Assembly: GCA_963204995.1 (NCBI GenBank) | Contig: CAUJKL010000933.1 | Coordinates: 1 to 56,189 of the forward strand | Length of the DNA: 56,189 bases | Reading direction: 5' to 3' | Source: Planctomycetota bacterium | GTDB taxonomy: Bacteria > Planctomycetota > Planctomycetia > Pirellulales > Pirellulaceae | Shown: piece by piece, positions 1 to 56,189 of the stretch | Layout: the number at the start of each line of letters is the position of its first letter | Numbering within the stretch: position 1 is the first letter of the stretch | The notes under the pieces: model-generated | Database searches by the model: none | What the model was told of the DNA's origin: nothing | Seen by the model: only the letters and a program-made list of their open reading frames with translations | Program-made: the position numbers and the translations under genes

Positions 1-45
1 GATTTCAGATTTGATCATCAAATGCGATCTCTCTCTGACAATCTA

Positions 46-87
46 AAATCGCAAATCACAAACCGCAAATCACAAATCACAAATCCC
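46..87. repeat. six tandem 7-nt units (AAATCNC) just 3' of the guaA stop codon
   Basis: Read directly: aaatcgc aaatcac aaaccgc aaatcac aaatcac aaatccc; the guaA stop (tta on + strand) is at 91-93. Confidence 0.8.
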
Positions 88-90
88 GCT

Positions 91-1674
91 TTACTCCCAC
101 TCAATCGTGGCCGGCGGTTTCGAGCTGATATCGTAGCAGACACGATTCACGCCTTTCACCTCATTGATGATCCGCGTCGAGATTCGCGCCAGCAACTCGT
201 AGGGCAAGTGCGACCAATCCGCAGTCATGAAGTCGTCAGTATTCACCGAGCGGACGGCAATCGTGTTTTCGTAAGTCCGCGCGTCGCCCATAACGCCAAC
301 ACTTTGTACCGGCAGCAATACGGCAAAGGCCTGTGAAGTCTGGCGGTAAAGCCCGGCTGCCTTGATTTCCCCGACGACGATCGCATCGGCTTCACGAAGC
401 ACATTCAGCTTCTCGCGTGTGATGTCGCCGATGCAGCGAACCGCCAAGCCCGGTCCAGGGAACGGATGCCGCCAAACAAGATCGGGCGGCAAACCTAATT
501 CGAGGCCGAGCTTACGAACCTCGTCCTTGAATAAATCACGTAACGGTTCCACTAGCTCGAATCCCAGTTCGTCGGGTAATCCGCCGACATTGTGATGCAA
601 CTTGATCGTGGCCGCTGGCCCGTCCGGTGCCGCGCCGCTTTCGATTACATCGGGATAGAGTGTTCCTTGGGCGAGATATCTGGCGTCTTCGATCTTGGCG
701 GCTTCCTCTTTGAAGCATTCGATGAAAGCGTGCCCAATCCGGCGACGTTTCTCCTGCGGTTCGGTGATACCTGCGAGTGCTGTCAGAAATCGCTCTTCGC
801 CGTCCACCACATGCAAATCGGCTTTGAAGTGGTTCGTGAATTCGGAAATCACGGCCGCTTGCTCGTCTTTTCGCAGCAATCCGTTGTCGACCAGGATGCA
901 GGAAAGCTGGGAGCCGATGGCCTTGTAGAGCAACGCCGCCGTTACCGCCGAATCGACGCCACCCGACAGTCCGCAAATCACTCGGGCGTCACCAATCCGT
1001 TCGCGGATCGTCTCGATCGTCTCTCTGGCGAAATCGCCCAGGTGCCACGTTCCAGTGCAACCACAAATCGAAATCAGAAAGTTATGCAGCAGCGTTCCGC
1101 CCAGCGGTGTATGCGTTACTTCGGGATGGAACTGAATACCATAGACCGGGAGCGAACAGTGCTTCACCGCCGCGATGGGGCAGGTGTTCGTCTTGGCCAG
1201 CGGCATGAAGTCGTCGGACACCTGAGCGACCTGATCGCCGTGACTCATCCAGACGTCTGTCGTCTCGGGCATCCCGGCAAAGAGATCGGAATGTGAAGTC
1301 ACTTCGACGCGGGCTCGGCCATACTCGCGAGACGGCGTGTTCTCGACTTGACCCCCCAAGGCATTGCAAGCCAGCTGCATGCCGTAGCAAATACCGAGTA
1401 TCGGGATGCCAAGCTCGAAGATGCCTGGATCGCACTGGGGAGCGCCGTCCTCGTAGACGCTGGAGGGGCCACCGGACAGGATCAATCCTCGTGGTGCGTG
1501 CTTTTGGATTTGTTCGGCGGTGATGTCATGCCGCACGATCTCGCAGTAGACGTTCTGTTCGCGCACTCGTCTGGCGATCAATTGAGCGTATTGCGAACCG
1601 AAATCGAGAACCAACACTCGCTCGTCTGCTACGCTTACACTCCCAACGTCAGGGGAAACCGCTGCCGTACTCAT
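91..1674 (-). CDS. guaA: GMP synthase (glutamine-hydrolysing)
   Basis: N-terminal class-I amidotransferase ([30 protein letters not shown]), ATP-pyrophosphatase P-loop SGGVDS, C-terminal end KPPATIEWE. Start placed at ATG 1674 (AGGAG 4 nt upstream); ATG 1701 is the alternative. Confidence 0.95.
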
Positions 1675-1876
1675 CACTCTCCTAACACTTCCTGAATGCA
1701 CTACGAAGAGCCACTCATGGCCCCGCAGCGGGAAATGAAACCTCGCATTATAGGAATGGACTTCCCAAGCGAATAGTACGGACCACTCTCCGGCTCGTTG
1801 TCGACCCTACGTCCGAGAGCTATTATGAAGCCCCGAGACGGAGCGACAGCGGGCACCCGAGGAAGGCGTTCATACC

Positions 1877-2290
1877 GTGCAGATTCTGCTGACTAACGAT
1901 GATGACATCTATGCTCCCGGCCTGGCGGCGATGGAACGCGAACTTCGGTCGCTGGGTGATGTTTGCGTCGCGGCTCCCGCCACCGAACAAAGCGGCGTCG
2001 GTCATTCGATGACGTTTCTTGCCCCGTTGATTTGCAAGGAAGTCTACGATGGCGATAGAAAGCGTGGTTGGGCGGTCGAAGGAAGCCCCGCCGACTGCGT
2101 CAAGCTGGGAATCTTCGAGCATTGCCCGCAACGGTCTGATGTCATCATTAGCGGCATCAACGACGGGCGCGAGACAGATCTTATGGCACTCGCCAGAGGA
2201 TTCGTCACGCCAACTCCGCTACAATACGACATGACAAAACATCCGGTCTTAACCGAGATGCAGAATTGGAAACTTACCCTTCCGGAATGA
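1877..2290 (+). CDS. surE: 5'/3'-nucleotidase SurE homolog with a large in-frame internal deletion (137 aa; possible pseudogene)
   Basis: The N-terminus MQILLTNDDDIYAPGL...VAAPATEQSGVGHS...ISGINDG matches SurE up to the GINxG motif. It then jumps directly to the SurE C-terminal TDxxAL..GFVxxTPLQxDxT segment. GTG start. Confidence 0.6.
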   Translation: MQILLTNDDDIYAPGLAAMERELRSLGDVCVAAPATEQSGVGHSMTFLAPLICKEVYDGDRKRGWAVEGSPADCVKLGIFEHCPQRSDVIISGINDGRETDLMALARGFVTPTPLQYDMTKHPVLTEMQNWKLTLPE

Positions 2291-2745
2291 GGACGTTGGA
2301 CATGCGATATCAAGCTTTCACTTCGGTTTTGTTGGTGACTTTACTGGCAGGTTGCATTCAGGCTCCACCGCCACCCGCACCAAGCCCAGCACCACCCGCG
2401 ACACCCACACCACAAGCAGCCGCTCCGAACGCACCGATGGAACGCGTCGTGGCGGAAGCAGGAGTTGGCAAAAAGGGACAGAGTTTGAAGAATGACACGG
2501 GGATGGTTGTCGAACCGGTGAAGCAACTGATTCGGTTCGAGCAAAAGGCCGTGTTCGATCTGCAAATCAAGCCGGCTCTTGAGCTATACAAAGGCTCTAC
2601 AGGCTCGTACCCGAAAACTCACGAAGAGTTCATGGCGAATATTATTACGGCGAACGGCATCAAGTTGCCAGAGCTGCCAGCAGGCCAGCAGTACGTCTTC
2701 GATCCGGAGACCGCCCAGTTAATGGTCGAACGACCCCAACAGTAA
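2266..2745 (+). CDS. lipoprotein with GspG/pseudopilin-like C-terminal core
   Basis: Lipobox LLAGC after a hydrophobic leader (likely start ATG 2287 or 2302), then a Pro/Ala linker. C-terminal ALELYKGSTGSYPKTHEEF...LPELPAGQQYVFDP resembles the T2SS pseudopilin G globular-domain motif. Confidence 0.6.
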   Translation: METYPSGMRTLDMRYQAFTSVLLVTLLAGCIQAPPPPAPSPAPPATPTPQAAAPNAPMERVVAEAGVGKKGQSLKNDTGMVVEPVKQLIRFEQKAVFDLQIKPALELYKGSTGSYPKTHEEFMANIITANGIKLPELPAGQQYVFDPETAQLMVERPQQ

Positions 2746-2830
2746 GTCAACGCACTTTTCAGGCACCGTCGAAACCGCCTGATCGGCTTTGAAGAGTCAA
2801 GTTAGTCTTTACCATTGCATTGAGAATCCT

Positions 2831-3310
2831 ATGCTTGCTGAAATTCGTCGAAGCGTGAGCCTTCTGTTCTGCATGCTTGCGATCTTCGCCTGTTCTTGCA
2901 CGTCGAACACCTCCAGCAAAGCTTCGCTTGCTACCAATACCACCTCAGGGCCTGTCGATGCCGATGCCTCGACGGAGTTTACCGAGACCGAGTCGGGATT
3001 GAAGTACCGGATCTTGCGAAAGTCGGATGGCCCCAAACCCGTCGCTTCCGATACGGTGCTGGCACATTACGCCGGTTGGCTGGATGACGGTACGGAGTTC
3101 GACAGTTCGTATGCTCGTGGCAACCCCACGGACTTTCCGCTGCGCGGTGTGATTCCCGGCTGGACCGAAGGTTTACAGCTCATCGGCAAGGGAGGCATGA
3201 TCGAGTTGGAGATTCCATCCAAATTGGGTTACGGTCCCATGGGCATGCCGGGTGCGATTCCTCCCGACGCGACCTTGCATTTCAAAGTTGAGTTGATCGA
3301 CATTTTCTAA
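2831..3310 (+). CDS. FKBP-type peptidyl-prolyl cis-trans isomerase (lipoprotein or secreted)
   Basis: The C-terminal domain VLAHYAGWLDDGTEFDSSYARGNPTDFPLRGVIPGWTEGLQLIGKGGMIELEIPSKLGYG...IPPDATLHFKVELIDI is a canonical FKBP_C. ATG 2831 is preferred over the TTG at 2789. Confidence 0.9.
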   Translation: MLAEIRRSVSLLFCMLAIFACSCTSNTSSKASLATNTTSGPVDADASTEFTETESGLKYRILRKSDGPKPVASDTVLAHYAGWLDDGTEFDSSYARGNPTDFPLRGVIPGWTEGLQLIGKGGMIELEIPSKLGYGPMGMPGAIPPDATLHFKVELIDIF

Positions 3311-3645
3311 ATTGTGGGCACGCTTCCGCCATCGGCTATGTGAAGGATGCGGGAGTCGTGGCACTTCGTTGTCGTGGCTCCGTCGTTGATCATGTTGACA
3401 AATTGCAACATGGGAGTTGCTGAGAGGACGCGTTCGTGTCGCTGGGAGATAAGTGCGACGCGACTTAAGTTGTTGTCAGACCTCGACTCATGCGGCGACA
3501 TCACCGTCGTTGGCGCGCTTGGCATCGTGTTTGCTTCTACGATAGAGCCATGATGATTTTCTTCATCAACCCGCTCTCCGTCGCCGTTTCACGTTTTGTG
3601 ACACGGTCTCATCCAGCGGCGCGAGAATCAACCGAGGCTGTCGCC

Positions 3646-4284
3646 ATGAACAAACCGTGTAGCCTGATTCCCCTGTTTCTAATCGCTTGCTGGATCGGTC
3701 CCGCATCGGCCGGAGACTGGGTCACGGAACCTTCGTATTACACGCACGATCCCATGTCTGGCGAACGCGTCACCCAGTACACACCCATCGGGCCGTTCTA
3801 TACCTACGGCCAATCGAGCTTTACTCGTAGCGGCTATCGCAATACGCGGAGCAGTCTGCAAGTTGGCACTAGCGCCGATAACTACCACACGACGGAACAG
3901 TGGGGACCGCCAGTACAGCCTTATGGCGAATGGCGTTTCCCCTATCGTCCCTACTCGGTTCCTTATGGTCAGTGGGGACCGCAATTCTACGGCGGCGTTC
4001 CGTTTGGACTCTACCCGAGGGGATTCGGTGGTGGCTACGGGGGTGGCGGTTATGGCGGCGGGGGATATCCTGGCGTTGGATTTCCAGGCGGCGGAAATTT
4101 TCCGCCCGGCCAAGGCGGTATGCAGCAGCCACCGTATTCAGGGCCGAACCCGTTACAGCCTGGCTATAGTGGTCAACAACAATTGCTGGATGGTCGCTAT
4201 CCGCCGTTTGATAACCTCGGCCCGTTCGAGAAGAAGCAACTGTTCGATCACCTGTATCCGCCGCAGCCCGGTGTCGGGAATTGA
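3646..4284 (+). CDS. secreted Gly/Tyr/Pro-rich low-complexity protein
   Basis: Signal peptide MNKPCSLIPLFLIACWIGPASAGDW, followed by GGGYGGGGYGGGGYPGVGFPGGGNFPPGQGGMQQPPYSGPNPLQPGYSGQQQ. Start set at ATG 3646, inside the longer ORF-track frame. Confidence 0.65.
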   Translation: MNKPCSLIPLFLIACWIGPASAGDWVTEPSYYTHDPMSGERVTQYTPIGPFYTYGQSSFTRSGYRNTRSSLQVGTSADNYHTTEQWGPPVQPYGEWRFPYRPYSVPYGQWGPQFYGGVPFGLYPRGFGGGYGGGGYGGGGYPGVGFPGGGNFPPGQGGMQQPPYSGPNPLQPGYSGQQQLLDGRYPPFDNLGPFEKKQLFDHLYPPQPGVGN

Positions 4285-4480
4285 GAGTAGCCTCTCGGTG
4301 CCTAGGTATCTACTTGTTCACGACTCCACGACAAGTCTATATTCATGGCAATCTGCTGTTTGACTAAATTAGCCAGCTTGGTGCCCGCCACCCGTTGTTG
4401 AACAGTTCGCATCCCTCCTGAACCCGATCCGGCGACTTGTCGTCCGAGACCTGTTTACAACTGGCCCAAGAGCAACTGCC

Positions 4481-5524
4481 ATGATCCGCCAACGATTACT
4501 CTTCGTGACATTGTCGATGCTGGCAACATTCGCTGCGGCTCAGGAGGTGCCCGAAGCCACCCGCGAGTTCAGCATCCGGAACGACCGGGCTTTCCTGGAT
4601 GAGAACGAAGTCGAGCTGTGGGGACTGCGCTGCGGCAACGCCTTGCATAGTGAAGTGATCACCGAGCGGCACATCCGTAACCTCGATAACATGACCGCAC
4701 ACGGGATCAATACGATTGGCGTCTACATCCAGGGGAGCAACGCCGGCTGGCCGGATGCCAATGCCGCCGCGAACGGGTTCACACGCGACGGCAAGCTCAA
4801 GGCTCCCTTCGCAAAGCGGTTGGAAGCGATCGTTCGTGCAGCCGATCAACGCGGCATGGTGGTAATGGTCGGTCTGTTCACTCATCGCAAGGACCAAGAG
4901 TTCTATGACAACACGGCTATTCAGTCGGCCGTCGAAGGCGCGGCACGCTTCCTCAACGAGCGCAACTTGAAAAACGTGTTTGTCGACATCATCCACGAGT
5001 TCAGCCATCCAGAGAGGATGGATCAAGCGATCTTTCGCGAACCTGACGGCGAGGCGAAGAAGGCACAGCTCACGGGCTGGTTCAAGGCGGTCGCTCCGGA
5101 TATCGAGGTCGGTGTGTGTCCTGACATCAATTCCGGAACCGGCGATGTATATCCGGGCATGGATGTGCGGATGATCCAGAAGCAGATGCCGATTCCCACG
5201 CAGGGCTTTGTCGTCAACGTCGAGACGCTACGGCAGGATGTCTATCAAAACGACGGTATCTTCAGCCGGAGCAATATCGAGGACATCGTCGCCGATTGTC
5301 GCCGGTATCAAGCAGCTCCTAACGCCGCGATGCTCTTCCATGCGGCGTTCATTCAAGGCATCTCGAACTTTAGCGGCAGCGCCCCACATCCGGAGATGGG
5401 AGGCTACGGTACTGGGAGGGACGATCGCGGCGTGCGCTTCTATTACGACTGGGTCCGCGATCATATCGGCCGCTGGGAGTACCCTCGACATATTCCCGTG
5501 ACGGCAACTGGCGAGTCAAACTAG
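4481..5524 (+). CDS. secreted TIM-barrel glycosidase-like protein (GH5-like, tentative)
   Basis: Signal peptide LLFVTLSMLATFAAAQE. The layout HGINTIGVYIQG...RGMVVMVGLF...VFVDIIHEF resembles the GH5 beta4 strand and acid/base Glu, but NEP is replaced by HEF. Confidence 0.45.
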   Translation: MIRQRLLFVTLSMLATFAAAQEVPEATREFSIRNDRAFLDENEVELWGLRCGNALHSEVITERHIRNLDNMTAHGINTIGVYIQGSNAGWPDANAAANGFTRDGKLKAPFAKRLEAIVRAADQRGMVVMVGLFTHRKDQEFYDNTAIQSAVEGAARFLNERNLKNVFVDIIHEFSHPERMDQAIFREPDGEAKKAQLTGWFKAVAPDIEVGVCPDINSGTGDVYPGMDVRMIQKQMPIPTQGFVVNVETLRQDVYQNDGIFSRSNIEDIVADCRRYQAAPNAAMLFHAAFIQGISNFSGSAPHPEMGGYGTGRDDRGVRFYYDWVRDHIGRWEYPRHIPVTATGESN

Positions 5525-5554
5525 TTTCGAAACTAAACTCCAGCGAGGTTCGCG

Positions 5555-6583
5555 ATGTCCCACCGCCGAGCATTCACGCTTATCGAACTCCTGGTGGTGA
5601 TCGCCATCATCGGTATCCTCGTCGCGCTGCTGTTACCTGCGGTTCAAGCGGCTCGCGAAGCTGCACGTCGCACTCACTGCGCCAACAACCTAAAGCAACT
5701 TGGGTTGGCGGTACAGAACTACGAGCACACATTCGGAGCTCTGCCACCCGCGGCTTTCGTCCAAACCTTACCCAGCGGTTCGGTCTGGGTCAGCTACCTC
5801 GGACCACACGCCCGTATCCTGCCTTTCATCGAGCAGAACAATGTCTCCGGAGCCATGGACCTTGGTGCAGCCTATGGTAACCTCGCCAACAGTGCGGCGA
5901 CGGGTCGTGTCATTGACGGGTTCCTCTGTCCCAGCGAAGTCCGGCGCGAACCTCTGATCCACGCCGTCTTTGGGACCATCGGTGGTGTCAACTATGGCTT
6001 CTCCATGGGCGACTGGTTCGTGTGGAGCGGCATCAATAATCCGAGCGGACCGCAGACGCGCTCCGTCATCGGCATCAATCTCAGCCGCAAGTGGGCCGAT
6101 GTGATCGACGGCCTTTCGAATACCCTACTCATGTCCGAAGTCAAGAACTACCAGCCGACGGTTCGTGACTGCGCGGTGTTGGCGAACATTCAGGATCCCG
6201 ACAACATCCCCTCGCCAGACGCCGATCCGCTTGCAGTTTGCCCGGAGTATGCCGCTGGCGGATGCGCGTTCATCCAATCCGCCCACACGCAATGGGCTGA
6301 AATGTCGGTGCATCATAACGGCTTCACGACCGCTTGGACTCCGAATAAGAAGACACCGGGTGGCCCTGGGATGGCGTTCCCCGACGTCAATGTGTTGACG
6401 CGGCGCGAGCGGATTGGTGGACCAACCTACGGAGCGATCACTTCCCGAAGCTACCATCCAGGCGGCGTGCATGCCCTGCGCTGCGACGGCTCTGTTCGCT
6501 TTACAGCGGAAACAATTGACGGGCTGACTTGGCGAGCGCTCGGTACTATTGCTGGCGGCGAAGTCATCTCCAACGACCAATGA
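5555..6583 (+). CDS. DUF1559 family protein with prepilin-type N-terminal cleavage/methylation domain (H-X9-DG)
   Basis: [48 protein letters not shown] at the N-terminus; [18 protein letters not shown] at the C-terminus. Confidence 0.92.
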
Positions 6584-6605
6584 CGGTGCGTAAGGATCTG
6601 CCAAC

Positions 6606-6983
6606 ATGAAAGCATTGACATCTCTCGCACTGAACTTGGCGATCTACTTGGCCGTAGGGTGCAGCGCCCCTGCCCCGCCCCAATCAAACTACGATCCTCG
6701 AGACGCCCGCGACACGCTGATTACCGCGTTGGACGCCTGGCAGGCCGATACGCTGCAGCAGTTAGCTCAACAGCATCCGCCGCTACGTCTGTCGGATGAC
6801 GACTTGATCATGGGTGCGAAGTTGGAGAGTTATCAACTGAACCCCGATGCCACGTTTGCTCCGCATCAAGACGTGCAAGTCGACTTGGTCTTGAGAGATC
6901 GCCAAGGCACCACAATCAGTCGACGAGCCACGTATCAGATTGTGCTGGCACCCACGCGAGTAATCCTTCGCAACGACCCGTAG
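6606..6983 (+). CDS. small lipoprotein, unknown function
   Basis: Lipobox LAVGCS; lies 22 nt downstream of the DUF1559 gene and is followed by a terminator. Confidence 0.6.
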   Translation: MKALTSLALNLAIYLAVGCSAPAPPQSNYDPRDARDTLITALDAWQADTLQQLAQQHPPLRLSDDDLIMGAKLESYQLNPDATFAPHQDVQVDLVLRDRQGTTISRRATYQIVLAPTRVILRNDP

Positions 6984-7014
6984 TTCGGATGCTTGGTTTG
7001 AAATCGGCGTCGGC

Positions 7015-7052
7015 GTAGAGCGTTCGGGGAGTAACGGGCGCTCTACTTTTCT
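7015..7052 (+). terminator. rho-independent terminator between convergent genes
   Basis: GTAGAGCGTTCG / CGGGCGCTCTAC stem (8 perfect bp plus 4 extended pairs including G-U), followed by TTTTCT. Confidence 0.6.
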
Positions 7053-7069
7053 GGCAACAGTATCCGCCC

Positions 7070-7615
7070 TTACTTCTTTTTGAATCCCTCGCGCGGATCT
7101 TCGTGCTCGTAGTCAGAGATCAGCCAGTTGCCATCAACTTTTAAGAACGTGACATGTACAAAGCGGGGCACGTGCCGGTCGTTAATCAATCCCGAACGGT
7201 CGCTTGCTACCACGACGACATTAAAACTCGTGACGGCGCGCGGTGGAGACTCCGTGGGAAAGACCTTGATCTCCAGGTTTTGCTTGATCTTGACCTCTTC
7301 GAACTTGTACATCGGCATTTCGCTTTCGATGCGTTGACGGACGCCGGACATGCGCGGGTGGAGATGCTCCAACACGGCTTTGACGTCGTTTCGTTCGACA
7401 TCGTGTGCGATCAGATAGAGCGTCGTTTTGACTTGTCGGCGTTCCGACTTCCAGACGTTTCCTGCGACCACCACACCGGCGACACCCGTAATGATCGCGA
7501 GCATGATATACAGCTCGAGCTTGCGGCCGGTTTGCAGCCAAATCGCACCAAATACGATCGCCGTGATACCGCCTAGCACCAAGACGGACGTCGGATTCTC
7601 GAGCAACCAAGTCAT
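7070..7615 (-). CDS. membrane protein, unknown function (2 TM + soluble domain)
   Basis: Start at MTWLLENPTSVLVLGGITAIVFGAIWL; its ATG overlaps the stop of the upstream gene (ATGA at 7612-7615). Confidence 0.6.
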   Translation of the reverse strand: MTWLLENPTSVLVLGGITAIVFGAIWLQTGRKLELYIMLAIITGVAGVVVAGNVWKSERRQVKTTLYLIAHDVERNDVKAVLEHLHPRMSGVRQRIESEMPMYKFEEVKIKQNLEIKVFPTESPPRAVTSFNVVVVASDRSGLINDRHVPRFVHVTFLKVDGNWLISDYEHEDPREGFKKK

Positions 7616-7977
7616 GCGGTCGCCTCGTTTTGAGGGGCCGTCGATGCGAGCTTGCTGTTTTCTCGCCTGTTGCTTCGCCACAAGTTGAACCATGCCACGG
7701 ACAACATGCACCCCAGCACGACGTATAACGGCCAGAGCGTGATGCGCGTGGCAGTCGGTGCGTCAGCCACTTGTTCGTTGACCTCGAGCTGTGGTTTGGC
7801 GACGTGCTGCGCCACGTAAAGTCGATCTTCCGAATTACGCTCAATCTGAGACTGCCGAGCGGCAAACTTCGGTCCTGCCAAAAGCAACGCCACCGCACCT
7901 GCGGTACAGAAGAGATACACCCAGTACCAAGGCGAGTCGGTTATCGATTTGCGGGGAGAAGCGGAGAAAGTGTCCAT
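7612..7977 (-). CDS. small membrane protein, unknown function
   Basis: Two hydrophobic helices (WYWVYLFCTAGAVALLLAG; LWPLYVVLGCMLSVAWFNLW); 4-nt overlap with the downstream gene. Confidence 0.5.
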   Translation of the reverse strand: MDTFSASPRKSITDSPWYWVYLFCTAGAVALLLAGPKFAARQSQIERNSEDRLYVAQHVAKPQLEVNEQVADAPTATRITLWPLYVVLGCMLSVAWFNLWRSNRRENSKLASTAPQNEATA

Positions 7978-8019
7978 GGTGCTTGCATTATACAGCGGTG
8001 GTACGTCGCGGCGCGCAAG

Positions 8020-8092
8020 GGGGTCGGGAGTCTTTTTCGGCCGAAAGGTTCTCCAATTGAAAACCGTTTGGCCGGAAAAGACTCCCGACCCC
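8020..8092. repeat. long intergenic hairpin (23-bp stem, 27-nt loop) 3' of eno
   Basis: 8020-8042 GGGGTCGGGAGTCTTTTTCGGCC pairs with 8070-8092 GGCCGGAAAAGACTCCCGACCCC (one G-U). No U-tract follows on the eno strand. Confidence 0.85.
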
Positions 8093-8118
8093 GTTTACCG
8101 CACCGGGCAGATTCTGGC

Positions 8119-10246
<2,128 letters not shown>

Positions 10247-10335
10247 CGATCCCGGCGATGTTCCCGTAATCAATACGTCCCGCCAACCACCTCGGTTGGT
10301 TTGCCCGGCGGCTTCTGGACCAACGCCCGGGCAGG

Positions 10336-13300
10336 TCAGCGTATCGCGCGCGAACGCCACGTGGGACGTAGCGAACTGGCGAGGAAGACCGCCACGATCA
10401 ACCAGCCGACCGCACTTGGCGCGAGCCACAACCACCACGCCAGCCCGACGACGACGCCGAATAAATGCGGCCAACGGCTGAGGGCGTCTCGCAGTCGCGT
10501 GTACCGTCGCAGCTTCATACCAAACCACGCAGCGACGCAAATCGCGAGGGCCATCACCGCACGTGGGGTGACGTGCGATAAGTCACGATCGTGACGGACG
10601 ATTGTCAGCGTCGTCGCCGCACCGTCGAATGAACAGTAAGTCCACGCATCCTGTTCTCGCGCTCCGCGCTGCCACTGCATGGCGTCGTGTATCGAGATGA
10701 CTGATGCGTGTTGAACTGGCGCGGCGTCGACAGGTATTGCACTTACCGCGTTCAGTCGCTCCTGCCATCGATCGCGCCACCGCTGCAAGTCGTTGGAACG
10801 ATGCTGCGGGACAGGTCCGACACTGTAGTTGAGGACTTCTTCGAAGACGCCAGCACGCAGTTTGCGAGTGCTCGCCACATCAACCACGGCGTGATTCAAC
10901 AGCGGCACCGACCTCACGCGTCCCGACGGATCCCGTACCGACCATAAGGTTGTTCGAGGCTCCAGTTCGCGCAGGCGGGGAGCAGTAAAAGTCAGGCTCT
11001 TCGTGTCCGTCGCCAGCGACGATGCCCGTCCCGCAAACAGTAACGCGATTCGTTGCGGTAGCCGCTCGGCACCGAGTTCGAGCGTCGCGGTGGTGACGTT
11101 GGCAGCCTGGAGGAGAGCGGGCACATCGTCGACGGTGGCGTGCAACAATTCGACTCCGGGCGGTATGATCACGTCACACGTCGTCAAGGCACCGGGTTCG
11201 AGGTCGTAGCTCGCGCTGCCAACGTAGCTCGCATCCGGCTGCCAAGCGACTTCAATATCCGCCAGCAACAGCCGCGAGTCGCCCGCCGATTGGTTTACCT
11301 CACGCACGGTGGCTTGCATGCGCCGCCCACGAACGCGATAGGTCGTCTGCTGCTCATCGCTCTCGGGTTGCTCTAAGCCACGAATGTTCCATTCAATCTC
11401 TTGCTCCGTAGAACGCTTTGGCAACACAAGCAGGCGGTCGATCTGTGATGAATCCAACACTTCGATCAACGGAGCGCTGATGCTCCCATCCGGCGACGTC
11501 TGTAATCGGGCTTGCAGCGTAACGTGAAACTCTTTGTCGATGGCGGCCGCCGGCGTAATGATCAAGTTCGGTTCGGATTGCTCTGGAACTTCTTGCAAAT
11601 CGTAATGCGTGGGTGGATCGAGACGAAATGAGGCCGCCAGTTCTCGTGGCACTCGCAGGCGAATCGAGTCGACAACACCTTGACTTACCTGCACCGAAAG
11701 ATCTGCAGTGACAGACCACTGCGATTCTTCGCTGTGGACGGTGGTGACGAGTTGTCCCGAAAACTTCGCCGGATTCGGTGCGATAGTGAGTACAATGTCG
11801 GGCTTCGCGGAATCTGCTTCGCTAATCAAATCGCCTGTTTCACTCGGCAGGTCAAAGACGCCAACGGCACGCTGCCCAGCGTGCAAGTCCAATTCGGATG
11901 GAGTAAAGTCCGCCACGCGCTGGCCACGGTTCGAGGCGACTTGAACCAAGACTTCCGCGCGACGCCAGACGGTCAAACGGCGTGTACTTGTGGCTGAATC
12001 TTCAAGCCGGATGCTCGTGAACGAAAACTCGCCGCGCGGTGGCAGCGGGATCGAGCCTTGAAGATTGAGGCGGACGGCACCCTGAACTGGCTCCGTCAAA
12101 AAGATCGTCGTCGTACCGTCGGAGCTTTTGGAATATCGGCGAACGAGATCCAAGTCGTCCTGGAACACACTGACACTCTTAACGCTTAGTGCTTTTGGGA
12201 TCGCCAAGACAAGCTGGAACTTGGGGGCATCCTCGATCTGAATCTGCGAGTCGTGTGTGACATCGGCTTGCAGCCGCCCAACTCGAAGTTGCGTGGCATC
12301 GACGTTGCTGAGTCGAGCCGTCTGCGGAACGGCAACAAGCGACCACTCCGACTCGTTCGTGGGCAACTGAATCGCCTCATTCGGCAATTGCAACGTCCCC
12401 CATGTCTCCGCAAAAGTCTGGGGTGGGACGGTTGGCCAGTCACTTTCGTGCGTTAAGGAAGCCGTGATGCCGGGGGACATCGAGAGTGCCAGAATCGGAT
12501 GGGCCACGACTCCCGATGCGATGCGAATCAGCGGACCCTTCACCACTTCGTTCTCGGCAATATCCGTCATCACAAACGACGACTCGACCGTCACACTCTC
12601 GTTTGCCTCGTATGCCTCTTTGAATTGGTAGCGAATTCTACGAAGCGAGTTGTCAGGAGTGAGTGCTTCAACCACTTGAGCTTGCGTGTCGGATACCAAC
12701 AGCCGCAACCTCGGGTCGACTAGCAGTTCGATTTCGGTCAGCGCACCGTTCAGGATCGAGAAGGTAAACCGCGAATCGATCGTCACGACACCAGACTCGG
12801 CACGAATCCAAGTGAGTTGCGAAGTTGTAAACTCCGCAGGTTTTGAATCCCGCGCACCGCCCACGGGCCATTGCACCGCTAATCGATCCGTTGGACCAAG
12901 CTTCGCATCGAGTGATTCATCCGTACGAATGATCGCTCCGAGAGCTGATGTGGGCTCGATCAACGTGGCATCGCGACCGGTGGCGGACAATTGCGAATTA
13001 GGGATTCTAGGGATTCTCAAGTCGAAGCCACTCTTGTCTGCGTCTGGCGCGAGCACCGGGCGAACGGTGAGTCGCAATTCGTGCCGATCAACTATCTCGA
13101 CATTCAAGTCCAACGAATCGCCATTGGCGGACCACTGCGGATAAACGCGTTGCTCGTCGAACGTCGCCTCCAGAAGTTGCAGTTCGTCGCGATGAAACGG
13201 CAGACGAATCGTCGCAGCCCCTGGACTGGGACTGACTAGCTTGAACCCCACTCGCAACTCAGGCAGCATCATCGCCATTGGCATGCTGGGAATGGTGAGC

Positions 13301-16300
13301 GAGTAGGTTGCATCGGTCAGGATGACGCCGAATCGTTGCGTCCCCAGTGTCATTTTGAGCGCTTCAATTGCGTCGAAAAACGTTCGGGAAACGAATACGT
13401 GTGAACCAAACGGTTCGCCGTCTGCACCGACCGGATCGTAAACGCGAAACACATTTGCTGCTGGCGCACTAACACCCATGGGGGCGAGTTCTTGTGCCGA
13501 GGCCCTCTGGTTCGATGCGATGGCGAAGATCACGCCAGCCAGCAAAAGCCCTGCCGACACGGATTCGACTCCGCGCACAATGCGAAACGACCTGGAATCG
13601 TCGCGGTGCTTCGGCGCGGCGGTTGCGGAGACACGACGGCGTAATCCAACCAGTGCGACAGCAGCCAAGAGCCCGAGCAGGATCGATCGAGAAATAAACA
13701 CGAGACTGATGGGAACCAGCAGCGCGACAACGATTGCCGCGACAACCAAGGCGAGCAAGAGTAGACCGCTACGGCGTCCCAACCAGACACCCACGGCAAC
13801 GGCAACAAACAGCGATGCCCAACCGAATGTGCCCAACATCTCAGTACGGTAAAGCACAATCGTCGCATGCGAGTCTGTCGAAGGTATTTGCATGGTCGTC
13901 CAACCGACCAGCGGGGTAAACAATCGGTTCACATCACGATCGCTCCAGGGCCCCGGCGACGTCGCCAAATCGCCAATCCAATCGGTGGCGAGTGCAAAAC
14001 GCGATCTAGGGCCCAACTCGCTGGAAGTGGTCGTGAAGGTGCGATCAGCGACCTCGGTACACGCGCCATAGCTGCCAGCGGCCTGAGTGGCGAATGTCGT
14101 CAAGATCAGCGAGTTGTTATTCACCACGAAGACGAGGTCGCTCAATCGCAACGCACTCATTGCGGATGTTGCGCGAGATGGCATCAAGGAAAGTGGCGTT
14201 ATACCCGCGTCCGACATCGCAGCTCGATCGATGTACAGCGAGAACTCATCCGCGGTGGTGGCATGTGCGGCGTGAGCTTGTGCAATCGCGGCACTCCAAG
14301 TGAGGCTCGGCGAGCCACTGTCGGTGTCGTCCTGCAACTGTGAATCGATGGCCTCGAGGACGCTTTGTACTCGCGCCAGCGTTCGCTGGCGTTGAGATGG
14401 TTGGGCGAGTTTGTCGGGCCAGCTCCATAAGGACGTAATACTCCACGGCCGTTCCGTTCTGCGGACGATGGAGAATCCAAACAGTCGCTGCTCCCAGTCA
14501 GTTCGACTGGTCGGCTGCAGCGGATTGTGAGCAAGATCCCATGGTTCGTCACTGGTTGCCGAACTATAGCCCGGTGGAATCCAGACACGCCACGAACGGT
14601 TCAAGCAGCGAAGGCGAGGTTCCGGCAGCGACATCTCGCAGCGAAAATGATTGCCGAGCGGAGGACCACTCTGACGATATCGCATTTGTACCGTGGGAAA
14701 CCGCCGTGTTGTCGAGAGAGGAATGTGAAGTGCCGTCGTGCTTCGCGAAGTGACAATTCTCTCTCCATCGACATCGACACGTTCCAGTGTAATGTCATCC
14801 GGAAGGTCGACCGTCAGATGCGATATCCCCACGTTTTCGAGCCGAAGCAACATCACGTGTGTCACATCGCCATCGGAATCTACGCGCGACGTAACTTCGG
14901 AGTCCCAGATCCACGCGTCTGGCGGGTCGATCTGTTTACCGTGACGGGCTAACTTCAACGACACGTCCTGGGCCGGCGCGTACCGGTACGTTGCCCTCAG
15001 CGTCGGCAATCTCGCAACATCGGTCTCCGGTGCAGGAATTACCCTCAACCCTTCGTGGTGCAAACTGAATCCGGTTCCGTCGGGTGTGCCAACGTTGACG
15101 GTCCCAACTTGCGTCTCGGCGTCCGGGAGCGACGCCAGGACGATTGTCTCCAGTTGCTCCGGCGGACCAACCGTTGCGACAGCCGACTGCCGAGTAAGCT
15201 TCGCGCGAACCTCGAAGGGAGCGCTTCGCGGAAGCCGTAGGCGTACTTCCCATTCGTTGCCTTCTGCGTCCAGCTTTGTTGCGGTCACCCCCCCTGCCCC
15301 AACACCCACGGCAGACCATTGAATGTTGTCGCTGGGTGGCGGCGAGAACCGAACTCGGAGAGTTCCGATCTGCGTCGAGATTGGTTCGCAACGAAACAAG
15401 AAAGATTGTTTGATCGTCGTCGACTCGACGAGTGCCTCGGCTGTAATTTCGCCGTTGAATCGAGGCGACTGACTTCGTAAGGCGACGCGAACGCGATCGG
15501 CATTCGGCCCATCACGAAACATCAAGGGCGCTCCCTCGGCGGCGAGCAACTCCTTTTCGACCGTTGAGAGTTCCGATTCTGTGACACGAGTCAAGCTCGC
15601 GTCACCCGAGACGTCCAACTGCAGCGGCAGCTCGGCTCGAACGGCCGTCAAACGTGACTTGTCTAATTCGCCACCGAGCGTAATCGGCCGCATTTCGAGT
15701 CCCGTCAGCGTACCCACACTTCGACGGTGGGCCTTGACGATCAACTTGCTGGGCTTCGTCGGCGTAATTGGAGATCGCAGAACAATCTCTCGGCTCAAGC
15801 CCCCAGTTCCGCGTATGACTTCCTCGATTTGCGGTGGATCTGTCTCAATTGAATCCACGATCCAGCCAGCATCGCGCTGCAACGAGATCGAAAATGCCGC
15901 ACCGCTGACCGCAGAGATTCTCGCGATAAACTGGGCGGAGACGATCGACTCTTTGACGGTGATCGTCGTCCCTACCTGAGCGCGGAGGTCTGTTGCTTGA
16001 CGTACGAGAAGCACATCGCAGGTGGCATCGGGACTGAGCAGGGCAAACCGACGCGACTCACCAGTCGTCGGCGAAGGGATTGGTTCGACACCGCGTAGAA
16101 CACTCCCCTGCCAGTTTATTTGGCCGACTCGCAGTGGTTCGACGACGTCAAGCGAAGCACTGCCCTGCCGCCATACAGCGTCGGCGAGTTGCACGCGCGG
16201 AAGTCGCCACAGCTTATTGACGACGACCGGGGCATAGGCGGTAACATTTAGTTCGTGTGAACCGCCAACGAGTGCCGTGGGGAGAGCCAGAATGTACGGT

Positions 16301-17292
16301 GGCGGTTGATCGGATTCGGCGGGACTCGGTACGAAGCCCACGGACTTTCCATTCAATTCAACATTGGCAAGCTGTAATTGAGGGTCGACCTGAAGTGTCA
16401 GCGTTCGCAGCGATCGTCGTTGAACATCGAGATGCAAAGCGGCTTTAAGCTCCAGCCCAGTGACTCCGATACGGTAGTCGTACGTCGGCCGAGCCATGAC
16501 GAGTTGATCGCGATTCGCGTCCTCGGGCGTCGGCAAAATGCGGAGTTCTGTGTCGTTAGTCGCGCCAAGCTCAATCCGCCAACGAGTTGTCTCGGCACTG
16601 TCTCCACTCGTCGAATTAGGATCTTCAACCTGACTTACGATCGCGTCGGCACACTCGAGCGCGAAACCTGGCGGCAAGTCGAGCAAGAGCTCGCTGGCTG
16701 TTGCCTGGGGGAGCAACAAGCGAAATCGACATTCCCGTTCTGCTCCGCTGACTCCGTGCAGCGACCACAGAAACGTCAGCGTATCGGATCGTGAAACGAA
16801 CGCACCGAGCTCACCGGTCGGCAACAGCCCCGCTTCCGCCTCAATGCTAGGATCGCTTTTCCACCGAAACGAATCCGCCGCGAGCCCTAACGGTGACAGT
16901 GGCACATAGGCCGGCTCGGAGTGCGGGTGCTTGATGTCGAGTTCCGCCGAACCGTTGACCAATTGCTGGTTGTCGAATGAGGCAGTGTAGCGAGCACGTA
17001 CGATGTTCGGCTTCGCCAAACCGTACAACGCACGATACTTGGCATTCAGGTCGGCGATCGTTTTTTGAAAAGCCTCGCGTTCGAGAGGCAGCAATTCACC
17101 TCCAATATCATCAATTCTGCCTTCAGGAATTGCGATCCGTTGATACTGTAGAACGGTGGGTGCATTCACCTGTCCATCCACGCGGCGACCACTCAAGACG
17201 CACAAAATCAGCAGGGCCAGCACCTCGACGATTTGCACACTACGTTGCCGGTTGAAAACGCGGGGCTGTCCATGGAAGCCGCTGGACATCAT
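10336..17292 (-). CDS. giant envelope protein (2318 aa), unknown function; two tandem modules separated by an internal TM cluster
   Basis: Uninterrupted 6.96-kb ORF. It has an N-terminal signal anchor, a TM cluster at about aa 1150-1260 (nt ~13480-13850) and C-terminal TM helices. Its ATG overlaps the upstream stop (ATGA at 17289-17292). Confidence 0.8.
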   Translation of the reverse strand: MMSSGFHGQPRVFNRQRSVQIVEVLALLILCVLSGRRVDGQVNAPTVLQYQRIAIPEGRIDDIGGELLPLEREAFQKTIADLNAKYRALYGLAKPNIVRARYTASFDNQQLVNGSAELDIKHPHSEPAYVPLSPLGLAADSFRWKSDPSIEAEAGLLPTGELGAFVSRSDTLTFLWSLHGVSGAERECRFRLLLPQATASELLLDLPPGFALECADAIVSQVEDPNSTSGDSAETTRWRIELGATNDTELRILPTPEDANRDQLVMARPTYDYRIGVTGLELKAALHLDVQRRSLRTLTLQVDPQLQLANVELNGKSVGFVPSPAESDQPPPYILALPTALVGGSHELNVTAYAPVVVNKLWRLPRVQLADAVWRQGSASLDVVEPLRVGQINWQGSVLRGVEPIPSPTTGESRRFALLSPDATCDVLLVRQATDLRAQVGTTITVKESIVSAQFIARISAVSGAAFSISLQRDAGWIVDSIETDPPQIEEVIRGTGGLSREIVLRSPITPTKPSKLIVKAHRRSVGTLTGLEMRPITLGGELDKSRLTAVRAELPLQLDVSGDASLTRVTESELSTVEKELLAAEGAPLMFRDGPNADRVRVALRSQSPRFNGEITAEALVESTTIKQSFLFRCEPISTQIGTLRVRFSPPPSDNIQWSAVGVGAGGVTATKLDAEGNEWEVRLRLPRSAPFEVRAKLTRQSAVATVGPPEQLETIVLASLPDAETQVGTVNVGTPDGTGFSLHHEGLRVIPAPETDVARLPTLRATYRYAPAQDVSLKLARHGKQIDPPDAWIWDSEVTSRVDSDGDVTHVMLLRLENVGISHLTVDLPDDITLERVDVDGERIVTSRSTTALHIPLSTTRRFPTVQMRYRQSGPPLGNHFRCEMSLPEPRLRCLNRSWRVWIPPGYSSATSDEPWDLAHNPLQPTSRTDWEQRLFGFSIVRRTERPWSITSLWSWPDKLAQPSQRQRTLARVQSVLEAIDSQLQDDTDSGSPSLTWSAAIAQAHAAHATTADEFSLYIDRAAMSDAGITPLSLMPSRATSAMSALRLSDLVFVVNNNSLILTTFATQAAGSYGACTEVADRTFTTTSSELGPRSRFALATDWIGDLATSPGPWSDRDVNRLFTPLVGWTTMQIPSTDSHATIVLYRTEMLGTFGWASLFVAVAVGVWLGRRSGLLLLALVVAAIVVALLVPISLVFISRSILLGLLAAVALVGLRRRVSATAAPKHRDDSRSFRIVRGVESVSAGLLLAGVIFAIASNQRASAQELAPMGVSAPAANVFRVYDPVGADGEPFGSHVFVSRTFFDAIEALKMTLGTQRFGVILTDATYSLTIPSMPMAMMLPELRVGFKLVSPSPGAATIRLPFHRDELQLLEATFDEQRVYPQWSANGDSLDLNVEIVDRHELRLTVRPVLAPDADKSGFDLRIPRIPNSQLSATGRDATLIEPTSALGAIIRTDESLDAKLGPTDRLAVQWPVGGARDSKPAEFTTSQLTWIRAESGVVTIDSRFTFSILNGALTEIELLVDPRLRLLVSDTQAQVVEALTPDNSLRRIRYQFKEAYEANESVTVESSFVMTDIAENEVVKGPLIRIASGVVAHPILALSMSPGITASLTHESDWPTVPPQTFAETWGTLQLPNEAIQLPTNESEWSLVAVPQTARLSNVDATQLRVGRLQADVTHDSQIQIEDAPKFQLVLAIPKALSVKSVSVFQDDLDLVRRYSKSSDGTTTIFLTEPVQGAVRLNLQGSIPLPPRGEFSFTSIRLEDSATSTRRLTVWRRAEVLVQVASNRGQRVADFTPSELDLHAGQRAVGVFDLPSETGDLISEADSAKPDIVLTIAPNPAKFSGQLVTTVHSEESQWSVTADLSVQVSQGVVDSIRLRVPRELAASFRLDPPTHYDLQEVPEQSEPNLIITPAAAIDKEFHVTLQARLQTSPDGSISAPLIEVLDSSQIDRLLVLPKRSTEQEIEWNIRGLEQPESDEQQTTYRVRGRRMQATVREVNQSAGDSRLLLADIEVAWQPDASYVGSASYDLEPGALTTCDVIIPPGVELLHATVDDVPALLQAANVTTATLELGAERLPQRIALLFAGRASSLATDTKSLTFTAPRLRELEPRTTLWSVRDPSGRVRSVPLLNHAVVDVASTRKLRAGVFEEVLNYSVGPVPQHRSNDLQRWRDRWQERLNAVSAIPVDAAPVQHASVISIHDAMQWQRGAREQDAWTYCSFDGAATTLTIVRHDRDLSHVTPRAVMALAICVAAWFGMKLRRYTRLRDALSRWPHLFGVVVGLAWWLWLAPSAVGWLIVAVFLASSLRPTWRSRAIR

Positions 17293-20200
17293 GACTTACC
17301 TTCGACTTGAGCCACTTGCAAATGGGCGGGTGCCGTTGCCGTAGTCGCATGCGAGCTTCCTTCTGGAACGCTAACTGAAAGGACGTCGCTGGCTTGTGAT
17401 TCAGGACGAATATAGGCGCTACCTCGGCGATTCATTGGTGCCAGCGGTGTCAGCGGAGTTCTTCCGACGAGTCGCTGCATGGCACATGCGACGATTGCCA
17501 TACCGAGTCCGATCGCTCCCGCTTGCCCGAACAAGACGGCCTGTTCGGGGTAGGTCACCGCGACTCCGAACAGCATGACTCCAACCATGAAAAATACGCC
17601 GGGCTGTCGAAGCGTCGGCAAATAGATGAAGGGAAGTACGACTACCAACGCTACTCCCGACGAAATCAGCAACAACATCAGGCGACTGACTTTTACAAAC
17701 ACGACCGAATCGACAGAACCCGTCGAACTGAACAAGTAACGATTGGTGTCCGGCGAAACCGCGTCCTGCGTTGACGCTCCAACGAGTTCCTCGAGCGATT
17801 GCTGCTCTAGACGCCCACGTCGCCCCCAGTACCACTGGTCCCGTTGCCAAACGAGTTCCGAGGTCAACGTCGCTGGCGTCCACGCGAGATGCTCATTCCT
17901 CGGCAGCACGATCTGCCAATACACTTGCGTGGCACGTTCCGCCGCAGAAATGGACGGCAGGGAAACACCGAACCGCGAACCGCGAGCGAGCGAGCTGAAA
18001 TATCCCATTTCAAACGCCACCTCGCGTCCGACTTGCTCATCCGCAAGCGTGACGGTCAGCGAACGGTCGCCGTGATCAACGATCGCAACCGGAGGCTCTC
18101 CATCAACCAGCACTTGCGGTTTCTCGGTCCGCGCGTCTGGAGGCAGTTGAACGTAAACAGTTGATTGATCGCTACGCAACTGAAAACAAACCCGATCGTG
18201 GCGGTCGGTCGGCGTCAACCAGGACTGAATCCAAACTCGTTGGATCGATGTGTTGCCGTTATTGCGACTCTCGACGATCGAAGTTTGAACGATGGCCGCA
18301 GAAGCGACTCCAGCCGACCGAACTTGCAACTCGTGCGTGCCGTTCGGCGGCAGTGCGGCGTCAGCAGGTAAGGTCCAGGTCTCGTCCGCCAGGGTGAAGA
18401 CGGTTTCCGAGTCGGATCGAAGTGTCAACAAATTCGTAACATTCTCTGTCGCCTCCGTACCTGCCGGTTGCACTAACGGAATCTGCAATCCGGCGTTGTT
18501 CAGTAGGTCCGCGACCGGAACCTCGAACGCCACATCGAACTGAAGTTCACCGGTGACAGGCGTTGGCAAACTAATCATCGCGTCAGACGTTAGAGACGCC
18601 ACACCGCTCCCCGAGTCGGCAGTCGCCGTTTCTAAAGCGGTCTCAGGTGGCGCGATCAGGCGAAAGGGAAGCTCTTGTTCGCCGCTGGTAATTCGCAGTG
18701 TTCCCGCGGCCACGACGCTTGTCGGAATGGCAATCGGTAATTCGGCGAGCGGCGCATAAGTCACGGTGGCGAGGAACGTCTGGCGAACCACCAACATGTC
18801 GCCCGCCTTCGTTGCGTCAGACGTTACGACCACCGTCGTTTCTCGCGGGCGAATACGCCGAGTAGCGACGAAATGAGCTGCCTCGGTGACTTTCGTCGAC
18901 AGTTCCTCGCGGAAAAACAGGGGCGGAGCGATCCGCTTGGGAAACGCCGATGTGCCCGTTCGTGTCTCCTGAATTAACCACTTCATTGCAGCGGGTTCGG
19001 GCGTCAAATCAACATTGTCGCTGGCCAACACGACGAGCGTCGCGTTTGGAAGTAACTCCGAGTCGGTGGGGCGCGGCAGATCGAAGCTCACTTCGGCTAC
19101 GTCTTGTTCGATTTCCCGATGGGCGCGAACATTGAGATCAAGCGCTGTCGCACCGGCACTGATTGGAAGCAATAAGCTCCCTTTGCCATCATCACTAAAG
19201 GGTTTGGCGAGCGAATCTTGCGAGGTGACGGCGTCAATCGTCCAACCGGACATATTGAAACTGAGCGCGTCGGACTTTGCATTATTCGTCGAGTAGGTAA
19301 TTCTGGCGTCCAGCTGCAGCCGGTCTTCGGAAACATCGACGACGTAGGTCGTATCAAACGCGACGGGCGTTTGCTTGGGGCGTAAATCGAGTTTTAGTGC
19401 GTACGGTTGTCGGTCGTACAGAAATCTCGCCGCCACCGGTTGCTGTCGTGCAGGATCTTCCGGCACTGCGACACGTTGGACGAATTGACCGGGATACCAA
19501 CTCGGCAACCAACTGCCATCCAGCATCACATCGACCGACCCCCACTCGCGAACCGCGTTTTGGACGCTAAATCCCGCCAGCTGAACGGTGCGAAGTTGCG
19601 TCTCAACTTTGATCGGCAGATACGAAGCCTCCAGGTGTACTTCGATAAGACCGCGGGTTGGGCCAGCGAGTCGTTTGATCGAAACCTGTTGCGGAGCACT
19701 CTCGTTGTCAGATGGCAGTTTTTCGATCTGAAAGTCAGGGTCACTTTGCGACGTCAATTCCATCCCGACGGGTAATCGGACGGTAAAGGAATCAATCGCT
19801 TCAGCCCGGCTGCGCACCTTCAGCTGAGCTTCGCTCCAGATATGGTTTCCGTGTACATGGACCGTCGTGGCACTAGTCGCTTCCAAAGCGTGCGGCACGA
19901 CCTGATTATGTTGCTGCCACGCCAAGTCCAATTCGCCGCCGCCATTTTCAACGGTAATGACCGATGTCAGACCTTCCGTTTTCACCGAAACGTTGCTCCG
20001 CCCACTCGGGCTAGACGCCTCGATCATCCCGCCATCTACAGTTAACTTCATCGTTGTGGCCATGTTCGGCAACATGAGACTGAACGATTCTTGCGTTCCA
20101 ATCCGTCGAACGGGCACTTTGATGGGTACACGAATCGTGTGAGTGCTGTCGGGTTTCGCACGCAACCAGCACACATAGGACTCCGCGTCGCGTGTCACAT

Positions 20201-20729
20201 AGATCTCGCCTTCTTCGTCATGCTCGATGGCCCCGACGTCGAGAAAGGAGCCGTCGAGCCGCAATGGGATGGCGGTCCACGTTTCTCCCTCGACGCTTGC
20301 ACGGGGCGTCAGACGAATTCGAAACGTGACTTTCAAGCCCGCAACTTGCAGCTCCGTATCAACTCGTCCGTCGAGTTCAATCCTGCCGGTGAAAATCACC
20401 TGCGGCAGGGCTGCTTGCTGTTCTTTAAGGCGATTCTGGAGTGCTAGTAACTCGAGGAACTTTTCCAGCGTAAATCCGGGAACGGCTACCAAGTTCCCAT
20501 TCTCATCTTCGAGTCGAAACTTCAGGTCTGATCCACGAATCAGATCGCCCGATTCAGCACGAGGCGACGCTGGCGTTTCACGGGGGACCGGCTGGGCGCA
20601 AACAGAGGCAGCCGCCAACAAGACGCTGGCGAAGAGCATTGACAAAAGTAGGACGAGACGAGGTTGCACAGTTAGGCACTTCATCCGGGCGCGAAGAAAA
20701 CATCCCAAGTCCAGCAGAGAAGAATGCAT
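17289..20729 (-). CDS. giant envelope protein (1146 aa), unknown function
   Basis: Uninterrupted 3.4-kb ORF. Signal peptide MKCLTVQPRLVLLLSMLFASVLLAAASVCAQ (alternative start ATG 20684) and C-terminal TM helices. No motif recognised. Confidence 0.8.
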   Translation of the reverse strand: MHSSLLDLGCFLRARMKCLTVQPRLVLLLSMLFASVLLAAASVCAQPVPRETPASPRAESGDLIRGSDLKFRLEDENGNLVAVPGFTLEKFLELLALQNRLKEQQAALPQVIFTGRIELDGRVDTELQVAGLKVTFRIRLTPRASVEGETWTAIPLRLDGSFLDVGAIEHDEEGEIYVTRDAESYVCWLRAKPDSTHTIRVPIKVPVRRIGTQESFSLMLPNMATTMKLTVDGGMIEASSPSGRSNVSVKTEGLTSVITVENGGGELDLAWQQHNQVVPHALEATSATTVHVHGNHIWSEAQLKVRSRAEAIDSFTVRLPVGMELTSQSDPDFQIEKLPSDNESAPQQVSIKRLAGPTRGLIEVHLEASYLPIKVETQLRTVQLAGFSVQNAVREWGSVDVMLDGSWLPSWYPGQFVQRVAVPEDPARQQPVAARFLYDRQPYALKLDLRPKQTPVAFDTTYVVDVSEDRLQLDARITYSTNNAKSDALSFNMSGWTIDAVTSQDSLAKPFSDDGKGSLLLPISAGATALDLNVRAHREIEQDVAEVSFDLPRPTDSELLPNATLVVLASDNVDLTPEPAAMKWLIQETRTGTSAFPKRIAPPLFFREELSTKVTEAAHFVATRRIRPRETTVVVTSDATKAGDMLVVRQTFLATVTYAPLAELPIAIPTSVVAAGTLRITSGEQELPFRLIAPPETALETATADSGSGVASLTSDAMISLPTPVTGELQFDVAFEVPVADLLNNAGLQIPLVQPAGTEATENVTNLLTLRSDSETVFTLADETWTLPADAALPPNGTHELQVRSAGVASAAIVQTSIVESRNNGNTSIQRVWIQSWLTPTDRHDRVCFQLRSDQSTVYVQLPPDARTEKPQVLVDGEPPVAIVDHGDRSLTVTLADEQVGREVAFEMGYFSSLARGSRFGVSLPSISAAERATQVYWQIVLPRNEHLAWTPATLTSELVWQRDQWYWGRRGRLEQQSLEELVGASTQDAVSPDTNRYLFSSTGSVDSVVFVKVSRLMLLLISSGVALVVVLPFIYLPTLRQPGVFFMVGVMLFGVAVTYPEQAVLFGQAGAIGLGMAIVACAMQRLVGRTPLTPLAPMNRRGSAYIRPESQASDVLSVSVPEGSSHATTATAPAHLQVAQVEGKS

Positions 20730-20791
20730 TTACCAGTGTACTCGCGATGCCGAGCAGATTAAAGCATTGAACGCATAGTTTGCTCACAAAT

Positions 20792-21604
20792 TCAACAAGA
20801 CTTGGTTCCAGCAGACGTGCAGCCAGTCCCCCGATTCAGTGTGACAATGAGTTCCGCGTGCAACGCCGCTGTCGCTGCCGCCGCGAACTGTGGACGCAAT
20901 AGCTCGAAAGGCTCGCCTTCAACCCCGGTCAGGAAACCACCAGCCTCTTGGACCAACAGTACTCCGGCGGCAACATCCCAGACTTTCACGCTCGTCGCCC
21001 AATACGCGTCGAGACGCCCCGCCGCGAGATAGGCGAGATTCAACGCAGCCGAGCCTAAGCGACGTAATGCTTGGCACTCAACGAGAACATTCAAAAAACG
21101 GTCGATCTCTGGCGAATCGCGAGACACTCCGGTCGAGAGGCTCGCCACCACCAGGGCCGTTCGCAGCGAATCGCAAGCACTCACCGATATCCGTTCGCCA
21201 TTCAAAAACGCCCCTTCTCCTCGCACCGCCGAATAACACTCATTCGCGATTGGGTCGTAGACAACGCCTGCCTGAACTTGGCCACAGTGTTCGAGAGCTA
21301 CGGAGACGGAGAAGGCGGGCAGCCGATGAACATAATTCACCGTTCCATCGAGTGGATCGACGATCCAACGAAAATCGGACTTGCGATCTTCGTGATTTCC
21401 CGTTTCATCTTCTTCGCCGAGGAAGTCGTGATCGGGAAACGCTTCGTGAATGATCTCGTAAATAGCGTCCTGAGACGCAAGGTCGGCCTCACTTACCAAG
21501 TCCTTGGGTGCTTTTTCGCGGGGATGAATGCGGCCCTGCCAATCGAGTAGCACTTGTCCCCCTTTGCGGGCAGACCGTTCACAAACCGTGATATAGTCAC
21601 GCAT
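20792..21604 (-). CDS. suhB: inositol monophosphatase family protein
   Basis: Motifs FLGEE, WIVDPLDGTVNY and WDVAAG, typical of the IMPase/SuhB family. Confidence 0.9.
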   Translation of the reverse strand: MRDYITVCERSARKGGQVLLDWQGRIHPREKAPKDLVSEADLASQDAIYEIIHEAFPDHDFLGEEDETGNHEDRKSDFRWIVDPLDGTVNYVHRLPAFSVSVALEHCGQVQAGVVYDPIANECYSAVRGEGAFLNGERISVSACDSLRTALVVASLSTGVSRDSPEIDRFLNVLVECQALRRLGSAALNLAYLAAGRLDAYWATSVKVWDVAAGVLLVQEAGGFLTGVEGEPFELLRPQFAAAATAALHAELIVTLNRGTGCTSAGTKSC

Positions 21605-21706
21605 TAGGCTGTTCCGATCGCGTCGATTTGAGCTGGGCGTTACGAATTGTTTGGGGTCGATCTCGGGCTGATCCTTTTAGAAGTCCCCATTTTTCGGCAG
21701 AAAGTA

Positions 21707-21734
21707 TGGACACGTCAACCAATCATGTTATCAT
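21707..21734 (+). promoter_or_regulatory. candidate sigma70-type promoter with extended -10
   Basis: TGGACA (21707-12), a 16-nt spacer ending in TGt, then TATCAT (21729-34). No ORF follows before the terminator at 21844. Confidence 0.4.
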
Positions 21735-21740
21735 CGATAG

Positions 21741-21880
21741 AAGTATTTAGCCCCCAACGAGAGGTCGCGCCGCAAATCGGACCTGCCTATTAGGTTTGTT
21801 TTATTTCTACCTAGTTGGCGATTCGGCCTCTTCTCTGTTCCGGCCCCGCCGTTTCGTTTTACGTGACGGCGGGGTTTTTT
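21741..21880 (+). ncRNA. candidate ~140-nt small RNA or cis-regulatory leader (unclassified)
   Basis: Bounded by the candidate promoter and a strong intrinsic terminator. There is no plausible ORF on this strand, and the next gene's ATG is 40 nt after the terminator. Confidence 0.35.
21844..21880 (+). terminator. rho-independent terminator
   Basis: CCCCGCCGT (21844-52) pairs with ACGGCGGGG (21866-74): a 9-bp GC-rich stem followed by TTTTTT (21875-80). Confidence 0.85.
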
Positions 21881-21920
21881 CGTACCAAAATTCCAACCAG
21901 CCAGCACGGAGCACTTCGGC

Positions 21921-22583
21921 ATGTGGCAACTCGACGGAAGCAAGGCACGTCTCGAAACATCACGCCTAACTTGCGAATTGGATCTCGCTTGGCCAGGGCG
22001 TGGATTGACGAAATTGGCGGGCAGTCTCGTGGCGGGCAGTCTCGATCCATCGAATGCGTTTTCCGCAGAGGGCGCGGCGATCATGCAATTGACGCTGCCT
22101 GGTAATGCGACGCTGCTCACCGATGCTTATGTTCGTGGCAACGATCTCGTCGCGACGTATGACGAGTCGGCAGATCTCCCCTGTCGCACGCAAGTATACT
22201 GGCGCATCGAGAACGAGTCGGATTTTTTAGGTATCCAGTTGATCGTGTCCGTGCAGACATCGCTGCTCGATGCGGCTCCCAGCCTTACGGTCGCCAGCCA
22301 AGTTGCTGGTTCAGTTCGCTTGGTCGAAGAAGGCGTCGCCCTCATGTCGCTGCTAGATCCGAACGTTTCTTACGTCGAAGTCACGGACGGATCGAATGTT
22401 GAATCCACAATTATTCAGAATAACTCACAGATCACGAACAAGTTGTTTCCGGGTTCGTTGGAAAAGGGCGTCATTCGACGAGCGAGAATTCTCGGCTGTT
22501 TTTTATCCGCGTCTTCTGCGGAACAAACAGCGAGAACACTTCACGAGCGCTTCGTCCGCTCCGCGCCACCGCTCACGACTTAA
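21921..22583 (+). CDS. hypothetical protein
   Basis: 220-aa ORF with coding-like composition and no recognisable motif; converges on the DUF1501 gene with a 9-nt gap. Confidence 0.5.
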   Translation: MWQLDGSKARLETSRLTCELDLAWPGRGLTKLAGSLVAGSLDPSNAFSAEGAAIMQLTLPGNATLLTDAYVRGNDLVATYDESADLPCRTQVYWRIENESDFLGIQLIVSVQTSLLDAAPSLTVASQVAGSVRLVEEGVALMSLLDPNVSYVEVTDGSNVESTIIQNNSQITNKLFPGSLEKGVIRRARILGCFLSASSAEQTARTLHERFVRSAPPLTT

Positions 22584-22592
22584 CAGTATGTG

Positions 22593-24071
22593 TCAGGCAA
22601 GTAGTGGCTGAACCACTTTCCCGCCCTGATCGGTCAGCCGGACTTCCAAGCCTTTGAATCTGTGCGAGAAGCGCAAGTGATCAAAGCCGAACAGGTGCAG
22701 TATCGTGGCGTGAAAGTCGTTGATGTGAACCGGATCTTTCACGGGCGACCAGCCGATCTCGTCGGTTTCGCCGTAGACCTGCCCGCCCTTAATTCCACCG
22801 CCAGCCAGCAGCACGCTAAAGGCAGCTGGATGGTGGTCGCGGCCCACGACCGCAGCCTGATTACCAGCGCGGTTCTCCCACAGCGGCGTCCTGCCGAATT
22901 CACCTGCAAACACGATCAGCGTCGAGTCGAGCAATCCACGTTGCTTGAGATCCTTGATCAAGGCCGCGATCGGCTGATCGGCCATACCGGCGTTGTATCC
23001 CAGCTCTTCATCGATGTTGCTATGATGATCCCACGAAGCATGCACGAGCGTCACGAATCGAACGCCGCGCTCAATCATCCGTCGGGCGAGGACACAGTTT
23101 GTCGCGAATTGCTGATAGACATGGGGACCGCCGCCGCGAAAGTCGAACTTCGCGGGTTCTTTGCGAGTCACGCCATACGCATCGAGCGTCGCGGGAGTCT
23201 CGTCGGACAGATCGATTAACTCGGGTGCCGCAGCCTGCATTCGAAACGCGAGTTCGTAAGACGCGATGCGGCTGGCGATCTGTGGATCTTGAACCAGGTC
23301 GAAGCGTCGGCGGTTGAGCTTGCTGAGCGTCTCCAATCCCTGTTGCTGCACGTCGCGGTCGATTCCAGGCGGATTGTTCAAGTTCAAAACGGGTTCGCCC
23401 TCGCTCCGAAACACGACGCCTTCATAGGTCGAAGGCAAGAACCCGCTCGACCAATTGGAAACGCCACCGCTGCTGCCTCGCCCCGCAGTTAGCACCACAT
23501 AGCCCGGCAAATCATCCGATTCGCTGCCAAGCCCATAGTTCAACCACGAACCCATGCTGGGACGCCCGAATCGCGGCACACCGCTGCACAACATCAGCTG
23601 GGCCGGGTGATGGTTGAAGGCGTCGGTATGCATGGACCGCACCAAACACAAGTCATCGGCACAAGACCCCAGGTGAGGCAGAAAGTCCGACAGTTCCATC
23701 CCGCACTCGCCGTGCTTCGTGAATTCTCTGGCGCTGCCCGCGAGAACGGCGGTTTCTTTCTTCACAAAGGCAAAGCGAACATTCTCGATCAACGAGGCCG
23801 GTGGCTTCTCGCCATGCAACTCGCGGAGCTTGGGTTTGGGATCGAACAAGTCGAGGTGGCTGGGCGCTCCTGCCGGCAAGATGAAGATGCACTGCTTGGC
23901 CTTGGCCGGGAGCGGTGACGGCTTGGGAGCCAGCGGGTTGACGGACGACTCGTCGCCCAGCAACCGATCTTGCTGCAACAGCGACGCCAGTGCCGCAGCC
24001 CCGAGGCCCGAAGCACTGGACGTCAAAAAATGCCGGCGTGTTTGAGCCCACATCGCTTCGTCGAATCGCAT
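22593..24071 (-). CDS. DUF1501 (sulfatase-fold) protein with Tat signal
   Basis: Twin-arginine leader TRRHFLTSSASGLGAAALASL; the length and its position downstream of a PSD1 gene match the common planctomycete PSD1/DUF1501 pair. Confidence 0.88.
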   Translation of the reverse strand: MRFDEAMWAQTRRHFLTSSASGLGAAALASLLQQDRLLGDESSVNPLAPKPSPLPAKAKQCIFILPAGAPSHLDLFDPKPKLRELHGEKPPASLIENVRFAFVKKETAVLAGSAREFTKHGECGMELSDFLPHLGSCADDLCLVRSMHTDAFNHHPAQLMLCSGVPRFGRPSMGSWLNYGLGSESDDLPGYVVLTAGRGSSGGVSNWSSGFLPSTYEGVVFRSEGEPVLNLNNPPGIDRDVQQQGLETLSKLNRRRFDLVQDPQIASRIASYELAFRMQAAAPELIDLSDETPATLDAYGVTRKEPAKFDFRGGGPHVYQQFATNCVLARRMIERGVRFVTLVHASWDHHSNIDEELGYNAGMADQPIAALIKDLKQRGLLDSTLIVFAGEFGRTPLWENRAGNQAAVVGRDHHPAAFSVLLAGGGIKGGQVYGETDEIGWSPVKDPVHINDFHATILHLFGFDHLRFSHRFKGLEVRLTDQGGKVVQPLLA

Positions 24072-24090
24072 CTGTTAGTTCCTCGAAAAT

Positions 24091-24171
24091 GTAGGCCGGA
24101 CCAAGGCTTTGCGCAGCTCCGGCATCCGCTCAACAACTGCCGGAACCGCGCAAAGCCTTGGTCCGGCCTAC
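24091..24171. repeat. perfect 24-bp inverted repeat plus inner 7-bp stem between the PSD1 and DUF1501 genes
   Basis: GTAGGCCGGACCAAGGCTTTGCGC (24091-24114) pairs with GCGCAAAGCCTTGGTCCGGCCTAC (24148-24171). Inner pair: TCCGGCA / TGCCGGA. Confidence 0.9.
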
Positions 24172-24174
24172 TTA

Positions 24175-27100
24175 TTATTCCCGCGTAATGAACTCGTCGA
24201 GGTTGATCAACGTGCGCGTCACCACAATCCAGGCGGCAAGCTCTTCGGGCGAACTTCCATCAGGCACAACGTGTTTGCCGACGATCTGTTTCGTCGCCTC
24301 GAGATCGGCTTCCGCTCGTTGCTGCTGGGCCAACCGCAGAGCAATCACGTCCTCCAACTCGCCGTCTGTCGGGCGACGCGACAGGCAAAGCATGAACGCA
24401 TACTGCGCTCGTTCTCCCATCGTTTGAGTCTTGTCACTGCTCGGCGATACTTCGGTCACCACGCGCGAGCCGAAGGCTTGCGCACACTCGTAGAACGCCG
24501 GATCGTTCCATAACGTCAACGCCTGCAGTGGCGTGTTACTCAAGCTCCGTTGCGTGCAACATTCGGTCGAATCGGGTGAATCGAATGTCATCAACATCGG
24601 ATAAGGTGACGTTCGTTGGAAGAAGGTGTACAGCCCGCGACGATAGGCGTCGCCGCCTTTGCTGACTTGCCACTTGGCACTGTTGGCATACGTCAAGCTT
24701 GAGTATTCCTCGGGCTGAGGCGGGCGCACGCTGGGACCGCCGATTCGCGAGTCGAGCAGTCCACTGGCCGCGAGCGCGATGTCTCGAATCGTTTCTGCTT
24801 CCACGCGGCGTCGCTGCTGACGAGCAAGCAGCGCGTTGTACGGATCGCGTTCTGCCAACTCCGGCCGAAACTCGGCGGACTGCCGGTAGGTCGCCGAGTT
24901 GACGATCAATCGCTGCAACTGCTTCAAGCTCCAACCTTGTCGTTGAAACTCGCTGGCGAGCCAATCCAACAAGTCGGGATGCGAAGGTTTCTCGCCTTGC
25001 GTGCCGAAATCATCGACCGTGGTAACGATGCCGCGTCCGAAGATCCGCTGCCAGACGCGATTCACCGTCACGCGTGCGGTCAACGGATTGTCGGCGGCAA
25101 ACAACCAGCGTGCAAAATCCAAACGATCGAGCTTCGCCTCGTCGGCAGCAAGCCCCGGCAAGACCGAAGGCGTTAGTGCAATGACCGGTTCACCCTGGTT
25201 GAGAAAATCACCGCGAATGTGAATCTTCGCTTGCCTCGGCTGTGAGACTTGAACAACTGCTTGAGCCTTCACATCCGAAGCAGCGGGTGCTTGCTTGGCA
25301 TGATCCGCGACGATCTTGTTCAAACGAGCCAATTCAACATCGACGGTGCGGAAGTACGCGGCAACCTGTCTCTGTTCGTCCGCGTTTCGCTCCGTCGCGG
25401 GCTTCGCCAATGCCTTGGCAACATCGCCCGGCATTCCCTCCAGCGTCGCCGGAAGATTCCCCGAGGTGAACGACAGTCGGAAGCGACCCAGATTGTGCGA
25501 GTTGCCTCGATTGTAAGTCTGATCCAAAACAAACGTCAGCTTCGTGCCGCCCGCAAAGCCCACCGCTTCTTTCGCTTCGAACACGGCCACGTGGCGTTTG
25601 CCGAATTCTGGACTGACCGCCCAGCCGTCCGTCGGTTCGTCGTTGATGGCCTTCTCGACTTGCCAATCGCCTTGCGAGAAATCGGCTTTCGCGGCTGTTA
25701 GCTCGATCGCCTTCGGCGTTTCCTCGCCGTTGGTCGGCGACGCGGTGACGCTGAACGTCGTCAGCACAAAGTTCCCATTGTCCGCTCTGCCGGGCCCTTC
25801 CTTGACGAGGCTCTTATCGGGCAACACTTCCAACCGCACGGCCGAGACTCGTTCGGCATCGATTATGGCTTCAACGGTGTAAACATCGGAGACTTCATTC
25901 TTTCCAGTGGCGAGCCAGGAAGAGTCGTCTTGGCGCTGAAACGTTGCCCCGTGTTTTGAAGTAACTGCCTTCGGCTCGATCGTCTGCCACACGACCGCTT
26001 TATCCAAGGCCGTAGTTTCCCACTTCGCTTGGGCCCTCGCTAGTTGATTCGCCTCGTAATCTTTCACTTTCGCGATCAGCGTCGCATGTGCCGCGTCGTA
26101 AGCGTCTTTTGCCAATCGGATTCGTTCTTGATCTGCAGGCAGCGGTGCGTCGATATCTGATTCGTCGATGTCGTTAAAGAACGCGTAGAGCTGATAGTAT
26201 TCGCGTTGCGTGAGCGGATCGTACTTGTGAGAGTGGCATTGAGCACAACCGACTGTGAGTCCCAGCCAAATCTCGCCGACCGTGTTGGTTCGATCGACGG
26301 TCTTCTTGACTCGATCCTCTTCCTGGTCCGCTCCTCCTTCGGTGTTGTGCAAGGTGTTGCGATGGAAGCCGCTGGCGACTCGCTGTTCGAGCGTTGCGTC
26401 AGGAAGCATGTCGCCCGCGATCTGCTCGATACTGAACTGGTCGTACGGCAAATCGGCATTCAACGCATCGATCACCCAGTTGCGATAACGCCAGGCGTAA
26501 GGCCGAGCCCGATCCTTCTCATAACCATCGCTATCCGCATATCGTGCCAGGTCGAGCCAATGTCGCCCCCAACGTTCCCCGTAATGCGGAGACGATAAAA
26601 CGCGATCGACCATCCGTTCGTACGCGTCGGCATTCGAATCCTGTAAGAACGCATCGAGTTCCTGAGGCGACGGCGGCAATCCCAACAAGTCAAGATAAAC
26701 TCGACGCATCAATGTTTCACGCGACGCTTCTGGCGACGGTCGAATGCCTTCGGCTTCAAGGCGTTTCAATACGAACGCATCGATCGGAGTTTTGATCCAA
26801 GCGAGATCGCTTGGTGTCGGCAGCGAGGGATGAGCGATCGGCCGAAACGACCAATGAGCCGACCCGCCGGAGGCAACGTCCGCGCTGTCCGGCCAATCCG
26901 CGCCTTGATCGATCCAAGCTCGCAGCACCGCGATCTGTTCCGACGTCAACGGAGTCCCCTCCCCTTCCGGCGGCATGATGCCTGTGTCTTTGTCCAACCC
27001 AGCAACTAATGTGATCAGACGGCTCTTCGCGCTATCGCCGGGGATGATGCTCTTACCGCCGTCGCCGCCGTCTAACGCTCGCGCCTTCACATCAAGTCGA

Positions 27101-27285
27101 AGCCCTGCTTCTTGCTCTTCCGCTCCGTGGCACGAGTAGCAAGTTTTACGAAGGATCGGTTGAATGTCCGCGACAAAGTCGACTTGGCGATCGACCGCGT
27201 CGGGCAGCGGCTGGGCGTCATCCGCTTGTAGAGCAGCGTGCGTAACGAGTATGAACACGAACGCGACTGGCAACACCGATCGCAT
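24175..27285 (-). CDS. PSCyt1/PSCyt2(DUF1549)/PSD1(DUF1553) planctomycete cytochrome-c-domain protein
   Basis: Signal peptide, haem motif CYSCHG near the N-terminus, and CAQCHSHKYDP, the DUF1549 hallmark; 1036 aa. Confidence 0.9.
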   Translation of the reverse strand: MRSVLPVAFVFILVTHAALQADDAQPLPDAVDRQVDFVADIQPILRKTCYSCHGAEEQEAGLRLDVKARALDGGDGGKSIIPGDSAKSRLITLVAGLDKDTGIMPPEGEGTPLTSEQIAVLRAWIDQGADWPDSADVASGGSAHWSFRPIAHPSLPTPSDLAWIKTPIDAFVLKRLEAEGIRPSPEASRETLMRRVYLDLLGLPPSPQELDAFLQDSNADAYERMVDRVLSSPHYGERWGRHWLDLARYADSDGYEKDRARPYAWRYRNWVIDALNADLPYDQFSIEQIAGDMLPDATLEQRVASGFHRNTLHNTEGGADQEEDRVKKTVDRTNTVGEIWLGLTVGCAQCHSHKYDPLTQREYYQLYAFFNDIDESDIDAPLPADQERIRLAKDAYDAAHATLIAKVKDYEANQLARAQAKWETTALDKAVVWQTIEPKAVTSKHGATFQRQDDSSWLATGKNEVSDVYTVEAIIDAERVSAVRLEVLPDKSLVKEGPGRADNGNFVLTTFSVTASPTNGEETPKAIELTAAKADFSQGDWQVEKAINDEPTDGWAVSPEFGKRHVAVFEAKEAVGFAGGTKLTFVLDQTYNRGNSHNLGRFRLSFTSGNLPATLEGMPGDVAKALAKPATERNADEQRQVAAYFRTVDVELARLNKIVADHAKQAPAASDVKAQAVVQVSQPRQAKIHIRGDFLNQGEPVIALTPSVLPGLAADEAKLDRLDFARWLFAADNPLTARVTVNRVWQRIFGRGIVTTVDDFGTQGEKPSHPDLLDWLASEFQRQGWSLKQLQRLIVNSATYRQSAEFRPELAERDPYNALLARQQRRRVEAETIRDIALAASGLLDSRIGGPSVRPPQPEEYSSLTYANSAKWQVSKGGDAYRRGLYTFFQRTSPYPMLMTFDSPDSTECCTQRSLSNTPLQALTLWNDPAFYECAQAFGSRVVTEVSPSSDKTQTMGERAQYAFMLCLSRRPTDGELEDVIALRLAQQQRAEADLEATKQIVGKHVVPDGSSPEELAAWIVVTRTLINLDEFITRE

Positions 27286-27364
27286 ACAAGGAACTCCGTT
27301 CTCTGGACTTCAGGGCGGGAATATTTTCGCGGTCAATCTTTCCGCGAGGGCGGGACGCCTCCAT

Positions 27365-27823
27365 TTAACCAGACCGATCGAGAAGGGTCAAATCGAGAAC
27401 GTATCGGGGCGTGGGGGCAGAGTGAGGAGGCGCGAGTGATTGTGGGATGCTGGTTGCGGCCTCAAGGTAGCGCGAGATGTTCTCATCGTCTGGCAACTCC
27501 CGCGTTAAAGGCAGCTTGGCGATGTAGCCGAAGAACCAGAAGTAGAAATCACGGTGACGGGAGCCGGGCATGGCGACGCCGACAACCAACGGTATTGTTG
27601 GAGACGCATCAAAGCGCTGCATGAACTCGTGGCTTGGTGAAACATCGTCTGGGAAATCCATACCGATCTCACGACAGGCTCGGTGAAACACTTGGCCCAC
27701 TCCTCTATCCTTCGTCGGTCCCCAGCATGCCGCGTAGCAGCACACCAGTGTCACCACGACCACCATCGTCCTGGCCGAGAACCTGGGCCGCCACCGCTTG
27801 GCCTTGTCGTGCTGGGAGGTCAT
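27365..27823 (-). CDS. hypothetical N-terminally anchored protein
   Basis: 152-aa ORF with the TM segment MVVVVTLVCCYAACWG after a basic N-terminus. Confidence 0.45.
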   Translation of the reverse strand: MTSQHDKAKRWRPRFSARTMVVVVTLVCCYAACWGPTKDRGVGQVFHRACREIGMDFPDDVSPSHEFMQRFDASPTIPLVVGVAMPGSRHRDFYFWFFGYIAKLPLTRELPDDENISRYLEAATSIPQSLAPPHSAPTPRYVLDLTLLDRSG

Positions 27824-27831
27824 TGGCTACG

Positions 27832-27972
27832 TCATCCCGCAGGGAACAGCTTGAAGATTAGGAGTGCCATGGACAGTAACAGAAATAGTAGTCCACCTCC
27901 GCCCAAACAAAACTCCGGCTGGCTAAGCCACCAGGGCCACCGTCGTCTCGTTTTGTCTCGCTCGTCGGGCAT
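27832..27972 (-). CDS. possible 46-aa membrane peptide
   Basis: MPDERDKTRRRWPWW...GGGGLLFLLLSMALLIFKLF; its stop lies 8 nt before the start of the next gene. Supported only by hydrophobicity and position. Confidence 0.25.
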   Translation of the reverse strand: MPDERDKTRRRWPWWLSQPEFCLGGGGLLFLLLSMALLIFKLFPAG

Positions 27973-28037
27973 GGGGGTATTGTAACAGCACGAAGGCAGC
28001 CCCACGATGTTAGTTGCATTTTGCGAGGAGATCCGGC

Positions 28038-29000
28038 ATGCCATTGGGAATCAAGCCGACCGTCGACTTTGCGTTCAAAAAGATCTTCGGCAGTCCGGAG
28101 AGCGCCGACGCTTTGATCGGATTGCTGAACGCGATCCTCGCACTGCCCCGTCCGATCACACAAGTCGACGTCCGCAATCCGTTCAACTATCAGGAGTTTG
28201 CGGAAGACAAGTTGATTGTATTGGACATTCGGGCGTTAGATTCGACGGGCCGCTGGCTGAACATCGAGATGCAGGTTTCGATCGCAAGCGGGTTACTCCA
28301 GCGGCTGGCGTACTACGCTTGCAGCCTGTACGTCGATCAGTTGAAGTCCGGCAAAAACTATGTGTCGTTACAGCCCGCGATTTCCATTTGTCTCTTAAGT
28401 GCCGTGCTGTTTCACGACACCGCCACAGCCCACCACCGGTTTCGGATGTGCGATCCTGACCAGGGCAAAGAGTTGCCGAACGCGGTTGAAGTACACACCG
28501 TCGAGCTAACGAAGTATACTTTGGGGGAGGATACGATCGGTCAAGCCAGTAAGATCGAGCAATGGGCGTTCTTCCTGTTGTTTGCTGATCAGTACGAGCC
28601 ACGGCGATTACGCGAGTTGCTTCCCGAAGTCGAGTTTCAGGAAGCGATCACGATCGTCGAACAGATTGCATGTAAAACCGAGGACCGAACCATGTACGAT
28701 CAACGCGAGAAAGCTGAACGGGACCATCAATGGCGACTAGAGGGTGCCCTCAATGCGGGGCTCGAGCAGGGGCGCGAGCAGGGGCGCGTGCAGGGGCTCG
28801 AGCAAGGACGCGTGCAAGGGCTTGAGCAAGGACGTGAAGAAGGCCGTCGGCAAGGTGTCGTCGCCGGGAAGATTCAAGTTATGCAGCAACTGCTGGGTGA
28901 ACCGGAGAGGTCATTGGACGATCTACTACAACAGCCTTTGCAGGAACTCACTCGTTTGTTGGCCGAATTGCAAGAACGACTACGCGTACGTGGTGGCTGA
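28038..29000 (+). CDS. Rpn family recombination-promoting nuclease / PD-(D/E)xK putative transposase
   Basis: MPLGIKPTVDFAFKKIFGSPESADALIGLLNAIL is the family N-terminus. Nuclease core: DKLIVLDIRA...WLNIEMQV. GAGGAG 7 nt upstream of the ATG. The C-terminus has an EQGR-type repeat. Confidence 0.85.
   Translation: MPLGIKPTVDFAFKKIFGSPESADALIGLLNAILALPRPITQVDVRNPFNYQEFAEDKLIVLDIRALDSTGRWLNIEMQVSIASGLLQRLAYYACSLYVDQLKSGKNYVSLQPAISICLLSAVLFHDTATAHHRFRMCDPDQGKELPNAVEVHTVELTKYTLGEDTIGQASKIEQWAFFLLFADQYEPRRLRELLPEVEFQEAITIVEQIACKTEDRTMYDQREKAERDHQWRLEGALNAGLEQGREQGRVQGLEQGRVQGLEQGREEGRRQGVVAGKIQVMQQLLGEPERSLDDLLQQPLQELTRLLAELQERLRVRGG
28757..28856 (+). repeat. 15-nt-periodic tandem repeat encoding (L)EQGR(x) units inside the Rpn gene
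   Basis: GLEQGREQGRVQGLEQGRVQGLEQGREEGRRQG; the nucleotide units ctcgagcaggggcgc / gagcaggggcgcgtg / ... were read directly. Confidence 0.8.
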
Positions 29001-29133
29001 CGTAATGTACGAAGCGAGGGCGGCGACAATACGAATGCGCCGGCTGAATTGGACAACGCCATAACGTTGGTCGCTTTGACATGCCTTGCCGAACAGAGCA
29101 ACTCGGCAATAATCTTCTGTTCAGAAAGTCCTC

Positions 29134-29487
29134 TTGCCAAAAAGTGAACCCAGGTACAAAAGATCCGTGCATCGAAAAGCCCTCGAACCAATTCGACAAG
29201 CTGCTCAGCGAGAGCACGAAAAGTCATTGACGCAAACCGTACGAGTTTCGTCGGGCGACGCAGTTCCGCCCGGCTATCGCCGTTTTCCCGTGAAGAGCCC
29301 GGCGATCTATGCCAAAGTGCAGGTGTTATCGAGCAAACTCGGAGTGCCGGTGTTTATTGAGACAAGCGGCGTGGCACCAGAACAACGAACGGCTTATTGG
29401 GTTCACGAAGACATTCTTCCCCGGCTGGCGCGGTGGCTGCGTATTCGCATCTTTCCGATCAGCGACATCGTCGACTGCGATCGCTGA
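29134..29487 (+). CDS. hypothetical protein (weak call)
   Basis: 117-aa ORF with no motif. Its 5' part overlaps an opposite-strand ORF fragment (28874-29227) that looks transposase-like; only one of the two can be real. Confidence 0.3.
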   Translation: MPKSEPRYKRSVHRKALEPIRQAAQREHEKSLTQTVRVSSGDAVPPGYRRFPVKSPAIYAKVQVLSSKLGVPVFIETSGVAPEQRTAYWVHEDILPRLARWLRIRIFPISDIVDCDR

Positions 29488-29525
29488 CTCGCGCATGCCT
29501 CCCTGGCTAACACAATCCGCGAAAC

Positions 29526-30167
29526 CTATCCGTCCGGATCATCCAGAAGTGTTTGCAAACGCTCGCCCAGCGAGGGCTCGAAACGAGCAGGCCAACTCGC
29601 GTCGATCAAGCCGACACCGATCATGTCTTGCAAATGCGTTTGGTCCTTTCGTCGATAGCTATTCAGCTTCATGCCAACAAGCTCTTGCAGGTCGACAATC
29701 CGCTTGCCGTCGATCATGGTCGATTGCTCGATCTGAGGTGTTGGAGTCGCGTAGCTATCCTTCACCTTTTGTCCTGCTCGTAGAATGTGGACACCCTGAC
29801 TCGGTTTGCCATCCGGGCCGTCCAGGAAGACCGTGACATCCATCACCTTATCGCGGTGGAAACCGACGGCTTGCATTGCTTCGGTGGCACGATCCAAGTC
29901 TTCGTCGCGCAACAAGATGTCGACGTCTCTTGTATTCCGTACCGCCCCATCGTCCTTCGTCGCGACCCAAGCTGCGACGGCGTTGCCGCCAATCACGGCA
30001 TAAGGGATCCCGGCCCCCTCCAGTGCTCGACACGTACGCTCCAGTCGCTCACGAACTTTTTCCACGGCACCAAACATCCTGTCAAAGACGAACGGTTCCT
30101 GCTCGCGAACCAGGGTTTGTAATTGCTCCGGTGTCATGAAGCTCAGTGTACTAGTCGAGCTGTTCAA
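29526..30167 (-). CDS. minimal nucleotidyltransferase-fold protein (Pol-beta superfamily)
   Basis: YAVIGGNAVAAWV...RNTRDVDILL fits the hGG...DxD nucleotidyltransferase signature. TTG start at 30167, or more likely ATG at 30137. Lies 14 nt downstream of the 948-aa gene. Confidence 0.55.
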   Translation of the reverse strand: MNSSTSTLSFMTPEQLQTLVREQEPFVFDRMFGAVEKVRERLERTCRALEGAGIPYAVIGGNAVAAWVATKDDGAVRNTRDVDILLRDEDLDRATEAMQAVGFHRDKVMDVTVFLDGPDGKPSQGVHILRAGQKVKDSYATPTPQIEQSTMIDGKRIVDLQELVGMKLNSYRRKDQTHLQDMIGVGLIDASWPARFEPSLGERLQTLLDDPDG

Positions 30168-30181
30168 TTCCTAGAGCGAGA

Positions 30182-33028
30182 TTACGCCCACAGCATTTCC
30201 AACTCGATCCATTCGCCCGCCGACAGCTCCAGTTGGACTCGGTCTTCGTTCAGCTGGCATTCGCCACGTGATTCACCTTTGAAATCCAACCTGCGTGCCG
30301 AACGCACGGGACGGAACGCACTCAATCTCGCGCGAGCTGCCCGACCGCTGGTCTCCAGCAAGCGAACACGCACTCCAACGATCGCGTCGCCCTCGGCGAC
30401 AGGTTCCCAATGCGTAGCGACGACGCTTCGTGCGTCGATGTGGAACAGCCAGCTCGAATCGCCGGACTTCGGTGCGGATGCGGTTTGATAGGTGACGGTC
30501 GCTGGGGCGAGTAGTCCGAGTGCTTCGTTGTGCGGCTGTGGCAAGTCGACACCGAGCCCCAAGTGAAACTTCTTCTGCCGTTCTCCGCGAACCGACAAGA
30601 TCGTATCGAGCATGCGATCGCCAATCCGTTTGTGATAGGGCAAGCCCCCGGTCAAGATTGTTGTTTGCATCTCGCCGGAGTCGATCGCGATGTAGAGCGG
30701 TGCTTCCAGCTTTTTCCGGTTGGCCTTCTGCCGCGTTTGATTCACGCCGCGAAACAACTCGGCCGTTTCGTCGGCCCAGGCGAAGCGGCACGCATAATAA
30801 GCGTTCCAAGGATCTGCCGCCGGAACGATGGTCGGGTCTAGTTCGATCTCTAGATGCAAGACGCGAGTTCCACGCCACAGTCGGAATGTTTGACGATACG
30901 TCGCTTGTAGTTTTCCTTCGCGGTCTAACAAGCGTCCAGAAACAATGATTTCTCCGTAGGCCGTCGTCGCGGCAGACACTTCGACGGAGTCAGCCGCCAT
31001 GACGGAATACGCCGCACTGTCGTCGGGATCCTGCCAGGCCTGGCCCACCTTGCCGCGAGAACTTCCCGCACGTAATGCTAATTGTTGAGAGAGGCGATTG
31101 CCGCGTTTGCCGTAGTCCTTTAACGATTGCATCGCGCCGGTGGTCGGGTTGATCGTGGCTTCGAGGAATTCGTTGCGAATGACGACCAGGTTCTCGCGAT
31201 CGCGGAGATCTTCAGCTAACAGAGGCGATGGGCGTTGCTTGGTCGGCGAACTTGCGGGAGTCACCCACACGAAACCCATCGGCGGCACGTCGACGACGAC
31301 GTGCTTCGTCGTTGCCGATTCTGCGGCTGCGTAGATCGGCTTCTCGACTTTTGGCAGAGCCGTCAGTTGAGGCATCTCAAGGCCGATGCGGCGTACGAAC
31401 GAAAATGGGTTCAGTACGAGGTAGCCCGACTCTTTCGCGCCTTCGCTGGGCGGGATGCAAGCGGCAAATGCTGCCGTCGCTGCGGCGATTCGCTCGGACA
31501 ATTGTTTGTCCACATCGGTTGCGTCCGGATCATCGGCAGTACAGTCGACCGCGAGCCTCGCATCATCAGCGGCCACGGGCGACGGAGTTCCTCGGACCAA
31601 CGTGGCCAGCGTGGAAAGCGAGTCTGCAACGCCCAACGCCGTATTCCGAACCCAGTAGCGTTGGATCGTGGAAAGCGGATCGGCTTCCGCGCGAATGATC
31701 GACTGCTTCAAATAGGGTGAGCGATATTGATCCGCCTCGAATCGATCGAGGTGACCGGGCATGTACGTGTCGCGAAAGTAGTCGGCGACCGTCACGAACT
31801 TGCCGAGCGCCGAACCATACTTGGCGCAGCGACGCAGGTCCTCGTACCACACACTCGCGTGCCCTGGCCAATGCGCGAAGATGAGTGTCGCGACGTGATC
31901 CGTGTCCATCGACTCGCCGAGCTTCGTAGCCAAATTGAGGAACGTCTCGGGCTTACTGGCGTCCAGCGGCGCGCGAGCGATCGCGTCGATGGCGGATCCG
32001 TCCGTTCCTTCCCAGCGAGTCTTGATCTGTGTGCCCAGCGGAAAGCGACCGTCATCCATCGTGGCGTGCAACGAACCCGTGAATCCAAGTTTCTCGATGA
32101 CTTGCGGCAGAAGTGGCGTCAATCCGAAACGCCGCCGACCATAGATGACTACAGATTGGCCGAGTGACGATTGCCAAGTGTTTAATCCCCGTCGCAGTTC
32201 GGCCAGCACCGTCTCACACGAAAGCAGCGGCAAGCGTCTTTCGACATGTTCGCCGCCGATCAGTCCGACCGTGCCATCCGCTACTGCCATCGCAAGTGTC
32301 GCATGCGTTTCGGGAGCCTCCTCGGCGAGATGACAACAGATTTCGCCAGTCGCTAACAGGTTGATGGGCACACCTTGCGCGAGTTCATTTCGCAGTGACT
32401 CCCCGAGCGTTTTCTCCGTGACCATCGTCAGATCAATCAGGAACGCATCGACCGAGTAGTAATGATCGCGTTCCGCGCCGAGCAGATTGAAGCAGGCGGT
32501 AAGTTTATCGTTGGCAAGTTGAGTGTCTCCGCTGGCTGCCGCCACTGCCCCGGTGACTAACTGGCTGTTGAAATGCACTTCGTCCAAGTTGCTGGAGTAA
32601 CGCATTTGGCGAGTGAGTAGCTGGGCTTGCAGGAAGCAATAGCCCAACGCCAGAAAATCGCTGACAAGGGATTCGTCGATATCTTTTGCAAGTTCGTCCG
32701 CGTGATCGAACGCTTGCCGAATGATCTCTTGGCGATCTTGCAAGCGGCGAACGAGGCACGCGCCAGACTCCTTCGCTCGATCGGCGAAGCCGGTTGGGAG
32801 CTGATCGCTGCTGACCGAAGGAACCAAAATCAAACGATTGCTTAATTCTTCCGGTGGGTCGTCAATCCGATACCACGAGGGAGCGGTCGCTGCGCTGGCG
32901 ATCAAAGCCGGGTGCCACAAGGCCGTCCAATTCGCGAGCAGCCCCTCGGCCTCCTCACCGTGATGGTGCTGAGGAAAGTCTTCGAGGCTGTGACAAGGCA
33001 GCAGAATTATCAGTTCCTGGAACTTCAT
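30182..33028 (-). CDS. 948-aa conserved protein, possibly a GH38 (alpha-mannosidase)-like fold
   Basis: No signal peptide. N-terminal LLPCHSLEDFP resembles the GH38 HxHxD strand in degenerate form. RRFGLTPLLPQVIEKLGFTGSL resembles the GH38 DxFG...P.il...G motif. Confidence 0.4.
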   Translation of the reverse strand: MKFQELIILLPCHSLEDFPQHHHGEEAEGLLANWTALWHPALIASAATAPSWYRIDDPPEELSNRLILVPSVSSDQLPTGFADRAKESGACLVRRLQDRQEIIRQAFDHADELAKDIDESLVSDFLALGYCFLQAQLLTRQMRYSSNLDEVHFNSQLVTGAVAAASGDTQLANDKLTACFNLLGAERDHYYSVDAFLIDLTMVTEKTLGESLRNELAQGVPINLLATGEICCHLAEEAPETHATLAMAVADGTVGLIGGEHVERRLPLLSCETVLAELRRGLNTWQSSLGQSVVIYGRRRFGLTPLLPQVIEKLGFTGSLHATMDDGRFPLGTQIKTRWEGTDGSAIDAIARAPLDASKPETFLNLATKLGESMDTDHVATLIFAHWPGHASVWYEDLRRCAKYGSALGKFVTVADYFRDTYMPGHLDRFEADQYRSPYLKQSIIRAEADPLSTIQRYWVRNTALGVADSLSTLATLVRGTPSPVAADDARLAVDCTADDPDATDVDKQLSERIAAATAAFAACIPPSEGAKESGYLVLNPFSFVRRIGLEMPQLTALPKVEKPIYAAAESATTKHVVVDVPPMGFVWVTPASSPTKQRPSPLLAEDLRDRENLVVIRNEFLEATINPTTGAMQSLKDYGKRGNRLSQQLALRAGSSRGKVGQAWQDPDDSAAYSVMAADSVEVSAATTAYGEIIVSGRLLDREGKLQATYRQTFRLWRGTRVLHLEIELDPTIVPAADPWNAYYACRFAWADETAELFRGVNQTRQKANRKKLEAPLYIAIDSGEMQTTILTGGLPYHKRIGDRMLDTILSVRGERQKKFHLGLGVDLPQPHNEALGLLAPATVTYQTASAPKSGDSSWLFHIDARSVVATHWEPVAEGDAIVGVRVRLLETSGRAARARLSAFRPVRSARRLDFKGESRGECQLNEDRVQLELSAGEWIELEMLWA

Positions 33029-33273
33029 AGGATCGTTCGCCTAAGGCTTCCGGTCGGTAAGGTGGGTTCTGACGAGGCGTGGGCAGCGCCAGTTTCGTCG
33101 GCGGCTTGCCGCAGTTATAAGTATCATTCAGCACGACATAAGGATTCAGTTCCCACAATAACGATGGTGGCGAGTCGAGTCGAGCGCCCTCGGATTTGCT
33201 ATATCAAGGGCTAAGTCGGTGCCAGATGGAGGTTTCGGGAGACGATATCACGGCAAGATGACGATAGAAATAG

Positions 33274-33303
33274 TTGACAATTGCTACGCCGCGTCAGTAA
33301 AGT
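33274..33303 (+). promoter_or_regulatory. candidate promoter for the PilM-like operon
   Basis: TTGACA (33274-79), 18 nt, then TAAAGT (33298-303), in an AT-richer stretch of the 418-bp divergent intergenic region. Confidence 0.3.
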
Positions 33304-33446
33304 AGTAATGGAACAGGGGATAGCGGCTTTTCTGTCTAGAACTCGTCAACGTGAATTCAATCTCGCTTAACTCGCGAAGCCGCTGGTTGTCCAAGACCAC
33401 GTCATCCCCTCAGGATCGGCGTGGTTGTTCGTTTGTGGAGTGAAAC

Positions 33447-35927
33447 ATGGCGAAGCAAATCAAACGCTGCTGGGGAATCGACATTGGACAATGCGCCATT
33501 AAAGCGCTTCGCTGCACACTGGAAGGCGATCAGATTGTCGCCGACGCGTTCGACTATATCGAGTATCCGAAGATTCTGAGCCAGCCGGAAGCCGAACCGG
33601 AGCTACTCATCAAGGAAGCACTCGAAACATTCTTGTCACGCAACGAGATTTCGCGACTTAACGACAAAGTCGCGATTTCCGTTCCCGGTCAAAGCGGCCT
33701 CGCAAAGTTCTTCAAGCCGCCTCCGGTCGACGTGAAACGCTTGCCGGACATCTGCCGCTTTGAAGCCAAGCAACAGATTCCGTTCCCGCTCGAGGAAGTT
33801 ATCTGGGACTTCCAACAACTTGCGGGCGGGCAAGTGATCGATGGCTTTGCAATCGATACGGAAGTGGGCCTGTTCGCGATGAAACGCGAGCAAGTGCATC
33901 GCGCACTGCGGCCCTTCGAGACCGCTGACATTCAGTTAGACATGGTCCAGCTGGCTCCGATTGCCATCTATAACTTCGTCTCGCACGACATCCTGACTGA
34001 TGGTCCTGACGAGGATATGTTTGACCCCGACGACCCGCCGGAGTCGATCGTCGTGCTCGCCATGGGAACCGATGCCACCGACTTAGTGGTGACCAACGGT
34101 TTTCGTATGTGGCAGCGCAGTATTCCGCTAGGCGGCAACCACTTCACCAAGCAGTTGACTAAGGAATTGAAGCTGACTTTCGCGAAGGCAGAGCATCTAA
34201 AACGCAACGCGCGACAAGCCGAAGACCCAAAGACTGTCTTCCAGGCGATGCGACCGATCTTTAATGATCTCGTCACGGAAGTACAGCGATCGATTGGCTT
34301 CTTTCAGGGCATCGATCGCAAGGCGAAGATTCGGGGCGTTGTGCTGCTTGGCAATACCGTCAAACTGCCTGGTTTACAGCAGTACATCTCGAAGAATCTC
34401 GGCTACGACGTACTTGAATTTGATTCGTTTAAGGAGCTGTCTGGCGCGTCGGTGATCGGTTCACCTCAGTTCTCCGAGAACGTGCTGGCCTACGGCGTGA
34501 GCTACGGCCTCTGTCTGCAAGGGCTCGGTAAATCACGCCTTTCGACCAGCCTCTTGCCTCGCGAGATCCTGACCAAGCGTGCAATCAAGGCAAAAAAGCC
34601 GTGGGCGGTCGCTTCGGTCGGGGCGTTGCTGCTGGCTTGCTCCTTCAATTTCTTCTTCCATTACAACATCGTGTCGAAGGTCAAGGCCGATTATCAACAA
34701 GGTGGCGTGGCGTGGAGTCAGGGCGAGTCGAAGATCACTCAGGTCAAGCAAACGAGTGATGGCTATGTAAGTGAACATGCCGTTAAAGAAGCTCAGCAGG
34801 CGTTTGTCCGCGAAATCGGCGAAGAGGTCGTAGGCTCGGGTGACCGGCGTCTGTTGTGGTTAGAGCTGATGACGGCGCTGAACAAATCGCTGCCCTGGCC
34901 TAAGGGAGTGCAACCGGGAGAATACGTCGACTACAAGACCTTGCCGATGGATGAACGCCCCGTTCTCTACATCGATTATATCGAGTCGGAATACTTTGCC
35001 GATTTAACAACGTGGTACACGGCCCGTGTTGCGAATAGCTATTTCGAGTTGACGAGGCACTTGAAGGCGAATCGCGAAGGTCGACAGCTAGAAGAGACGG
35101 AAACCGTTGAGTCGACAGAGAATCTTGACCAACTAGTCGCTGGAGCCGAAGCACTTCCCGGTCCAACAGGAGCTGGCTGGGTGATCGAGCTCAGTGGCCA
35201 CCACTATTTCAATAAGTCTCGGCAGTTTGGCAGCTTGAACCATATTCGCAATACGATTTTGAGGTTCCTTGAGGAAGGCAGCCTTAACTTGCCCATCAAT
35301 ACCCAAGGTGATCTCAGAACCTTTACGATGAAGGAACTTGGCATCTCGCATCCGATTCTGGCAGCGAACGGAGGCGAGCCTAAACCGGTTCGCGTTCCGA
35401 ACCCGGACGTCCAAGGCGCGGCAGCGAGCGTGGTGGCAGGCTCAGAGATGTATGGTGCCGGAGGTGGCGAGGGATATGCTGCTCCGGGAGGTGGTTTTGG
35501 TGCCCCGATGGCAGCGGGAGCACCAGTTGGTGGCCCCGCCGGCGCACCCGCCAAAGACGACGCAGAGGTGGTCCCTGCTTTTTTCGATGTCAAGGAAACA
35601 ACATTTACGATCCAATTCTGCTGGACGCCGAAAACGCTGAGTGAACGTCTGGCAGCCCAAGAAGAAGCGGCTCGCCTGAAAGCAGCGGCGGATGCCGAGG
35701 CAGCTGCTAATGCACCTCCGGTCACGGCTAACGATGGCGCTACCGAAAACGCAGCGCCAGCAGGTGCCGCACCCGCAGTGGCACCGGAAGGCGCAGCACC
35801 GGCGGAGGCTGCGCCGGTAAATCAAGTGCCAGCAGGTGCAGCCGAACCACCGGCAGGGGCAGCAGGTGTAGCCGAACCACCGGCAGGGGCAGCCGAGCCA
35901 GTAGGGGCCGTTGAGGCTGGAACATAA
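33447..35927 (+). CDS. pilM: PilM-type actin-like ATPase fused via a TM helix to a large periplasmic region (PilM-PilN/GspL-like topology)
   Basis: CWGIDIGQCAIKAL, ISVPGQSGLAKFF and RFEAKQQIPFPLEEVIWDFQ match PilM. TM helix WAVASVGALLLACSFNFFFHY at nt ~34602-34670. Then ~420 aa ending in G/M/Y and Ala/Pro/Glu low complexity. GGAG 8 nt upstream of the ATG. Confidence 0.8.
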   Translation: MAKQIKRCWGIDIGQCAIKALRCTLEGDQIVADAFDYIEYPKILSQPEAEPELLIKEALETFLSRNEISRLNDKVAISVPGQSGLAKFFKPPPVDVKRLPDICRFEAKQQIPFPLEEVIWDFQQLAGGQVIDGFAIDTEVGLFAMKREQVHRALRPFETADIQLDMVQLAPIAIYNFVSHDILTDGPDEDMFDPDDPPESIVVLAMGTDATDLVVTNGFRMWQRSIPLGGNHFTKQLTKELKLTFAKAEHLKRNARQAEDPKTVFQAMRPIFNDLVTEVQRSIGFFQGIDRKAKIRGVVLLGNTVKLPGLQQYISKNLGYDVLEFDSFKELSGASVIGSPQFSENVLAYGVSYGLCLQGLGKSRLSTSLLPREILTKRAIKAKKPWAVASVGALLLACSFNFFFHYNIVSKVKADYQQGGVAWSQGESKITQVKQTSDGYVSEHAVKEAQQAFVREIGEEVVGSGDRRLLWLELMTALNKSLPWPKGVQPGEYVDYKTLPMDERPVLYIDYIESEYFADLTTWYTARVANSYFELTRHLKANREGRQLEETETVESTENLDQLVAGAEALPGPTGAGWVIELSGHHYFNKSRQFGSLNHIRNTILRFLEEGSLNLPINTQGDLRTFTMKELGISHPILAANGGEPKPVRVPNPDVQGAAASVVAGSEMYGAGGGEGYAAPGGGFGAPMAAGAPVGGPAGAPAKDDAEVVPAFFDVKETTFTIQFCWTPKTLSERLAAQEEAARLKAAADAEAAANAPPVTANDGATENAAPAGAAPAVAPEGAAPAEAAPVNQVPAGAAEPPAGAAGVAEPPAGAAEPVGAVEAGT

Positions 35928-35938
35928 GGAACAGAATC

Positions 35939-37597
35939 GTGGATCAAGTAAAACAAGTACTCGCAGTCTTGAATACGCAGAAATTCTGGGTCACCTGCGG
36001 ATTTTTGACCCTGCTGCCGGTCGGCATTTGGTTTGTCGCCAAGTCTGCGCTCGACAAAGAATTCGAAGCGCGCAAGACCGCGATTACTACGGCCTATACG
36101 ACGGCAAAAAACATTGAGGGCATTCCTGATCACCCCAATCCGATTTCAGCGAAAGGGATGGACGAGAATCTCGGCAAGCTAAAAAAGAGCGTTTTTGATG
36201 CGTGGCAGGCACAGTACGAAGAGCAAAAACAGATTCTCGTCTGGCCCAAGGAGTTGCGACGCGATTTTATAGCCATGGTCGATCCGCTACGACCAATCGA
36301 GGAGAAAGTGACGTTTCCCACGCCTGCCGTTTATGAACTCCGACCTGAAATGCGCGAAGAATATCGCGACTACATTAAGGCCGAATTGCCTAAACTCGCG
36401 CAGATCATAGGCGCGCAATGGGGCAGCACTGCTCAGGTTGCTCAAGGTGACATGGCGGGAAGCGGAACTGGTGGATACGGTTCAGGCGGCGCGTCTCGTT
36501 CGGCCGCTGCGGAGAATGTCATTGTGCAATGGGACGCCAGCGACCAGTCGCGGTTGGTTTCACGCTTTGATTGGTCTCATACCTCCGACAAATTACCTCA
36601 AACCTTGGATATTCTTTATGCCCAAGAGGATCTCTGGATCCTGAATGCGGTCATGAACATCATCAAGCGGACGAATCGAGATGCTACAGCGAGCTATGAT
36701 GCGACAATCAAGGAGCTGAAATACGTACAGTTGGGGCAAGCGGTACGTGGAGCGGTTGGCAAGGTAACACGTTTGACTGGGGCGGCTGCGAGTGGCGGCG
36801 ACATGGGAGAAGGAGCGATGTACGGCAGCATGATGGACGGCAGCATGATGGACGCTGGCGCGATGGGTGGCGCAGGTGCAGATATGGGAAGTGGTGGCGC
36901 TATGGGCATGCCTGGCAGCGAGGGAATGGGTGCAACTGCCAGCAGAGACCCTGCCGATTTACGATACGTGGACAATAACTACGTTCCGCTCCCTGCAACT
37001 CGTGTTCGCACCGCGCTCAGCCCTGACGGCAAGAGCCCTGACGACGCCTTTTTGGTGGTGGCGAAGCGAGTGCCGATACGAATCGGCTTAACGATGGATC
37101 AACGGCGTATTCATCGCCTAGTGACTGAATGCGGCAACTCGACACTGATGGTGGAAGTTCGCCAAGTTCGTGTCAATCGCCAGTCGCCACCTACAGGCGG
37201 GGCTGGAGGTATCGGCTATGGTGGTGAGTCCGGTGGTGGATTTGGCGGTGGGTTCGGAGGTGGCGGCGGATTCGGCGGCGGATTTGGTGGCGGTGGATTT
37301 GGGAGTGGCGCTTCGGGTCCGGGAGGCGAAATGGGAGGAATGGGAATGGAAATGGAAATGGGGATGGGAAGCGGGTACGGAGGCGGAGCAGGTGCTACCG
37401 CATCGCTGAAGTCGAGCTATGACCTTCCCGTTGAACTCTATGGGATCATCTACATCTACAATCCTGTCGCCGAAAAGAAACTCGGTATCGAACTTAAAGA
37501 AGCGGATCCGGATGCCGCTCCGGCGGAGCCAGCGGCCCCCGAACCGGTTGCCGTTGAAAAGGCCGCCCCACAGGATATGGCCATGGCTGTTAATTAG
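35939..37597 (+). CDS. bitopic membrane protein with Gly/Met/Phe low-complexity tracts, unknown function (pilus/secretin cluster)
   Basis: GTG start 11 nt after the PilM stop (AAGGAA upstream). N-terminal TM FWVTCGFLTLLPVGIWFVA. LCRs at nt 36781-36935 and 37186-37400. Confidence 0.75.
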   Translation: MDQVKQVLAVLNTQKFWVTCGFLTLLPVGIWFVAKSALDKEFEARKTAITTAYTTAKNIEGIPDHPNPISAKGMDENLGKLKKSVFDAWQAQYEEQKQILVWPKELRRDFIAMVDPLRPIEEKVTFPTPAVYELRPEMREEYRDYIKAELPKLAQIIGAQWGSTAQVAQGDMAGSGTGGYGSGGASRSAAAENVIVQWDASDQSRLVSRFDWSHTSDKLPQTLDILYAQEDLWILNAVMNIIKRTNRDATASYDATIKELKYVQLGQAVRGAVGKVTRLTGAAASGGDMGEGAMYGSMMDGSMMDAGAMGGAGADMGSGGAMGMPGSEGMGATASRDPADLRYVDNNYVPLPATRVRTALSPDGKSPDDAFLVVAKRVPIRIGLTMDQRRIHRLVTECGNSTLMVEVRQVRVNRQSPPTGGAGGIGYGGESGGGFGGGFGGGGGFGGGFGGGGFGSGASGPGGEMGGMGMEMEMGMGSGYGGGAGATASLKSSYDLPVELYGIIYIYNPVAEKKLGIELKEADPDAAPAEPAAPEPVAVEKAAPQDMAMAVN

Positions 37598-37696
37598 TGC
37601 CGAAACGGATTTTACATATCCTGCCTGCTGGCGGAGATGTTATGCTGATGCAAGACGAGATCGACAGGGGATGGATCAAGTTTAGGAGCCAATGTA

Positions 37697-39922
37697 ATGG
37701 CAAAATTGAAACTCGATAAAGAATCACTGCAACGCTTTTTTTTCAATCACACCGAAAAAATCGTGCTCGCGGTCGTTATTCTGTTGCTCGGATTGTTTAT
37801 CTGGAGCGGTTCAAGTCTCGAAGGAATCGGTGCCCAAAATCCGGCGGAACTTGCCAGCAAAGTCGAGGCAGTTGCCAAGAAGATCGAGGCACCAACTTGG
37901 GACAATGTCAAAGAGAAATACGTCCCCGTGTTGGACCATGTTGGGCGTAAGCAAATTGGCGATGCCGCAACGTCGGAAAGCTACTATCGACTGGACACAC
38001 CCTTGATCGGCAGCCCGCCGAACTCCGCAACTCCTCGACAAGATCCAGAAATCTTTGCCGTCACCGACGTCGAGGCGACCGTTGTCACCGCGGCGATCGC
38101 GTTCAAAGCCCGACCGGGCTTGATCGACCCCTTTATGGATCTCGCGAATTTCGAACAGGAAAAGATTGAGGCTCCCAAGAAGAAGCCAAAGAAGAGTAAG
38201 AAGAACACAGCGGGTGGGAGTTATGGCGAAGAGATGGCGATGATGATGGAAGACGAGGCCATGGCGGGTGCCTCGGGTAGCATGATGAGCGAAGGTATGG
38301 GAGCGTACGGCTCAGGAGCGTACGGCGCAGGAGCGATGGGAGGTGTCCCAGCTGGCCCAACCGTCCGGGCAGACGCGAATAAATTCCACGGCTATCAACC
38401 CACGGCAACTTCAACCGCCACCGGTTCGTCCGTAATCGGCTATACCAAACACCTCGTTTCGGTGAGAGGGCTCGTGCCCTACCAACAACAATGGGACGAA
38501 TTCGAACGCGTGTTTGCCGACGCTGCCGGCTATATGCCATCGCGAGACATCCCCAAATACCTCTCGTTTCGGGCCCAGCGTGCGGAAGTCCCAAGCGATC
38601 CGAACGAACCCTTGAAATGGGGTTGGATCTCCTGGACAGCCGGGGTTCTTACCGATCTCCCGAAGAAGGGTTGGGCAGGTTTTCCTGGCGAAATCGCCGA
38701 TTCGAAGTATCTACTCCACGGCGTTTTGACGATGCCCGTGCCGCCGGTAATGATGCGTGACCTCCGACCGTTAGCCCTGCATTCGAAAGTGCCCATGCAA
38801 CTAGAGGAAAAGGTACAGGCGGTGGCACGAACGGGCCCTGAATTAGTCAACGTCGACGAGGTTGGCGGCGTGGCCGATATCGACGACTTGCCGCCCGTAC
38901 CGGGAGCCCGCCCAGGAGTTGGAGCGGGCGGTGCAGGTATGTACGGAAGTGACGGCGGCATGTATGGAAGTGGTGGCGGCATGTACGGAAGTGGCGGCGG
39001 CATGATGGGGATGACCGGAGAGGGCTACGGGGCAGGAATGGGGGGAATGGGGTACGACATGGGAATGGGTGGCACGGGTTTGCAACAAGTTCGCGGCCCG
39101 CAAGCCGAGTTCCTGATGGTCCGTTTCTTTGACGAGATCGCACCCGGCAAGAAGTACGTGTACCGAATTCAAGTTGTGTTAGAGGATCCCAATCATCCTC
39201 AATTCCCGCAGCAGGAGCCGCAGAGCCGCATTTTGGCCGACACCGTCCGCACACGGCTCGCCAACGTCGCGGCCGAAGAAGTCAAGCAAACGGCTGCTAA
39301 AAAGACGCCCATTCGGCTCTTCTCGTTGACCACGGAGTGGAGTGAACCTACCGCTCCGGTCTTCGTCAAGCCACAGTCGGAAATCTATGCGGGCGGTGTT
39401 ACGCTGCCGCTCATGCGTGATATTCTGCGTAGCACAGAACCCAATCAACTACAAAAAACTGGGTACACGCTTCCTGCGGACGGCGAGCCGACCGCCCAGG
39501 TCATGAACCTATCGTGGAGCTCGAAGTATGCAGTCGACATGCCTGGCATTTTGAAAGCGTCGAGAGGCTCCTTTCTCAACCAATCGATCGAAGCGGATGT
39601 TATTGATCCAGTCACGATGGTCTACAAGGTGGTTCCCGATTATAAGCTCTCATCGAACGAGCTCGTTATCGATCTCCGCGGCGGCGAGATCCTTCAACCG
39701 GCAGCGGGAGAGGTAAAAGCACTTTTGACGCCCGGTGAAGTCGCCGTCATCGACGCGCGTGGGAATTTCGTCGTTCGCAATGAATTGGACGACTGGCAGG
39801 CCTTTGATAAATACGCTCCTCCAGCCCCCCTTGTGGTCGAAGCAGCTCCGACCGCGAGCGACGGATACGGTGGCGAGACCATGGACTACGGGGCCTACGG
39901 TGCCGGTCCTAGCGGACCGTAG
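37697..39922 (+). CDS. bitopic membrane protein with Gly/Met/Tyr low-complexity tracts, unknown function (pilus/secretin cluster)
   Basis: AGGAG upstream of the ATG. N-terminal TM IVLAVVILLLGLFIWSG. KKKPKKSKKN patch, then LCRs at nt 38210-38344 and 38897-39078. Confidence 0.75.
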   Translation: MAKLKLDKESLQRFFFNHTEKIVLAVVILLLGLFIWSGSSLEGIGAQNPAELASKVEAVAKKIEAPTWDNVKEKYVPVLDHVGRKQIGDAATSESYYRLDTPLIGSPPNSATPRQDPEIFAVTDVEATVVTAAIAFKARPGLIDPFMDLANFEQEKIEAPKKKPKKSKKNTAGGSYGEEMAMMMEDEAMAGASGSMMSEGMGAYGSGAYGAGAMGGVPAGPTVRADANKFHGYQPTATSTATGSSVIGYTKHLVSVRGLVPYQQQWDEFERVFADAAGYMPSRDIPKYLSFRAQRAEVPSDPNEPLKWGWISWTAGVLTDLPKKGWAGFPGEIADSKYLLHGVLTMPVPPVMMRDLRPLALHSKVPMQLEEKVQAVARTGPELVNVDEVGGVADIDDLPPVPGARPGVGAGGAGMYGSDGGMYGSGGGMYGSGGGMMGMTGEGYGAGMGGMGYDMGMGGTGLQQVRGPQAEFLMVRFFDEIAPGKKYVYRIQVVLEDPNHPQFPQQEPQSRILADTVRTRLANVAAEEVKQTAAKKTPIRLFSLTTEWSEPTAPVFVKPQSEIYAGGVTLPLMRDILRSTEPNQLQKTGYTLPADGEPTAQVMNLSWSSKYAVDMPGILKASRGSFLNQSIEADVIDPVTMVYKVVPDYKLSSNELVIDLRGGEILQPAAGEVKALLTPGEVAVIDARGNFVVRNELDDWQAFDKYAPPAPLVVEAAPTASDGYGGETMDYGAYGAGPSGP

Positions 39923-39985
39923 AGTTGCTAGCCCGCCACGAGAGCCCGCTCGGCGCGCGATCACGAACTTGACCAGCACGCACAG

Positions 39986-40016
39986 CTCCATTCGTTCATC
40001 GAATGGAGTTTTTTTT
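39986..40016 (+). terminator. rho-independent terminator
   Basis: CTCCATTCG-ttcat-CGAATGGAG followed by TTTTTTTT. Confidence 0.9.
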
Positions 40017-40038
40017 ATTGCACGTCTCAGAAGTGATC

Positions 40039-40067
40039 TTGACCGTGTTTGCACGGGCGAGTATTTA
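40039..40067 (+). promoter_or_regulatory. candidate promoter of the secretin gene
   Basis: TTGACC (40039-44), 17 nt, then TATTTA (40062-67), directly after the terminator. This implies a ~230-nt leader. Confidence 0.35.
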
Positions 40068-40305
40068 TCCCGCTCTCGTCTACCAAAAAGATACTCCGGT
40101 CAGCGGTTGTACACACTCGTGAAATTGTCTCTTCGAGTGGGCGTGACCACTGGTTTCTCGTCACCTACTAAGCAAAGTGCGAATTCTCGCAAGGTCATGG
40201 AAAACTGGTCGGACACCTCGCTGATTCACCGTCTAACCCGGACGATGGCAAGACCGGGCGACGGAGACACTAGGATCACAAGCTTCTCGAAGAAGGAGAA
40301 TCGCG

Positions 40306-43300
40306 TTGAAAGCGATCTGTAAGGTTTCGTTCGGATGCATCGCCTTGGCGATCACACTGCCACCAGCCGCATTCGCAGAAAGCCATTCCGTGATCACAGC
40401 GATCGCCAACGCGAATGCCGCGTTCGGCCAAACCGCTTCCGCCGATGAAGCCGCTCGCCGCCGCGAGGCGGACCAGTGGTTACGGCAAGCACGCCAGGCG
40501 CTGGAGGACGGCAAGCCGGATGTCGCCGAGTACTGCGTCGACCGCGCCGAAAAGTTCAACGCCAGTTTTGACTCGGTACTGTCACGATTCGCCGACACAC
40601 CAGCCAAAGTGCGACGCGACATCGACGCCGCACGCGGTTCTGGTCCCACTCGGCCGCAAGTGCCAAGCCAACAGTTTGCTCCAGGGTCGCCACCCGCCAA
40701 CGGTTTGTCGACAACTGCAACGGGCAACGCGGCACCCGGAAAGGACCAGGTGCTGAATCAAATGACAAACACTGGCAAGGCACAAGCCAGCGATTACCTT
40801 CAACGAGGCCGTCAAGCTCTGCAGCAAGGTGACAAGACGGCAGCCCTGTCGTGGTATCAACGCGCGGTTGCGACAGGTGCTTCGTTCGCGCCAGGCGAGT
40901 TCTCTCCCGTCCATTTTGCATCGGAGCTGCAACGGGCCGGAGTTGATATCAGCCGCATCGCGCAGCTCCAACCTGCCCCCGCGTTCGCCACCAATCCAGC
41001 GGACTTTGCTCCGCGCGAGCTGGATCGTCTGCCGGCAATTAAGCCAATGCCCTCGAACGCCGATAGCGCTTTCGAAGGAGGCCTTGTCACCAACCCGACA
41101 CAACTTGCCGGCGGTTCGCAATTCGGCAATGCCGCGCCAGCGAGTCCTCAAAAGTTGGCAGCGATGCGATTACTTGCCCAAGCTCAAGCCGCTTTGGGAC
41201 GTGGCGATTTGCGTGCGGCCAACGAATTCGCCGAACAAGCCCAAGCGATTCGAGTTCCAGAGCAGGAGTTCTCACAGGGAGAAACGCGACCTTGGGAGTT
41301 GCTGCTCCAGATTCGCAGTCAGTTGAATCGTCAGGGAGGTTCCGGTGTCATCCCCGCCGGGAATTTCGAAACGGTTCCTGAGATGGCCAATGGCGGTGCT
41401 CAGCCAAATCGTTCGCCGATTAGCCAAGGAATCTACACACCAGAATCAGACTCGACTCGCAATCGTTACGCGCAAGCCGAGATCCCCACGCCTGCTCTTC
41501 GTCCTGCCGATAGTTCGGCTGGATTGCAGATCTATCGTGAGGGGTTGCGAGCGTTGGAAGCTCAAGATCGTGATGAAGCCCTACGGTTATTTCGCAATGC
41601 GTGGCAGTATCAACAAGAATTCGATCCGCTCACACGACAAGACTTGAAGGACAAGCTCAGCCTGTTGAGCGCGGCTGGAAATCGTCCGCTTCGTGAACCG
41701 TCGCCCTTAGAAGAAGTCAACGCACAGCAAGAGTTACTCCGCCAACAACTGTTCCGCGAGATCTCCAACGAAACCAAAGAAGCCGAACAAATGGTGCAAT
41801 CGGACCCTCGGGGAGCGTTGCAGCGCGTCACGAAACTTCGCGAACGTGTGTCGCAAGCCGAAGTTGATCCAGGTGCGAGACGCCAGCTCCTGACCATCGT
41901 CGATCAAGAAGTTGCAAGCATCGAAGCATACATCCGACAGAACGAGGGTGACATCGTTTTGAAGGAGCGAAATCGCCAAGTCGTCGACTCGATCGATCGC
42001 GATCGTGCCGCAAAAATCGACGTGCAACAGAAAGTTGCTCAGTTGGTCGAGGAGTTCAATGACTTGCTCGACCAAGAACGACATGCGGAGGCAGAAGTCC
42101 GCGCTCGCCAAATCCGCGAACTCGATCCCGAGTCGCCTGTCACACGCTTGGTGACGATGAAGAGCAAGTTCGCCAGTCGTATGCAACGGAACCAATGGAT
42201 CGCCGACCAGAAGGAAGACGGGTTTGTCAAGAATATGCAAGACACGGACGCGGCTTCGATTGCGACGGTCGGCGACGACCATCCGATCGACTTCGGCGAC
42301 AAAACTCGTTGGGATCAGCTGTCGCGAACCCGTCTCGAACAACTCGAAATGCAGCAACGACGTCTTTCGCCGGTTGAGATGGAAATTCAAAACACGCTGA
42401 AGAAACCTGTTGACGTTAATTTCAACAATCGGCCTTTGAAAGAAGTGCTCGATACCCTCGCCAGCATTTCCGGAGTCAATATCTACGCCGATCCACAAGG
42501 GCTCGCGGCAGAGGGAGTTACGAGCGATACGCCCGTAAACATCACGTTGACTCAGGCCATCTCGTTACAAAGTGCCCTGAATCTGATTCTCGAACCGCTG
42601 CGTCTGAGCTACGTCATCCAAAACGAAGTGCTTCGGATCACGAGCGAACAACTACGCGACTCGAATGTCAAACCGCAGGTCTACAACGTGGCAGACCTGG
42701 TCATTCCGATCCCGAACTTCATTCCCGGCTACAACGTTGGGCTCCCGTCTGCGATCCGAGAAGCTCACACTGCTCTCGGATATGGCGGTGTTGCACCGTC
42801 GGTATCAATGGCTCCATTGACGGTGGCGTCCAACGACATGCAAGGCGGTGGTCCAGCGAGCGCTTCGGCACTCGCGCAAATGAGTACCTATGGCGGCCTT
42901 CCACAGGGGAGCAGGTCACGCCCTTCGCAACCGTTGGGTTATGGTGCCGGCAGCATGGGCGGAGCCGCATTGGCTGACTTTGATACGCTCATTCAATTGA
43001 TTACATCAACGATCAAGCCGGACACCTGGGACGAAGTGGGTGGCCCCGGTGCGATCGAGCCGTTTCCCACGAACTTGAGCTTGGTCATTAGTCAGACACA
43101 GGATGTTCACGAGCAGATCGCGGACCTCCTCGAACAGCTCCGGCGCTTGCAGGACTTGCAAGTGACGATCGAAGTCCGCTTCATCACTCTGCGTGACGAC
43201 TTCTTCGAGCGAATTGGCGTCGACTTCGACTTCGATGTCGACGACAACGTCACCACCTTGCCTCCAGACGATTCGGGACCGAGTGTTGCTATCGGCTTGA

Positions 43301-44112
43301 CGCCAACGGGAGTCCCGACGGCCGACTTCGACTATTCGTTCACCCAAGATAGCTTCAGCCTTACCACTCCGGCATTCGGAGGATTTGGAACCGGTGCAGG
43401 AGCCGCGAACTTTGGTTTTGCGATCCTGAGCGACATCGAAGCATTTTTCCTCGTCCAAGCGGCCACCGGAAGTAATCGCAGCAATGTGTTGGCTGCCCCG
43501 AAGGTCACGCTGTTCAACGGTCAGCAGGCGTCTGTCAGTGACGTTTCGCAACGCCCGTTCGTGACCAGCTTGATCCCGGTCGTCGGCGACTTTGCCGCCG
43601 CCCAACAGCCGGTGATCGTAGTCCTCAGCGAAGGGACTTCCCTCGGCGTCCAAGCCGTCGTCTCTTCCGATCGCCGATTTGTCAGACTGACGCTGGTTCC
43701 ATTCTTCAGCCAGATCGGTGAAGTCGAGGAGTTTACTTTCGACGGAACTACGACGACAAACACGGGCTCGAACGTCGTCGATGCAACCGGCAAACCGACC
43801 GGCGACAAAGACAATACGATAACTACGACGCAAGGCACGACAGTTCAGCTGCCCACCTTCTCCTTCACGACCGTATCGACGACCGTGAGTGTACCGGATG
43901 GCGGAACGGTTTTGCTGGGCGGCATCAAACGCCTGTCCGAAGAACGCAAGGAACAAGGCGTGCCGATGCTGAACAAGATTCCGTACGTCAACCGGCTGTT
44001 CAAGAACGTAGGTATCGGTCGAGCGACAACCAGCCTGATGCTGATGGTGACGCCTCGAATCATCATTCAGGAGGAAGAGGAAGAGAAAATGGGCATCGAG
44101 ATCATTCCATAA
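40306..44112 (+). CDS. secretin (PilQ/GspD family) with ~700-aa N-terminal helical-repeat and coiled-coil extension
   Basis: TTG start 8 nt after AAGGAG. Signal peptide ...LPPAAFAESH. STN/N0-like KKPVDVNFNNRPLKEVLDTLASISGVNIYADP. C-terminal secretin core SVPDGGTVLLGGIKRLSEERKEQGVPMLNKIPYVNRLFKN...MLMVTPRII. Confidence 0.9.
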   Translation: MKAICKVSFGCIALAITLPPAAFAESHSVITAIANANAAFGQTASADEAARRREADQWLRQARQALEDGKPDVAEYCVDRAEKFNASFDSVLSRFADTPAKVRRDIDAARGSGPTRPQVPSQQFAPGSPPANGLSTTATGNAAPGKDQVLNQMTNTGKAQASDYLQRGRQALQQGDKTAALSWYQRAVATGASFAPGEFSPVHFASELQRAGVDISRIAQLQPAPAFATNPADFAPRELDRLPAIKPMPSNADSAFEGGLVTNPTQLAGGSQFGNAAPASPQKLAAMRLLAQAQAALGRGDLRAANEFAEQAQAIRVPEQEFSQGETRPWELLLQIRSQLNRQGGSGVIPAGNFETVPEMANGGAQPNRSPISQGIYTPESDSTRNRYAQAEIPTPALRPADSSAGLQIYREGLRALEAQDRDEALRLFRNAWQYQQEFDPLTRQDLKDKLSLLSAAGNRPLREPSPLEEVNAQQELLRQQLFREISNETKEAEQMVQSDPRGALQRVTKLRERVSQAEVDPGARRQLLTIVDQEVASIEAYIRQNEGDIVLKERNRQVVDSIDRDRAAKIDVQQKVAQLVEEFNDLLDQERHAEAEVRARQIRELDPESPVTRLVTMKSKFASRMQRNQWIADQKEDGFVKNMQDTDAASIATVGDDHPIDFGDKTRWDQLSRTRLEQLEMQQRRLSPVEMEIQNTLKKPVDVNFNNRPLKEVLDTLASISGVNIYADPQGLAAEGVTSDTPVNITLTQAISLQSALNLILEPLRLSYVIQNEVLRITSEQLRDSNVKPQVYNVADLVIPIPNFIPGYNVGLPSAIREAHTALGYGGVAPSVSMAPLTVASNDMQGGGPASASALAQMSTYGGLPQGSRSRPSQPLGYGAGSMGGAALADFDTLIQLITSTIKPDTWDEVGGPGAIEPFPTNLSLVISQTQDVHEQIADLLEQLRRLQDLQVTIEVRFITLRDDFFERIGVDFDFDVDDNVTTLPPDDSGPSVAIGLTPTGVPTADFDYSFTQDSFSLTTPAFGGFGTGAGAANFGFAILSDIEAFFLVQAATGSNRSNVLAAPKVTLFNGQQASVSDVSQRPFVTSLIPVVGDFAAAQQPVIVVLSEGTSLGVQAVVSSDRRFVRLTLVPFFSQIGEVEEFTFDGTTTTNTGSNVVDATGKPTGDKDNTITTTQGTTVQLPTFSFTTVSTTVSVPDGGTVLLGGIKRLSEERKEQGVPMLNKIPYVNRLFKNVGIGRATTSLMLMVTPRIIIQEEEEEKMGIEIIP

Positions 44113-44140
44113 GCTCCACTCACTTGTGTCGAATCGTCAC

Positions 44141-44170
44141 AGCCCGTTGCTCACGCGACGGGCTTTTTTT
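44141..44170 (+). terminator. rho-independent terminator
   Basis: AGCCCGT-(10 nt)-ACGGGCT followed by TTTTTTT. Confidence 0.8.
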
Positions 44171-44210
44171 ATGGTGAAGCCTTTATCGCCAAGCTTTTTC
44201 CGGGTGACTT

Positions 44211-44624
44211 GTGAAAGATCGACATATCCTGTTTGTTGGAGGTGTTCTCGGTGGACTCGGCGTTGCACTAGGCGCGTTCGGAGCACACTGGCTTGAAGGA
44301 GCCATTAAGCAGTGGGGACTTGAACCGGTCGAAGAGCTCAAACGCCTCAACACATGGGAAGTCGCAGTGCGTTATCAGATGTATCACGCCCTGGCGTTAC
44401 TGGCACTCGGGTCGCTTGCGACGCGACTTCCTGAACGGAGTAAGGTTTGGTCCGCACGCCTATTCATCGTTGGCACCTGCGTTTTTAGCGGCTGCTTATA
44501 TGTACTGGTCCTTTCGGGCGTCAAAGTCCTTGGTGCCGTCGTCCCACTTGGTGGAAGCTGTCTCATCGGTGGGTGGCTAGTGCTGGCAATCGCGGCGCTT
44601 CGGTGCTCCGACTCGCACTGCTGA
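44211..44624 (+). CDS. DUF423 (YgdD/TMEM256-like) membrane protein
   Basis: 137 aa with four hydrophobic helices. GGVLGGLGVALGAFGAHWL and YQMYHALALL are the family hallmarks. GTG start. Confidence 0.8.
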   Translation: MKDRHILFVGGVLGGLGVALGAFGAHWLEGAIKQWGLEPVEELKRLNTWEVAVRYQMYHALALLALGSLATRLPERSKVWSARLFIVGTCVFSGCLYVLVLSGVKVLGAVVPLGGSCLIGGWLVLAIAALRCSDSHC

Positions 44625-44690
44625 AGAACCCGCCGAAGTAACGGAGCCCCTCGAAGTAGTCACATCGTTAGGGCGAGAGGGCGAGAGGTG

Positions 44691-44719
44691 TTGACCTTCA
44701 GGGGTGCCTGAATTAAGTT
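44691..44719 (+). promoter_or_regulatory. candidate promoter of the second DUF1559 gene
   Basis: TTGACC (44691-96), 17 nt, then TAAGTT (44714-19). Confidence 0.3.
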
Positions 44720-44763
44720 AAAGTCCATCTTATTTGTTGATTCTTACTAGTAGAGGACTGAAC

Positions 44764-45732
44764 ATGAAACGGAAATCGGGATTTACGCTTGTCGAACTCT
44801 TGGTGGTCATTGCGATCATCGGAATTTTGGTGGCGCTCTTGTTGCCCGCCGTGCAAGCGGCTCGTGAAGCGGCACGCCGTATGAGTTGTAGCAACAACCT
44901 AAAGCAGCTTGCCTTGTCGTTTCATAATTACCACGACACCTATAAGAAGTTCCCCGCCTATCAGTACCCGGTTGCCAATACGAACTCTTGGCAAGGCCAC
45001 GGCCCTTTGACGATGGTTCTCCCTTTTATGGAACAGCAACCGCTCTACGACAAAATTGATTTTACGCGGGCGTGGGACGCGGTTGCGAGCGTGCGGCAAG
45101 CAAGTATACCGGCGTTCAATTGTCCTTCGGACTTGGCATTTCCGAACCTTGCCTACGGAGGTACTAACTATGGTGTGCAAGCAGGTTCACGACGAGATGT
45201 CTACTCCACTGGCAGTCCGAATGAAGCGAGTGGCGCAATGACTCGCCGACATGATACTCCGATGGCTAACCTCACCGACGGCACCTCAAACGTGATCATG
45301 GTGGGAGAGTTCCTGCACGGGGATGATAATGGCGGGCAACGCACGTTGAAGCGCGATGTGACGAATTCTCTGGCAACTGGATGGGATCTGTGGCCGACGC
45401 AAACGAACCTTGAAACGTACGGCACCGCCGCTGACGCCAATTCTTATCAGGTGAGTAATGCAGGGCGCGATTGGATGGCGAGTTTTCCGGGTCAAACGGT
45501 GTTCACCACCCAAGCACCGCCCAACTGGAAGCATACCTCCGTGTGTGACGGCGGTGGGTTCGGTTACGCGTGCGACCGCAACGGAATCTTTCCTGCACGA
45601 AGTTTACATCCCGGCGGCGTACAAATTGGACTAGCGGATGGATCGGTTCGGTTCGCCCCGGAAACGGTCGATTTGTTGACGTGGCAACGTATGGGCGCGC
45701 GGGGCGATGGAAACCCTGTCCAGCTACCCTAA
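44764..45732 (+). CDS. DUF1559 family protein with prepilin-type N-terminal cleavage/methylation domain (H-X9-DG)
   Basis: [49 protein letters not shown]; C-terminal SLHPGGVQIGLADGSVRF; GAGGA upstream of ATG 44764. Confidence 0.92.
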   Translation: MKRKSGFTLVELLVVIAIIGILVALLLPAVQAAREAARRMSCSNNLKQLALSFHNYHDTYKKFPAYQYPVANTNSWQGHGPLTMVLPFMEQQPLYDKIDFTRAWDAVASVRQASIPAFNCPSDLAFPNLAYGGTNYGVQAGSRRDVYSTGSPNEASGAMTRRHDTPMANLTDGTSNVIMVGEFLHGDDNGGQRTLKRDVTNSLATGWDLWPTQTNLETYGTAADANSYQVSNAGRDWMASFPGQTVFTTQAPPNWKHTSVCDGGGFGYACDRNGIFPARSLHPGGVQIGLADGSVRFAPETVDLLTWQRMGARGDGNPVQLP

Positions 45733-45763
45733 CGGCGGTTCAGATTTGATGGTTTAGTTCTGG

Positions 45764-45799
45764 CGGTACATGGCGTCCCCATGTACCGTCAGTTTGTTT
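45764..45799 (+). terminator. rho-independent terminator
   Basis: CGGTACATGG-cgtcc-CCATGTACCG (10-bp stem) followed by tcaGTTTGTTT. Confidence 0.65.
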
Positions 45800-45815
45800 C
45801 AGAAGGAAATGGAGC

Positions 45816-46133
45816 TTGAATTTAATGCAACTGGTTAAGTATTGTGCGATCCTAAGCTTGTCTTTTTGTCTCCTCGGTTGCGGAGATGCGACTCCATCAG
45901 TGACCGTCGAGCCCCCATCCGCCACGCAGCAAATCAAGGACGCCTTTGATCAAGTGGCAGCCAGTGGCGAGGTAGACAGTGGCCTCGTCACAGCTCGTGA
46001 GCAACTGGAAGCTCTTAAGGAAACCGATGCCGCGAAGGCGGCTGAGTTGTTGAAGGATCTGGATGAGCTACAGGCGATGAAAGATGCCACTGCGATCAAG
46101 AAGAAGGCATCTGAAATGGCGGCCAAGCTGTAG
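45816..46133 (+). CDS. small helical lipoprotein, unknown function
   Basis: Lipobox LLGCG; the rest is charged and helical (EQLEALKETDAAKAAELLKDLDELQAMKD). Start is TTG 45816 or ATG 45825. Confidence 0.55.
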   Translation: MNLMQLVKYCAILSLSFCLLGCGDATPSVTVEPPSATQQIKDAFDQVAASGEVDSGLVTAREQLEALKETDAAKAAELLKDLDELQAMKDATAIKKKASEMAAKL

Positions 46134-46307
46134 CCTCGGAGATTTGCGACAGATCGCCATCAGGGAGCATGGCTCCACGGGCGAAAAGTTCGCTGAGGCG
46201 TAGAGCAAGATTTCTTCGGTTGTTCGAACCGATCGACCCTGCACGCTGCCACGCCTTAACGCCGGAGAGAACGGATCAGTTCCCGTTCTTCGAAGAAAGG
46301 CACGACG

Positions 46308-47768
46308 GTGTCGAAACGCGGTTCTAAGAGAGTTAGCCAACGACCTCAGAAGGATCAAGCTCGTGTGAATCCTTCGCGCCGCGCGATGCAGTTCGGAACG
46401 ATCTTGACTGTCGCGATCGTGGCCCTTGGCATGGCTCTGTTGAATTGGCGAACTCCCGGTGCAACACAGGCGATTGGTACGGTCGCTGAAAAGACCGCTG
46501 TAGACGTCCAGATGCCTGCCGTCTCGGTCGCGGAAGTTCTCGGCCTGGCGGAACCGCCGCCACCAAGCTTGGCTGCATTACGACTGGAATCCGTTCAGGC
46601 TTGCCAGCGTTTGGTCAGCGATGCGCCTGACAAACCTGAGTCGTACGCAGTATTGGCGCTGACGTACATGCGTCTTGGCGACTCCGATTCGGCGAAAAAG
46701 ACGTGGGAATCGGCCCTCGACATCAACGCTCGATTCGCGCCCGCATACCTGGGAATTGGGACGATCGCGGCCTCACGAGCCGAAGTCCAATCAGCCTGTG
46801 AGCACTTGTTTCGAGCATTGAAGGAGAATCCTAATCTAACGGAAGCGTATCCGCTGCTGACCGCTCAGCTACTGGCTTGCAACCGCCTCGACGAAGCACT
46901 CGAAGTCGCCAAGCAAGGTCTGAAAAGGTTTCCAGCTTCTAAGGATTGTCACTACTGGTGCGGACAAGTGCATCTCGAACGCCACGAGTATGAAGAGTCG
47001 ATCGCGTGTCACAAGCGGGCCATCGAACTTGCACCAACCTATGCGAACCCGCACTATTCGCTCGCACTTGCAAATATGCGAGCCGGTTTTCGTGATGAAG
47101 CGAAACGGTATCAAGCCAGTTTCTCGGATCTGAGTCGCCAACAAATGCAGGAGGAACGCGAGCAAGGGAGAGCCTACGACGATCTCGATGCTGCCAAACA
47201 GTTTCTTGCCGGCGTTTATCGCTCGCTTGGTGACGTTTACTATTTGAAGCTGGATTCGGCCAGAAAGGCCGAAGCCAACTGGCTCCGTGGAACCGCTGTC
47301 GACCCGACGAATATCACATGTCGCGAAGCCTTACTCGCGTTGTACGAACAACAAAGTCGACTTTCCATCGCATTGACCATGGCGAACGAATTGGTCGCTG
47401 TTGATCCGAACGCGGTTTCCCATCGATTGAAAGTTGGTGACTTACACCAACGGCTCGGACGGATACCAGATGCGATCGCTGCCTACCGCGAGGCGACCCG
47501 GCTGACTCCTGCAACTGCCGAGGCCTACACTCGTTTGGTTGCCCTACTCCTAGCTTCGCCCGATTTACACAACGATACGATTGGCTTGGCTGCAACAGCA
47601 GTATCTTTGTCGCCTTCGGCTTCGAGCTACCTATTGCTGAGCGCTGTCCTTCAAAAGCACAATGACATCGATGGCGCGACCGCCGCAGTGCGGAATGCGA
47701 TCGAGCTGGAACCTGATAATCCGCAACTCCAGAATATCTACAAACAGTTAACACAGAGCGGCTCGTGA
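46308..47768 (+). CDS. membrane-anchored TPR repeat protein
   Basis: N-terminal TM FGTILTVAIVALGMALL, followed by repeated A..Y..LG..Y....D..A...Y..A..L.P TPR units through to the C-terminus. Confidence 0.8.
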   Translation: MSKRGSKRVSQRPQKDQARVNPSRRAMQFGTILTVAIVALGMALLNWRTPGATQAIGTVAEKTAVDVQMPAVSVAEVLGLAEPPPPSLAALRLESVQACQRLVSDAPDKPESYAVLALTYMRLGDSDSAKKTWESALDINARFAPAYLGIGTIAASRAEVQSACEHLFRALKENPNLTEAYPLLTAQLLACNRLDEALEVAKQGLKRFPASKDCHYWCGQVHLERHEYEESIACHKRAIELAPTYANPHYSLALANMRAGFRDEAKRYQASFSDLSRQQMQEEREQGRAYDDLDAAKQFLAGVYRSLGDVYYLKLDSARKAEANWLRGTAVDPTNITCREALLALYEQQSRLSIALTMANELVAVDPNAVSHRLKVGDLHQRLGRIPDAIAAYREATRLTPATAEAYTRLVALLLASPDLHNDTIGLAATAVSLSPSASSYLLLSAVLQKHNDIDGATAAVRNAIELEPDNPQLQNIYKQLTQSGS

Positions 47769-49453
47769 TCGGTATTCGACGACATATGGTTGGCCTCGCG
47801 ACGCTGGCTTCGTTGCTTCTCGGGGCAGATTGCGTGGTACTTCTCGCACAGTCTGGCATCGAATTACTCGACGTGACGAAGAGGTCCGGCATAACATTTC
47901 AGCATTCTGATGGCAGTTATGGGAAGCGGCAAATCATCGAAACTGTCGCCAGTGGGATCGCGACATTCGACTACGATTTGGATGGCGACTTGGACATTTA
48001 TTTTTTGAGTGGTGCTTCCGCGAGCCAATCGGCTGTGTCCGTCTCTGCGACCAATCGTCTTTACCGAAACGACGGAGCGTGGCGATTCTGTGATGTGACC
48101 GATCGGGCTGGCGTGGGAGACTCCGGTCACGGATTGGGTGCCGCGATCGCGGATTTTGATAATGATGGATACCCGGATATCTACCTCGCTAACTTTGGTG
48201 AAAACATTTTATTCCGCAATCATGGCGACGGAACTTTCACGAATATCAGTGATGAAGCGGGTGTCGGCGGAGGCCACAAGCTAAGCGCTGGAGTCTCGTT
48301 CCTGGACGCCGATGTGGACGGAGATCTCGATCTATACGTTGCTAATTACGTTCGTTTCACTGACGGAATGCTGCCGCCTCTTTTCATCGATGGCTTCGCT
48401 CGATATCGCAGTCCGAAGGACTTCGAACCCGAACCGGACATGTACTTCCGAAATAATGGCGATGGGAGTTTTTCCGATGCGACTGTGGAAGCTGGGCTGG
48501 GCGGTTACGCGGGCACAGGCATGGGAACGATCTGTTTTGATTTTGATGAGGATGGAGACAATGATATTGTCGTCCTTAACGATGTGCGTCCCAATTACCT
48601 ATTCTCAAACGACGGCACGGGCCGATTCGAAGAAGTCGGATTATTGTCAGGAACGGCATACAGCCTTGATGGCAAGGCACTTGGGAGCATGGGAGTCGAT
48701 TGTGGCGATTACGATAATGATGGGCATCTCGACCTCTTTCAGACGTCATTCTCTCAAGAACTTCCACTGCTGCTGCGAAATACGGGGGGCGGGCTCTTTG
48801 ACGACGTAACGAGAACGACTGGAGTGGGGCGCCAACTCTTTCCGCACGTGAATTGGGGAACCTGCTTCGCGGATTTCGATAACGATCAGTGGCTAGATCT
48901 CTTCGTCGCAAATGGGCACCTGCAAGATAATGTCGAGTTATACGATGACACCACGAGTTATCGCACTCCAAATTCCGTGCTGCGCAATAATGGCGACGGC
49001 AGTTTTAGCGATGTTTCAAGACAAGCGGGTGCTGGCCTGTTGACCTTCGGCAGCAGTCGTGGTGCCGCTTGCGAAGATTTCGACGGTGATGGTCGGGTTG
49101 ACGTGGTCGTGCTGAATTCGCGAGAAACACCGACTTTGTTGTGTAATGCATCCAAGTCGACTTGCCGTTGGCTCAAATTGCGACTCGTTGCAATCGAGGG
49201 AAATCGCGATAGCGTAGGAAGTTGCGTATCGATTCGTACTGGTGATCTCACCCAGACACGGTGTGTCCATAGCGGTCGTGGTTATCAAGGTCACTGGGGC
49301 TCGCAATTACATTTCGGGCTTGCTCAGTTTTCGTCAGTTGACGAAGTCTCCGTGACGTGGCCAAGTGGCAGAAATGAAGTGTTCTTCAATGTTCCGGTCG
49401 AACGGAATGTTAAGATCGTGGAAGGACGCGGCCTCTTCGAACTGACGAAGTAA
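47765..49453 (+). CDS. FG-GAP/VCBS repeat protein with C-terminal ASPIC/UnbV domain (CRTAC1 family)
   Basis: Seven D-x-D-x-D-G-x-x-D calcium-loop repeats (DYDLDGDLDIYF, DFDNDGYPDIYL, and others) and the C-terminal RDSVGSCVSIRTGD...GRGYQGHWGSQLHFGL. GTGA overlap with the TPR gene; alternative start ATG 47786. Confidence 0.88.
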   Translation: MIGIRRHMVGLATLASLLLGADCVVLLAQSGIELLDVTKRSGITFQHSDGSYGKRQIIETVASGIATFDYDLDGDLDIYFLSGASASQSAVSVSATNRLYRNDGAWRFCDVTDRAGVGDSGHGLGAAIADFDNDGYPDIYLANFGENILFRNHGDGTFTNISDEAGVGGGHKLSAGVSFLDADVDGDLDLYVANYVRFTDGMLPPLFIDGFARYRSPKDFEPEPDMYFRNNGDGSFSDATVEAGLGGYAGTGMGTICFDFDEDGDNDIVVLNDVRPNYLFSNDGTGRFEEVGLLSGTAYSLDGKALGSMGVDCGDYDNDGHLDLFQTSFSQELPLLLRNTGGGLFDDVTRTTGVGRQLFPHVNWGTCFADFDNDQWLDLFVANGHLQDNVELYDDTTSYRTPNSVLRNNGDGSFSDVSRQAGAGLLTFGSSRGAACEDFDGDGRVDVVVLNSRETPTLLCNASKSTCRWLKLRLVAIEGNRDSVGSCVSIRTGDLTQTRCVHSGRGYQGHWGSQLHFGLAQFSSVDEVSVTWPSGRNEVFFNVPVERNVKIVEGRGLFELTK

Positions 49454-49491
49454 TGCTCCAATGGACCAGTCGAGCTATTGTTGTCGCACAG

Positions 49492-49558
49492 GTAGGACGA
49501 GTCTCCTGGCCCGTCCGGCGCATGAAGGGCCAGGAGACCTGTCCTACGACACTTTTTT
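49492..49558 (+). terminator. hairpin plus T-tract, probable terminator of the ASPIC/UnbV gene
   Basis: GTAGGACGAGTCTCCTGGCCC pairs with GGGCCAGGAGACCTGTCCTAC (21 positions, 2 mismatches); TTTTTT at 49553-58. Confidence 0.6.
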
Positions 49559-49620
49559 GTCCACCGATAAGGCAAGCTGCGGGCTAAATCTTAGAAGAAA
49601 GTCAGCCGTTTTCCTTCGTG

Positions 49621-49669
49621 TTGCAAACGAACAGCCCCTCAGTCGCAGGCACTGCCAAACGACTGAGGG
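49621..49669 (-). terminator. probable terminator of the ECF sigma gene
   Basis: CCCTCAGTCG (49636-45) pairs with CGACTGAGGG (49660-69): a perfect 10-bp stem. On the minus strand it is followed by GCTGTTCGTTTGC. Confidence 0.5.
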
Positions 49670-49698
49670 ACTCGACGGGTTTGCCATTGTAATCGAGC

Positions 49699-50268
49699 CT
49701 AAACGGTCATCGGCTCGACTTCCTTGGCCAGCCGCTTCCGAGCAACGTGCAGACGCCGCTTGATGGTGCCCAGCGGAGCGTCGAACTCGTCACTCATCTC
49801 GATCAACGAGTGGCCTTTGACGTAAAACGCCTCCAGCGTCTCGCGATCGAGCTCGCGCAACCGGCTCAAACCCGCTCGAACTTGCGTGTGCCGCTCGTTT
49901 TGCAGGACAACCGACAAGGGCGTTGCGTACTCGACGCAGTTCGCCTCCATCGTTTCTGGCTCGGTCGGAATGGCCGGTCCCTTTCGCACCATGCGGTTGA
50001 TCGCCATCCGATGCGTGATCGAACGCAACCAGCCCGCGAACCGCTCCGGTTCCCGAAGTTGATCCAGCTTCGTCATCGCTTGTACGAAGACGTCCTGCGT
50101 CAACTCCTGAGCCTCGTTGAAGTTCCGCAGCCGGCGGAGCGAGATCGCGAACACCGTCCGCTCGAACCGCTCGAACAATTGGCCAAAGGCGTGCCGGTCG
50201 CCGCTTTGAGCAGCCAGAACCAGCTGTGAAGTTTGCAGCTCTTCCGTTTCGTTGATTGTGATCGTCAT
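49699..50268 (-). CDS. ECF-type RNA polymerase sigma-70 family factor
   Basis: Region 2: FGQLFERFERTVFAISLRRLRNFNEAQELTQDVFVQA. Region 4: RETLEAFYVKGHSLIEMSDEFDAPLGTIKRRLHVARKRL. Start set at MTITINE (ATG 50268). Confidence 0.9.
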   Translation of the reverse strand: MTITINETEELQTSQLVLAAQSGDRHAFGQLFERFERTVFAISLRRLRNFNEAQELTQDVFVQAMTKLDQLREPERFAGWLRSITHRMAINRMVRKGPAIPTEPETMEANCVEYATPLSVVLQNERHTQVRAGLSRLRELDRETLEAFYVKGHSLIEMSDEFDAPLGTIKRRLHVARKRLAKEVEPMTV

Positions 50269-50451
50269 GATTTTCTCTCTCAAGCTGAGCGTTGCGGGGT
50301 ACGGCAAATAGCCCAAAGCGTCAGGAACGGCAGGCGACGAGAGGCAGATAGACGTTGTGTTCGATGAAAAACACCGGGCTATCGGGCCGCTCGGTCGACA
50401 TCCGACCTGGCTTTCGCGAGTGCAGAACTAGTTGCCGTAAAAGGGCTTAGT

Positions 50452-50739
50452 TCAGGTAGTCCGCGCGAAAGCGGGCGAGCCAATAAATGACTGCGCCGGA
50501 TGCCAACATGGCGCCTCGGCCATGGCGAACATTCTCTGTTCGGCCATGACGGGGCGTTGCTGTTCCGGCTTTATGGATTTCCAGCCGGACAAAAACAACG
50601 CCTGCAGCGCGTGTCCTGAATAGACGCACGAACTTAGTAGGAGATCGAGTCCACGCAGGGAACCGATGCCGGCTACGTTCGTACGATCGTTAAGACCGTT
50701 GACGACGACGCTATTAATGGCATTGATTAAGCTACGCAT
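50452..50739 (-). CDS. possible 95-aa protein, unknown function
   Basis: The ATG at 50739 is preceded by GGGAGG with a 6-nt spacer, the strongest SD in this gene-poor 770-bp stretch. No motif recognised. Confidence 0.35.
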   Translation of the reverse strand: MRSLINAINSVVVNGLNDRTNVAGIGSLRGLDLLLSSCVYSGHALQALFLSGWKSIKPEQQRPVMAEQRMFAMAEAPCWHPAQSFIGSPAFARTT

Positions 50740-51088
50740 CTCAATCCTCCCGGCGCTTGTTCGCGCAATGAGAGAGAACACAAAAATAGAAAACGACGGT
50801 TGGATCGGCCACAAGCCGACGCCAGTCGTATCAAAACTATACCACCGAAGTCCTTTGTCAGCAAATGCTTTCGGGAATGCAGCCCGGGAGGCATTCGCCG
50901 ACTGGACCCACGCTGGTATGGAGACTCAGACGTCTCATCGTCCAGATGGTTCGCATTATTTTTGGAATTTCTTGCAATAACCGACTGGGACGACTCTGTT
51001 CCTACCTCGTAGCCCGAATTTACAATGCCTCTGCTGCCGACGCCTCGGGCGTCCGCTAGAACCGAAGTCCATACCCCGAGACATCTGC

Positions 51089-51550
51089 GTGGAATTCTCT
51101 ACCCGACGGCAACAAACGCCCGGCCCAGATCTTGAGATCAACTGCCCAAAGTGCGGAACATCTAACTCGCCCGCTATATCTTTCGAATTTCGAGACCGGC
51201 TCATCTTGTACTACGTTATCCCATTGTTCGCCGTCACGAATACCTTTGTTAAATGTACAGCCTGTGGTGCGACGCTAAGATCCCAGCTTTCCATTCATGA
51301 ACTGCGAACGCACTCATCGTCTGATATTAGCCAATTCCTGTCTTACGAGATCTCAATCGTCATTAAGCTTCTCGCGATCCTGTCGCTTCTGCTCTTCATC
51401 GCACCCGGCATGGGGTTGGTGCTCGCGATCATCACGGTCATACTCTCGGCCAAGTCAGGCGGGTGGCCTAGAACAGTTGGCATCGTGGCATTGTTTTTGT
51501 CGGGGCTGGTCACGATCGCACTCATCGTACTAATGGTGGTCGGGGAGTGA
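51089..51550 (+). CDS. zinc-ribbon membrane protein, unknown function
   Basis: CPKCG...CTACG zinc-ribbon pair followed by two or three TM helices (IVIKLLAILSLLLFIAPGMGLVLAIITVIL; IVALFLSGLVTIALIVLMVV). GTG start. Confidence 0.55.
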   Translation: MEFSTRRQQTPGPDLEINCPKCGTSNSPAISFEFRDRLILYYVIPLFAVTNTFVKCTACGATLRSQLSIHELRTHSSSDISQFLSYEISIVIKLLAILSLLLFIAPGMGLVLAIITVILSAKSGGWPRTVGIVALFLSGLVTIALIVLMVVGE

Positions 51551-51567
51551 GACAGAGGCAACTCTGC

Positions 51568-54500
51568 CTACTGGGCGCGGTTCGACGCGACCGTCAGCTT
51601 CTTGCCGCGTGTCGCCACGATCGAACCTTCTGCCAATTTGCCGCCGGGCAAGACTATCGCCGCATTTGCCGGCAACACGTCGTTGACCAAATCCATCATG
51701 TGCTGATGGCAGGTCAGGAAGATGATCTGCACGTTGTCAGCTACCTCGGCGAACACGTTGAGGGTTTGCCTGGCGCGTTCGGCATCGAAATTGACGAGCA
51801 CGTCGTCCATCACGATCGGCAGGGGCTCGGTGTCTTGGCAGTAGTGATGAATGTAGGCGAGGCGGATTGCCAGATAGAGTTGCTCACGCGTGCCAGTACT
51901 CAGTTGATGAGGCTCTTTGCGTTTACCGGATTCATCGACCACCAGCAACGTGCCGTGTTCGTCCAGCATGCGCTCGATGCCGGTGTAGCGGCCGAGTGTC
52001 ATTCGCTGGAGAAGTCGCTCGACTTCGGCCAGCATCTTGGGCTGGTGCTCGCGTTCAAACTTCTTGATCGCGTGCTTCATCAATGCTTGTGCCAGTACCA
52101 GCGGTGCCCAGCGGTCAACGGCAGTGGCGAGTTGACTTCGCGTACTTTCCAACCCGATGGCCACATCCGCCGCACGACTGGCTTCGTCCAACTGCATGCG
52201 TCGCTCGTCCAGCAACGTCGCCTTCTTGAACTCGGCATGGAGCTCGGCTTCTACTTTCTTGAGTTCTTGGCTGAGCCGGAACTGTTCCCCGGCGATCGAG
52301 TCGGCGTCAGCTTCCTGCAATTCTAAACTGAATTGTTCTTCGTCTTCGGTGCGACGAATGGCACTGATCTCGCTGGTCGCCTCACGACACACCGAAGTCA
52401 ATTCGGCTCGGCGCTTCGCCGCCAGCGCGACCTGTTCGAATTCGCGTTCGCCCGGCGTGCCAGCGACTGACAGCAATTCGCCGAGTTCTACATCGATCTT
52501 GGCAAGCTGGTCTTGCTTCGCCGTGTGTCGCTTCCGCAGCTTCGTGCAACTGGCCCGAAGTCGCTCGTCATCGCGGTGCGCGACTTTGGCGGCCTCGAGT
52601 TGCGATTGCAACTCCCGCATCGCGACCTCCGGCACAAGGTCGACGAGGGTCGGTGCGAGCTGTTGGCAAAGTGCCTGCACCGTGGAAGTGAACGTCGCGG
52701 TTCCCTTGGTCATATCGCCGATTCGTTTATCGAGATCGGTCGCTTTGTCCCATTCGCTACGAGCCTCGACCAATCCGCCCAAGATCTTCGATGCCAGATG
52801 CACATCCCATTCGCGAGGAAACTTGACTTGATCCAGCAGCGTCTCCCAACGCGTTTGCCAGTCTCGCTGCTCGGAGTCGAACGCCACGAGTCGCTCATCC
52901 AACGAGTGCAAAGCTTCCTGCTTCTGTGGAAGTTGCTCTTCATAAGTGCGCCGTCGCACCACGGCATCGCGAGCGGCATCGTATCGCGTCTTTGCCAATA
53001 CAAGTTGCTGACTGGCAGTCTTCGACGATGTGGGGAACGCTGCCGCGAGTTCTGTTTCGAATTCAGTAACCTTTGCTTGTAACGCCTCGGCTCGGAGAAT
53101 GAGTTGCTTGTGTTTCGAGCGGACTTCCGTCATTTCCTCGAACACCTTCAGCCAATCCAGCATCGCATTTGGCGAGAGAGGAGCGAAGGGACAGCCGGAC
53201 CAGAGAGCCTCCCACTCTGAAATCAGTTGTGCGTGTTGCTGTCGTTGAGTCTCCAATGCCTTTTCCTCCGTCGCAGCCCGCCTGGCCAGACGGTTTAATT
53301 CAAGCTTAAGTTGATCGCAGGTCGCCGCCTGCTCGGCCTTGCCTTGCCGCTCGTCGGCCAACGCGTCCGCTGCCACGACAGCGACTTCGTAGGCTGTGGC
53401 AAGCGCCTGTGGCAGTGGTTTCTCGACGGTGACTCCATCGCTCTTTAGCCAAGTGTTGATCGCCTCGTCATTCGACTTCTTCGGTTCGAGCAGACGCTCC
53501 CGCACCAATTGCCAACCCGTCTCGCGATGGTCGCGCGAAGCGACGAGTTGCTCGCGATCGGGGACTGCCGCGCGGGCATCCAGCAGCGCGAGTTGCTCCT
53601 GCTTCTGTTGTTGTTCTTGCTGGGTCGACTTCAAGCGTCGCTCGGCCTCGGAATTTTCCTTTTCCGCTTGCTTGAATCGCTCGCGAAACTCGGCAACGGT
53701 GGTCGGCAGTGGCAACGGCAACTCAACGCGTTCGTCAAGCTTCGCACGCAGGGGTGCGTTTAACTTCGCGACGAGCGTTTGAAGCATGTCGCTGACGTCG
53801 GTCACTTGATCATGCAACTCGCCCAGCCGCTCTCGATCGCGTTGGTAACTAGACGCTTGTTCAAGGATCGAGGCCAGCCCATCGGGAACGTCATCGACAG
53901 TGGCCTGAGCGAGTTGCTTTTCGAGAGCTTTGATATCGGACATGACGGCTCGACGCTCCGCAGTCGCCTCCGTCTTCTGACTCCGCAGACGTTCGTGTTC
54001 CGCTTCGAGTCGGTCGATCGTCTCGCGCTGTGCGAGTGTCGTGCGAAATCGTTCGAGGTGGTTCTGATCCCAATCTGGAGAGAAGCTGCGAAGTTGCGTG
54101 AGAACTCGCGACTTGATGAGAGCGGATTCCTTCTGCAAATCGGGCACGTCACGACGGAAACCTGCGATCTCTGTAATCTGCTGTGCGAGATTGCGAATCG
54201 CGACTTCATTCGCGAGCAACTCTGGCGCGAGCTGCAGCGCGGTCAACTGCTCGGATTCCTCGGCCAACTCCTCTGCGATCGAGGTAAGTTCAAGAGCGAG
54301 TTCGGTTCGCCGAATCTTTAGTCGCGAGAACTGCTCACCGCCATCGATGGGAAACTTATCCGGCACCGTCAACTGCGCCAATTCGCGGTCGGCATCGCGC
54401 AGTCGCAGCCAGGGTTCAATCGCATCGGCGAGGCGGTCTAGATGCATCTTGCGACTGCGTAGCTGCTCACATTGCTGGCGTTGCGACTCGACAATCGCCG

Positions 54501-55152
54501 CTGCCTCCTTCGCTTCACGAACCAGTTGTTCGAAGTCACGAGGCTTGATCGTTTGGGCCTTGAGTTCTTTGGATTGGTCCTTGATGTCGCCGAGCAACTT
54601 GTGGATCAATTGCTTGCTGCGTCCGCGCGACGTGAAGAGCCCGTCGGCTTCCGATTGCAGTTCCGCTTGAACTCGCTGAAAGTGAGCCAAGCCGCCCAGC
54701 CCGCCGCCATACAAGGCTTCCGTCAAGTTTGCCCGCTTCAGACTCTCGTCCGCTTCCGTCAGCTCGCGCAACGAGAAACCGAACACTTGTTCATAAAGTT
54801 CTTTACTCGCGCCGCCGAGCAGTCCGCTGAGCGCCGCAGCATCGACGTCACGCCCCGCGGGCTCGACTCGGCCCACGACTTCGTTCTTCTTGCCCTTGCG
54901 ACGACGAAAGCGGAGTTGGCCGCCATCGGACATGTCGAAGGCTGCTTCCGCCGCCATCTCGCCGGCATGGTCGTCGAAGACGTATGGATTCTGGAGCGGC
55001 TTGAATCCGAACAACAGTTCGCGGATCAATTGCAGCAATGTCGATTTGCCAGCTTCGTTGGGCCCGAACACGAGCGAGAAGCCCGCGTTAAACTCGAGCG
55101 TCTGTCCGCTAAAAATGCCGAAATGCTCGATATCCAAAGTACGCAGCTTCAT
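51568..55152 (-). CDS. YhaN/SbcC-like AAA ATPase with long coiled coil
   Basis: MKLRTLDIEHFGIF...GPNEAGKST (Walker A), about 900 aa rich in heptads, LSTGTREQLYLAIRLA (signature motif) and PIVMDDVLVNFD (Walker B). ATGA overlap with the upstream nuclease gene. Confidence 0.85.
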   Translation of the reverse strand: MKLRTLDIEHFGIFSGQTLEFNAGFSLVFGPNEAGKSTLLQLIRELLFGFKPLQNPYVFDDHAGEMAAEAAFDMSDGGQLRFRRRKGKKNEVVGRVEPAGRDVDAAALSGLLGGASKELYEQVFGFSLRELTEADESLKRANLTEALYGGGLGGLAHFQRVQAELQSEADGLFTSRGRSKQLIHKLLGDIKDQSKELKAQTIKPRDFEQLVREAKEAAAIVESQRQQCEQLRSRKMHLDRLADAIEPWLRLRDADRELAQLTVPDKFPIDGGEQFSRLKIRRTELALELTSIAEELAEESEQLTALQLAPELLANEVAIRNLAQQITEIAGFRRDVPDLQKESALIKSRVLTQLRSFSPDWDQNHLERFRTTLAQRETIDRLEAEHERLRSQKTEATAERRAVMSDIKALEKQLAQATVDDVPDGLASILEQASSYQRDRERLGELHDQVTDVSDMLQTLVAKLNAPLRAKLDERVELPLPLPTTVAEFRERFKQAEKENSEAERRLKSTQQEQQQKQEQLALLDARAAVPDREQLVASRDHRETGWQLVRERLLEPKKSNDEAINTWLKSDGVTVEKPLPQALATAYEVAVVAADALADERQGKAEQAATCDQLKLELNRLARRAATEEKALETQRQQHAQLISEWEALWSGCPFAPLSPNAMLDWLKVFEEMTEVRSKHKQLILRAEALQAKVTEFETELAAAFPTSSKTASQQLVLAKTRYDAARDAVVRRRTYEEQLPQKQEALHSLDERLVAFDSEQRDWQTRWETLLDQVKFPREWDVHLASKILGGLVEARSEWDKATDLDKRIGDMTKGTATFTSTVQALCQQLAPTLVDLVPEVAMRELQSQLEAAKVAHRDDERLRASCTKLRKRHTAKQDQLAKIDVELGELLSVAGTPGEREFEQVALAAKRRAELTSVCREATSEISAIRRTEDEEQFSLELQEADADSIAGEQFRLSQELKKVEAELHAEFKKATLLDERRMQLDEASRAADVAIGLESTRSQLATAVDRWAPLVLAQALMKHAIKKFEREHQPKMLAEVERLLQRMTLGRYTGIERMLDEHGTLLVVDESGKRKEPHQLSTGTREQLYLAIRLAYIHHYCQDTEPLPIVMDDVLVNFDAERARQTLNVFAEVADNVQIIFLTCHQHMMDLVNDVLPANAAIVLPGGKLAEGSIVATRGKKLTVASNRAQ

Positions 55153-56189
55153 GCCTCTGCCTCCAGCAGTTGTGAAACCAGCAGTTCTTCGGCTTGTTGC
55201 AACCAACTGCGAAGCTGCGTTGGGTCTTGTAAGTCGATGTCACACTCGTGTAACTCGACCGCCGCTTTCGCCGCGAGCGGTGAAAGCTCTTCCGCCAATG
55301 CCGCCAGCTTTGCCTCGTCGCCGCGCAACTCTTCGATAGCACGCAGCAACTCGGCGACTAAATCGGAACCCGAGCGAAGCCGAGCGATATCGATCGGCGT
55401 CCGCGTTTCGCGCTTGATCTTTTCGATCCAGACTTCGTCGTCGAATTCATTTGCCAGGTTGCGGATCTCGGCCAGCGTCTCTTCGCGTCGCACGGCGTGT
55501 ACTAATTCGCGATGTGCGGCACAAGCTCCACGAACAACGACGCGAATCGCCGAGACACGACCTTTCCCCGACTCATGACAGGCGGAGACTTGCTGTCGAA
55601 CCTGTGCCAGCAAGTCACCAATGTCGTCCTGCTCGGCCAGCTCGACCGCAGCGAGATGCCAACGCAGCGTATCGGTTTCGAGGAATTCGGTTGTTTCCAA
55701 TTCGCCTGCGACAACCGTATTCAACAAGCAGCCACGCGGTCCCGTTTCCCGAATGTGCCGGCCTTGCGTGTTCCCTGAGTAACCGATGTAGGGCCGCAGC
55801 GAAACAGGCGGCTCTGATCGCAGATGAATGTGCCCCAAAGCCCAGTAGTCATAGCCTTTCGAGCGGAGAACGGCCTCGCTGGTCGGTGCATAGGTATCAT
55901 GTTCCGAGCTGCCGGTCAGGCTGGTATGCAGCACGCCGATGTTAAACACGCCGTCGATCGCGGTTGGATAGGTTGCCGCCAAGTCGTCGTTGCACTCTTG
56001 GTGCGAGAACCCTTGCCCATGCAGAGCGACCTTAACGCCATCGACAAGAAACGTTTCGGGTTTGCGAACGGAGAACTCATGGACGTTATCGGGCCAGGTG
56101 ACGGCTTGCCGCACTTTGCTAGCGGCGTCGTGATTGCCGCGTAGCAGATAGACAGGAATCCCCGCTCGCTCCAATCTGCGAAACTGTCC
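55149..56189 (-). CDS. SbcD/Mre11-like metallophosphoesterase (YhaO-type), N-terminus beyond the window edge
   Basis: VYLLRGNHDAAS, ALHGQG and WALGHIHL phosphoesterase motifs. The reading frame stays open to the window end, so the gene is 5'-truncated here. Confidence 0.8.
   Translation of the reverse strand, partial: GQFRRLERAGIPVYLLRGNHDAASKVRQAVTWPDNVHEFSVRKPETFLVDGVKVALHGQGFSHQECNDDLAATYPTAIDGVFNIGVLHTSLTGSSEHDTYAPTSEAVLRSKGYDYWALGHIHLRSEPPVSLRPYIGYSGNTQGRHIRETGPRGCLLNTVVAGELETTEFLETDTLRWHLAAVELAEQDDIGDLLAQVRQQVSACHESGKGRVSAIRVVVRGACAAHRELVHAVRREETLAEIRNLANEFDDEVWIEKIKRETRTPIDIARLRSGSDLVAELLRAIEELRGDEAKLAALAEELSPLAAKAAVELHECDIDLQDPTQLRSWLQQAEELLVSQLLEAEA

What the first reader, a model, noticed from the sequence alone, without database searches (positions are those of the whole stretch)
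10336..20729. Two translationally coupled giant envelope proteins that look like three paralogous ~1100-aa modules
Seen in sequence: a 1146-aa ORF and a 2318-aa ORF overlap by ATGA (17289-17292), lie directly downstream of suhB on the same strand, and together span 10.4 kb with no motif I recognise. Each of three segments has the same layout. The segments are the 1146-aa protein, aa 1 to ~1240 of the 2318-aa protein, and aa ~1245 to 2318. The layout is a signal-like hydrophobic N-terminus, ~1000 beta-rich residues, a short beta-strand-like run (VVFVKVSR / IVLYRTE / LTIVRHDR) and then a TM helix bundle. About 190-230 aa into each module a similar motif recurs. It reads FSLMLPNMATTMKLTVDG (nt ~20041-20095), FRLLLPQATASELLLDLP (~16672-16725) and FDLRIPRIPNSQLSATG (~12975-13030). 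Inference: a triplicated, membrane-anchored surface or periplasmic scaffold family specific to this lineage.
Basis: partly seen in the sequence, partly recalled or inferred. Interest (0 to 1): 0.75.

Follow-up and report, generated by a model that had tools for sequence, protein, structure and literature searches.

The report
Three-paralog planctomycete inner-membrane envelope proteins
Two overlapping giant genes encode three anciently duplicated, membrane-anchored periplasmic proteins that belong to a large uncharacterised planctomycete family, are always kept together in the same arrangement, and are probably essential in a model planctomycete.

Summary
ORF A (17289-20729, 1146 aa) and ORF BC (10336-17292, 2318 aa) overlap by ATGA and follow an inositol-monophosphatase-family gene. 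Pairwise BLASTP finds no similarity among the three segments.

AlphaFold models of A and C show the same plan: an N-terminal signal-like helix, about 900 all-beta residues, a beta-hairpin and three C-terminal transmembrane helices.

No Pfam, NCBIfam, PADLOC or PDB sequence match exists. The best fold matches are ribophorin I/Ost1, integrin-alpha legs and M1-aminopeptidase N-domains, all with low TM-scores.

The family is not lineage-restricted. It has 5213 representative clusters, and named members are all Planctomycetota. In 43 of 44 loci A is followed by a B-type gene, fused to C wherever enough sequence is present. The stop/start overlap is kept in 38 of 42 loci.

The internal hydrophobic segment before C keeps an AxA|Q signal-peptidase-like site.

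Published TraDIS data for Planctopirus limnophila list a gene trio of matching order and sizes as essential. That link rests on synteny only.

Best reading: an equimolar inner-membrane-anchored periplasmic hetero-complex of unknown, probably structural, function.

The parts
20792..21604 (-). Inositol-monophosphatase-family (suhB-like) gene, 270 aa, 62 nt upstream of A. Probable first gene of the operon.
   Evidence: Pfam Inositol_P E 3e-66. The scores fall below the NCBIfam equivalog cut-offs for SuhB, HisN and CysQ. The DPLDGT and WDVAAG motifs are present. A homologue lies directly upstream of A on the same strand in 29 of 51 loci with enough upstream DNA. A promoter-like site lies at 21718-21689(-).
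17289..20729 (-). Gene A, module A, 1146-aa ORF. The likely true start is Met16 at nt 20684.
   Evidence: There are 20 close homologues and 5213 representative clusters. AlphaFold mean pLDDT is 74.6.
20595..20684 (-). Signal peptide of A (aa 16-45), ending in VCA|Q.
   Evidence: Hydropathy peak at aa 25-43. The h-region followed by A-x-A|Q is conserved across 37 diverse homologues.
20031..20084 (-). Motif FSLMLPNMATTMKLTVDG of module A.
   Evidence: P221 is invariant in 37 sequences.
17463..17684 (-). Three C-terminal TM helices of A (aa 1016-1089), preceded by a beta-hairpin.
   Evidence: R1041, P1061, Q1069, A1070 and G1074 are conserved.
17292..17462 (-). Disordered cytoplasmic tail of A (aa 1090-1146), with a conserved S/T-rich motif ...ATTATAPAHLQV...
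   Evidence: pLDDT < 50. T1129 and P1134 are nearly invariant. The consensus across 37 sequences is STxTAP.
17289..17292 (-). ATGA stop/start overlap between A and BC, indicating translational coupling.
   Evidence: Among 42 distinct loci, ATGA occurs in 36, GTGA in 1 and TAATG in 1.
10336..17292 (-). Gene BC, 2318 aa, a fusion of modules B and C.
   Evidence: A B-type gene follows A in 43 of 44 loci, and it is fused to C wherever enough sequence is present.
13618..17292 (-). Module B (aa 1-1225): a signal-like N-terminus, a beta-rich ectodomain, an extra ~230-aa juxtamembrane insert, and three TM helices (aa ~1153-1217, nt 13642-13836).
16672..16725 (-). Motif FRLLLPQATASELLLDLP of module B.
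13495..13566 (-). Internal signal-peptide-like segment (BC aa 1243-1266), preceded by an Arg-rich cytoplasmic loop and ending in ASA|QE. Candidate signal-peptidase cleavage site that would separate B from C.
   Evidence: An h-region followed by a small-x-small site and then Q/E/D is seen in all 33 BC homologues inspected, under a permissive rule. It has the same form as A's signal peptide.
10339..13494 (-). Module C (BC aa 1267-2318): a beta-rich ectodomain, juxtamembrane helices, a beta-hairpin, and three TM helices (aa ~2246-2317, nt 10342-10557).
   Evidence: AlphaFold mean pLDDT 76.8, pTM 0.44. hhalign.
12976..13026 (-). Motif FDLRIPRIPNSQLSATG of module C.
21921..22583 (+). Conserved 220-aa cytoplasmic protein of unknown function ('hyp220'), divergently transcribed from the suhB-like gene. 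Possible accessory gene.
   Evidence: Present in this position in 22 of 42 loci. It has an invariant LEKGVI.R.R motif and a PPLTT C-terminus. No Pfam or PDB match.

Best explanation
The locus encodes the three subunits of one cytoplasmic-membrane-anchored periplasmic complex, conserved across Planctomycetota.

Each subunit (A, B, C) is exported by an N-terminal Sec-type signal sequence. Each carries about 900 residues of tandem beta-sandwich domains in the periplasm and is held in the inner membrane by three C-terminal helices.

The three are ancient paralogues, made in a fixed 1:1:1 ratio. A is translationally coupled to BC through the ATGA overlap, and B is fused to C. The retained internal signal peptide with an AxA|Q site most likely lets signal peptidase I cut the fusion into separate B and C chains. 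In that case B would keep the cleaved-off signal segment as a fourth helix.

The assembled pseudo-trimer would have nine or ten TM helices plus three long beta-sandwich arms. I propose it acts as a structural envelope element: a scaffold or tether reaching from the cytoplasmic membrane into the unusually wide planctomycete periplasm, rather than an enzyme. It is probably required for growth.

Shown: the gene structure, the paralogy, the fold class, the topology signals, and the conservation of the arrangement.
Inferred: complex formation, cleavage, the scaffold role, and essentiality.
For: Paralogy:
- hhalign gives E 5.5e-28, 7.8e-19 and 1e-25, all colinear, with negative reversed controls.
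- hmmsearch of the B profile hits module C of L002 directly, E 3.5e-5 to 5e-8.

Shared architecture:
- AlphaFold models of A and C both show signal helix, beta, beta, one helix, all-beta, beta-hairpin, three TM helices.
- Both models return the same Foldseek hits and no catalytic fold.

Topology:
- A's signal peptide AxA|Q is conserved in 37 sequences.
- K/R-rich loops lie on the predicted cytoplasmic side. Three TM helices at the end of B are exactly what is needed for the next segment to export C.

Fixed stoichiometry and non-redundancy:
- A B-type gene follows A in 43 of 44 loci. B and C are in one ORF wherever enough sequence is present, apart from one frameshifted long-read contig.
- The stop/start overlap is kept in 38 of 42 loci, down to about 25% identity.
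- Every locus keeps all three paralogue types, each recognised by its own profile.

Cleavage:
- The junction motif is conserved in 33 of 33 homologues.

Importance:
- The family is large and old and lies in a housekeeping neighbourhood.
- In P. limnophila TraDIS (PMC10632474 supplementary data), an inositol monophosphatase (Plim_1820, 268 aa, essential) is followed by a hypothetical protein (Plim_1821, ~1292 aa, essential). Then comes a hypothetical protein (Plim_1822, 2356 aa, same strand) that is essential except for its last ~530 codons.
Against: - No direct evidence exists for physical association of A, B and C. No multimer prediction could be run.
- pTM is low (0.36 and 0.44), so the shape of the ectodomain (extended or compact) is unknown.
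- My signal-peptidase rule is permissive and SignalP was not available. The junction segment could simply be a fourth TM helix.
- The TM regions of the three modules are only weakly similar (E 6e-5, 1e-3, and not significant for A-C).
- The P. limnophila link rests on gene order and sizes only. I could not obtain those sequences.
- TraDIS essentiality of the upstream genes can reflect polarity.
- In Plim_1822 the last ~530 codons tolerate insertions. Those codons would include the C-terminal anchor of C, which a strict three-anchor complex would not predict.
- The frequent operon link to a cytoplasmic IMPase-family enzyme and to hyp220 is not explained by a purely structural role.
Confidence: 0.5

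Rival explanations
1. Periplasm-spanning conduit or assembly platform. The three arms form part of an envelope-biogenesis or transport machine, for example delivery of lipid, LPS, lipoprotein or exported proteins from the inner membrane. This would be analogous in role to accessory subunits that sit beside a translocon, as ribophorin I does beside Sec61/OST.
For: - The best fold matches of both modelled modules are ribophorin I/Ost1, E 3e-8 to 4e-10 over ~430 columns.
- Polar residues are conserved in the TM helices: R1041, P1061, Q1069.
- Essentiality is likely.
- Known essential inner-membrane-anchored periplasmic proteins are mostly envelope-biogenesis factors (general knowledge).
Against: - TM-scores are low (0.24-0.33) and rmsd is 12-26 A.
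- There is no sequence-level match to Ribophorin_I or to any transport family.
- No beta-taco or groove-type hits (AsmA, TamB, Lpt) appear among the top 50 Foldseek matches.
- No transporter, ATPase or Sec gene is conserved next to the pair.
Confidence: 0.17
2. Three separate sensors or receptors. Each module acts alone as a periplasmic ligand-binding receptor that signals through its short cytoplasmic segments, for example by Ser/Thr phosphorylation of the conserved STxTAP tail of A. The cytoplasmic IMPase-family enzyme and hyp220 would be the downstream partners.
For: - A has a conserved cytoplasmic tail motif.
- The pair is linked in the operon to two cytoplasmic proteins.
- A distant single-module relative (P0204, L010) sits after an ECF sigma factor and a PEGA protein.
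Against: - No kinase, HAMP, PAS, GGDEF or anti-sigma domain is present.
- C has essentially no cytoplasmic tail.
- The strict 1:1:1 genetic coupling fits a complex better than independent receptors.
- The IMPase link is absent in about 40% of loci.
Confidence: 0.12
3. Periplasmic protease trap or shield of the alpha-2-macroglobulin type, or a BatD-like aerotolerance protein.
For: Bacterial alpha-2-macroglobulin, CD109 and complement C5 appear among the weaker Foldseek hits. The general layout of a signal peptide, beta-sandwiches and a membrane anchor resembles BatD and YfhM.
Against: - Foldseek probability is only 0.2-0.4 and TM-score <= 0.08.
- There is no CxEQ thioester motif and no lipobox.
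- There is no Pfam A2M or BatD hit in the window proteins or in 55 family members.
- No MoxR, DUF58, BatA or Pbp1C neighbours are present.
Confidence: 0.03
4. Cell-surface adhesin or S-layer-like coat, the first reader's 'surface' alternative.
For: The proteins have long tandem beta-sandwich arrays. Pilus adhesins (PitA), RTX adhesin repeats, ClfA and Als3 appear among the weak fold hits.
Against: - Alpha-helical multi-TM C-terminal anchors with positive-inside loops are inner-membrane features in a diderm.
- There is no outer-membrane beta-barrel, secretion-system signal, sortase motif or repeat-type adhesin domain.
- No internal sequence repeats are found.
Confidence: 0.04

Closest known systems
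Ribophorin I / Ost1 (non-catalytic subunit of eukaryotic oligosaccharyltransferase; PDB 6s7o_E, 6s7t_E, 6ezn_A, 7oci_A, 6c26_1)
   Same: This is the top Foldseek match for both independently modelled modules (E 3e-8 to 4e-10, ~430 aligned columns, probability 1.0). It is also a signal-peptide-exported tandem beta-sandwich ectodomain held by C-terminal helical TM anchoring, and a non-enzymatic subunit of a membrane complex.
   Different: - TM-scores are only 0.24-0.33 and rmsd is 12-26 A.
- There is no sequence-level similarity: no Ribophorin_I Pfam hit in 57 proteins scanned, and no PDB profile hit.
- The module is twice as long, has three TM helices rather than one, and occurs as three paralogues.
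- No STT3 gene lies nearby.
- A 2016 survey found no convincing prokaryotic homologues of the non-catalytic OST subunits (PMC4973528). The resemblance here does not establish one.
N-terminal beta-sandwich domain of M1 aminopeptidases / LTA4 hydrolase (ERAP1, APN, LTA4H) and the ITIH1 N-terminal region
   Same: A ~220-270-residue domain of each module superposes with probability 1.0. For LTA4H the rmsd is about 5 A.
   Different: Only the non-catalytic domain matches. No peptidase (HEXXH) domain, vWA domain or corresponding Pfam hit is present.
Integrin alpha-subunit ectodomain legs (thigh and calf domains)
   Same: Both are long strings of Ig-like beta-sandwiches ending in a membrane anchor. 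Foldseek E is 1e-8 to 1e-5 over 750-900 columns.
   Different: TM-scores are about 0.1 and rmsd is 20-30 A. The match reflects generic beta-sandwich similarity only. There is no beta-propeller or FG-GAP signature in A or BC.
BatD / bacterial alpha-2-macroglobulin (YfhM)-type inner-membrane-anchored periplasmic beta-sandwich proteins
   Same: The general concept is shared: a Sec-exported multi-beta-sandwich periplasmic protein tethered to the inner membrane of a diderm.
   Different: There is no family signature, thioester, lipid anchor or typical partner gene. Neither family is known as a coupled or fused paralogue triplet.
Plim_1820-1822 of Planctopirus limnophila (TraDIS, PMC10632474)
   Same: The gene order, strand and sizes match: IMPase 268 aa, hypothetical ~1292 aa, hypothetical 2356 aa. 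Both large genes are annotated as hypothetical and Planctomycetes-restricted.
   Different: Homology was not verified by sequence. The paper lists the genes as essential or domain-essential but does not discuss them.

Membership tests
BatD (Pfam PF13584, aerotolerance operon) | Match to the BatD profile | tested here: not met
   No hit at E <= 1 for A or BC. No hit at E <= 0.1 in 37 A-family and 18 BC-family members.
BatD (Pfam PF13584, aerotolerance operon) | Operon context with MoxR ATPase, DUF58 and BatA/BatB vWA proteins | tested here: not met
   None of these occur among the neighbours in the window or in related loci.
Bacterial alpha-2-macroglobulin | CxEQ thioester motif and A2M/MG-domain profile matches | tested here: not met
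   No C.EQ motif in A or BC. No Pfam A2M hits. Foldseek probability is 0.2-0.4 and TM-score <= 0.08.
Bacterial alpha-2-macroglobulin | N-terminal lipoprotein anchor (lipobox) | tested here: not met
   No lipobox in the first 60 residues. Anchoring is by C-terminal helices instead.
Ribophorin I / Ost1 (Pfam PF04597) | Sequence-profile match to Ribophorin_I | tested here: not met
   No Pfam hit. A profile search of PDB sequences returns no OST chain.
Ribophorin I / Ost1 (Pfam PF04597) | Fold: two luminal beta-sandwich domains followed by a TM helix | tested here: inconclusive
   This is the top Foldseek hit for both models (E down to 3.7e-10), but TM-scores are 0.24-0.33 and rmsd is 12-26 A.
Ribophorin I / Ost1 (Pfam PF04597) | Association with an STT3-type oligosaccharyltransferase | tested here: not met
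   No STT3/PglB-like gene is among the conserved neighbours or in the annotated window genes. Physical association is not testable here.
AsmA/TamB-like periplasm-spanning lipid-transfer proteins | N-terminal anchor plus a continuous beta-taco groove; AsmA/DUF490 profile match | tested here: not met
   No Pfam hit. No such structures appear in the top 50 Foldseek matches. Anchoring is C-terminal.
Repeat-type surface adhesins (Big, cadherin, FG-GAP, RTX) | Recognisable tandem sequence repeats or adhesin domain profiles, with a secretion or outer-membrane anchoring signal | tested here: not met
   No off-diagonal self-alignment in the A, B or C profiles. No adhesin Pfam domains. The TM anchors are helical.
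The A / B-C family itself (unnamed) | Full-length colinear profile match, A followed by a fused B-C gene, and stop/start overlap | tested here: met

The most novel reading that the evidence does not exclude
A, B and C form an essential hetero-trimeric envelope machine that exists only in Planctomycetota. It would be a core part of their still unknown way of building, spacing or dividing the cell envelope: wide periplasm, FtsZ-independent budding, dispensable peptidoglycan genes. Its ectodomain unit would be a genuine bacterial relative of ribophorin I/Ost1, an OST subunit for which no prokaryotic homologue is known.
Probability: 0.15. Interest if true: 0.9.

Novelty: new variant of a known kind. 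Interest (0 to 1): 0.62.

Why it matters
Planctomycetes divide without FtsZ. They tolerate loss of most peptidoglycan and divisome genes and have an enlarged periplasm. The machinery behind these traits is unknown.

The P. limnophila essential-gene study counts 108 essential, phylum-specific proteins of unknown function (PMC10632474). This locus gives a concrete anatomy to what are probably two of them:
- three ancient paralogues
- Sec-exported
- anchored in the inner membrane
- genetically locked into equal dosage
- with a likely polyprotein-type cleavage by signal peptidase, which is unusual in bacteria

That turns two 'hypothetical proteins' into a testable candidate for an envelope complex. 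It also defines a large family (more than 5000 representative clusters at 50% identity) that has no Pfam or NCBIfam model. The ribophorin-I-like fold is a secondary lead on the origin of OST accessory subunits.

Tried and rejected
- Pairwise BLASTP among the three segments gave nothing significant, so family profiles were needed.
- Pfam, NCBIfam and PADLOC scans of A and BC gave nothing. The only hits were weak ones in the TM regions (DUF5693 E 0.44, MASE7 E 0.041), judged spurious. Scanning 55 family members individually also gave nothing consistent.
- A PDB sequence-profile search returned only RodA at E 9.7.
- Self-comparison of each module profile for internal repeats found none.
- The third homologue search, with a 37-sequence alignment, did not reach beyond the first two searches and gave no named cultured-strain member.
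- The listing of cluster members on 10 representatives returned only 'hypothetical protein', with one Pirellulales MAG.
The accepted scan found only 4 GTDB species because its patterns were clade-specific.
- Literature searches on crateriform structures and periplasm, on ribophorin in Planctomycetes, and on Plim_1821/1822 found no description of these proteins.
- The promoter/terminator scan gave fewer sites than the shuffled controls and was used only as a weak hint.
- hyp220 had no Pfam or PDB match.
- I could not retrieve P. limnophila sequences with the available tools, so that link stays at the level of synteny and gene size.

Full report
**1. What is there**

The window carries two ORFs on the minus strand. 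A is 17289-20729 (1146 aa) and BC is 10336-17292 (2318 aa). The stop codon of A and the start codon of BC share ATGA at 17289-17292.

Sixty-two nucleotides upstream on the same strand lies a 270-aa Inositol_P-family gene (20792-21604; Pfam E 3e-66). It scores below the NCBIfam equivalog cut-offs for SuhB, HisN and CysQ. Downstream, BC is convergent with a riboflavin-synthase gene and is followed by enolase.

A and BC have no hit in Pfam, NCBIfam or PADLOC, apart from sub-threshold noise in their TM regions. Homologue alignments indicate that A really starts at Met16, nt 20684.

**2. Are the three segments paralogous?**

Pairwise BLASTP finds nothing; the best hit is E 0.03. I collected 20 homologues of A and 19 of BC, aligned them, and split the BC alignment at residue 1225. 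hhalign gave single, colinear alignments:
- A-B: E 5.5e-28, 698 columns
- A-C: E 7.8e-19, 799 columns
- B-C: E 1e-25, 800 columns

Six control comparisons with a reversed template gave E 0.056-0.49 and scores <= 30, against 175-256 for the real comparisons. Independently, a plain HMM of module B hits module C of a distant homologue at E 3.5e-5 to 5e-8.

Their coordinates are 20031-20084, 16672-16725 and 12976-13026.

The C-terminal TM regions are only weakly related: A-B E 6e-5, B-C E 1e-3, A-C not significant. No internal repeats are detectable within a module. The window contains no further paralogues.

**3. Architecture**

AlphaFold models were made with family alignments. A has mean pLDDT 74.6 and pTM 0.36. 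C has mean pLDDT 76.8 and pTM 0.44. Both models show the same order of elements:
- an N-terminal hydrophobic helix
- two short strands
- one ~15-residue helix
- about 900 residues that are almost entirely beta
- three TM helices

A ends in a disordered 57-residue tail with a conserved STxTAP-like motif. B has an extra ~230-residue juxtamembrane insert.

The N-terminus of A is a canonical signal peptide ending in A-x-A|Q, and this is conserved in 37 diverse homologues. The N-termini of close B homologues end similarly, as xxA|QE.

At the end of B there are three hydrophobic helices, then an Arg-rich loop, then a fourth hydrophobic segment ending in ASA|QE (BC aa 1243-1266). With three helices the chain returns to the cytoplasm, so the fourth segment can export module C. 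The topology is therefore self-consistent and obeys the positive-inside rule.

A small-x-small site followed by Q, E or D at the end of this internal segment is present in all 33 BC homologues inspected. My rule is permissive, so I treat this as suggestive evidence. It suggests that the ancestral signal peptide of C, including its signal-peptidase site, has been kept, and that BC may be cut into B and C.

**4. Fold comparison**

Foldseek against the PDB gives the same picture for both models:
- Ribophorin I/Ost1 of eukaryotic OST comes first (E 3e-8 to 4e-10, ~430 columns).
- Integrin-alpha ectodomains come next.
- The non-catalytic N-terminal domain of M1 aminopeptidases and LTA4H follows (rmsd about 5 A over ~220 columns for LTA4H), along with ITIH1.
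- Alpha-2-macroglobulin and complement proteins appear with low probability.

TM-scores are low throughout (<= 0.33), as expected for flexible multi-domain chains. No catalytic fold appears. There is no thioester motif and no lipobox. I read this as tandem beta-sandwich domains that include a ribophorin-I/M1-N-like unit. It is not evidence of membership in any of these families.

**5. Distribution and conserved arrangement**

An exhaustive profile search of 1.84 billion representatives found 5213 clusters at E <= 1e-3 and 2075 at E <= 1e-30. Most of the top 150 are ~1100-aa proteins matched over nearly the full profile. Sampled members share a median of 31% identity. Every named member is a Planctomycetota MAG, and flanking genes include planctomycete-specific families. 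The family is therefore large and old, not specific to this lineage.

I obtained 76 related loci. They show the following:
- A B-type gene follows A in 43 of the 44 loci with at least 1.5 kb downstream. B and C lie in one ORF of about 1950-2950 aa wherever enough sequence is present. The one clear exception is a frameshifted long-read contig.
- In L009, the remaining locus, the downstream 2755-aa gene is more divergent.
- The A-stop/BC-start overlap is ATGA in 36, GTGA in 1 and TAATG in 1 of 42 distinct loci.
- An IMPase-family gene lies directly upstream on the same strand in 29 of 51 loci.
- A 220-250-aa protein with no database match (window 21921-22583) lies divergently upstream of the IMPase gene in 22 of 42 loci.
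- No other neighbour is conserved.
- A distant single-module relative (P0204) occurs alone, after an ECF sigma factor and a PEGA protein.

**6. A link to experimental data**

The supplementary tables of the P. limnophila TraDIS study (PMC10632474) list three consecutive genes:
- Plim_1820, 'inositol monophosphatase', essential
- Plim_1821, hypothetical, essential
- Plim_1822, hypothetical, 2373000-2380070, listed as strand 1, 2356 aa, 'unclear' then reclassified as essential by the sliding-window criterion

The insertion indices imply 268 aa for Plim_1820 and about 1292 aa for Plim_1821. In the stored (truncated) insertion list for Plim_1822, 11 sites fall in the first ~5.25 kb and the sites become dense from position 2378479 onward. 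The gene has 181 insertions in total, so the last ~530 codons appear dispensable.

Gene order and sizes match the suhB-like/A/BC cluster. I could not fetch the P. limnophila sequences, so orthology is inferred at roughly 80% confidence, not shown. Polarity could contribute to the apparent essentiality of the upstream genes. The paper does not discuss these genes, and no other paper in the library mentions them.

**7. Interpretation**

Four features point to obligate subunits of one complex made in equal amounts:
- Three ancient paralogues are each retained everywhere.
- They are never separated.
- One junction is fixed by translational coupling.
- The other junction is fixed by gene fusion.

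The topology signals place the complex in the cytoplasmic membrane, with the beta-sandwich arms in the periplasm. The absence of any enzymatic fold favours a structural role or a platform role.

I therefore propose an inner-membrane-anchored hetero-trimeric periplasmic scaffold or tether (confidence about 0.5 for the complex, lower for the specific role). The main rival is a conduit or assembly-platform role in envelope biogenesis. Receptor, alpha-2-macroglobulin/BatD-like and surface-adhesin readings are less likely or already contradicted; see the rival explanations and membership tests.

Three observations remain unexplained:
- why a cytoplasmic IMPase-family enzyme and hyp220 so often accompany the pair
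- what the conserved tail of A binds
- why the distal half of module C appears dispensable in the TraDIS data

**8. Novelty and score**

The proteins are in public databases only as 'hypothetical protein'. There is no family model and no literature. At sequence level this is a new family. At the level of kind, it is a new variant of the inner-membrane-tethered, multi-beta-sandwich periplasmic proteins. It is distinguished by the locked three-paralogue design and the probable internal signal-peptidase processing.

Interest is 0.62. The anatomy is solid, and the likely essentiality in a phylum whose envelope and division biology is unresolved makes it worth an experiment. The function is still inferred.

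Noticed in passing
window 21921-22583 (+): A 220-aa cytoplasmic protein with no Pfam or PDB match. It has an invariant LEKGVI.R.R motif and a PPLTT C-terminus. It is divergently transcribed from the suhB-like gene and conserved in that position in 22 of 42 related loci.
   Followed up: partly
window 20792-21604 (-): The IMPase-family gene upstream of A scores below all NCBIfam equivalog cut-offs (SuhB, HisN, CysQ), so its substrate is open. P. limnophila has two such paralogues and both are reported essential (PMC10632474 supplementary data).
   Followed up: partly
window 17292-17462 (-), A aa 1090-1146: The disordered cytoplasmic tail of A carries a conserved Ser/Thr-rich motif, ATTATAPAHLQV (family consensus STxTAP). 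It could be a phosphorylation or docking site.
   Followed up: no
L010 10001-13156 (P0204): A distant single-module relative (1051 aa), colinear with all three profiles at low score. It sits alone, downstream of an ECF sigma factor and an 869-aa PEGA-domain protein and near flagellar export genes. It may represent the pre-triplication state.
   Followed up: partly
window 33447-44112 (+): A type IV pilus/T2SS-like cluster. It comprises an 826-aa PilM-domain fusion, two ORFs without Pfam hits (552 and 741 aa), and an unusually long 1268-aa secretin.
   Followed up: no
window 22593-27285 (-): A DUF1501 gene next to a PSCyt1/PSCyt2/PSD1 gene, which is the typical planctomycete gene pair. The same pair also lies near Plim_1820-1822 in P. 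limnophila (Plim_1826/1827). It is syntenic with A/BC only in close relatives and a few other loci.
   Followed up: partly
window 8119-9771 (-): The enolase ORF is 550 aa, but the enolase domains start at residue ~130. The longest-ORF start is probably about 125 codons too far upstream.
   Followed up: no
window 51568-56174 (-): An SbcC/Rad50-like AAA_27 ATPase (1212 aa), overlapping at its upstream end a metallophosphoesterase ORF (341 aa). The pair looks SbcCD-like.
   Followed up: no
window 28014-29000 (+): A PD-(D/E)XK family transposase-like gene (PDDEXK_2, E 2.5e-46).
   Followed up: no
L001 13288-17923: In this 1.4-Mb long-read contig the BC gene is broken into 1209-aa and ~229-371-aa pieces that still match B and C in order. 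This is most likely assembly frameshifts rather than a genuinely split gene.
   Followed up: partly

Follow-up and report, generated by a model that had tools for sequence, protein, structure and literature searches.

A PilM-to-secretin gene set in a planctomycete resembles the pilus-associated cluster of Akkermansia muciniphila

Results

Organization of the locus

The window, i.e., the whole stretch of 56,189 nt analysed here, contains four plus-strand ORFs, designated genes 1–4 (ORF list; Table 1), at the coordinates reported in an earlier note on this DNA, with 11 nt between gene 1 and gene 2. The starts of genes 2 and 3 were backed by the N-terminal consensus sequences of their orthologs, MDQVK and MAKLKLDKE, respectively, and the TTG codon of gene 4 has an AAGGAG ribosome-binding site 7 nt upstream. 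A hydropathy scan detected a single transmembrane (TM) segment each in genes 1, 2, and 3, and a signal-like N-terminal segment in gene 4. The two terminators described in the earlier note were located and took ranks 1 and 2 of a hairpin scan. The sigma-70-like element upstream of gene 1 was the sole promoter-like match in an intergenic position; it is a consensus match only, and such matches were no more numerous in the region than expected from shuffling. Gene 4 had been credited with its own promoter-like element, but the promoter scan found none upstream of it. Gene 3 ends 383 nt before gene 4, with a strong terminator in this spacer, and the secretin gene, gene 4, is a transcription unit apart from the gene 1–3 operon.

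Table 1. Positions of the genes and other features of the locus
Feature	Positions (nt)	Strand	Description
GH38-like neighbour	30182–33028	−	948 aa; Pfam Glyco_hydro_38N, E 5.8e-5, below cut-off
Sigma-70-like promoter match	33274–33303	+	TTGACA-18-TAAAGT; in the 418-nt divergent intergenic region 5′ of gene 1
Gene 1	33447–35927	+	826 aa; ATG start
Gene 1 TM helix	34602–34661	+	aa 386–405
Gene 2	35939–37597	+	552 aa; GTG start
Gene 2 Gly/Met-rich loop	36788–36943	+	aa 284–335; disordered
Gene 2 Gly/Met-rich loop	37187–37405	+	aa 417–489; disordered
Gene 3	37697–39922	+	741 aa; ATG start
Gene 3 Gly/Met/Tyr-rich loop	38282–38344	+	aa 196–216
Gene 3 Gly/Met/Tyr-rich loop	38903–39100	+	aa 403–468
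Terminator-like hairpin	39984–40017	+	11-bp stem and T8 run; closes the gene 1–3 operon
Gene 4	40306–44112	+	1268 aa; TTG start
Gene 4 secretin domain	43471–44064	+	aa 1056–1253
Terminator-like hairpin	44141–44171	+	10-bp stem (7 GC pairs) and T7 run; 3′ of the secretin gene
Prepilin-type gene	44734–45732		N_methyl and DUF1559/H-X9-DG; 620 nt downstream of the secretin gene

Genes 1 and 4 encode the PilM-type and secretin ends

Gene 1 was predicted to encode a cytoplasmic PilM actin-like domain (aa 10–358), a TM helix at the site given in the earlier note with 421 residues C-terminal to it, and a periplasmic region (aa ~406–740) followed by an Ala/Pro/Glu-rich tail. The protein matched Pfam PilM_2 (E 2.7e-30) and attained the cut-off of the PilM model TIGR01175 (133.8 bits; cut-off, 133). 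Its PDB matches, including M. xanthus PilM (E 2e-21), were PilM proteins and not GspL, and its public annotation is "type IV pilus assembly protein PilM". NF045709 Amuc_1101_fam matched aa 55–482 (E 2.2e-49), reaching beyond the TM helix, and hhalign (99.7%) aligned aa 46–444 with residues 43–427 of Amuc_1101, likewise spanning the helix. The pairwise identity to this Akkermansia counterpart was 25% in the PilM domain. The profile scan returned no PilN or GspL match for the periplasmic part. Judged from these matches, gene 1 combines its PilM domain, TM helix, and periplasmic part in a single polypeptide, with a predicted GspL- or Amuc_1101-like topology, as had been proposed.

Gene 4 carries a predicted signal peptide (aa 1–24; signal-like segment at aa 3–22 in the hydropathy scan), a helical N-terminal extension of ~700 aa with weak TPR matches, weak STN/N0-like (aa 746–778) and Secretin_N (aa ~913–946) matches, and a secretin domain (Pfam Secretin, E 5.9e-23). 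The PilM-to-secretin trans-envelope set of the earlier note was borne out. The GspD and PilQ models gave E-values of 2.4e-26 and 6.8e-26, respectively, both far under their cut-offs (GspD, 92 bits; cut-off, 351), and the IMG label is "general secretion pathway protein D". PDB secretins matched aa 1169–1257 only, and hhalign with Amuc_1098 (96.6%) paired aa 920–1254 with residues 488–875. The Pfam scans did not return an AMIN domain. Gene 4 is a secretin with a long TPR-like, helical N-terminus.

Genes 2 and 3 encode bitopic proteins with inserted loops

The description of genes 2 and 3 as bitopic and oversized was confirmed, with TM helices at aa 16–38 and aa 14–45, respectively, in the hydropathy scan. 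When the four proteins were searched with profiles, these two gave no PilN, PilO, PilP, GspL, GspM, or GspC match, and no Pfam/NCBIfam match of any kind, even at E≤1 or with the low-complexity loops taken out.

In the AF2 model of gene 2 (pLDDT 69; ordered core >90), long helices and a PilO/Amuc_1100-like alpha/beta core were split by disordered Gly/Met-rich loops. All 16 Foldseek matches in the PDB were Amuc_1100, PilO, EpsL, or PulM, with probabilities of 0.98 for Amuc_1100 (TM 0.63) and 0.77–0.84 for PilO; the E-values, none below 0.098 and about 0.1–0.5 overall, are individually weak. NF038287 Amuc_1100_fam was matched weakly, in two collinear regions, by 9 of 35 gene 2 relatives (best E 5.9e-4; 14–19 bits against a cut-off of 180), and the relative P0139 bears PF28028 (= Amuc_1100). 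A beta-alpha-beta / loop / beta motif runs collinearly through the gene 2 and Amuc_1100 families, and both have a low-complexity loop at the corresponding position. Hhalign aligned only the TM/coil part of gene 2 with Amuc_1100, and BLAST similarity to the Akkermansia counterpart was undetectable. The homologs form at least 289 clusters, every one labelled "hypothetical". The fold of gene 2, as modelled, is PilO/Amuc_1100-like with inserted disordered loops, each single link being weak, and the earlier view of gene 2 as non-canonical did not hold.

Gene 3 has a conserved cytoplasmic N-terminus and a periplasmic part consisting of an alpha/beta domain (aa ~110–370) and a beta-rich C-terminal region (aa 473–715) in the AF2 model (pLDDT 68; ordered domains ~90). 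Foldseek of the model against the PDB and BFVD and a profile search against the PDB matched nothing, and 18 gene 3 relatives likewise had no Pfam/NCBIfam matches. No similarity was detected to PilP or GspC, or to Amuc_1099 by hhalign or BLAST.

The Gly/Met-rich periplasmic loops are unusual, and their positions are conserved among relatives; much of the extra protein size consists of these loops.

Conservation and neighbouring genes

The gene set was strongly conserved beyond the source strain: the order gene 1-2-3 was kept, with conserved sizes, in all 26 genome loci (e.g., Blastopirellula marina, Anammoximicrobium, and Thermoguttaceae), and the gene 3 family comprised 1282 representatives at E≤1e-30. 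The secretin gene adjoined gene 3 in the same order in ~10 of ~25 informative loci, with secretin identities of 47–86%; in ~15 of 25 it was missing within ~5–10 kb downstream of gene 3, and it was unlinked in the majority of the remoter relatives. Genes 1–3 are a conserved operon, and of the four-gene set proposed earlier this part stood, whereas the set as a whole is not fixed.

The GH38-like gene, whose product lacks a signal peptide, is transcribed divergently from gene 1. An ortholog lay directly upstream of and divergent from gene 1 in 19 of 20 loci with an upstream flank (30–83% identity); the gene was absent from locus L113. By position, it is almost always a neighbour of the gene 1–3 operon.

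The earlier note had seen no motor, platform, or pilin gene in the cluster. The scan of the window's larger ORFs found no PilB/T/C-type and no linked gspE–K genes, and two further annotated loci had no ATPase, platform, or peptidase genes within 10 kb. As to the pilin, the claim needs amending: prepilin-type genes are present in the window, and one lies close to the secretin gene (Table 1). Its DUF1559 protein matches the GspG model (E 1.1e-9), and its position varies among related loci.

Discussion

We consider it probable that the products of the four genes make up the scaffold across the envelope and the outer-membrane pore of a type-IV-filament machine (T4P/T2SS superfamily), in the form usual for the Planctomycetes–Verrucomicrobia lineage. 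The earlier note had suggested an undescribed machine, but the gene arrangement and all of the proteins except that of gene 3 match the Amuc_1101/1100/(1099)/1098 cluster of Akkermansia, which has already been described. Since the gene order is that of Akkermansia MUL2 plus the secretin gene, the set is best taken as a PVC-type type-IV-filament scaffold in an enlarged planctomycete version, not as a new machine class. Counting against this reading are the missing Amuc_1102-like gene, the separate transcription unit of the secretin gene and its mostly unlinked state in more distant relatives, the lack of a detectable relative of gene 3 outside its own family, the periplasmic part of gene 1 with no PilN or GspL match, and the weakness of the gene 2 links.

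Because its cytoplasmic PilM-type actin-like domain is joined covalently to a periplasmic domain by a single TM helix, gene 1 would be a one-chain equivalent that alone does the job of PilM and PilN, or of GspL. Gene 2 would be an inner-membrane partner of the PilO/GspM/Amuc_1100 type. Gene 3, anchored in the inner membrane with large periplasmic beta-rich domains, holds the place in the cluster of PilP, GspC, or Amuc_1099; its position and topology suggest that it may connect to the secretin's N-domains in the periplasm. Gene 4 would form the outer-membrane channel, with its N-terminus extending into the periplasm. Helping the complex to bridge the wide, variable periplasm of planctomycetes is the most likely function of the Gly/Met-rich loops, Pro/Ala-rich tails, and long secretin N-terminus. 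The complex would have no motor of its own. The ATPase (PilB/GspE type), platform (PilC/GspF), prepilin peptidase, and prepilin-type subunits that it recruits would be products of genes at other sites, and the DUF1559/H-X9-DG proteins, which are abundant, are candidate fibre subunits; with these partners it would build a fibre or pseudopilus that passes through the secretin. Given that genes for an ATPase, platform, or peptidase were found neither in the window nor within 10 kb at the two other annotated loci, dependence on a T4P-type motor is an assumption. By analogy with Akkermansia MUL2 and the dextran-binding planctomycete fibres, the most likely role would be fibre assembly for polymer attachment and capture or uptake. 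Mucin accumulation requires MUL genes for pili and periplasmic complexes (PMC12418764, bioRxiv 10.1101/2024.03.27.586211, PMC13174399), and dextran is bound by planctomycete pili-like fibres on crateriform structures (PMC5394234). Our literature search found no experiments on planctomycete orthologs of these genes.

We regard as unlikely a T2SS-like exporter, in which genes 1–3 would be GspL/GspM/GspC analogues and, with the secretin, would drive a short pseudopilus of GspG-like DUF1559 proteins that expels folded periplasmic hydrolases with no external fibre. The GspL-like order of domains in gene 1, the bitopic nature of gene 3 (as in GspC, not a lipoprotein like PilP), EpsL and PulM in the gene 2 Foldseek list, the GspG match, and a secretin that fits GspD as well as PilQ and bears a secretion-pathway label all agree with it. 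However, the Gsp profiles were silent for the scaffold proteins, the GspD score fell far under its cut-off, the PilM model and the PDB pointed to PilM and not GspL, gspE–K genes were not linked, and the nearest match, the cluster of Akkermansia, is treated in the literature as pilus-related (PMC5332112, PMC13174399).

It is improbable that a distinct apparatus borrowed only the PilM and secretin ends and works without a type IV pilin or PilB-type motor, for example as a crateriform-pore core for macromolecule import. Such an apparatus would suit the large unannotated gene 3 family with no fold match, the conserved positions of the unusual loops, the conserved GH38-like neighbour, and the crateriform structures, whose underlying genes are not established (PMC5394234, PMC11958385). 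Three of the four proteins nevertheless map to T4P-type parts and to the Akkermansia pilus-associated cluster, and prepilin-type genes occur in the window. Motor, platform, and peptidase genes were unlinked at every locus examined, but this is not evidence of independence, because pilMNOPQ and pilBTCD loci are normally unlinked in well-studied T4P systems. It is very improbable that gene 4 adjoins genes 1–3 without being related to them in function, with its secretin serving another system and genes 1–3 using another secretin or none. The terminator and spacer before gene 4, the frequent absence of a secretin gene downstream of gene 3, and the three pilQ-like genes of P. limnophila (PMC11958385) would fit this, whereas the same adjacency recurs in ~10 planctomycete loci and in Akkermansia, a member of another phylum.

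Comparison with known systems

The T2SS GspC-GspL-GspM and GspD resemble the present set in the topology of gene 1, the GspM/PilO-like gene 2, and a bitopic gene 3 adjoining the secretin gene; the gene order differs, the GspC, GspL, and GspM profiles gave no matches, and the gspE–K operon is absent. The T4aP PilM-PilN-PilO-PilP and PilQ of Pseudomonas, Myxococcus, and Thermus likewise run from a cytoplasmic PilM to an outer-membrane secretin, with a recognisable PilM domain, a PilO-like fold, and unlinked motor genes. In contrast to T4aP, the scaffold genes number three, not four, PilN, PilO, and PilP profiles found no matches, PilM is fused to a membrane anchor and does not bind a separate PilN peptide, the 741-aa bitopic gene 3 protein takes the place of the small lipoprotein PilP, and the secretin, with its TPR-like helical N-terminus, gave no AMIN match in the Pfam scans.

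The closest counterpart is Akkermansia muciniphila Amuc_1098–Amuc_1102 (MUL2 and secretin; locus L027), known since 2016–17, named MUL2 after genetics in 2023, and treated as pilus-related in the literature (PMC5332112, PMC13174399); its proteins are abundant envelope proteins (PMC5332112). Both clusters run, in the identical order Amuc_1101-1100-1099-1098, from a PilM-like protein that carries a TM helix and a periplasmic extension through an Amuc_1100-type and an unannotated bitopic protein to a TPR-extended secretin, such an N-terminus having been reported for Amuc_1098 (PMC4960237), and both lack a motor gene. Genes 1 and 4 align with their counterparts by hhalign, and the gene 2 model is nearest the Amuc_1100 crystal structures; gene 3 shows no such similarity. 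Pairwise identities are very low, and scores against the NCBIfam Amuc_* models are far under the equivalog cut-offs. Akkermansia has the pilin-like Amuc_1102, which is not found here, and Pro/Ala-rich instead of Gly/Met-rich loops, whereas the planctomycete secretin gene is transcribed separately and frequently unlinked. The planctomycete proteins comprise 826, 552, 741, and 1268 aa, compared with 612, 317, 337, and 906 aa in Akkermansia, respectively.

Organization of the locus

The four ORFs, their strand, and the 11-nt gap between genes 1 and 2 were as described in the earlier note, with identical ORF coordinates. The starts of genes 2 and 3 matched the conserved N-termini of their families, and the start codon of gene 4, the secretin gene, was preceded by AAGGAG. 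Because the top two terminator-like hairpins in a scan of the region directly follow genes 3 and 4, genes 1–3 look like a single operon and the secretin gene like a separate unit. Both terminators had been noticed before, but the promoter-like element earlier ascribed to gene 4 was not recovered; the promoter scan of the region returned none 5′ of this gene. Hydropathy analysis gave a single transmembrane segment for each of the products of genes 1–3 and a signal-like N-terminus for that of gene 4.

Features of the locus and its surroundings (nucleotide positions in the window)
Feature	Coordinates	Strand	Size	Remarks
DUF1559/H-X9-DG prepilin-type gene	5555-6583	+		N-terminal prepilin methylation motif; GspG-like N-terminus
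Giant ORF	10336-17292	-	2318 aa	overlaps next ORF
Giant ORF	17289-20729	-	1146 aa	
PD-(D/E)XK transposase-family gene	28014-29000	+		
NTP_transf_5 nucleotidyltransferase gene	29526-30167	-		truncated-looking
GH38-like gene	30182-33028	-	948 aa	divergent from gene 1
Promoter-like match	33274-33303	+		5′ of gene 1
Gene 1	33447-35927	+	826 aa	transmembrane segment aa 386-405
Gene 2	35939-37597	+	552 aa	GTG start; 11-nt gap after gene 1; transmembrane segment aa 16-38
Gene 2, cytoplasmic N-terminus	35939-35983	+		short
Gene 2, periplasmic loops	36788-36943, 37187-37405	+		Gly/Met(/Tyr/Phe)-rich
Gene 3	37697-39922	+	741 aa	transmembrane segment aa 14-45
Gene 3, N-terminus	37697-37760	+		
Gene 3, periplasmic loops	38282-38344, 38903-39100	+		Gly/Met(/Tyr/Phe)-rich
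Terminator-like hairpin	39984-40017	+		directly 3′ of gene 3
Gene 4 (secretin)	40306-44112	+	1268 aa	TTG start
Terminator-like hairpin	44141-44171	+		directly 3′ of gene 4
DUF423 small membrane protein gene	44211-44624	+		directly 3′ of secretin terminator
DUF1559/H-X9-DG prepilin-type gene	44734-45732	+		620 nt 3′ of secretin; N-terminal prepilin methylation motif; GspG-like N-terminus

The neighboring families in the window (PSCyt/PSD1, DUF1501, and DUF1559) are typical of planctomycetes. As the earlier note had stated for the cluster, no PilB/PilT ATPases, PilC platform, or PilD peptidase were found, here among the larger ORFs scanned in the 56-kb window; prepilin-type genes do occur in it, and the two DUF1559/H-X9-DG proteins are candidate (pseudo)pilin subunits. 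Neither gene is conserved in position, and for this reason the one 3′ of the secretin gene was rejected as the pilin of the cluster.

The DUF423 gene is also found 3′ of the secretin gene in five related loci (L001, L002, L003, L005, and L006). The giant overlapping ORFs gave no Pfam or NCBIfam match. The transposase-family and nucleotidyltransferase genes are placed between a PSCyt/PSD1 gene and the GH38-like gene, possibly as a small insertion or mobile segment; the nucleotidyltransferase gene adjoins the GH38-like gene in L001 too.

Gene 1 is predicted to encode a membrane-anchored PilM

Residues 10–358 of the gene 1 product matched the PilM domain (PF11104, E = 2.7e-30), the protein scored 133.8 bits against the PilM model TIGR01175 (cut-off 133), and a search of the PDB retrieved Myxococcus xanthus PilM with an E-value of 2e-21. 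The best NCBIfam match was the family of Amuc_1101 (NF045709, E = 2.2e-49), the PilM-like protein of an Akkermansia muciniphila cluster; it covered residues 55–482, past the transmembrane helix, and scored 168.8 bits, where the equivalog cut-off is 650. Profile alignment by hhalign with four Akkermansia orthologs of Amuc_1101 gave 99.7% probability over residues 46–444, including the helix. Gene 1 thus appears to be a clear homologue of Amuc_1101, not an equivalog. Its product is therefore predicted to be a PilM with a covalent membrane anchor and some 420 more residues outside, which agrees with the "PilM+PilN or GspL-like" topology read previously.

No PilN or GspL signature was detected in the periplasmic part by Pfam or NCBIfam, including domain-only constructs. 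For the C-terminal part of gene 1, gene 2, and gene 3, Pfam gave no PilN match even at E ≤ 10, and no match to PilN/O/P or GspC/L/M was obtained with the full proteins or with loop-removed domain constructs. PilN/PilO-type paralogy among these three regions was not detected by hhalign, which returned low-complexity matches only.

Gene 2 is taken to encode a remote PilO/Amuc_1100-type protein

Gene 2 had no match in Pfam or NCBIfam, PilO included, even after excision of the disordered loops, and its family profile retrieved nothing from the PDB sequences. An AlphaFold model derived from 35 relatives had a core with pLDDT above 90, broken by four disordered stretches, and a Foldseek search of the PDB with this model returned 16 matches, all of which were Amuc_1100, PilO, EpsL, or PulM. 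The top matches were crystal structures of Amuc_1100, with a best probability of 0.98 and a TM-score of 0.63. PilO of Pseudomonas aeruginosa and M. xanthus (2rjz, 5uvr, and 3jc8_O) gave probabilities of 0.77–0.84 and E-values of 0.3–0.5, and the matches to EpsL and PulM were marginal (E = 8.5–9).

Because the E-values for Amuc_1100 and PilO are weak (0.1–0.5), the assignment rests on the agreement of independent lines. The NCBIfam model of Amuc_1100 (NF038287) matched 9 of the 35 relatives weakly, in two collinear regions, with 14–19 bits against a cut-off of 180, and the Amuc_1100 family PF28028 was present on one relative in precomputed Pfam annotation. Both families have the arrangement beta-alpha-beta, long low-complexity loop, and beta, with similar residues. 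Direct alignment of the gene 2 family with Amuc_1100 by hhalign, using single-sequence, 11-sequence, and 4-sequence profiles, aligned the transmembrane/coil region alone (E about 0.01) and was not significant. From sequence and model, we take gene 2 to encode a remote protein of the PilO/Amuc_1100 type that loops have made larger. The earlier note recognized no motif in genes 2 and 3, and neither gave a PilN/O/P-type match in Pfam or NCBIfam. The N-terminus of gene 2 is among the best-conserved parts of the family, with M1, D2, and K5 nearly invariant.

Gene 3 belongs to a large family without profile or fold matches

Gene 3 and 18 of its relatives gave no match in Pfam or NCBIfam, and its family profile found nothing among the PDB sequences. 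Foldseek searches of the PDB and BFVD with its model also found nothing, though the ordered domains had pLDDT values around 90. Neither a profile nor a fold match to PilP was obtained. Nothing was found against Amuc_1099 by BLAST or by hhalign of the gene 3 profile with four Akkermansia orthologs; what gene 3 shares with it is position only, after the Amuc_1100-like gene and before that of the secretin. Exhaustive profile search gave 1282 family representatives at E ≤ 1e-30 and 2496 at E ≤ 1e-10. The best 150 relatives were nearly all alike in size (mostly about 650–870 aa), most being full-length matches, and public records name gene 3 "hypothetical protein".

The product starts with a short conserved cytoplasmic segment, followed by a transmembrane helix and a helical stretch; after these come an alpha/beta domain and a beta-rich C-terminal half. 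Because this layout, together with the place just before the secretin, is what PilP or GspC would offer, we infer that gene 3 may encode a connector to the secretin like these proteins. A PilN-PilP fusion was also considered. The N-terminus is among the best-conserved parts, with M1, K3, F14, E20, and K21 invariant in the 13 closer alignment sequences.

A large share of the extra length in genes 2 and 3 comes from Gly/Met(/Tyr/Phe)-rich low-complexity loops (such as GGFGGGFGGGGGFGGGFGGGGFG and GGMYGSGGGMYGSGGGMMGM), whose insertion points are conserved among orthologs and whose sequences are variable. At the site that corresponds to residues 417–489 of gene 2, Amuc_1100 carries a loop rich in Pro and Ala.

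Gene 4 encodes a secretin with a long N-terminal extension

The secretin recognized previously in gene 4 was confirmed, with the domain at residues 1056–1253 (PF00263, E = 5.9e-23). Weak STN and Secretin_N matches precede this domain, and about 700 N-terminal residues are helical and TPR-like, with TPR-like hits in Pfam; no AMIN domain was returned by the Pfam scans. Against Amuc_1098, the secretin of the Akkermansia cluster, hhalign gave 96.6% probability across the C-terminal 330 residues.

Conservation of the locus

In a genome-collection scan comprising 26 loci, the order of genes 1–3 was kept in every locus covering them, including those of Blastopirellula marina DSM 3645, Candidatus Anammoximicrobium, and Thermoguttaceae; the closest genomic relatives were uncultured "Planctomycetaceae/Pirellulaceae" MAGs. 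The large protein sizes were also conserved (gene 1, 754–876 aa; gene 2, 505–691 aa; gene 3, 671–860 aa; secretin, 1081–1358 aa). The four-gene order noted before was less general: about 10 loci, for the most part of closer relatives, had the secretin gene after gene 3, and about 15 others lacked it within 5–10 kb 3′ of gene 3. Two more annotated loci had genes 1–3 alone, without a PilB/T/C-type gene within 10 kb. In the related MAG locus L022, two overlapping ORFs take the place of each of the orthologs of genes 1 and 3 (4894-7507 and 9179-11598), probably because of frameshift errors of long-read assembly; real pseudogenes are the less likely cause.

The GH38-like protein has no signal peptide and matched the GH38 N-domain weakly (E = 5.8e-5, below the cut-off). 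Unexpectedly, of the 20 loci with an upstream flank, 19 had an ortholog at this place, with 30–83% identity; it was absent in the related locus L113. A link of this neighbor to glycan handling is possible.

Proposed role of the gene set

Most likely, the four proteins provide a type-IV-filament machine, in its Planctomycetes-Verrucomicrobia form, with scaffold and pore. Gene 1 would connect an ATPase docking site in the cytoplasm with the periplasm, gene 2 would be its PilO-type partner, and gene 3 would bridge to the secretin, whose long N-terminus, with the disordered loops, would fit the complex to a wide periplasm. The ATPase, platform, peptidase, and subunits would be encoded elsewhere in the genome, and the machine may, by analogy, assemble fibers for polymer attachment or uptake.

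The main rival is a T2SS-like export role. The GspD and PilQ models scored gene 4 equally and both far under their cut-offs (TIGR02517, 92.3 bits against 351; TIGR02515, 91 bits against 284), and the family signatures of the T2SS platform proteins GspL, GspM, and GspC were found on none of the four proteins in Pfam and NCBIfam. Less likely are an apparatus that works without pilins and PilB-type motors, and chance adjacency of the secretin gene.

A further reading, which we consider improbable, concerns cell structures of planctomycetes. In these bacteria, large crateriform structures carry 12-nm pili-like fibers that bind dextran (PMC5394234), and no genes have been assigned either to these pits and fibers or to the polymer route into the very large periplasm (PMC5394234, PMC11958385). 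Genes 1–3, with or without the secretin, would form the structural core of a crateriform/fiber apparatus that captures polysaccharides and imports them into the enlarged periplasm, and gene 3 would represent a new class of secretin connector. Rings of the disordered Gly/Met/Tyr/Phe-rich loops of genes 2 and 3 would act in the periplasm as a gate of gel-like nature or as an elastic tether, somewhat like nuclear-pore FG-repeat proteins, and the GH38-like neighbor would provide a tie to glycan processing.

The value of the locus lies in candidate genes for an open question of planctomycete cell biology: it is a concrete candidate set for surface structures or polymer uptake, with conservation throughout at least the order that was sampled. 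Three of its features are worth separate study, namely the gene 3 family, with more than 1000 representatives and no Pfam/NCBIfam model or fold match, the conserved, disordered Gly/Met-rich loops of the periplasmic parts, which form an unusual class, and the almost invariant GH38-like neighbor.

Comparison with known systems

The observation in the earlier note was confirmed, and its interpretation was supported in part. The set does not represent a novel type of machine, and its order matches Amuc_1101–1098 of Akkermansia; what is new is an enlarged version of a known system type, with one orphan component (gene 3) and several unexplained features. For two of the four proteins, the names in public records are already correct. 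The literature search returned no paper on a planctomycete version of the cluster. In Planctopirus limnophila, three pilQ-like genes can be deleted (PMC11958385).

Compared with the PilMNOP proteins and PilQ of T4aP, the cytoplasmic actin-like ATP-binding PilM has a counterpart in gene 1, whereas the separate bitopic PilN is replaced by a membrane anchor fused to PilM. The N-terminus of PilN is a docking peptide for PilM, and by analogy the cytoplasmic N-termini of genes 2 and 3 could be putative docking peptides for the PilM domain. PilO is bitopic and combines a coiled coil with a ferredoxin-like core; gene 2 has no Pfam PilO match, and its model matches PilO structures with weak E-values. 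PilP is a small inner-membrane lipoprotein with a secretin-binding beta-sandwich, whereas gene 3 is larger, is anchored by a transmembrane helix, and has no lipobox cysteine.

The Akkermansia products Amuc_1098–1102 are described as abundant in the envelope and as likely constituents of pili-like structures (PMC5332112), and Amuc_1099–1102, now named MUL2, are conserved across Verrucomicrobiales (PMC13174399). The locus was fetched with the Amuc_1100 sequence, whose residues 31–317 are identical to PDB entries 6LAD and 6KNY; a metagenome scan seeded with an Amuc_1100 alignment returned near-identical A. muciniphila contigs only. It encodes Amuc_1102 (238 aa, pilin-like), Amuc_1101 (612 aa, PilM), Amuc_1100 (317 aa), Amuc_1099 (337 aa, no Pfam match), and Amuc_1098 (906 aa), which, like gene 4, is a TPR-plus-secretin protein in the locus annotation and in the literature (PMC4960237). 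With Amuc_1102 left aside, the order of PilM-like, Amuc_1100-like, unknown, and TPR-extended secretin genes is the same in the window and in four Akkermansia loci (L027, L109, L110, and L111). In Akkermansia, the pilin-like Amuc_1102 (MUL2A) gene lies 5′ of the PilM gene, whereas the window has the divergent GH38-like gene there; the best tblastn match of Amuc_1102 in the window had an E-value of 0.41. Synteny and fold thus tie the planctomycete gene set to an Akkermansia locus that has reportedly been linked by genetics to mucin uptake, which implies a shared, ancient Planctomycetes-Verrucomicrobia pilus-like apparatus for polymer handling.

What the first reader, a model, noticed from the sequence alone, without database searches (positions are those of the whole stretch)
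36781..39078. Gly/Met/Tyr/Phe low-complexity tracts in consecutive periplasmic components
Seen in sequence: the 552-aa protein carries GDMGEGAMYGSMMDGSMMDAGAMGGAGADMGSGGAMGMPGSEGMG (36781-36935). It also carries GGFGGGFGGGGGFGGGFGGGGFGSGASGPGGEMGGMGMEMEMGMGSGYGGG (37186-37400). The 741-aa protein carries GSYGEEMAMMMEDEAMAGASGSMMSEGMGAYGSGAYGAGAMGG (38210-38344). It also carries GMYGSDGGMYGSGGGMYGSGGGMMGMTGEGYGAGMGGMGYDMGMGG (38897-39078, including 3 x 21-nt tandem repeats at 38939-39001). The PilM fusion has a shorter EMYGAGGGEGYAAPGGGFGAPMAAG tract (~35440-35520). All lie after the single TM helix, so they are presumably periplasmic. Met-rich glycine tracts are unusual in pilus alignment proteins. 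Inference: cohesive disordered domains, resembling FG or GY hydrogel-forming sequences, that fill or gate the space under the secretin. The alternative is Met-motif Cu(I)-binding tracts like those of periplasmic copper-resistance proteins.
Basis: partly seen in the sequence, partly recalled or inferred. Interest (0 to 1): 0.7.

Follow-up and report, generated by a model that had tools for sequence, protein, structure and literature searches.

The report
Co-evolving Gly/Met disordered loops, pilus machine
Three neighbouring membrane proteins of a planctomycete pilus-type machine carry floppy glycine/methionine/tyrosine-rich loops at fixed sites, and the loop compositions change together across species, so the loops probably act as one rubbery or sticky mesh in the periplasm rather than being junk or copper binders.

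Summary
The operon is PilM-TM fusion > p552 > p741 > giant secretin. It is the Pirellulales counterpart of the Akkermansia Amuc_1101-1098 type IV pilus-like cluster. p552 is an Amuc_1100/PilO-like protein.

Its two main tracts are disordered insertions in the two beta-hairpins of the (alpha-beta-beta)x2 core, not inter-domain linkers. The tracts hold 29-43% Gly and 10-17% Met against 2% Met elsewhere, with almost no Lys/Arg/His. Most of about 80 species genomes carry them at the same sites. Only 1 of 391 flanking ORFs has such a tract.

The new result is that insert compositions co-vary across genomes between different proteins. For M+Y+F, rho is 0.89 and sister-pair contrasts give 0.90. Neither GC content nor the rest of the proteins explains this.

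Met ranges from 0 to 24% and trades off with Tyr/Phe. About 10-15% of orthologs have inserts of another flavour. This argues against Cu(I) binding as the conserved role and against independent neutral slippage.

It favours jointly acting sticker-spacer loops, with composition like the scallop elastomer abductin. Gelation, gating and elasticity remain untested.

The parts
33447..35927 (+). PilM-TM-periplasmic fusion protein (826 aa): cytoplasmic PilM actin-like domain aa 10-358, TM 386-404, periplasmic part, A/P/E-rich C-terminal tail
   Evidence: Pfam PilM_2 E=2.7e-30. TIGR01175 133.8 bits against a cutoff of 133, and Amuc_1101_fam E=2.2e-49 but below its cutoff. Hydropathy.
35445..35519 (+). 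Short G/Y/M/F tract in the periplasmic part of the PilM fusion (aa 667-691)
   Evidence: The insert at this site co-varies in M+Y+F with the p552/p741 inserts across 55 genomes, rho 0.62, p=4e-7. 31 of 78 orthologs pass the tract criterion.
35939..37597 (+). p552: bitopic Amuc_1100/PilO-like protein. TM 16-34, long helices, then an (alpha-beta-beta)x2 core split by disordered inserts
   Evidence: AlphaFold2 model. Foldseek top hits are Amuc_1100 (prob 0.85-0.96, target TM 0.53-0.60), then PilO. Family member P0115 and Amuc_1100 proteins both carry the precomputed Pfam family PF28028.1.
36431..36496 (+). p552 weaker tract 0 (aa 165-186, G/S/A-rich, pLDDT below 50)
36755..36931 (+). p552 insert 1 (disordered aa 273-327; G/M core aa 287-331), in the first beta-hairpin of the core between E257-265 and E375-387
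   Evidence: Family pool is G 28.6%, M 13.0%, K+R 2.6%.
37196..37402 (+). p552 insert 2 (disordered aa 420-488; GGF repeats then GM/EM repeats, aa 433-483), in the second beta-hairpin between E405-412 and E495-507
   Evidence: Family pool is G 38.1%, M 9.6%, Y 4.6%, F 2.6%. Amuc_1100 has a ~45-aa P/A-rich insert before its last strand; placing it at the same topological site is my reading of the sequence and strand pattern.
37697..39922 (+). p741: bitopic protein of unknown fold, in the positional equivalent of Amuc_1099. TM 22-40, mixed alpha/beta region, beta-rich C-terminal domain aa 543-714
   Evidence: AlphaFold2. No Pfam, NCBIfam or PDB match. Always follows p552 in related genomes.
38192..38353 (+). 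p741 insert 1 (disordered aa 166-219; G/M/Y core aa 174-216), preceded by a Lys-rich patch
   Evidence: Family pool is G 33.0%, M 15.9%, Y 5.2%.
38807..39088 (+). p741 insert 2 (disordered aa 371-464; G/M/Y core aa 414-459), including the 21-nt x 3.1 tandem repeat at 38939-39004 that encodes GMYGSGG
   Evidence: Family pool is G 42.8%, M 17.5%, Y 6.3%.
39845..39919 (+). p741 C-terminal G/Y/M/acidic tail (aa 717-741), with a 9-nt repeat at 39886-39904
   Evidence: The 99%-identical P0121 differs by a YGA indel here. The tail is longer in distant orthologs.
40306..44112 (+). Giant secretin (1268 aa) with signal peptide, ~1000-aa N-terminal extension and C-terminal secretin domain
   Evidence: Pfam Secretin E=5.9e-23. 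GspD, PilQ and Amuc_1098 models all hit below their cutoffs. Signal-peptide-like N-terminus.

Best explanation
The four genes encode the Pirellulales version of the PVC-type type IV pilus-like machine that spans the cell envelope. It corresponds to the Akkermansia Amuc_1101-1098 cluster. The parts are a PilM-TM fusion, an Amuc_1100/PilO-like protein (p552), a lineage-specific bitopic protein (p741) and a giant secretin.

The Gly/Met/Tyr/Phe tracts are predicted to be intrinsically disordered loops inserted at fixed sites. In p552 they sit in both beta-hairpins of the PilO-like core. In p741 they sit between beta elements and at the C-terminus. One more sits in the periplasmic part of the PilM fusion.

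They have a sticker-and-spacer design. Met, Tyr and Phe are flanked by Gly and spaced more evenly than chance. Lys, Arg and His are almost absent and the tracts are mildly acidic.

Inference: the alignment proteins assemble as rings of many copies, so dozens of such loops are crowded in the periplasmic part of the machine. There they contact each other through weak multivalent Met/aromatic interactions and form a cohesive, rubber-like mesh. Its composition resembles the Gly/Met/Phe elastomer abductin.

Inference: the mesh gives the machine mechanical compliance and cohesion, or a self-sealing packing around the fibre path. This would suit a cell whose inner membrane tends to pull away from the wall.

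Shown here: identity of the proteins, disorder, insertion topology, conservation and co-evolution. Inferred only: loop-loop contacts and the mechanical or sealing role.
For: Identity:
- PilM_2, TIGR01175 and Secretin domains are present.
- Foldseek top hits for p552 are Amuc_1100, then PilO.
- PF28028.1 is precomputed both for the p552 homolog P0115 and for Amuc_1100 proteins.
- The Akkermansia cluster is given as Amuc_1098 (secretin PilQ) - 1099 - 1100 - 1101 - 1102 in PMC10688800. Amuc_1101 is PilM-like per the NCBIfam model name.
- The order pilM > p552 > p741 (> secretin) holds in 70 of 80 species loci, all Planctomycetota and mostly Pirellulaceae.

Disorder and topology:
- pLDDT is below 50 in the tracts, between elements with pLDDT above 90.
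- The secondary-structure order is H222-246, E257-265, [insert], E375-387, H388-399, E405-412, [insert], E495-507.
- Foldseek alignments span 376-446 columns against targets of 173-197 residues.

Conservation:
- 72 of 81 p552 orthologs and 57 of 70 p741 orthologs carry at least one tract. Only 1 of 391 flanking ORFs does.
- 103 of 127 further cluster representatives carry one.
- Pooled tract composition is G 29-43% and M 10-17.5%, against M 2.1-2.2% in the rest. K+R is about 1-3% against 12%. His is about 0.

Old at the DNA level:
- All four Gly codons are mixed within the repeats.
- Tracts in different genes share only 15-18-nt matches.

Sticker pattern:
- M/Y/F/W spacing is more even than in shuffles in 91-96% of orthologs for the second tracts.
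- Stickers are mostly flanked by Gly: GMG, GGM, GYG.
- M and Y/F/W anticorrelate in the p741 family, rho -0.75. The CV of M+YFW is 0.16, against 0.32 for M and 0.52 for YFW alone.

Acting together:
- Insert compositions of p552 and p741 co-vary across 61 genomes: M 0.80, Y 0.83, M+Y+F 0.89. The non-insert parts give rho -0.11 to 0.21.
- 30 sister-pair contrasts give M 0.82, Y 0.88 and M+Y+F 0.90.
- Controlling for GC leaves the values unchanged.
- The PilM-fusion insert also co-varies, rho 0.62.
- 3-mer sharing between the proteins exceeds composition-matched shuffles, mean z 1.9.

Analogy: abductin has a Gly/Met-rich domain with consensus GGFGGMGGGX and random-coil rubber elasticity (PMC13052691).

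Context: planctomycete crateriform structures are described as press-stud-like links between outer and inner membrane that carry pili-like fibres, in cells with an enlarged periplasm (PMC5394234).
Against: - No experiment or computation here shows loop-loop contacts, gelation or elasticity.
- I could not see model coordinates or PAE. Which way the loops point (lumen, peptidoglycan or membrane) is therefore unknown.
- Stoichiometry is assumed from other type IV pilus machines.
- About 10-15% of orthologs keep inserts at the same sites with few stickers: S/G/L, acidic G/E, or short K/E/S. Amuc_1100 has a P/A-rich insert. Sticker chemistry is therefore not universal. The only property common to all is a disordered insert.
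- Co-variation could reflect a shared external pressure, for example oxidation of periplasmic Met, rather than mutual contact.
- In the p552 family the M versus Y/F trade-off is weak (rho -0.20, not significant).
- Foldseek E-values for Amuc_1100 and PilO are weak (0.1-0.5). hhalign of the p552 family against Amuc_1100 was not significant.
Confidence: 0.45

Rival explanations
1. Non-cohesive entropic loops. The inserts act only as flexible, space-filling bristles or spacers. They could keep peptidoglycan or periplasmic proteins away from the ring, or set the spacing between rings. Their exact chemistry would matter little beyond being disordered and soluble.
For: - Every ortholog examined has an insert at these sites, but about 10-15% have few Met or aromatic residues.
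- Amuc_1100 has a P/A-rich insert before its last strand, read as the same site.
- Insert lengths vary from 40 to 135 aa.
- Met ranges from 0 to 24%.
Against: - A chemistry-indifferent role does not predict the tight co-variation of M, Y, S, P and M+Y+F between inserts of different proteins.
- It does not predict the constant M+YFW sum in the p741 family.
- It does not predict the even sticker spacing.
- It does not predict the motif sharing beyond composition.
Confidence: 0.25
2. Tolerated junk. The tracts are slippage-prone low-complexity expansions in surface loops that can accept anything. Their composition is set by mutational processes and has no function of its own.
For: - Short tandem DNA repeats lie inside the tracts: 21 nt x 3.1, 15 nt x 2.5, 9 nt x 2.
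- A 3-aa indel in a tract separates proteins that are 99% identical.
- Length and composition vary widely among orthologs.
Against: - Five sites in three proteins change composition in parallel. Neither GC content nor the composition of the rest of the same proteins explains this.
- Only 1 of 391 neighbouring ORFs has such a tract (47).
- Synonymous Gly codons are scrambled within perfect amino-acid repeats. The repeats are therefore old and kept at the protein level.
- No long DNA identity between tracts points to gene conversion.
- The same genes carry A/P/E-rich tails of a different flavour (30-nt repeat at 35830-35893). The G/M type is therefore not the local default.
Confidence: 0.15
3. 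Metal or redox chemistry. The Met-rich tracts bind Cu(I)/Ag(I) like the Met motifs of periplasmic copper-resistance proteins, or they serve as sacrificial Met sinks for oxidants at the machine.
For: - Met reaches 13-17% in the tracts, with MxM, MxxM and MxxxM spacings present.
- The location is periplasmic by inference.
- Parallel loss or gain of Met in all inserts could follow habitat copper or oxidant levels.
Against: - His and Cys are essentially absent.
- Met is under 3% in 11 of 61 genomes, which still keep the inserts.
- Met is exchanged for Tyr/Phe in the p741 family. That fits hydrophobic stickers, not thioether ligands.
- The GGF repeat block has no Met at all.
- No Pfam hit to a copper-handling or Msr family among the ten flanking window ORFs scanned.
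- The feature is tied to one pilus-type operon in about 150 species.
Confidence: 0.07

Closest known systems
Akkermansia muciniphila Amuc_1098-1102 type IV pilus-like cluster, in particular Amuc_1100 (PDB 6KNY, 6LAD, 6LAF; Pfam PF28028)
   Same: - The PilM-like and secretin components hit the NCBIfam Amuc_1101 and Amuc_1098 family models, but below their cutoffs.
- If p552 stands for Amuc_1100 and p741 for Amuc_1099, the gene order PilM > p552 > p741 > secretin matches the published cluster listing read in reverse.
- Amuc_1100 is the best structural match to p552.
- A p552 family member carries the same precomputed Pfam family, PF28028.1, as Amuc_1100 proteins.
- Amuc_1100 also has a disordered-looking low-complexity insert before its last beta-strand.
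   Different: - Both NCBIfam hits are far below the equivalog cutoffs: 168.8 bits against 650, and 63.3 against 750.
- p552 is about 1.7 times longer than Amuc_1100.
- Its inserts are G/M/Y/F-rich and there are two to three of them. Amuc_1100 has a P/A-rich insert and a short acidic one.
- p741 has no detectable relative in the libraries searched.
- The secretin is 1268 aa.
Canonical type IVa pilus alignment subcomplex PilM/PilN/PilO/PilP with secretin PilQ (e.g. P. aeruginosa PilO 2RJZ/5UVR; Myxococcus machine model 3JC8)
   Same: - Cytoplasmic PilM domain.
- Bitopic partners with a short N-terminus, a TM helix, long helices and an (alpha-beta-beta)x2 core.
- A secretin encoded at the end of the operon.
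   Different: - PilM is fused to its membrane partner.
- No PilN, PilO or PilP sequence-family match.
- Large disordered inserts sit inside the core hairpins. They are absent from the PilO structures, which align over only ~135 columns.
Abductin, the Gly/Met/Phe elastomer of scallop hinge ligament
   Same: The composition and motif style are alike: Gly-rich, Met spread throughout, Phe, low Pro, predicted random coil. The abductin consensus is GGFGGMGGGX (PMC13052691). The window has GGFGGGFGGGGGFGGGFGGGGFG followed by GGEMGGMGMEMEMGMG.
   Different: - No homology and no shared decapeptide.
- The bacterial tracts are 45-100-aa loops within folded proteins, not a bulk cross-linked material.
- They are more acidic and richer in Ser/Ala.
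- Elasticity is untested.
FG-nucleoporin and prion-like sticker-spacer domains (cohesive disordered phases)
   Same: Aromatic or hydrophobic stickers are evenly spaced in flexible spacers depleted of charge. Many copies would be anchored on a ring around a transport channel (inference).
   Different: - The spacers here are Gly-rich rather than N/Q/S/T-rich.
- Met is the main sticker.
- Phe is only 0.4-2.6% at family level.
- There is no evidence of a permeability barrier.
Met-rich Cu(I) motifs of periplasmic copper-resistance proteins (CueO/PcoA/CopA inserts, CusF/CusB). These are recalled from my own knowledge and were not looked up here.
   Same: High Met density in a periplasmic segment, with MxM and MxxxM spacings.
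   Different: - No His.
- Met is dispensable in some orthologs and exchangeable with Tyr/Phe in others.
- No copper-related Pfam hit among the ten flanking window ORFs scanned.

Membership tests
Type IV pilus alignment subcomplex (PilMNOP-PilQ) | PilM actin-like cytoplasmic ATP-binding domain | tested here: met
   PF11104 PilM_2 E=2.7e-30 over aa 10-358. TIGR01175 pilM 133.8 bits against a cutoff of 133.
Type IV pilus alignment subcomplex (PilMNOP-PilQ) | PilN/PilO: bitopic, with TM, coiled coil and a ferredoxin-like (alpha-beta-beta)x2 periplasmic core | tested here: inconclusive
   The AlphaFold2 secondary-structure order fits. Foldseek hits PilO (3jc8_Oa, 5uvr, 2rjz) at prob 0.80-0.87 but E 0.3-0.5. 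No PilN or PilO Pfam/NCBIfam hit.
Type IV pilus alignment subcomplex (PilMNOP-PilQ) | Outer-membrane secretin | tested here: met
   PF00263 Secretin E=5.9e-23 over aa 1056-1253. The PilQ and GspD equivalog models score below their cutoffs.
Type IV pilus alignment subcomplex (PilMNOP-PilQ) | PilP lipoprotein that links PilN/O to the secretin N0 domain | tested here: not met
   No PilP match. p741 has a TM helix rather than a lipobox and has no structural match. A PilP-like role for its beta-rich C-terminal domain is only a guess.
Type IV pilus alignment subcomplex (PilMNOP-PilQ) | Assembly of a pilus fibre (pilin, PilB/PilC/PilT) | not tested
   The Pfam scans of window ORFs gave no PilB, PilC or PilT hit, but the window was not scanned exhaustively. 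Only a DUF1559/N_methyl prepilin-like gene lies next door at 44734-45732.
Amuc_1100 family (Pfam PF28028) within the Amuc_1098-1102 cluster | Amuc_1100 fold | tested here: met
   The top six Foldseek hits are Amuc_1100 chains, prob 0.85-0.96, target-normalised TM 0.53-0.60, E about 0.1.
Amuc_1100 family (Pfam PF28028) within the Amuc_1098-1102 cluster | Match to the family HMM | tested here: inconclusive
   PF28028.1 is precomputed for the p552 homolog P0115 and for Amuc_1100 proteins. The Pfam copy available here lacks PF28028, so p552 itself gave no hit. hhalign against Amuc_1100 was not significant.
Amuc_1100 family (Pfam PF28028) within the Amuc_1098-1102 cluster | Neighbours are Amuc_1101-type PilM and Amuc_1098-type secretin, in the same order | tested here: met
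   Amuc_1101_fam E=2.2e-49 and Amuc_1098_fam E=1.2e-17, both below the equivalog cutoffs. Cluster listing from PMC10688800. The order is conserved in 70 of 80 loci.
Abductin-like elastomeric proteins | Gly/Met-rich random-coil domain with GGFGGMGGGX-type repeats | tested here: inconclusive
   The composition and the GGF and GM repeats are similar. The decapeptide itself is absent and there is no homology. This is a 'works like' comparison only.
Abductin-like elastomeric proteins | Rubber-like elasticity of the assembled material | not testable with these tools
   Needs force spectroscopy or rheology of the tracts or of the machine.
Periplasmic Met-motif Cu(I)-binding proteins | Clusters of Met (often with His) that form Cu(I) sites and are conserved among orthologs | tested here: not met
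   His is 0.0-0.1%. Met is under 3% in 11 of 61 genomes. Met trades off with Tyr/Phe.
Periplasmic Met-motif Cu(I)-binding proteins | Genomic association with copper homeostasis genes | tested here: not met
   The ten flanking ORFs scanned hit DUF1501, PSD1/PSCyt, a PD-(D/E)XK transposase, GH38-like, DUF423, DUF1559, TPR, FG-GAP and SMC-like families; one had no hit.
Periplasmic Met-motif Cu(I)-binding proteins | Measured Cu(I)/Ag(I) binding | not testable with these tools
   Needs ITC or BCA/BCS competition assays with purified tracts.
FG-nucleoporin-like cohesive barrier | Multivalent FG (or other aromatic) motifs in uncharged disordered spacers | tested here: inconclusive
   Five GF/FG motifs in p552 insert 2. 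Stickers are evenly spaced and K/R are depleted. Phe is minor at family level and Met dominates.
FG-nucleoporin-like cohesive barrier | Forms a selective permeability phase in a channel | not testable with these tools
   Needs in vitro hydrogel or condensate assays and in vivo leakage assays.

The most novel reading that the evidence does not exclude
The operon encodes the core of the planctomycete crateriform 'press-stud' complex, or a similar fibre-bearing machine that spans the envelope. Its co-evolving Gly/Met/Tyr loops would form a true periplasmic protein phase. That phase would be either a bacterial abductin-like elastomer or an FG-nucleoporin-like selective gel. It would hold the inner membrane to the wall, or gate macromolecule passage through a giant secretin. 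It would be the first material-like disordered phase built into a bacterial trans-envelope machine.
Probability: 0.12. Interest if true: 0.85.

Novelty: new variant of a known kind. Interest (0 to 1): 0.55.

Why it matters
Type IV pilus and secretion alignment complexes are normally pictured as rigid rings of folded domains. Here a large family has disordered sticker-spacer loops built into those rings. The family has about 3,200 clusters at 50% identity and covers about 150 species genomes, including cultured Blastopirellula, Bremerella and Anatilimnocola.

Loops in three different proteins change composition in step. Concerted compositional evolution of disordered regions across partner proteins is a rarely documented signature. 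It gives a purely genomic handle on which disordered regions work together.

If the loops form an elastic or cohesive phase, this would be a new design principle for envelope machines. It could also be a molecular lead to the unexplained crateriform structures and macromolecule uptake of Planctomycetes.

The work also places the much-studied Akkermansia protein Amuc_1100 in a wider PVC family whose hairpin inserts vary by lineage.

Tried and rejected
1. My first idea was that the tracts are in-series entropic-spring linkers between domains, spanning the enlarged periplasm. I rejected this for p552. The AlphaFold2 secondary-structure order and the Foldseek alignments show the tracts as insertions within the hairpins of one folded domain. 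For p741 insert 2 it remains possible.
2. Sequence searches of p552 and p741 against the PDB gave only artificial Gly-linker hits or nothing.
3. hhalign of the p552 family against the verified Amuc_1100 C-terminal sequence was not significant. It only aligned 24 columns of the wrong alpha-beta-beta repeat.
4. Foldseek with the full p741 model gave no meaningful match.
5. The Pfam and NCBIfam copies at hand have no model that hits p552 or p741.
6. I tested GC content as the cause of the co-variation and rejected it.
7. I tested recent gene conversion between tracts. Only 15-18-nt similarities were found.
8. Literature searches found no prior description of these tracts. They covered Planctomycetes plus type IV pili/secretin/PilM; Met-rich plus Gly-rich plus periplasm; and Met-rich plus type IV pilus plus disordered. 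The 'PilO' search mostly matched 'pilot'.
9. The homolog search with p741 returned only 24 hits, probably because low-complexity words saturated the candidate list. I recovered p741 orthologs from the genome loci instead.

Full report
**Observation.** The window has four co-directional genes:
- a PilM fusion, 33447-35927, 826 aa;
- p552, 35939-37597;
- p741, 37697-39922;
- a secretin, 40306-44112, 1268 aa.

The exact coordinates are 36797-36931, 37235-37387, 38216-38344, 38936-39073 and 35445-35519. Tandem Repeats Finder confirms a 21-nt x 3.1 repeat at 38939-39004 and several shorter repeats inside the tracts.

The best 30-residue window holds 28 G+M+Y+F residues in p552 and 25 in p741. Every other long ORF of the window reaches at most 14, except an unrelated G/Y protein at 3490-4284. 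Background Met is 1.5% and Gly 7.1%.

**What the genes are.**
- The first protein has a PilM domain: PF11104, E=2.7e-30; TIGR01175 just above its cutoff. It also hits NCBIfam's Amuc_1101 PilM-like family at E=2.2e-49, below the equivalog cutoff.
- The last protein has a secretin domain and weak PilQ, GspD and Amuc_1098 hits.
- p552 and p741 hit nothing in Pfam, NCBIfam or PDB sequences.
- The flanks are typical of Planctomycetota: DUF1501, PSD1/PSCyt and DUF1559.

An AlphaFold2 model of p552 built from 59 homologs has mean pLDDT 72.9. It shows an N-terminal TM helix, long helices, and then H222-246, E257-265, [disordered 273-327], E375-387, H388-399, E405-412, [disordered 420-488], E495-507. 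That is an (alpha-beta-beta)x2 core with both main tracts inserted in its hairpins.

Foldseek against the PDB ranks Amuc_1100 of Akkermansia first: prob 0.85-0.96, target TM 0.53-0.60. PilO follows. The alignments span 376-446 columns against targets of 173-197 residues, so the tracts are insertions relative to the known structures. E-values are weak, 0.1-0.5.

Three independent observations support the link:
- The p552 homolog P0115 and Amuc_1100 proteins carry the same precomputed Pfam family, PF28028.1.
- The published Akkermansia cluster listing is Amuc_1098 (secretin) - 1099 - 1100 - 1101 - 1102 (PMC10688800). Amuc_1101 is PilM-like per the NCBIfam model name. Read in reverse, that listing matches the window's gene order.
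- Amuc_1100 itself has a ~45-aa P/A-rich segment before its last strand; I checked its sequence against the PDB. I read that segment as occupying the same topological site as p552 insert 2.

The p741 model (pLDDT 69) has a TM helix, a mixed alpha/beta region, a beta-rich C-terminal domain and three disordered segments: 166-219, 371-464 and 717-741. It has no structural match.

**Topology.** Each of the three proteins has one hydrophobic segment.
- In the PilM fusion it follows the cytoplasmic PilM domain and has six K/R residues on its N side. The rest of the protein must therefore be periplasmic.
- p741 also fits N-in.
- p552 is assigned by analogy with PilO and Amuc_1100.
- The secretin has a signal peptide.

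All of this is inference, not experiment.

**Conservation.** p552 has 289 hits in the word-indexed database. A profile search of 1.84 billion representatives gives 3,198 clusters at E<=0.001 and 1,187 at E<=1e-30.

A scan of one genome per species found 153 relatives. The 80 kept are titled Planctomycetota (one Nitrosopumilus-labelled contig and one unassigned 'bacterium' MAG aside) and most are Pirellulaceae. They include the cultured Blastopirellula marina DSM 3645, Bremerella and Anatilimnocola. The order pilM > p552 > p741 (> secretin) holds in 70 of 80 loci.

Tracts occur at the same alignment positions down to 21-35% identity. Pooled compositions are:

| Segment | Gly % | Met % |
|---|---|---|
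| p552 insert 1 | 28.6 | 13.0 |
| p552 insert 2 | 38.1 | 9.6 |
| p741 insert 1 | 33.0 | 15.9 |
| p741 insert 2 | 42.8 | 17.5 |
| Rest of the proteins | 5-6 | 2.1-2.2 |

K+R is about 1-3% in the tracts against 12% elsewhere, and His is about 0.

Across the 80 loci, 72 of 81 p552 orthologs and 57 of 70 p741 orthologs pass a strict tract criterion. Only 1 of 391 flanking ORFs does.

The test is met in a minority. About 10-15% of orthologs have inserts at the same sites with a different chemistry:
- S/G/L 'SLGS' repeats in both proteins of L078;
- acidic G/E in L043, L057 and L068;
- short K/E/S in L038 and L058.

Strain-level slippage also exists. P0121, 99% identical to p741, differs by a YGA indel in the tail tract. 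Even so, Gly codons within the repeats are fully mixed. Most amino-acid repeats are therefore old at the DNA level.

**The new result: concerted evolution.** I aligned orthologs from 61 species genomes that carry both proteins and extracted the four inserts. Spearman correlations between the p552 and p741 insert compositions were:

| Residue(s) | rho |
|---|---|
| Met | 0.80 (p=2e-14) |
| Tyr | 0.83 |
| Ser | 0.75 |
| Pro | 0.77 |
| M+Y+F | 0.89 |

The non-insert parts of the same proteins do not correlate (rho -0.11 to 0.21). Same-genome composition distance is 0.215 against 0.303 between genomes (permutation p<=1e-4).

Thirty non-overlapping sister-pair contrasts keep the signal: M 0.82, Y 0.88, M+Y+F 0.90. 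Controlling for GC changes nothing, and every pair of sites correlates at 0.45-0.83 for M, Y and M+Y+F. The PilM-fusion insert co-varies as well (M+Y+F rho 0.62, p=4e-7).

Three-mer sharing between the two proteins exceeds composition-matched shuffles, mean z 1.9. DNA similarity between tracts in different genes is limited to 15-18 nt, so recent gene conversion is unlikely.

Met content of the inserts ranges from 0 to 24%, and 11 of 61 genomes are below 3%. In the p741 family Met anticorrelates with Tyr/Phe/Trp (rho -0.75) while their sum is far more constant. In the p552 family this trade-off is weak and not significant. Sticker residues are spaced more evenly than in shuffles, for 91-96% of orthologs in the second tracts.

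**Interpretation.** The tracts are conserved, disordered sticker-and-spacer loops built into the periplasmic parts of three consecutive alignment proteins, and they evolve as one unit. The simplest reading is that they contact each other, or a common partner, within the crowded ring of the machine.

Their composition is closest to abductin, whose Gly/Met-rich domain (GGFGGMGGGX) works as a random-coil rubber (PMC13052691). They share the sticker logic of FG and prion-like domains.

I therefore favour a cohesive, elastic mesh that gives the machine compliance or a self-sealing packing (confidence 0.45). This fits a cell type with an enlarged periplasm. In such cells, fibre-bearing crateriform structures act as press-stud links between the membranes (PMC5394234). 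No link between this operon and crateriform structures has been shown.

The rivals are:
- chemistry-indifferent entropic bristles (0.25), supported by the sticker-poor minority and by the P/A insert of Amuc_1100;
- tolerated slippage junk (0.15), contradicted by the co-variation;
- Cu(I) or redox chemistry (0.07), contradicted by the absence of His, by Met being dispensable, and by its exchange for Tyr/Phe in the p741 family.

A shared habitat pressure, for example Met oxidation, could explain the parallel shifts without loop-loop contact. I could not test this.

**Limits.**
- I had no access to model coordinates or PAE, so loop orientation is unknown.
- The structural link to Amuc_1100 and PilO rests on weak E-values plus context.
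- The comparative statistics use approximate phylogenetic control.
- Searches of the held literature found no prior description, but that library is incomplete.

**Verdict.** This is a new variant of a known kind of machine, with an unusual and testable feature. Interest 0.55.

Noticed in passing
window 3490-4284 (+): A 264-aa ORF with a hydrophobic signal-like segment and a G/Y/F/P/Q-rich low-complexity half (…GFGGGYGGGGYGGGGYPGVGFPGGGNFPPGQGG…). It has no Pfam hit. It is the only other protein in the window with a Gly/aromatic tract, and it has no Met enrichment.
   Followed up: partly
window 37697-37765 (p741 aa 1-23) and 35939-35990 (p552 aa 1-17): The short cytoplasmic N-termini are strongly conserved. 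In p741, F14, H18, E20 and K21 are near-invariant (motif FFFNHxEK). In p552, M1, D2 and K5 are near-invariant and F16 and W17 are invariant. They might be PilM-binding peptides analogous to the PilN N-terminus.
   Followed up: no
window 35750-35927 (PilM fusion C-terminus) and 37480-37597 (p552 C-terminus): Both proteins end in A/P/E-rich tails. A 30-nt x 2.1 tandem repeat lies at 35830-35893. This is a different flavour of low complexity from the G/M tracts within the same genes.
   Followed up: partly
window 40306-43470 (secretin aa 1-1055): The secretin has an N-terminal extension of about 1000 aa before the secretin domain. It has only weak STN and DUF1771 hints and a weak G/S/M-containing segment around aa 830-900. 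Only 5 of 22 secretin orthologs pass the tract criterion.
   Followed up: partly
P0115 and P0272-P0286: The precomputed Pfam family PF28028.1 is attached both to a p552-family protein and to Amuc_1100-family proteins. This accession is missing from the Pfam copy that can be scanned here.
   Followed up: partly
L078 8001-9599 and 9670-11715: In this Pirellulaceae MAG, p552 and p741 both carry 'SLGS/GSLG' Ser/Gly/Leu repeats instead of G/M tracts. It is a striking single-genome example of matched insert chemistry in two different proteins.
   Followed up: partly
P0111 (p552 homolog): Variant tracts rich in Cys as well as Gly/Tyr/Asp (…GGCGGYDMGEGGGCGGYD…). This suggests possible disulfide cross-linking of the loops in that lineage.
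   Followed up: no
L067 (contig CAXQOB010000205.1): A contig labelled as a Nitrosopumilus MAG carries a p552 relative (34% identity over residues 1-416). The contig is probably mis-binned.
   Followed up: no
window 44734-45732 (+) and 28014-29000 (+): A DUF1559 protein with a prepilin-type N-methylation motif lies just downstream of the secretin, after a DUF423 gene. A PD-(D/E)XK transposase-family gene lies upstream of the operon region.
   Followed up: no

Follow-up and report, generated by a model that had tools for sequence, protein, structure and literature searches.

The secretin encoded at positions 40306..44112 carries an N-terminal extension of about 700 aa upstream of its N0 domain, and this extension is real, conserved and non-canonical. 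The DNA analysed, called the window below, is a contig stretch of 56,189 nucleotides from a Planctomycetota bacterium; all features described here are located on its + strand. Judged from profiles and structural models, it is very probable that the extension is built in two parts. The first would be a variable array of three-helix modules on disordered linkers, and the second a constant, length-invariant cassette running from the last module, R4, through two helical blocks and a pre-N0 segment into N0. The secretin would form the outer-membrane pore of a pilM-linked machine resembling those of type IVa pili (T4aP), in which array and cassette may act as a tether or docking scaffold. The odds for this complete reading appeared to be about even.

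The gene specifies 1268 aa and starts with TTG, preceded by AGGAG about 8 nt upstream. A signal peptide was predicted from the sequence at aa 1-24 (40306..40377), with similar N-termini in homologues; its putative cleavage site, after AFA, was assigned by eye. The N-terminal consensus MKAI.K.S.GC.AL is kept across homologues, and start, signal peptide and the extension itself are retained in all full-length homologues examined. In a comparison with an 82%-identical homologue, in which synonymous sites are near saturation, dN/dS lies at 0.08-0.28 wherever the ratio can be defined in the N-terminal segments, the linkers among them. R4 has no defined ratio owing to saturation of its synonymous sites. 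TTG as a start codon and the lack of any Pfam domain in the region could indicate an annotation artefact, with the true start far downstream near N0 and the upstream 700 codons untranslated. This possibility, raised already in a sequence-only reading of the window, is contradicted by the AGGAG sequence, the conserved signal-peptide-like N-terminus and the low dN/dS values, by an open frame with module HMM matches throughout the best 80 loci, and by the high AF2 confidence for the modules. It is effectively refuted.

Of 44 sequences, 19 have Gly-Cys at positions 10-11 and seven a lipobox-like motif, [LVI][ASTVI][GAS]C; given these counts, a lipoprotein reading of Gly-Cys as a family feature was discarded. 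The secretin of this locus is devoid of a lipobox, since S-F-G-C at positions 8-11 does not fit the motif.

The N0 (STN-type) domain was assigned to aa 701-790 (42406..42675) by Foldseek and VIA, in agreement with its earlier placement at about 42400. Foldseek probability was 1.00 with the N0 domains of Neisseria PilQ (4av2_A/4ar0) and GspD (4jtm and 3ezj), at rmsd values of 2.0-3.3 A. The best superposition gave 2.0 A over 80 residues, and VIA Z scores were 8-9.9. The Pfam STN match is weak (E 0.007; 16.6 bits versus a cut-off of 28.4). N0 is followed by a Gly-rich linker recognised in the sequence (aa 791-889; 42676..42972), which is 74-117 aa long in homologues, and by a conserved pre-pore block (aa 890-965; 42973..43200; identity to homologues 0.83), presumably a ring-building N domain. 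The pore domain at aa 1056-1253 (43471..44064) matches Pfam PF00263 Secretin with E 5.9e-23 and 81.7 bits, the gathering cut-off being 27.5. The secretin family profile matches solved PilQ, GspD, pIV, and InvG chains. No solved sequence relative of the N-terminus was detected, either with the whole-protein family profile or in the other searches.

The C-terminal secretin domain and the N0 fold are shared with canonical PilQ and GspD, and the pre-pore block also aligns with GspD: the TIGR02517 alignment pairs aa 848-1261 with profile positions 279-598 and takes in this block. The cut-offs of both class models are not reached, with 91.2 bits versus 284.35 for TIGR02515 PilQ and 92.3 bits versus 351.35 for TIGR02517 GspD. 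Unlike canonical PilQ (AMIN, N0 and N1) and GspD (N0-N3), this protein has an unrelated helical stretch of about 700 aa in front of N0. AMIN was absent from the Pfam matches at E<=0.01 for the whole protein and at E<=10 for the N-terminal 720 aa, and Secretin_N (PF03958) did not match at E<=0.01; at these thresholds, the canonical AMIN and N1-N3 domains are missing here. The extension is covered neither by a Pfam or NCBIfam model nor by a solved structure. STN/Secretin_N architectures do occur in this genome, in other secretins.

Four segments with the motif [RQ]-x-A-L-x-x-G-[DK]-x-x-x-A...A...F had been proposed as copies of a helical hairpin. All four are present near the approximate positions given then, at aa 61-84 (40486-40557), 167-194 (40804-40887), 291-315 (41176-41250), and 411-439 (41536-41622). 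The strict motif occurs three times versus 0.001 expected from 20000 shuffles, a looser form four times versus 0.03 expected, in a test biased because the motif was composed after viewing the sequence. In an independent test, repeat profiles were cut out of a 44-sequence family alignment and compared with each other by hhalign. The modules R1 (aa 44-112; 40435..40641), R2 (aa 150-212; 40753..40941), and R3 (aa 278-346; 41137..41343) match pairwise with E 1e-11 to 1e-13 and probabilities of 97-98%, and against the full-length profile with 95-96%. Their HMMs match one another's positions in homologues, and all three were also found by AF2 and by a module profile (E 6.4e-18 for R1). The segment of R4 (aa 402-460; 41509..41685) was only next-best against the full-length profile, with probabilities of 3-24%. 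With deeper profiles, built from 222 R and 70 R4 instances, R4 matched R1-R3 at 89% (E 2.3e-6, 40 columns). Repeated helical-hairpin modules are thus borne out by profiles and AF2 and pass statistical repeat detection for R1-R3, at 95-98%, whereas the fourth copy stands only as a diverged relative.

Each module is a three-helix unit of about 60-70 aa, predicted to be arranged around a single TPR-like hairpin; a conserved loop (V-x-Y ... D-T/S-P) then leads to a capping helix. In R1, AF2 places the helices at 44-67, 71-83, and 99-111, with pLDDT of about 89. When 75 modules were combined into a profile, its positions 12-44 aligned in register with every 34-residue repeat of consensus TPR proteins, at about 12 bits per repeat; the profile also matches natural TPR proteins with E 3e-6 to 1e-2. 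At E<=0.1, Pfam recognised TPR_2 in 13, TPR_16 in 11, and DUF1771 in 22 of the 75 modules. Single modules are all below the gathering scores of the Pfam TPR clan, the best being R2 with TPR_2 (E 0.0057; 17.1 bits versus 27). With both Foldseek and Atlas, the neighbours retrieved for the N-terminus are TPR proteins; no PDB match of the 720-aa model was obtained at E<=0.001, and the weak rows, again TPR proteins, had TM values of 0.06-0.10 on the query. R3 superposes on a TPR piece of STUB1 (VIA Z 8.1, rmsd 3.0 A, 61 aligned), a generic score.

R4 appears as an MIT-like three-helix unit and occurs in 57 of 60 complete-looking homologues. Its superposition on MIT domains yields VIA Z scores of 8-8.9 and rmsd of about 2 A over 57-59 residues, the best being 4a5x_B (Z 8.9, 2.0 A, 59 aligned). 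The Pfam MIT match is weak (E 0.076). The MIT likeness is taken as resemblance only, because small helical bundles generally score in this range and an ESCRT-type context is lacking.

The modules are separated by linkers of 37-65 aa, rich in Pro, Gly, Gln and Ala, which are predicted to be disordered. AF2 models were judged via secondary structure, pLDDT, and superposition tables. Modules reached pLDDT values of 85-94 and linkers less than 50, at a pTM of 0.30, which indicates no confident packing between modules. The hairpins are 106-125 residues apart, and a contiguous TPR superhelix of at least three packed repeats was not found in the model. A solitary TPR hairpin is unable to form the usual multi-repeat binding groove, an observation that weighs against a tether or docking role. 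Linker L1 (aa 113-149; 40642..40752) consists to 68% of P/G/S/T/Q/N, varies from 14 to 102 aa among homologues, and shows an identity of 0.21 between these and the protein described here; its dN/dS is 0.23. L2 (aa 213-277; 40942..41136), mostly disordered according to AF2, ranges from 11 to 245 aa in homologues, whose N-terminal region also contains further inserted modules. In L3 (aa 347-401; 41344..41508; 42-105 aa in homologues), stretches with pLDDT below 50 flank a conserved short motif at aa 374-386 (41425-41463) with the consensus PVxQGVYxPxxDxTRN, of which G375 and D382 are conserved in at least 90% of 44 sequences.

The number of modules is variable. Among 60 complete-looking ORFs, one module was counted in three, two in 11, three in 14, four in 22, and five in 10. 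Across the family, the copy number extends from 1 to 13, the maximum being found in P0104, a member of 2088 aa in which one module follows almost directly on the next, at a period of about 70 aa. Long linkers are therefore not essential to the family, a point that counts against the tether reading.

The region behind R4 shows the opposite behaviour with respect to length. It begins with helical block HB1 (aa 466-546; 41701..41943), which has a median length of 81 aa and a range of 81-90 aa in homologues, followed by HB2 (aa 547-652; 41944..42261), exactly 106 aa long in 43 of 43 aligned homologues. The pre-N0 segment (aa 653-700; 42262..42405) contributes two helices with conserved W669 and E691. 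The cassette is modelled with pLDDT above 90, HB1 included. HB2 is predicted to contain helices at 547-589, 593-606, and 611-650. A cryptic TPR-like hairpin may be located in HB2 at about aa 579-607, where weak repeat-profile matches were detected; P0104 and P0172 show weak matches at the presumed equivalent position of the helical block, which was located there without residue mapping.

About 250 charged, heptad-like residues in this part of the protein had been described as a long coiled coil. Such a sequence could form an inter-subunit stalk spacing the pore from the inner membrane, and it is consistent with this idea that the region is highly charged and wholly helical in both AF2 models, and that two windows of 28 residues score above the 95% shuffle threshold set for each window. 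The coiled coil did not hold up in the models. Residues 466-652 are resolved by AF2 into six helices of 14-43 residues, with Pro/Gly breaks close to residues 500, 520, 546, 590, and 608. In the model, residues 472-547 fold back into a three-helix bundle and superpose on known bundles in VIA. In a crude a/d heptad scan of our own, distinct from COILS and Marcoil, the maximum was 0.65, within the range of shuffled sequences (mean of maxima 0.55, 95th percentile 0.70). A coiled-coil stalk is accordingly considered very improbable. HB1 superposes on three-helix bundles with VIA Z scores of 8.7-10.6 and rmsd of 1.6-2.7 A over 62-76 residues. For the extension as a whole, VIA gave only generic helical-bundle matches with both models, not exceeding Z 10.6; structural neighbours of the helical part at Z 8-10.6, compared with a stated noise level for helical folds of roughly Z 13, offer no encouragement for a tether or docking function.

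The constant lengths and high pLDDT of the helical blocks could also be expected if the extension were part of the ring. Secretins are ring oligomers, and modules and helical blocks might pair laterally with their 12-15 counterparts to build additional tiers or gates below N0. Thermus PilQ with its domains N0-N5 is a precedent, as far as the published description goes (PMC4463427), and the nearly contiguous array of 13 modules in P0104 would fit a long structured tube or solenoid. The modules are helical, however, rather than of the beta-alpha-beta-beta-alpha fold that builds rings, and the linkers of 37-65 aa are predicted to be disordered. Stacked periplasmic rings were therefore regarded as rather unlikely. 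The Thermus thermophilus protein resembles the secretin described here in that it, too, is a secretin of type IV pili with a greatly lengthened periplasmic side; in the account available, its channel is about 35 nm long and spans a wide periplasm, to which the elongation is read as an adaptation (PMC4463427). As a long-channel precedent across a wide periplasm, it lends some support to a tether. In Thermus, the added domains are ring-building beta/alpha domains forming a rigid channel; the planctomycete extension consists of helices throughout, with linkers predicted to be disordered.

For PVC secretins, an N-terminus of helical repeats has already been published in the case of Akkermansia PilQ, and the extension is a lineage-specific variant of this theme. 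Akkermansia muciniphila PilQ (Amuc_1098), a protein of 907 aa that localises to the outer membrane, is described with a BamD-like domain (residues 71-239) that comprises three TPRs, and this N-terminal domain has been likened to pilotin proteins (PMC4960237). In a 2026 paper on Amuc_1098, the terms TPR, secretin, and N-terminal are absent. Both proteins, on the published description, are PVC secretins in which a helical TPR-type N-terminus replaces AMIN domains, and in both cases the secretin gene is found next to a PilM-like gene, as in the Amuc_1098-1102 cluster. The protein described here is longer (1268 aa), its TPR-like units are solitary with disordered linkers between them, and a helical block of about 190 aa follows. 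Judged by the family model, it does not belong to the Amuc_1098 family (NF042912): the score is 63.3 bits versus a cut-off of 750, only profile positions 665-796 of 805 match, and the N-terminal 700 aa are without a match at E<=10.

PilF/PilW/Tgl and TadD are separate TPR lipoproteins with several contiguous TPRs and are linked to secretin biogenesis. The modules could do the job of these proteins, or of BamD-like domains, in cis as a built-in pilotin or assembly chaperone that targets the secretin to the outer membrane and assembles it there, as has been suggested for the TPR N-terminus of Akkermansia PilQ. TPR-type helical hairpins tied to a secretin are common to both, a distinct gene for a pilotin was not recognised next to the secretin gene, and Rhodothermus BamD (3qky) is the top weak Foldseek row (probability 0.97, E 0.027, TMt 0.20); the comparison of Akkermansia PilQ with pilotins points in the same direction. 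The BamD superposition is very poor, though, with an rmsd of 19.3 A over 246 columns. In contrast to the lipoprotein pilotins, the units reside in cis, are solitary and lack a lipobox, which is rare among homologues as well, and a grooved, contiguous TPR superhelix is not formed. A copy number between 1 and 13 would be odd for a chaperone site, and the missing match to the Amuc_1098 family model also argues against such a function. A pilotin-like role is thus unlikely.

The genes upstream are consistent with a pilus-type machine. A PilM-like protein of 826 aa (33447..35927), which has both a membrane segment and a tail of low complexity, just reaches the cut-off of TIGR01175 pilM (133.8 bits versus 133) and matches Pfam PilM_2 with E 2.7e-30; its best NCBIfam E-value is obtained with Amuc_1101_fam (2.2e-49; 168.8 bits versus a cut-off of 650). 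The pilM neighbour is a feature shared with T4aP PilQ clusters. Two Gly/Met-rich bitopic proteins without a family match, of 552 aa (35939..37597) and 741 aa (37697..39922), are encoded between this gene and the secretin gene; the extension had been proposed as a possible docking site for them. Terminator-like hairpins with T-runs are located on both sides of the secretin gene, one in the gap behind the 741-aa gene (39984..40010; an 11-pair stem, then TTTTTTATTG) and one downstream of the secretin gene (44141..44164; 10 pairs, 7 of them G-C). Of 48 related loci for which at least 6.5 kb of upstream DNA was available, only 26 have the secretin adjacent to the PilM-like cluster. Together with the two hairpins, this frequency weakens the view that the neighbours are obligate partners. 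In 16 syntenic loci, the length of the extension was not correlated with those of the PilM-like, 552-like, and 741-like proteins (Spearman rho -0.01, 0.21, and -0.16), and there is accordingly no sign of all components scaling together. Both results, adjacency and lengths, count against tether or docking.

As outer-membrane gates, secretins serve pili and secretion systems, and it is through their periplasmic parts that anchoring, gating and coupling to the inner-membrane motor are determined. The planctomycete periplasm is enlarged and irregular. Under the favoured reading, the extension would be a flexible periplasmic tether or docking scaffold. The bead-on-string array would provide an extensible tether and a multivalent docking scaffold, allowing the pore to find or hold periplasmic and inner-membrane partners across this wide and variable space, and would stand in for domains that canonical secretins have, AMIN or N1-N3. 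The rigid cassette would extend the periplasmic base of the secretin beneath the N0 ring. The extension may, as proposed earlier, serve as a periplasm-spanning spacer.

The family is confined to one planctomycete lineage in the genomes sampled. It was detected in 18 of 301 Planctomycetota genomes, and all named relatives belong to Pirellulales. Residues 1-720 matched 62 proteins at E<=1e-3, nearly all of 1200-1450 aa and including one from Pirellula staleyi DSM 6068. With the full-length alignment as query against species-representative genomes, 596 of 635 pattern matches were found to encode relatives; named relatives among the best 80 of the 596 loci are assigned to Pirellulales taxa or to higher ranks. 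Cluster representatives were matched in 2731 cases at E<=1e-3 and in 622 cases at E<=1e-30, the best 150 of the 2731 all having E<1e-103. A literature search, in which few subscription journals were covered, revealed no description of the planctomycete secretin extension.

Part of the cassette is also present outside of secretins. Residues 467-802 of P0001 can be aligned to a VWA protein of 922 aa, at its residues 443-787 (27% identity, E 2e-29). This VWA-domain protein is exported, occurs in the same genomes, lacks a pore domain, and carries the cassette from HB1 onward. The order HB1-HB2-pre-N0 was confirmed by HMMs in two full-length copies, and the order HB1-HB2 in the truncated copy of this genome. 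It is conceivable, if improbable, that helical blocks and N0 constitute a portable base through which the VWA protein joins the N0 ring of the secretin. The pore-less protein would then insert into the ring or dock under it. The secretin base would thereby become hetero-oligomeric and bear a periplasmic VWA head of the adhesin type, and the number of beads, from 1 to 13, would determine how far an elastic tether can stretch from the pore in the outer membrane to the inner membrane, the distance to which would change in planctomycetes.

For planctomycetes, the secretin family offers a testable design, in which a rigid helical base, a variable TPR-like string, and a pore-less paralogue with a common base would be combined. 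Two of its sequence modules are without a Pfam or NCBIfam model or a solved structure, and defining them would improve the annotation of hundreds of planctomycete proteins.

Positions 40306-44112 of the forward strand specify a secretin of 1268 aa; its start codon is TTG, and AGGAG lies about 8 nt before it. The Pfam Secretin domain was detected at aa 1056-1253 with 81.7 bits (cut-off 27.5), and STN gave a sub-threshold match at aa 746-778, while the Pfam search found neither AMIN nor Secretin_N in this protein. NCBIfam secretin models (GspD, PilQ, MshL, Amuc_1098 family, SctC) matched only the C-terminal part, with scores far under their cut-offs. The periplasmic N0 domain, which the sequence-only reading had placed at about 42400 as STN/N0, was confirmed by fold match at aa 701-790.

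With residues 1-720 as query, 62 proteins were obtained at E<=1e-3, nearly all 1200-1450 aa long and with a secretin domain, among them one of Pirellula staleyi DSM 6068 (39% identity). The window protein was aligned with 43 of these; the other 19 (its own cluster, fragments, partial-coverage matches, and near-duplicates) were dropped. The aligned N-termini have the pattern MKAI.K.S.GC.AL...A.A in common. Comparison with an 82%-identical homologue (L009), likewise TTG-started, gave dN/dS values of 0.08-0.28 in all N-terminal segments with a defined ratio, linkers included; these ratios are rough because synonymous sites are near saturation, and the value is undefined for the fourth repeat. On this evidence the N-terminal extension ascribed to the secretin is conserved and translated, and a true start far downstream is effectively excluded by the full-length homologues, the shared N-terminal pattern, and dN/dS. 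A Gly-Cys pair at aa 10-11 (40333-40338) lies inside the signal peptide. Of the 44 family members, 19 share this pair and seven have a canonical lipobox at the site, one that the window protein lacks.

Four copies of a helical hairpin had been proposed in the extension, at aa 61-84, 167-194, 291-315, and 411-439. In profile comparisons the first three modules (R1, R2, R3) were mutually related (family profiles: pairwise E 1e-11 to 1e-13, probability 97-98%) and matched the whole-protein profile with a probability of 95-96%, all other sites in the protein reaching at most 24%. The fourth, R4, was the next-best match in each whole-protein scan, but a weak one; it is diverged, and deeper profiles, built from 222 R-type and 70 R4 instances of related loci, related it to the R-type at 89% (E 2.3e-6) across a 40-column hairpin. 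Thus, three of the four copies stand at 95-98%, with R4 as a weaker member. The unit in the AF2 model is larger than a hairpin, with three helices in about 60-70 aa (44-67, 71-83, and 99-111 in R1) and a module pLDDT of 85-94. The consensus of the 222 instances is A..LL.qAR.AL..GD...A..la.qA..L.V.Y.p..DtP.kv. In the genome of the window (G000), the module profile detected only the three window modules and one weak site on another contig (L095/L097, G000:C547, 5764-5889, reverse strand, E 1.7e-6), within an open frame of 1568 aa. R4 (window 41527-41619, aa 408-438) also gave a weak NCBIfam match to FlcA, a periplasmic flagellar collar protein (E 0.004; 15.7 bits, where the cut-off is 300).

The stretches between the modules, 37, 65, and 55 aa long, are mostly below pLDDT 50 in the AF2 model, and 43-68% of their residues are P, G, S, T, Q, or N. 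Homologues differ in the lengths of these linkers (14-102, 11-245, and 42-105 aa), which are also less identical in sequence than the modules. The third contains the motif QGxYxPxxDxTRN at aa 374-386 (41425-41463), with G375 and D382 kept in at least 90%; it is a candidate docking peptide in an otherwise disordered linker. With a pTM of 0.30, the AF2 model provides no confident inter-module packing. That the N-terminal region builds stacked periplasmic rings is, in our estimate, unlikely.

Next to R4, aa 466-652 are wholly helical with pLDDT above 90 in two independent models. A long coiled coil of about 250 residues had been suggested here, a reading that was not supported: six helices (467-499, 501-517, 522-545, 547-589, 593-606, 611-650) are interrupted at Pro/Gly, aa 472-547 can be overlaid on three-helix bundles (62-76 residues at rmsd 1.6-2.7 A), and a crude heptad scan of our own revealed no register above shuffle level. 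Of the two helical blocks, HB1 has a median length of 81 aa (range 81-90) in the aligned homologues and HB2 is 106 aa long in 43 of 43. Inside HB2, a cryptic extra TPR-like hairpin was recognized at about 579-607.

Several comparisons pointed to TPRs. When a profile from 75 modules is aligned with consensus-TPR proteins, its positions 12-44 fall in register with each of their 34-residue repeats and score about 12 bits every time; E-values for whole sequences are very low because the repeats are summed. Against natural TPR proteins (kinesin light chain-like, Sti1/HOP, OGT, BcsC), E-values of 3e-6 to 1e-2 were obtained. Single modules are under Pfam thresholds; at E<=0.1, DUF1771 was matched by 22 of 75, TPR_2 by 13, and TPR_16 by 11. 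In structure superposition, MIT domains were matched by R4 (Z 8-8.9) and a TPR piece of STUB1 by R3 (Z 8.1); such scores are generic for small helical folds. TPR proteins also made up the whole-model Foldseek rows and the Atlas feature neighbours, which belong mostly to Verrucomicrobiota and Planctomycetota in the case of the Atlas; they are taken as leads only.

A scan of species-representative genomes yielded 596 relatives from 635 pattern matches. The titles of the best 80 loci name Pirellulaceae, Thermoguttaceae, Lacipirellulaceae, Anatilimnocola, Bremerella, Blastopirellula, Anammoximicrobium, or only higher ranks or no taxon. Segment HMMs revealed a constant core, R4-HB1-HB2-pre-N0-N-SEC (pre-N0, the segment before N0; SEC, the pore domain), preceded by R-type modules in variable number. 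Copies were counted in the 60 ORFs that look complete, being at least 1150 codons long from stop to stop and not 5'-open; the other 20 of the 80 loci were left out. One copy was found in three, two in 11, three in 14, four in 22, and five in ten, and R4 in 57. At E<=1e-3, an exhaustive search with the R3-to-pre profile gave 2731 cluster representatives, of which 1590 remained at E<=1e-10 and 622 at E<=1e-30. The family member P0104 (2088 aa) has 13 nearly contiguous modules with a period of about 70 aa and hardly any linkers, P0172 has eight and P0196 seven; Pfam detected only the secretin domain in these three.

When 301 evenly sampled Planctomycetota genomes were searched, 18 matched the same profile at E<=1e-10: the window's own, the only other one sampled from its family, all 15 sampled from another family in that class, and one elsewhere with a weak match. 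The other secretins of the window's genome have ordinary architectures (six Secretin_N; STN; Tad-type pilus_N). One, L089 (G000:C613, 2824-6681, forward strand), is a second giant frame of 1286 aa, in which six Secretin_N domains are a different way to lengthen the periplasmic part. A 5'-open frame of 887 aa (L090, G000:C244, 3-2663, forward strand) shows an odd pairing of secretin-domain fragments (aa 101-207) and a TolC-like OEP domain (aa 736-834).

The 301-genome search also detected, in the same genomes, a second class of frames of 780-1080 aa matched by HB1-to-pre only. The three proteins examined are exported VWA-domain proteins (PF13768) with no secretin domain: the copy in the window's genome (L096, G000:C543, 3980-5962, forward strand), cut by the contig end, and full-length ones from other genomes (L098, 6290-9058, reverse strand; L099, 4953-7289, forward strand). 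The order of their parts, traced completely in the 922-aa one, begins with a signal peptide, the VWA domain, and a middle region; a TPR-like hairpin comes next, then HB1-HB2-pre-N0, and a tail rich in Gly and Gln ends the protein. Residues 443-787 of the 922-aa protein are collinear with aa 467-802 of the window secretin (27% identity, E 2e-29). This collinearity indicates that the helical block and N0 evolved as one unit, which is separate from the bead array of modules.

Upstream of the secretin gene, a PilM-like protein of 826 aa (TIGR01175, 133.8 bits against 133; best E-value with Amuc_1101_fam) is encoded, in which PilM seems to be joined to a periplasmic part with a membrane anchor, together with two bitopic proteins (552 and 741 aa) that are rich in Gly and Met and match no Pfam or NCBIfam family. 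All three (33447-39922) contain long Gly/Met/Ala-rich low-complexity stretches, so that every periplasmic component of the cluster is enlarged. Where at least 6.5 kb upstream were available (48 related loci), the three genes were present in 26 and absent in 22, and extension length showed no correlation with the lengths of the three proteins (16 loci). Strong terminator-like hairpins with T-runs flank the secretin gene on either side (39984-40010 and 44141-44164), suggesting from sequence that it may be a transcription unit separate from the pilM-like cluster. A DUF423 membrane-protein gene (44211-44624) follows the secretin gene, as in 32 of 80 related loci. Outer neighbours are unrelated planctomycete genes (DUF1501, PSCyt/PSD, a glycoside-hydrolase-like protein, a transposase-type nuclease).

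The closest described case is PilQ of Akkermansia (Amuc_1098), which is reported to have an N-terminus with three TPRs in a BamD-like domain 'resembling pilotins' (PMC4960237). The window protein fails the model of that family, and its N-terminus is without any match to it. An in-cis pilotin-like role of the N-terminal region appears unlikely. The precedent for lengthening a secretin so that it spans a wide periplasm is Thermus PilQ (PMC4463427). A study of Planctopirus genetics mentions three dispensable pilQ-like genes, in a passage that is silent on their architecture (PMC11958385). The N-terminal region of the window secretin is a conserved, translated, and helical one, in which solitary TPR-like modules, variable in number and set apart by predicted disordered linkers, precede a constant helical cassette and N0. 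We infer that the region would serve as a flexible tether and as a scaffold for docking, in adaptation to the periplasm of planctomycetes.
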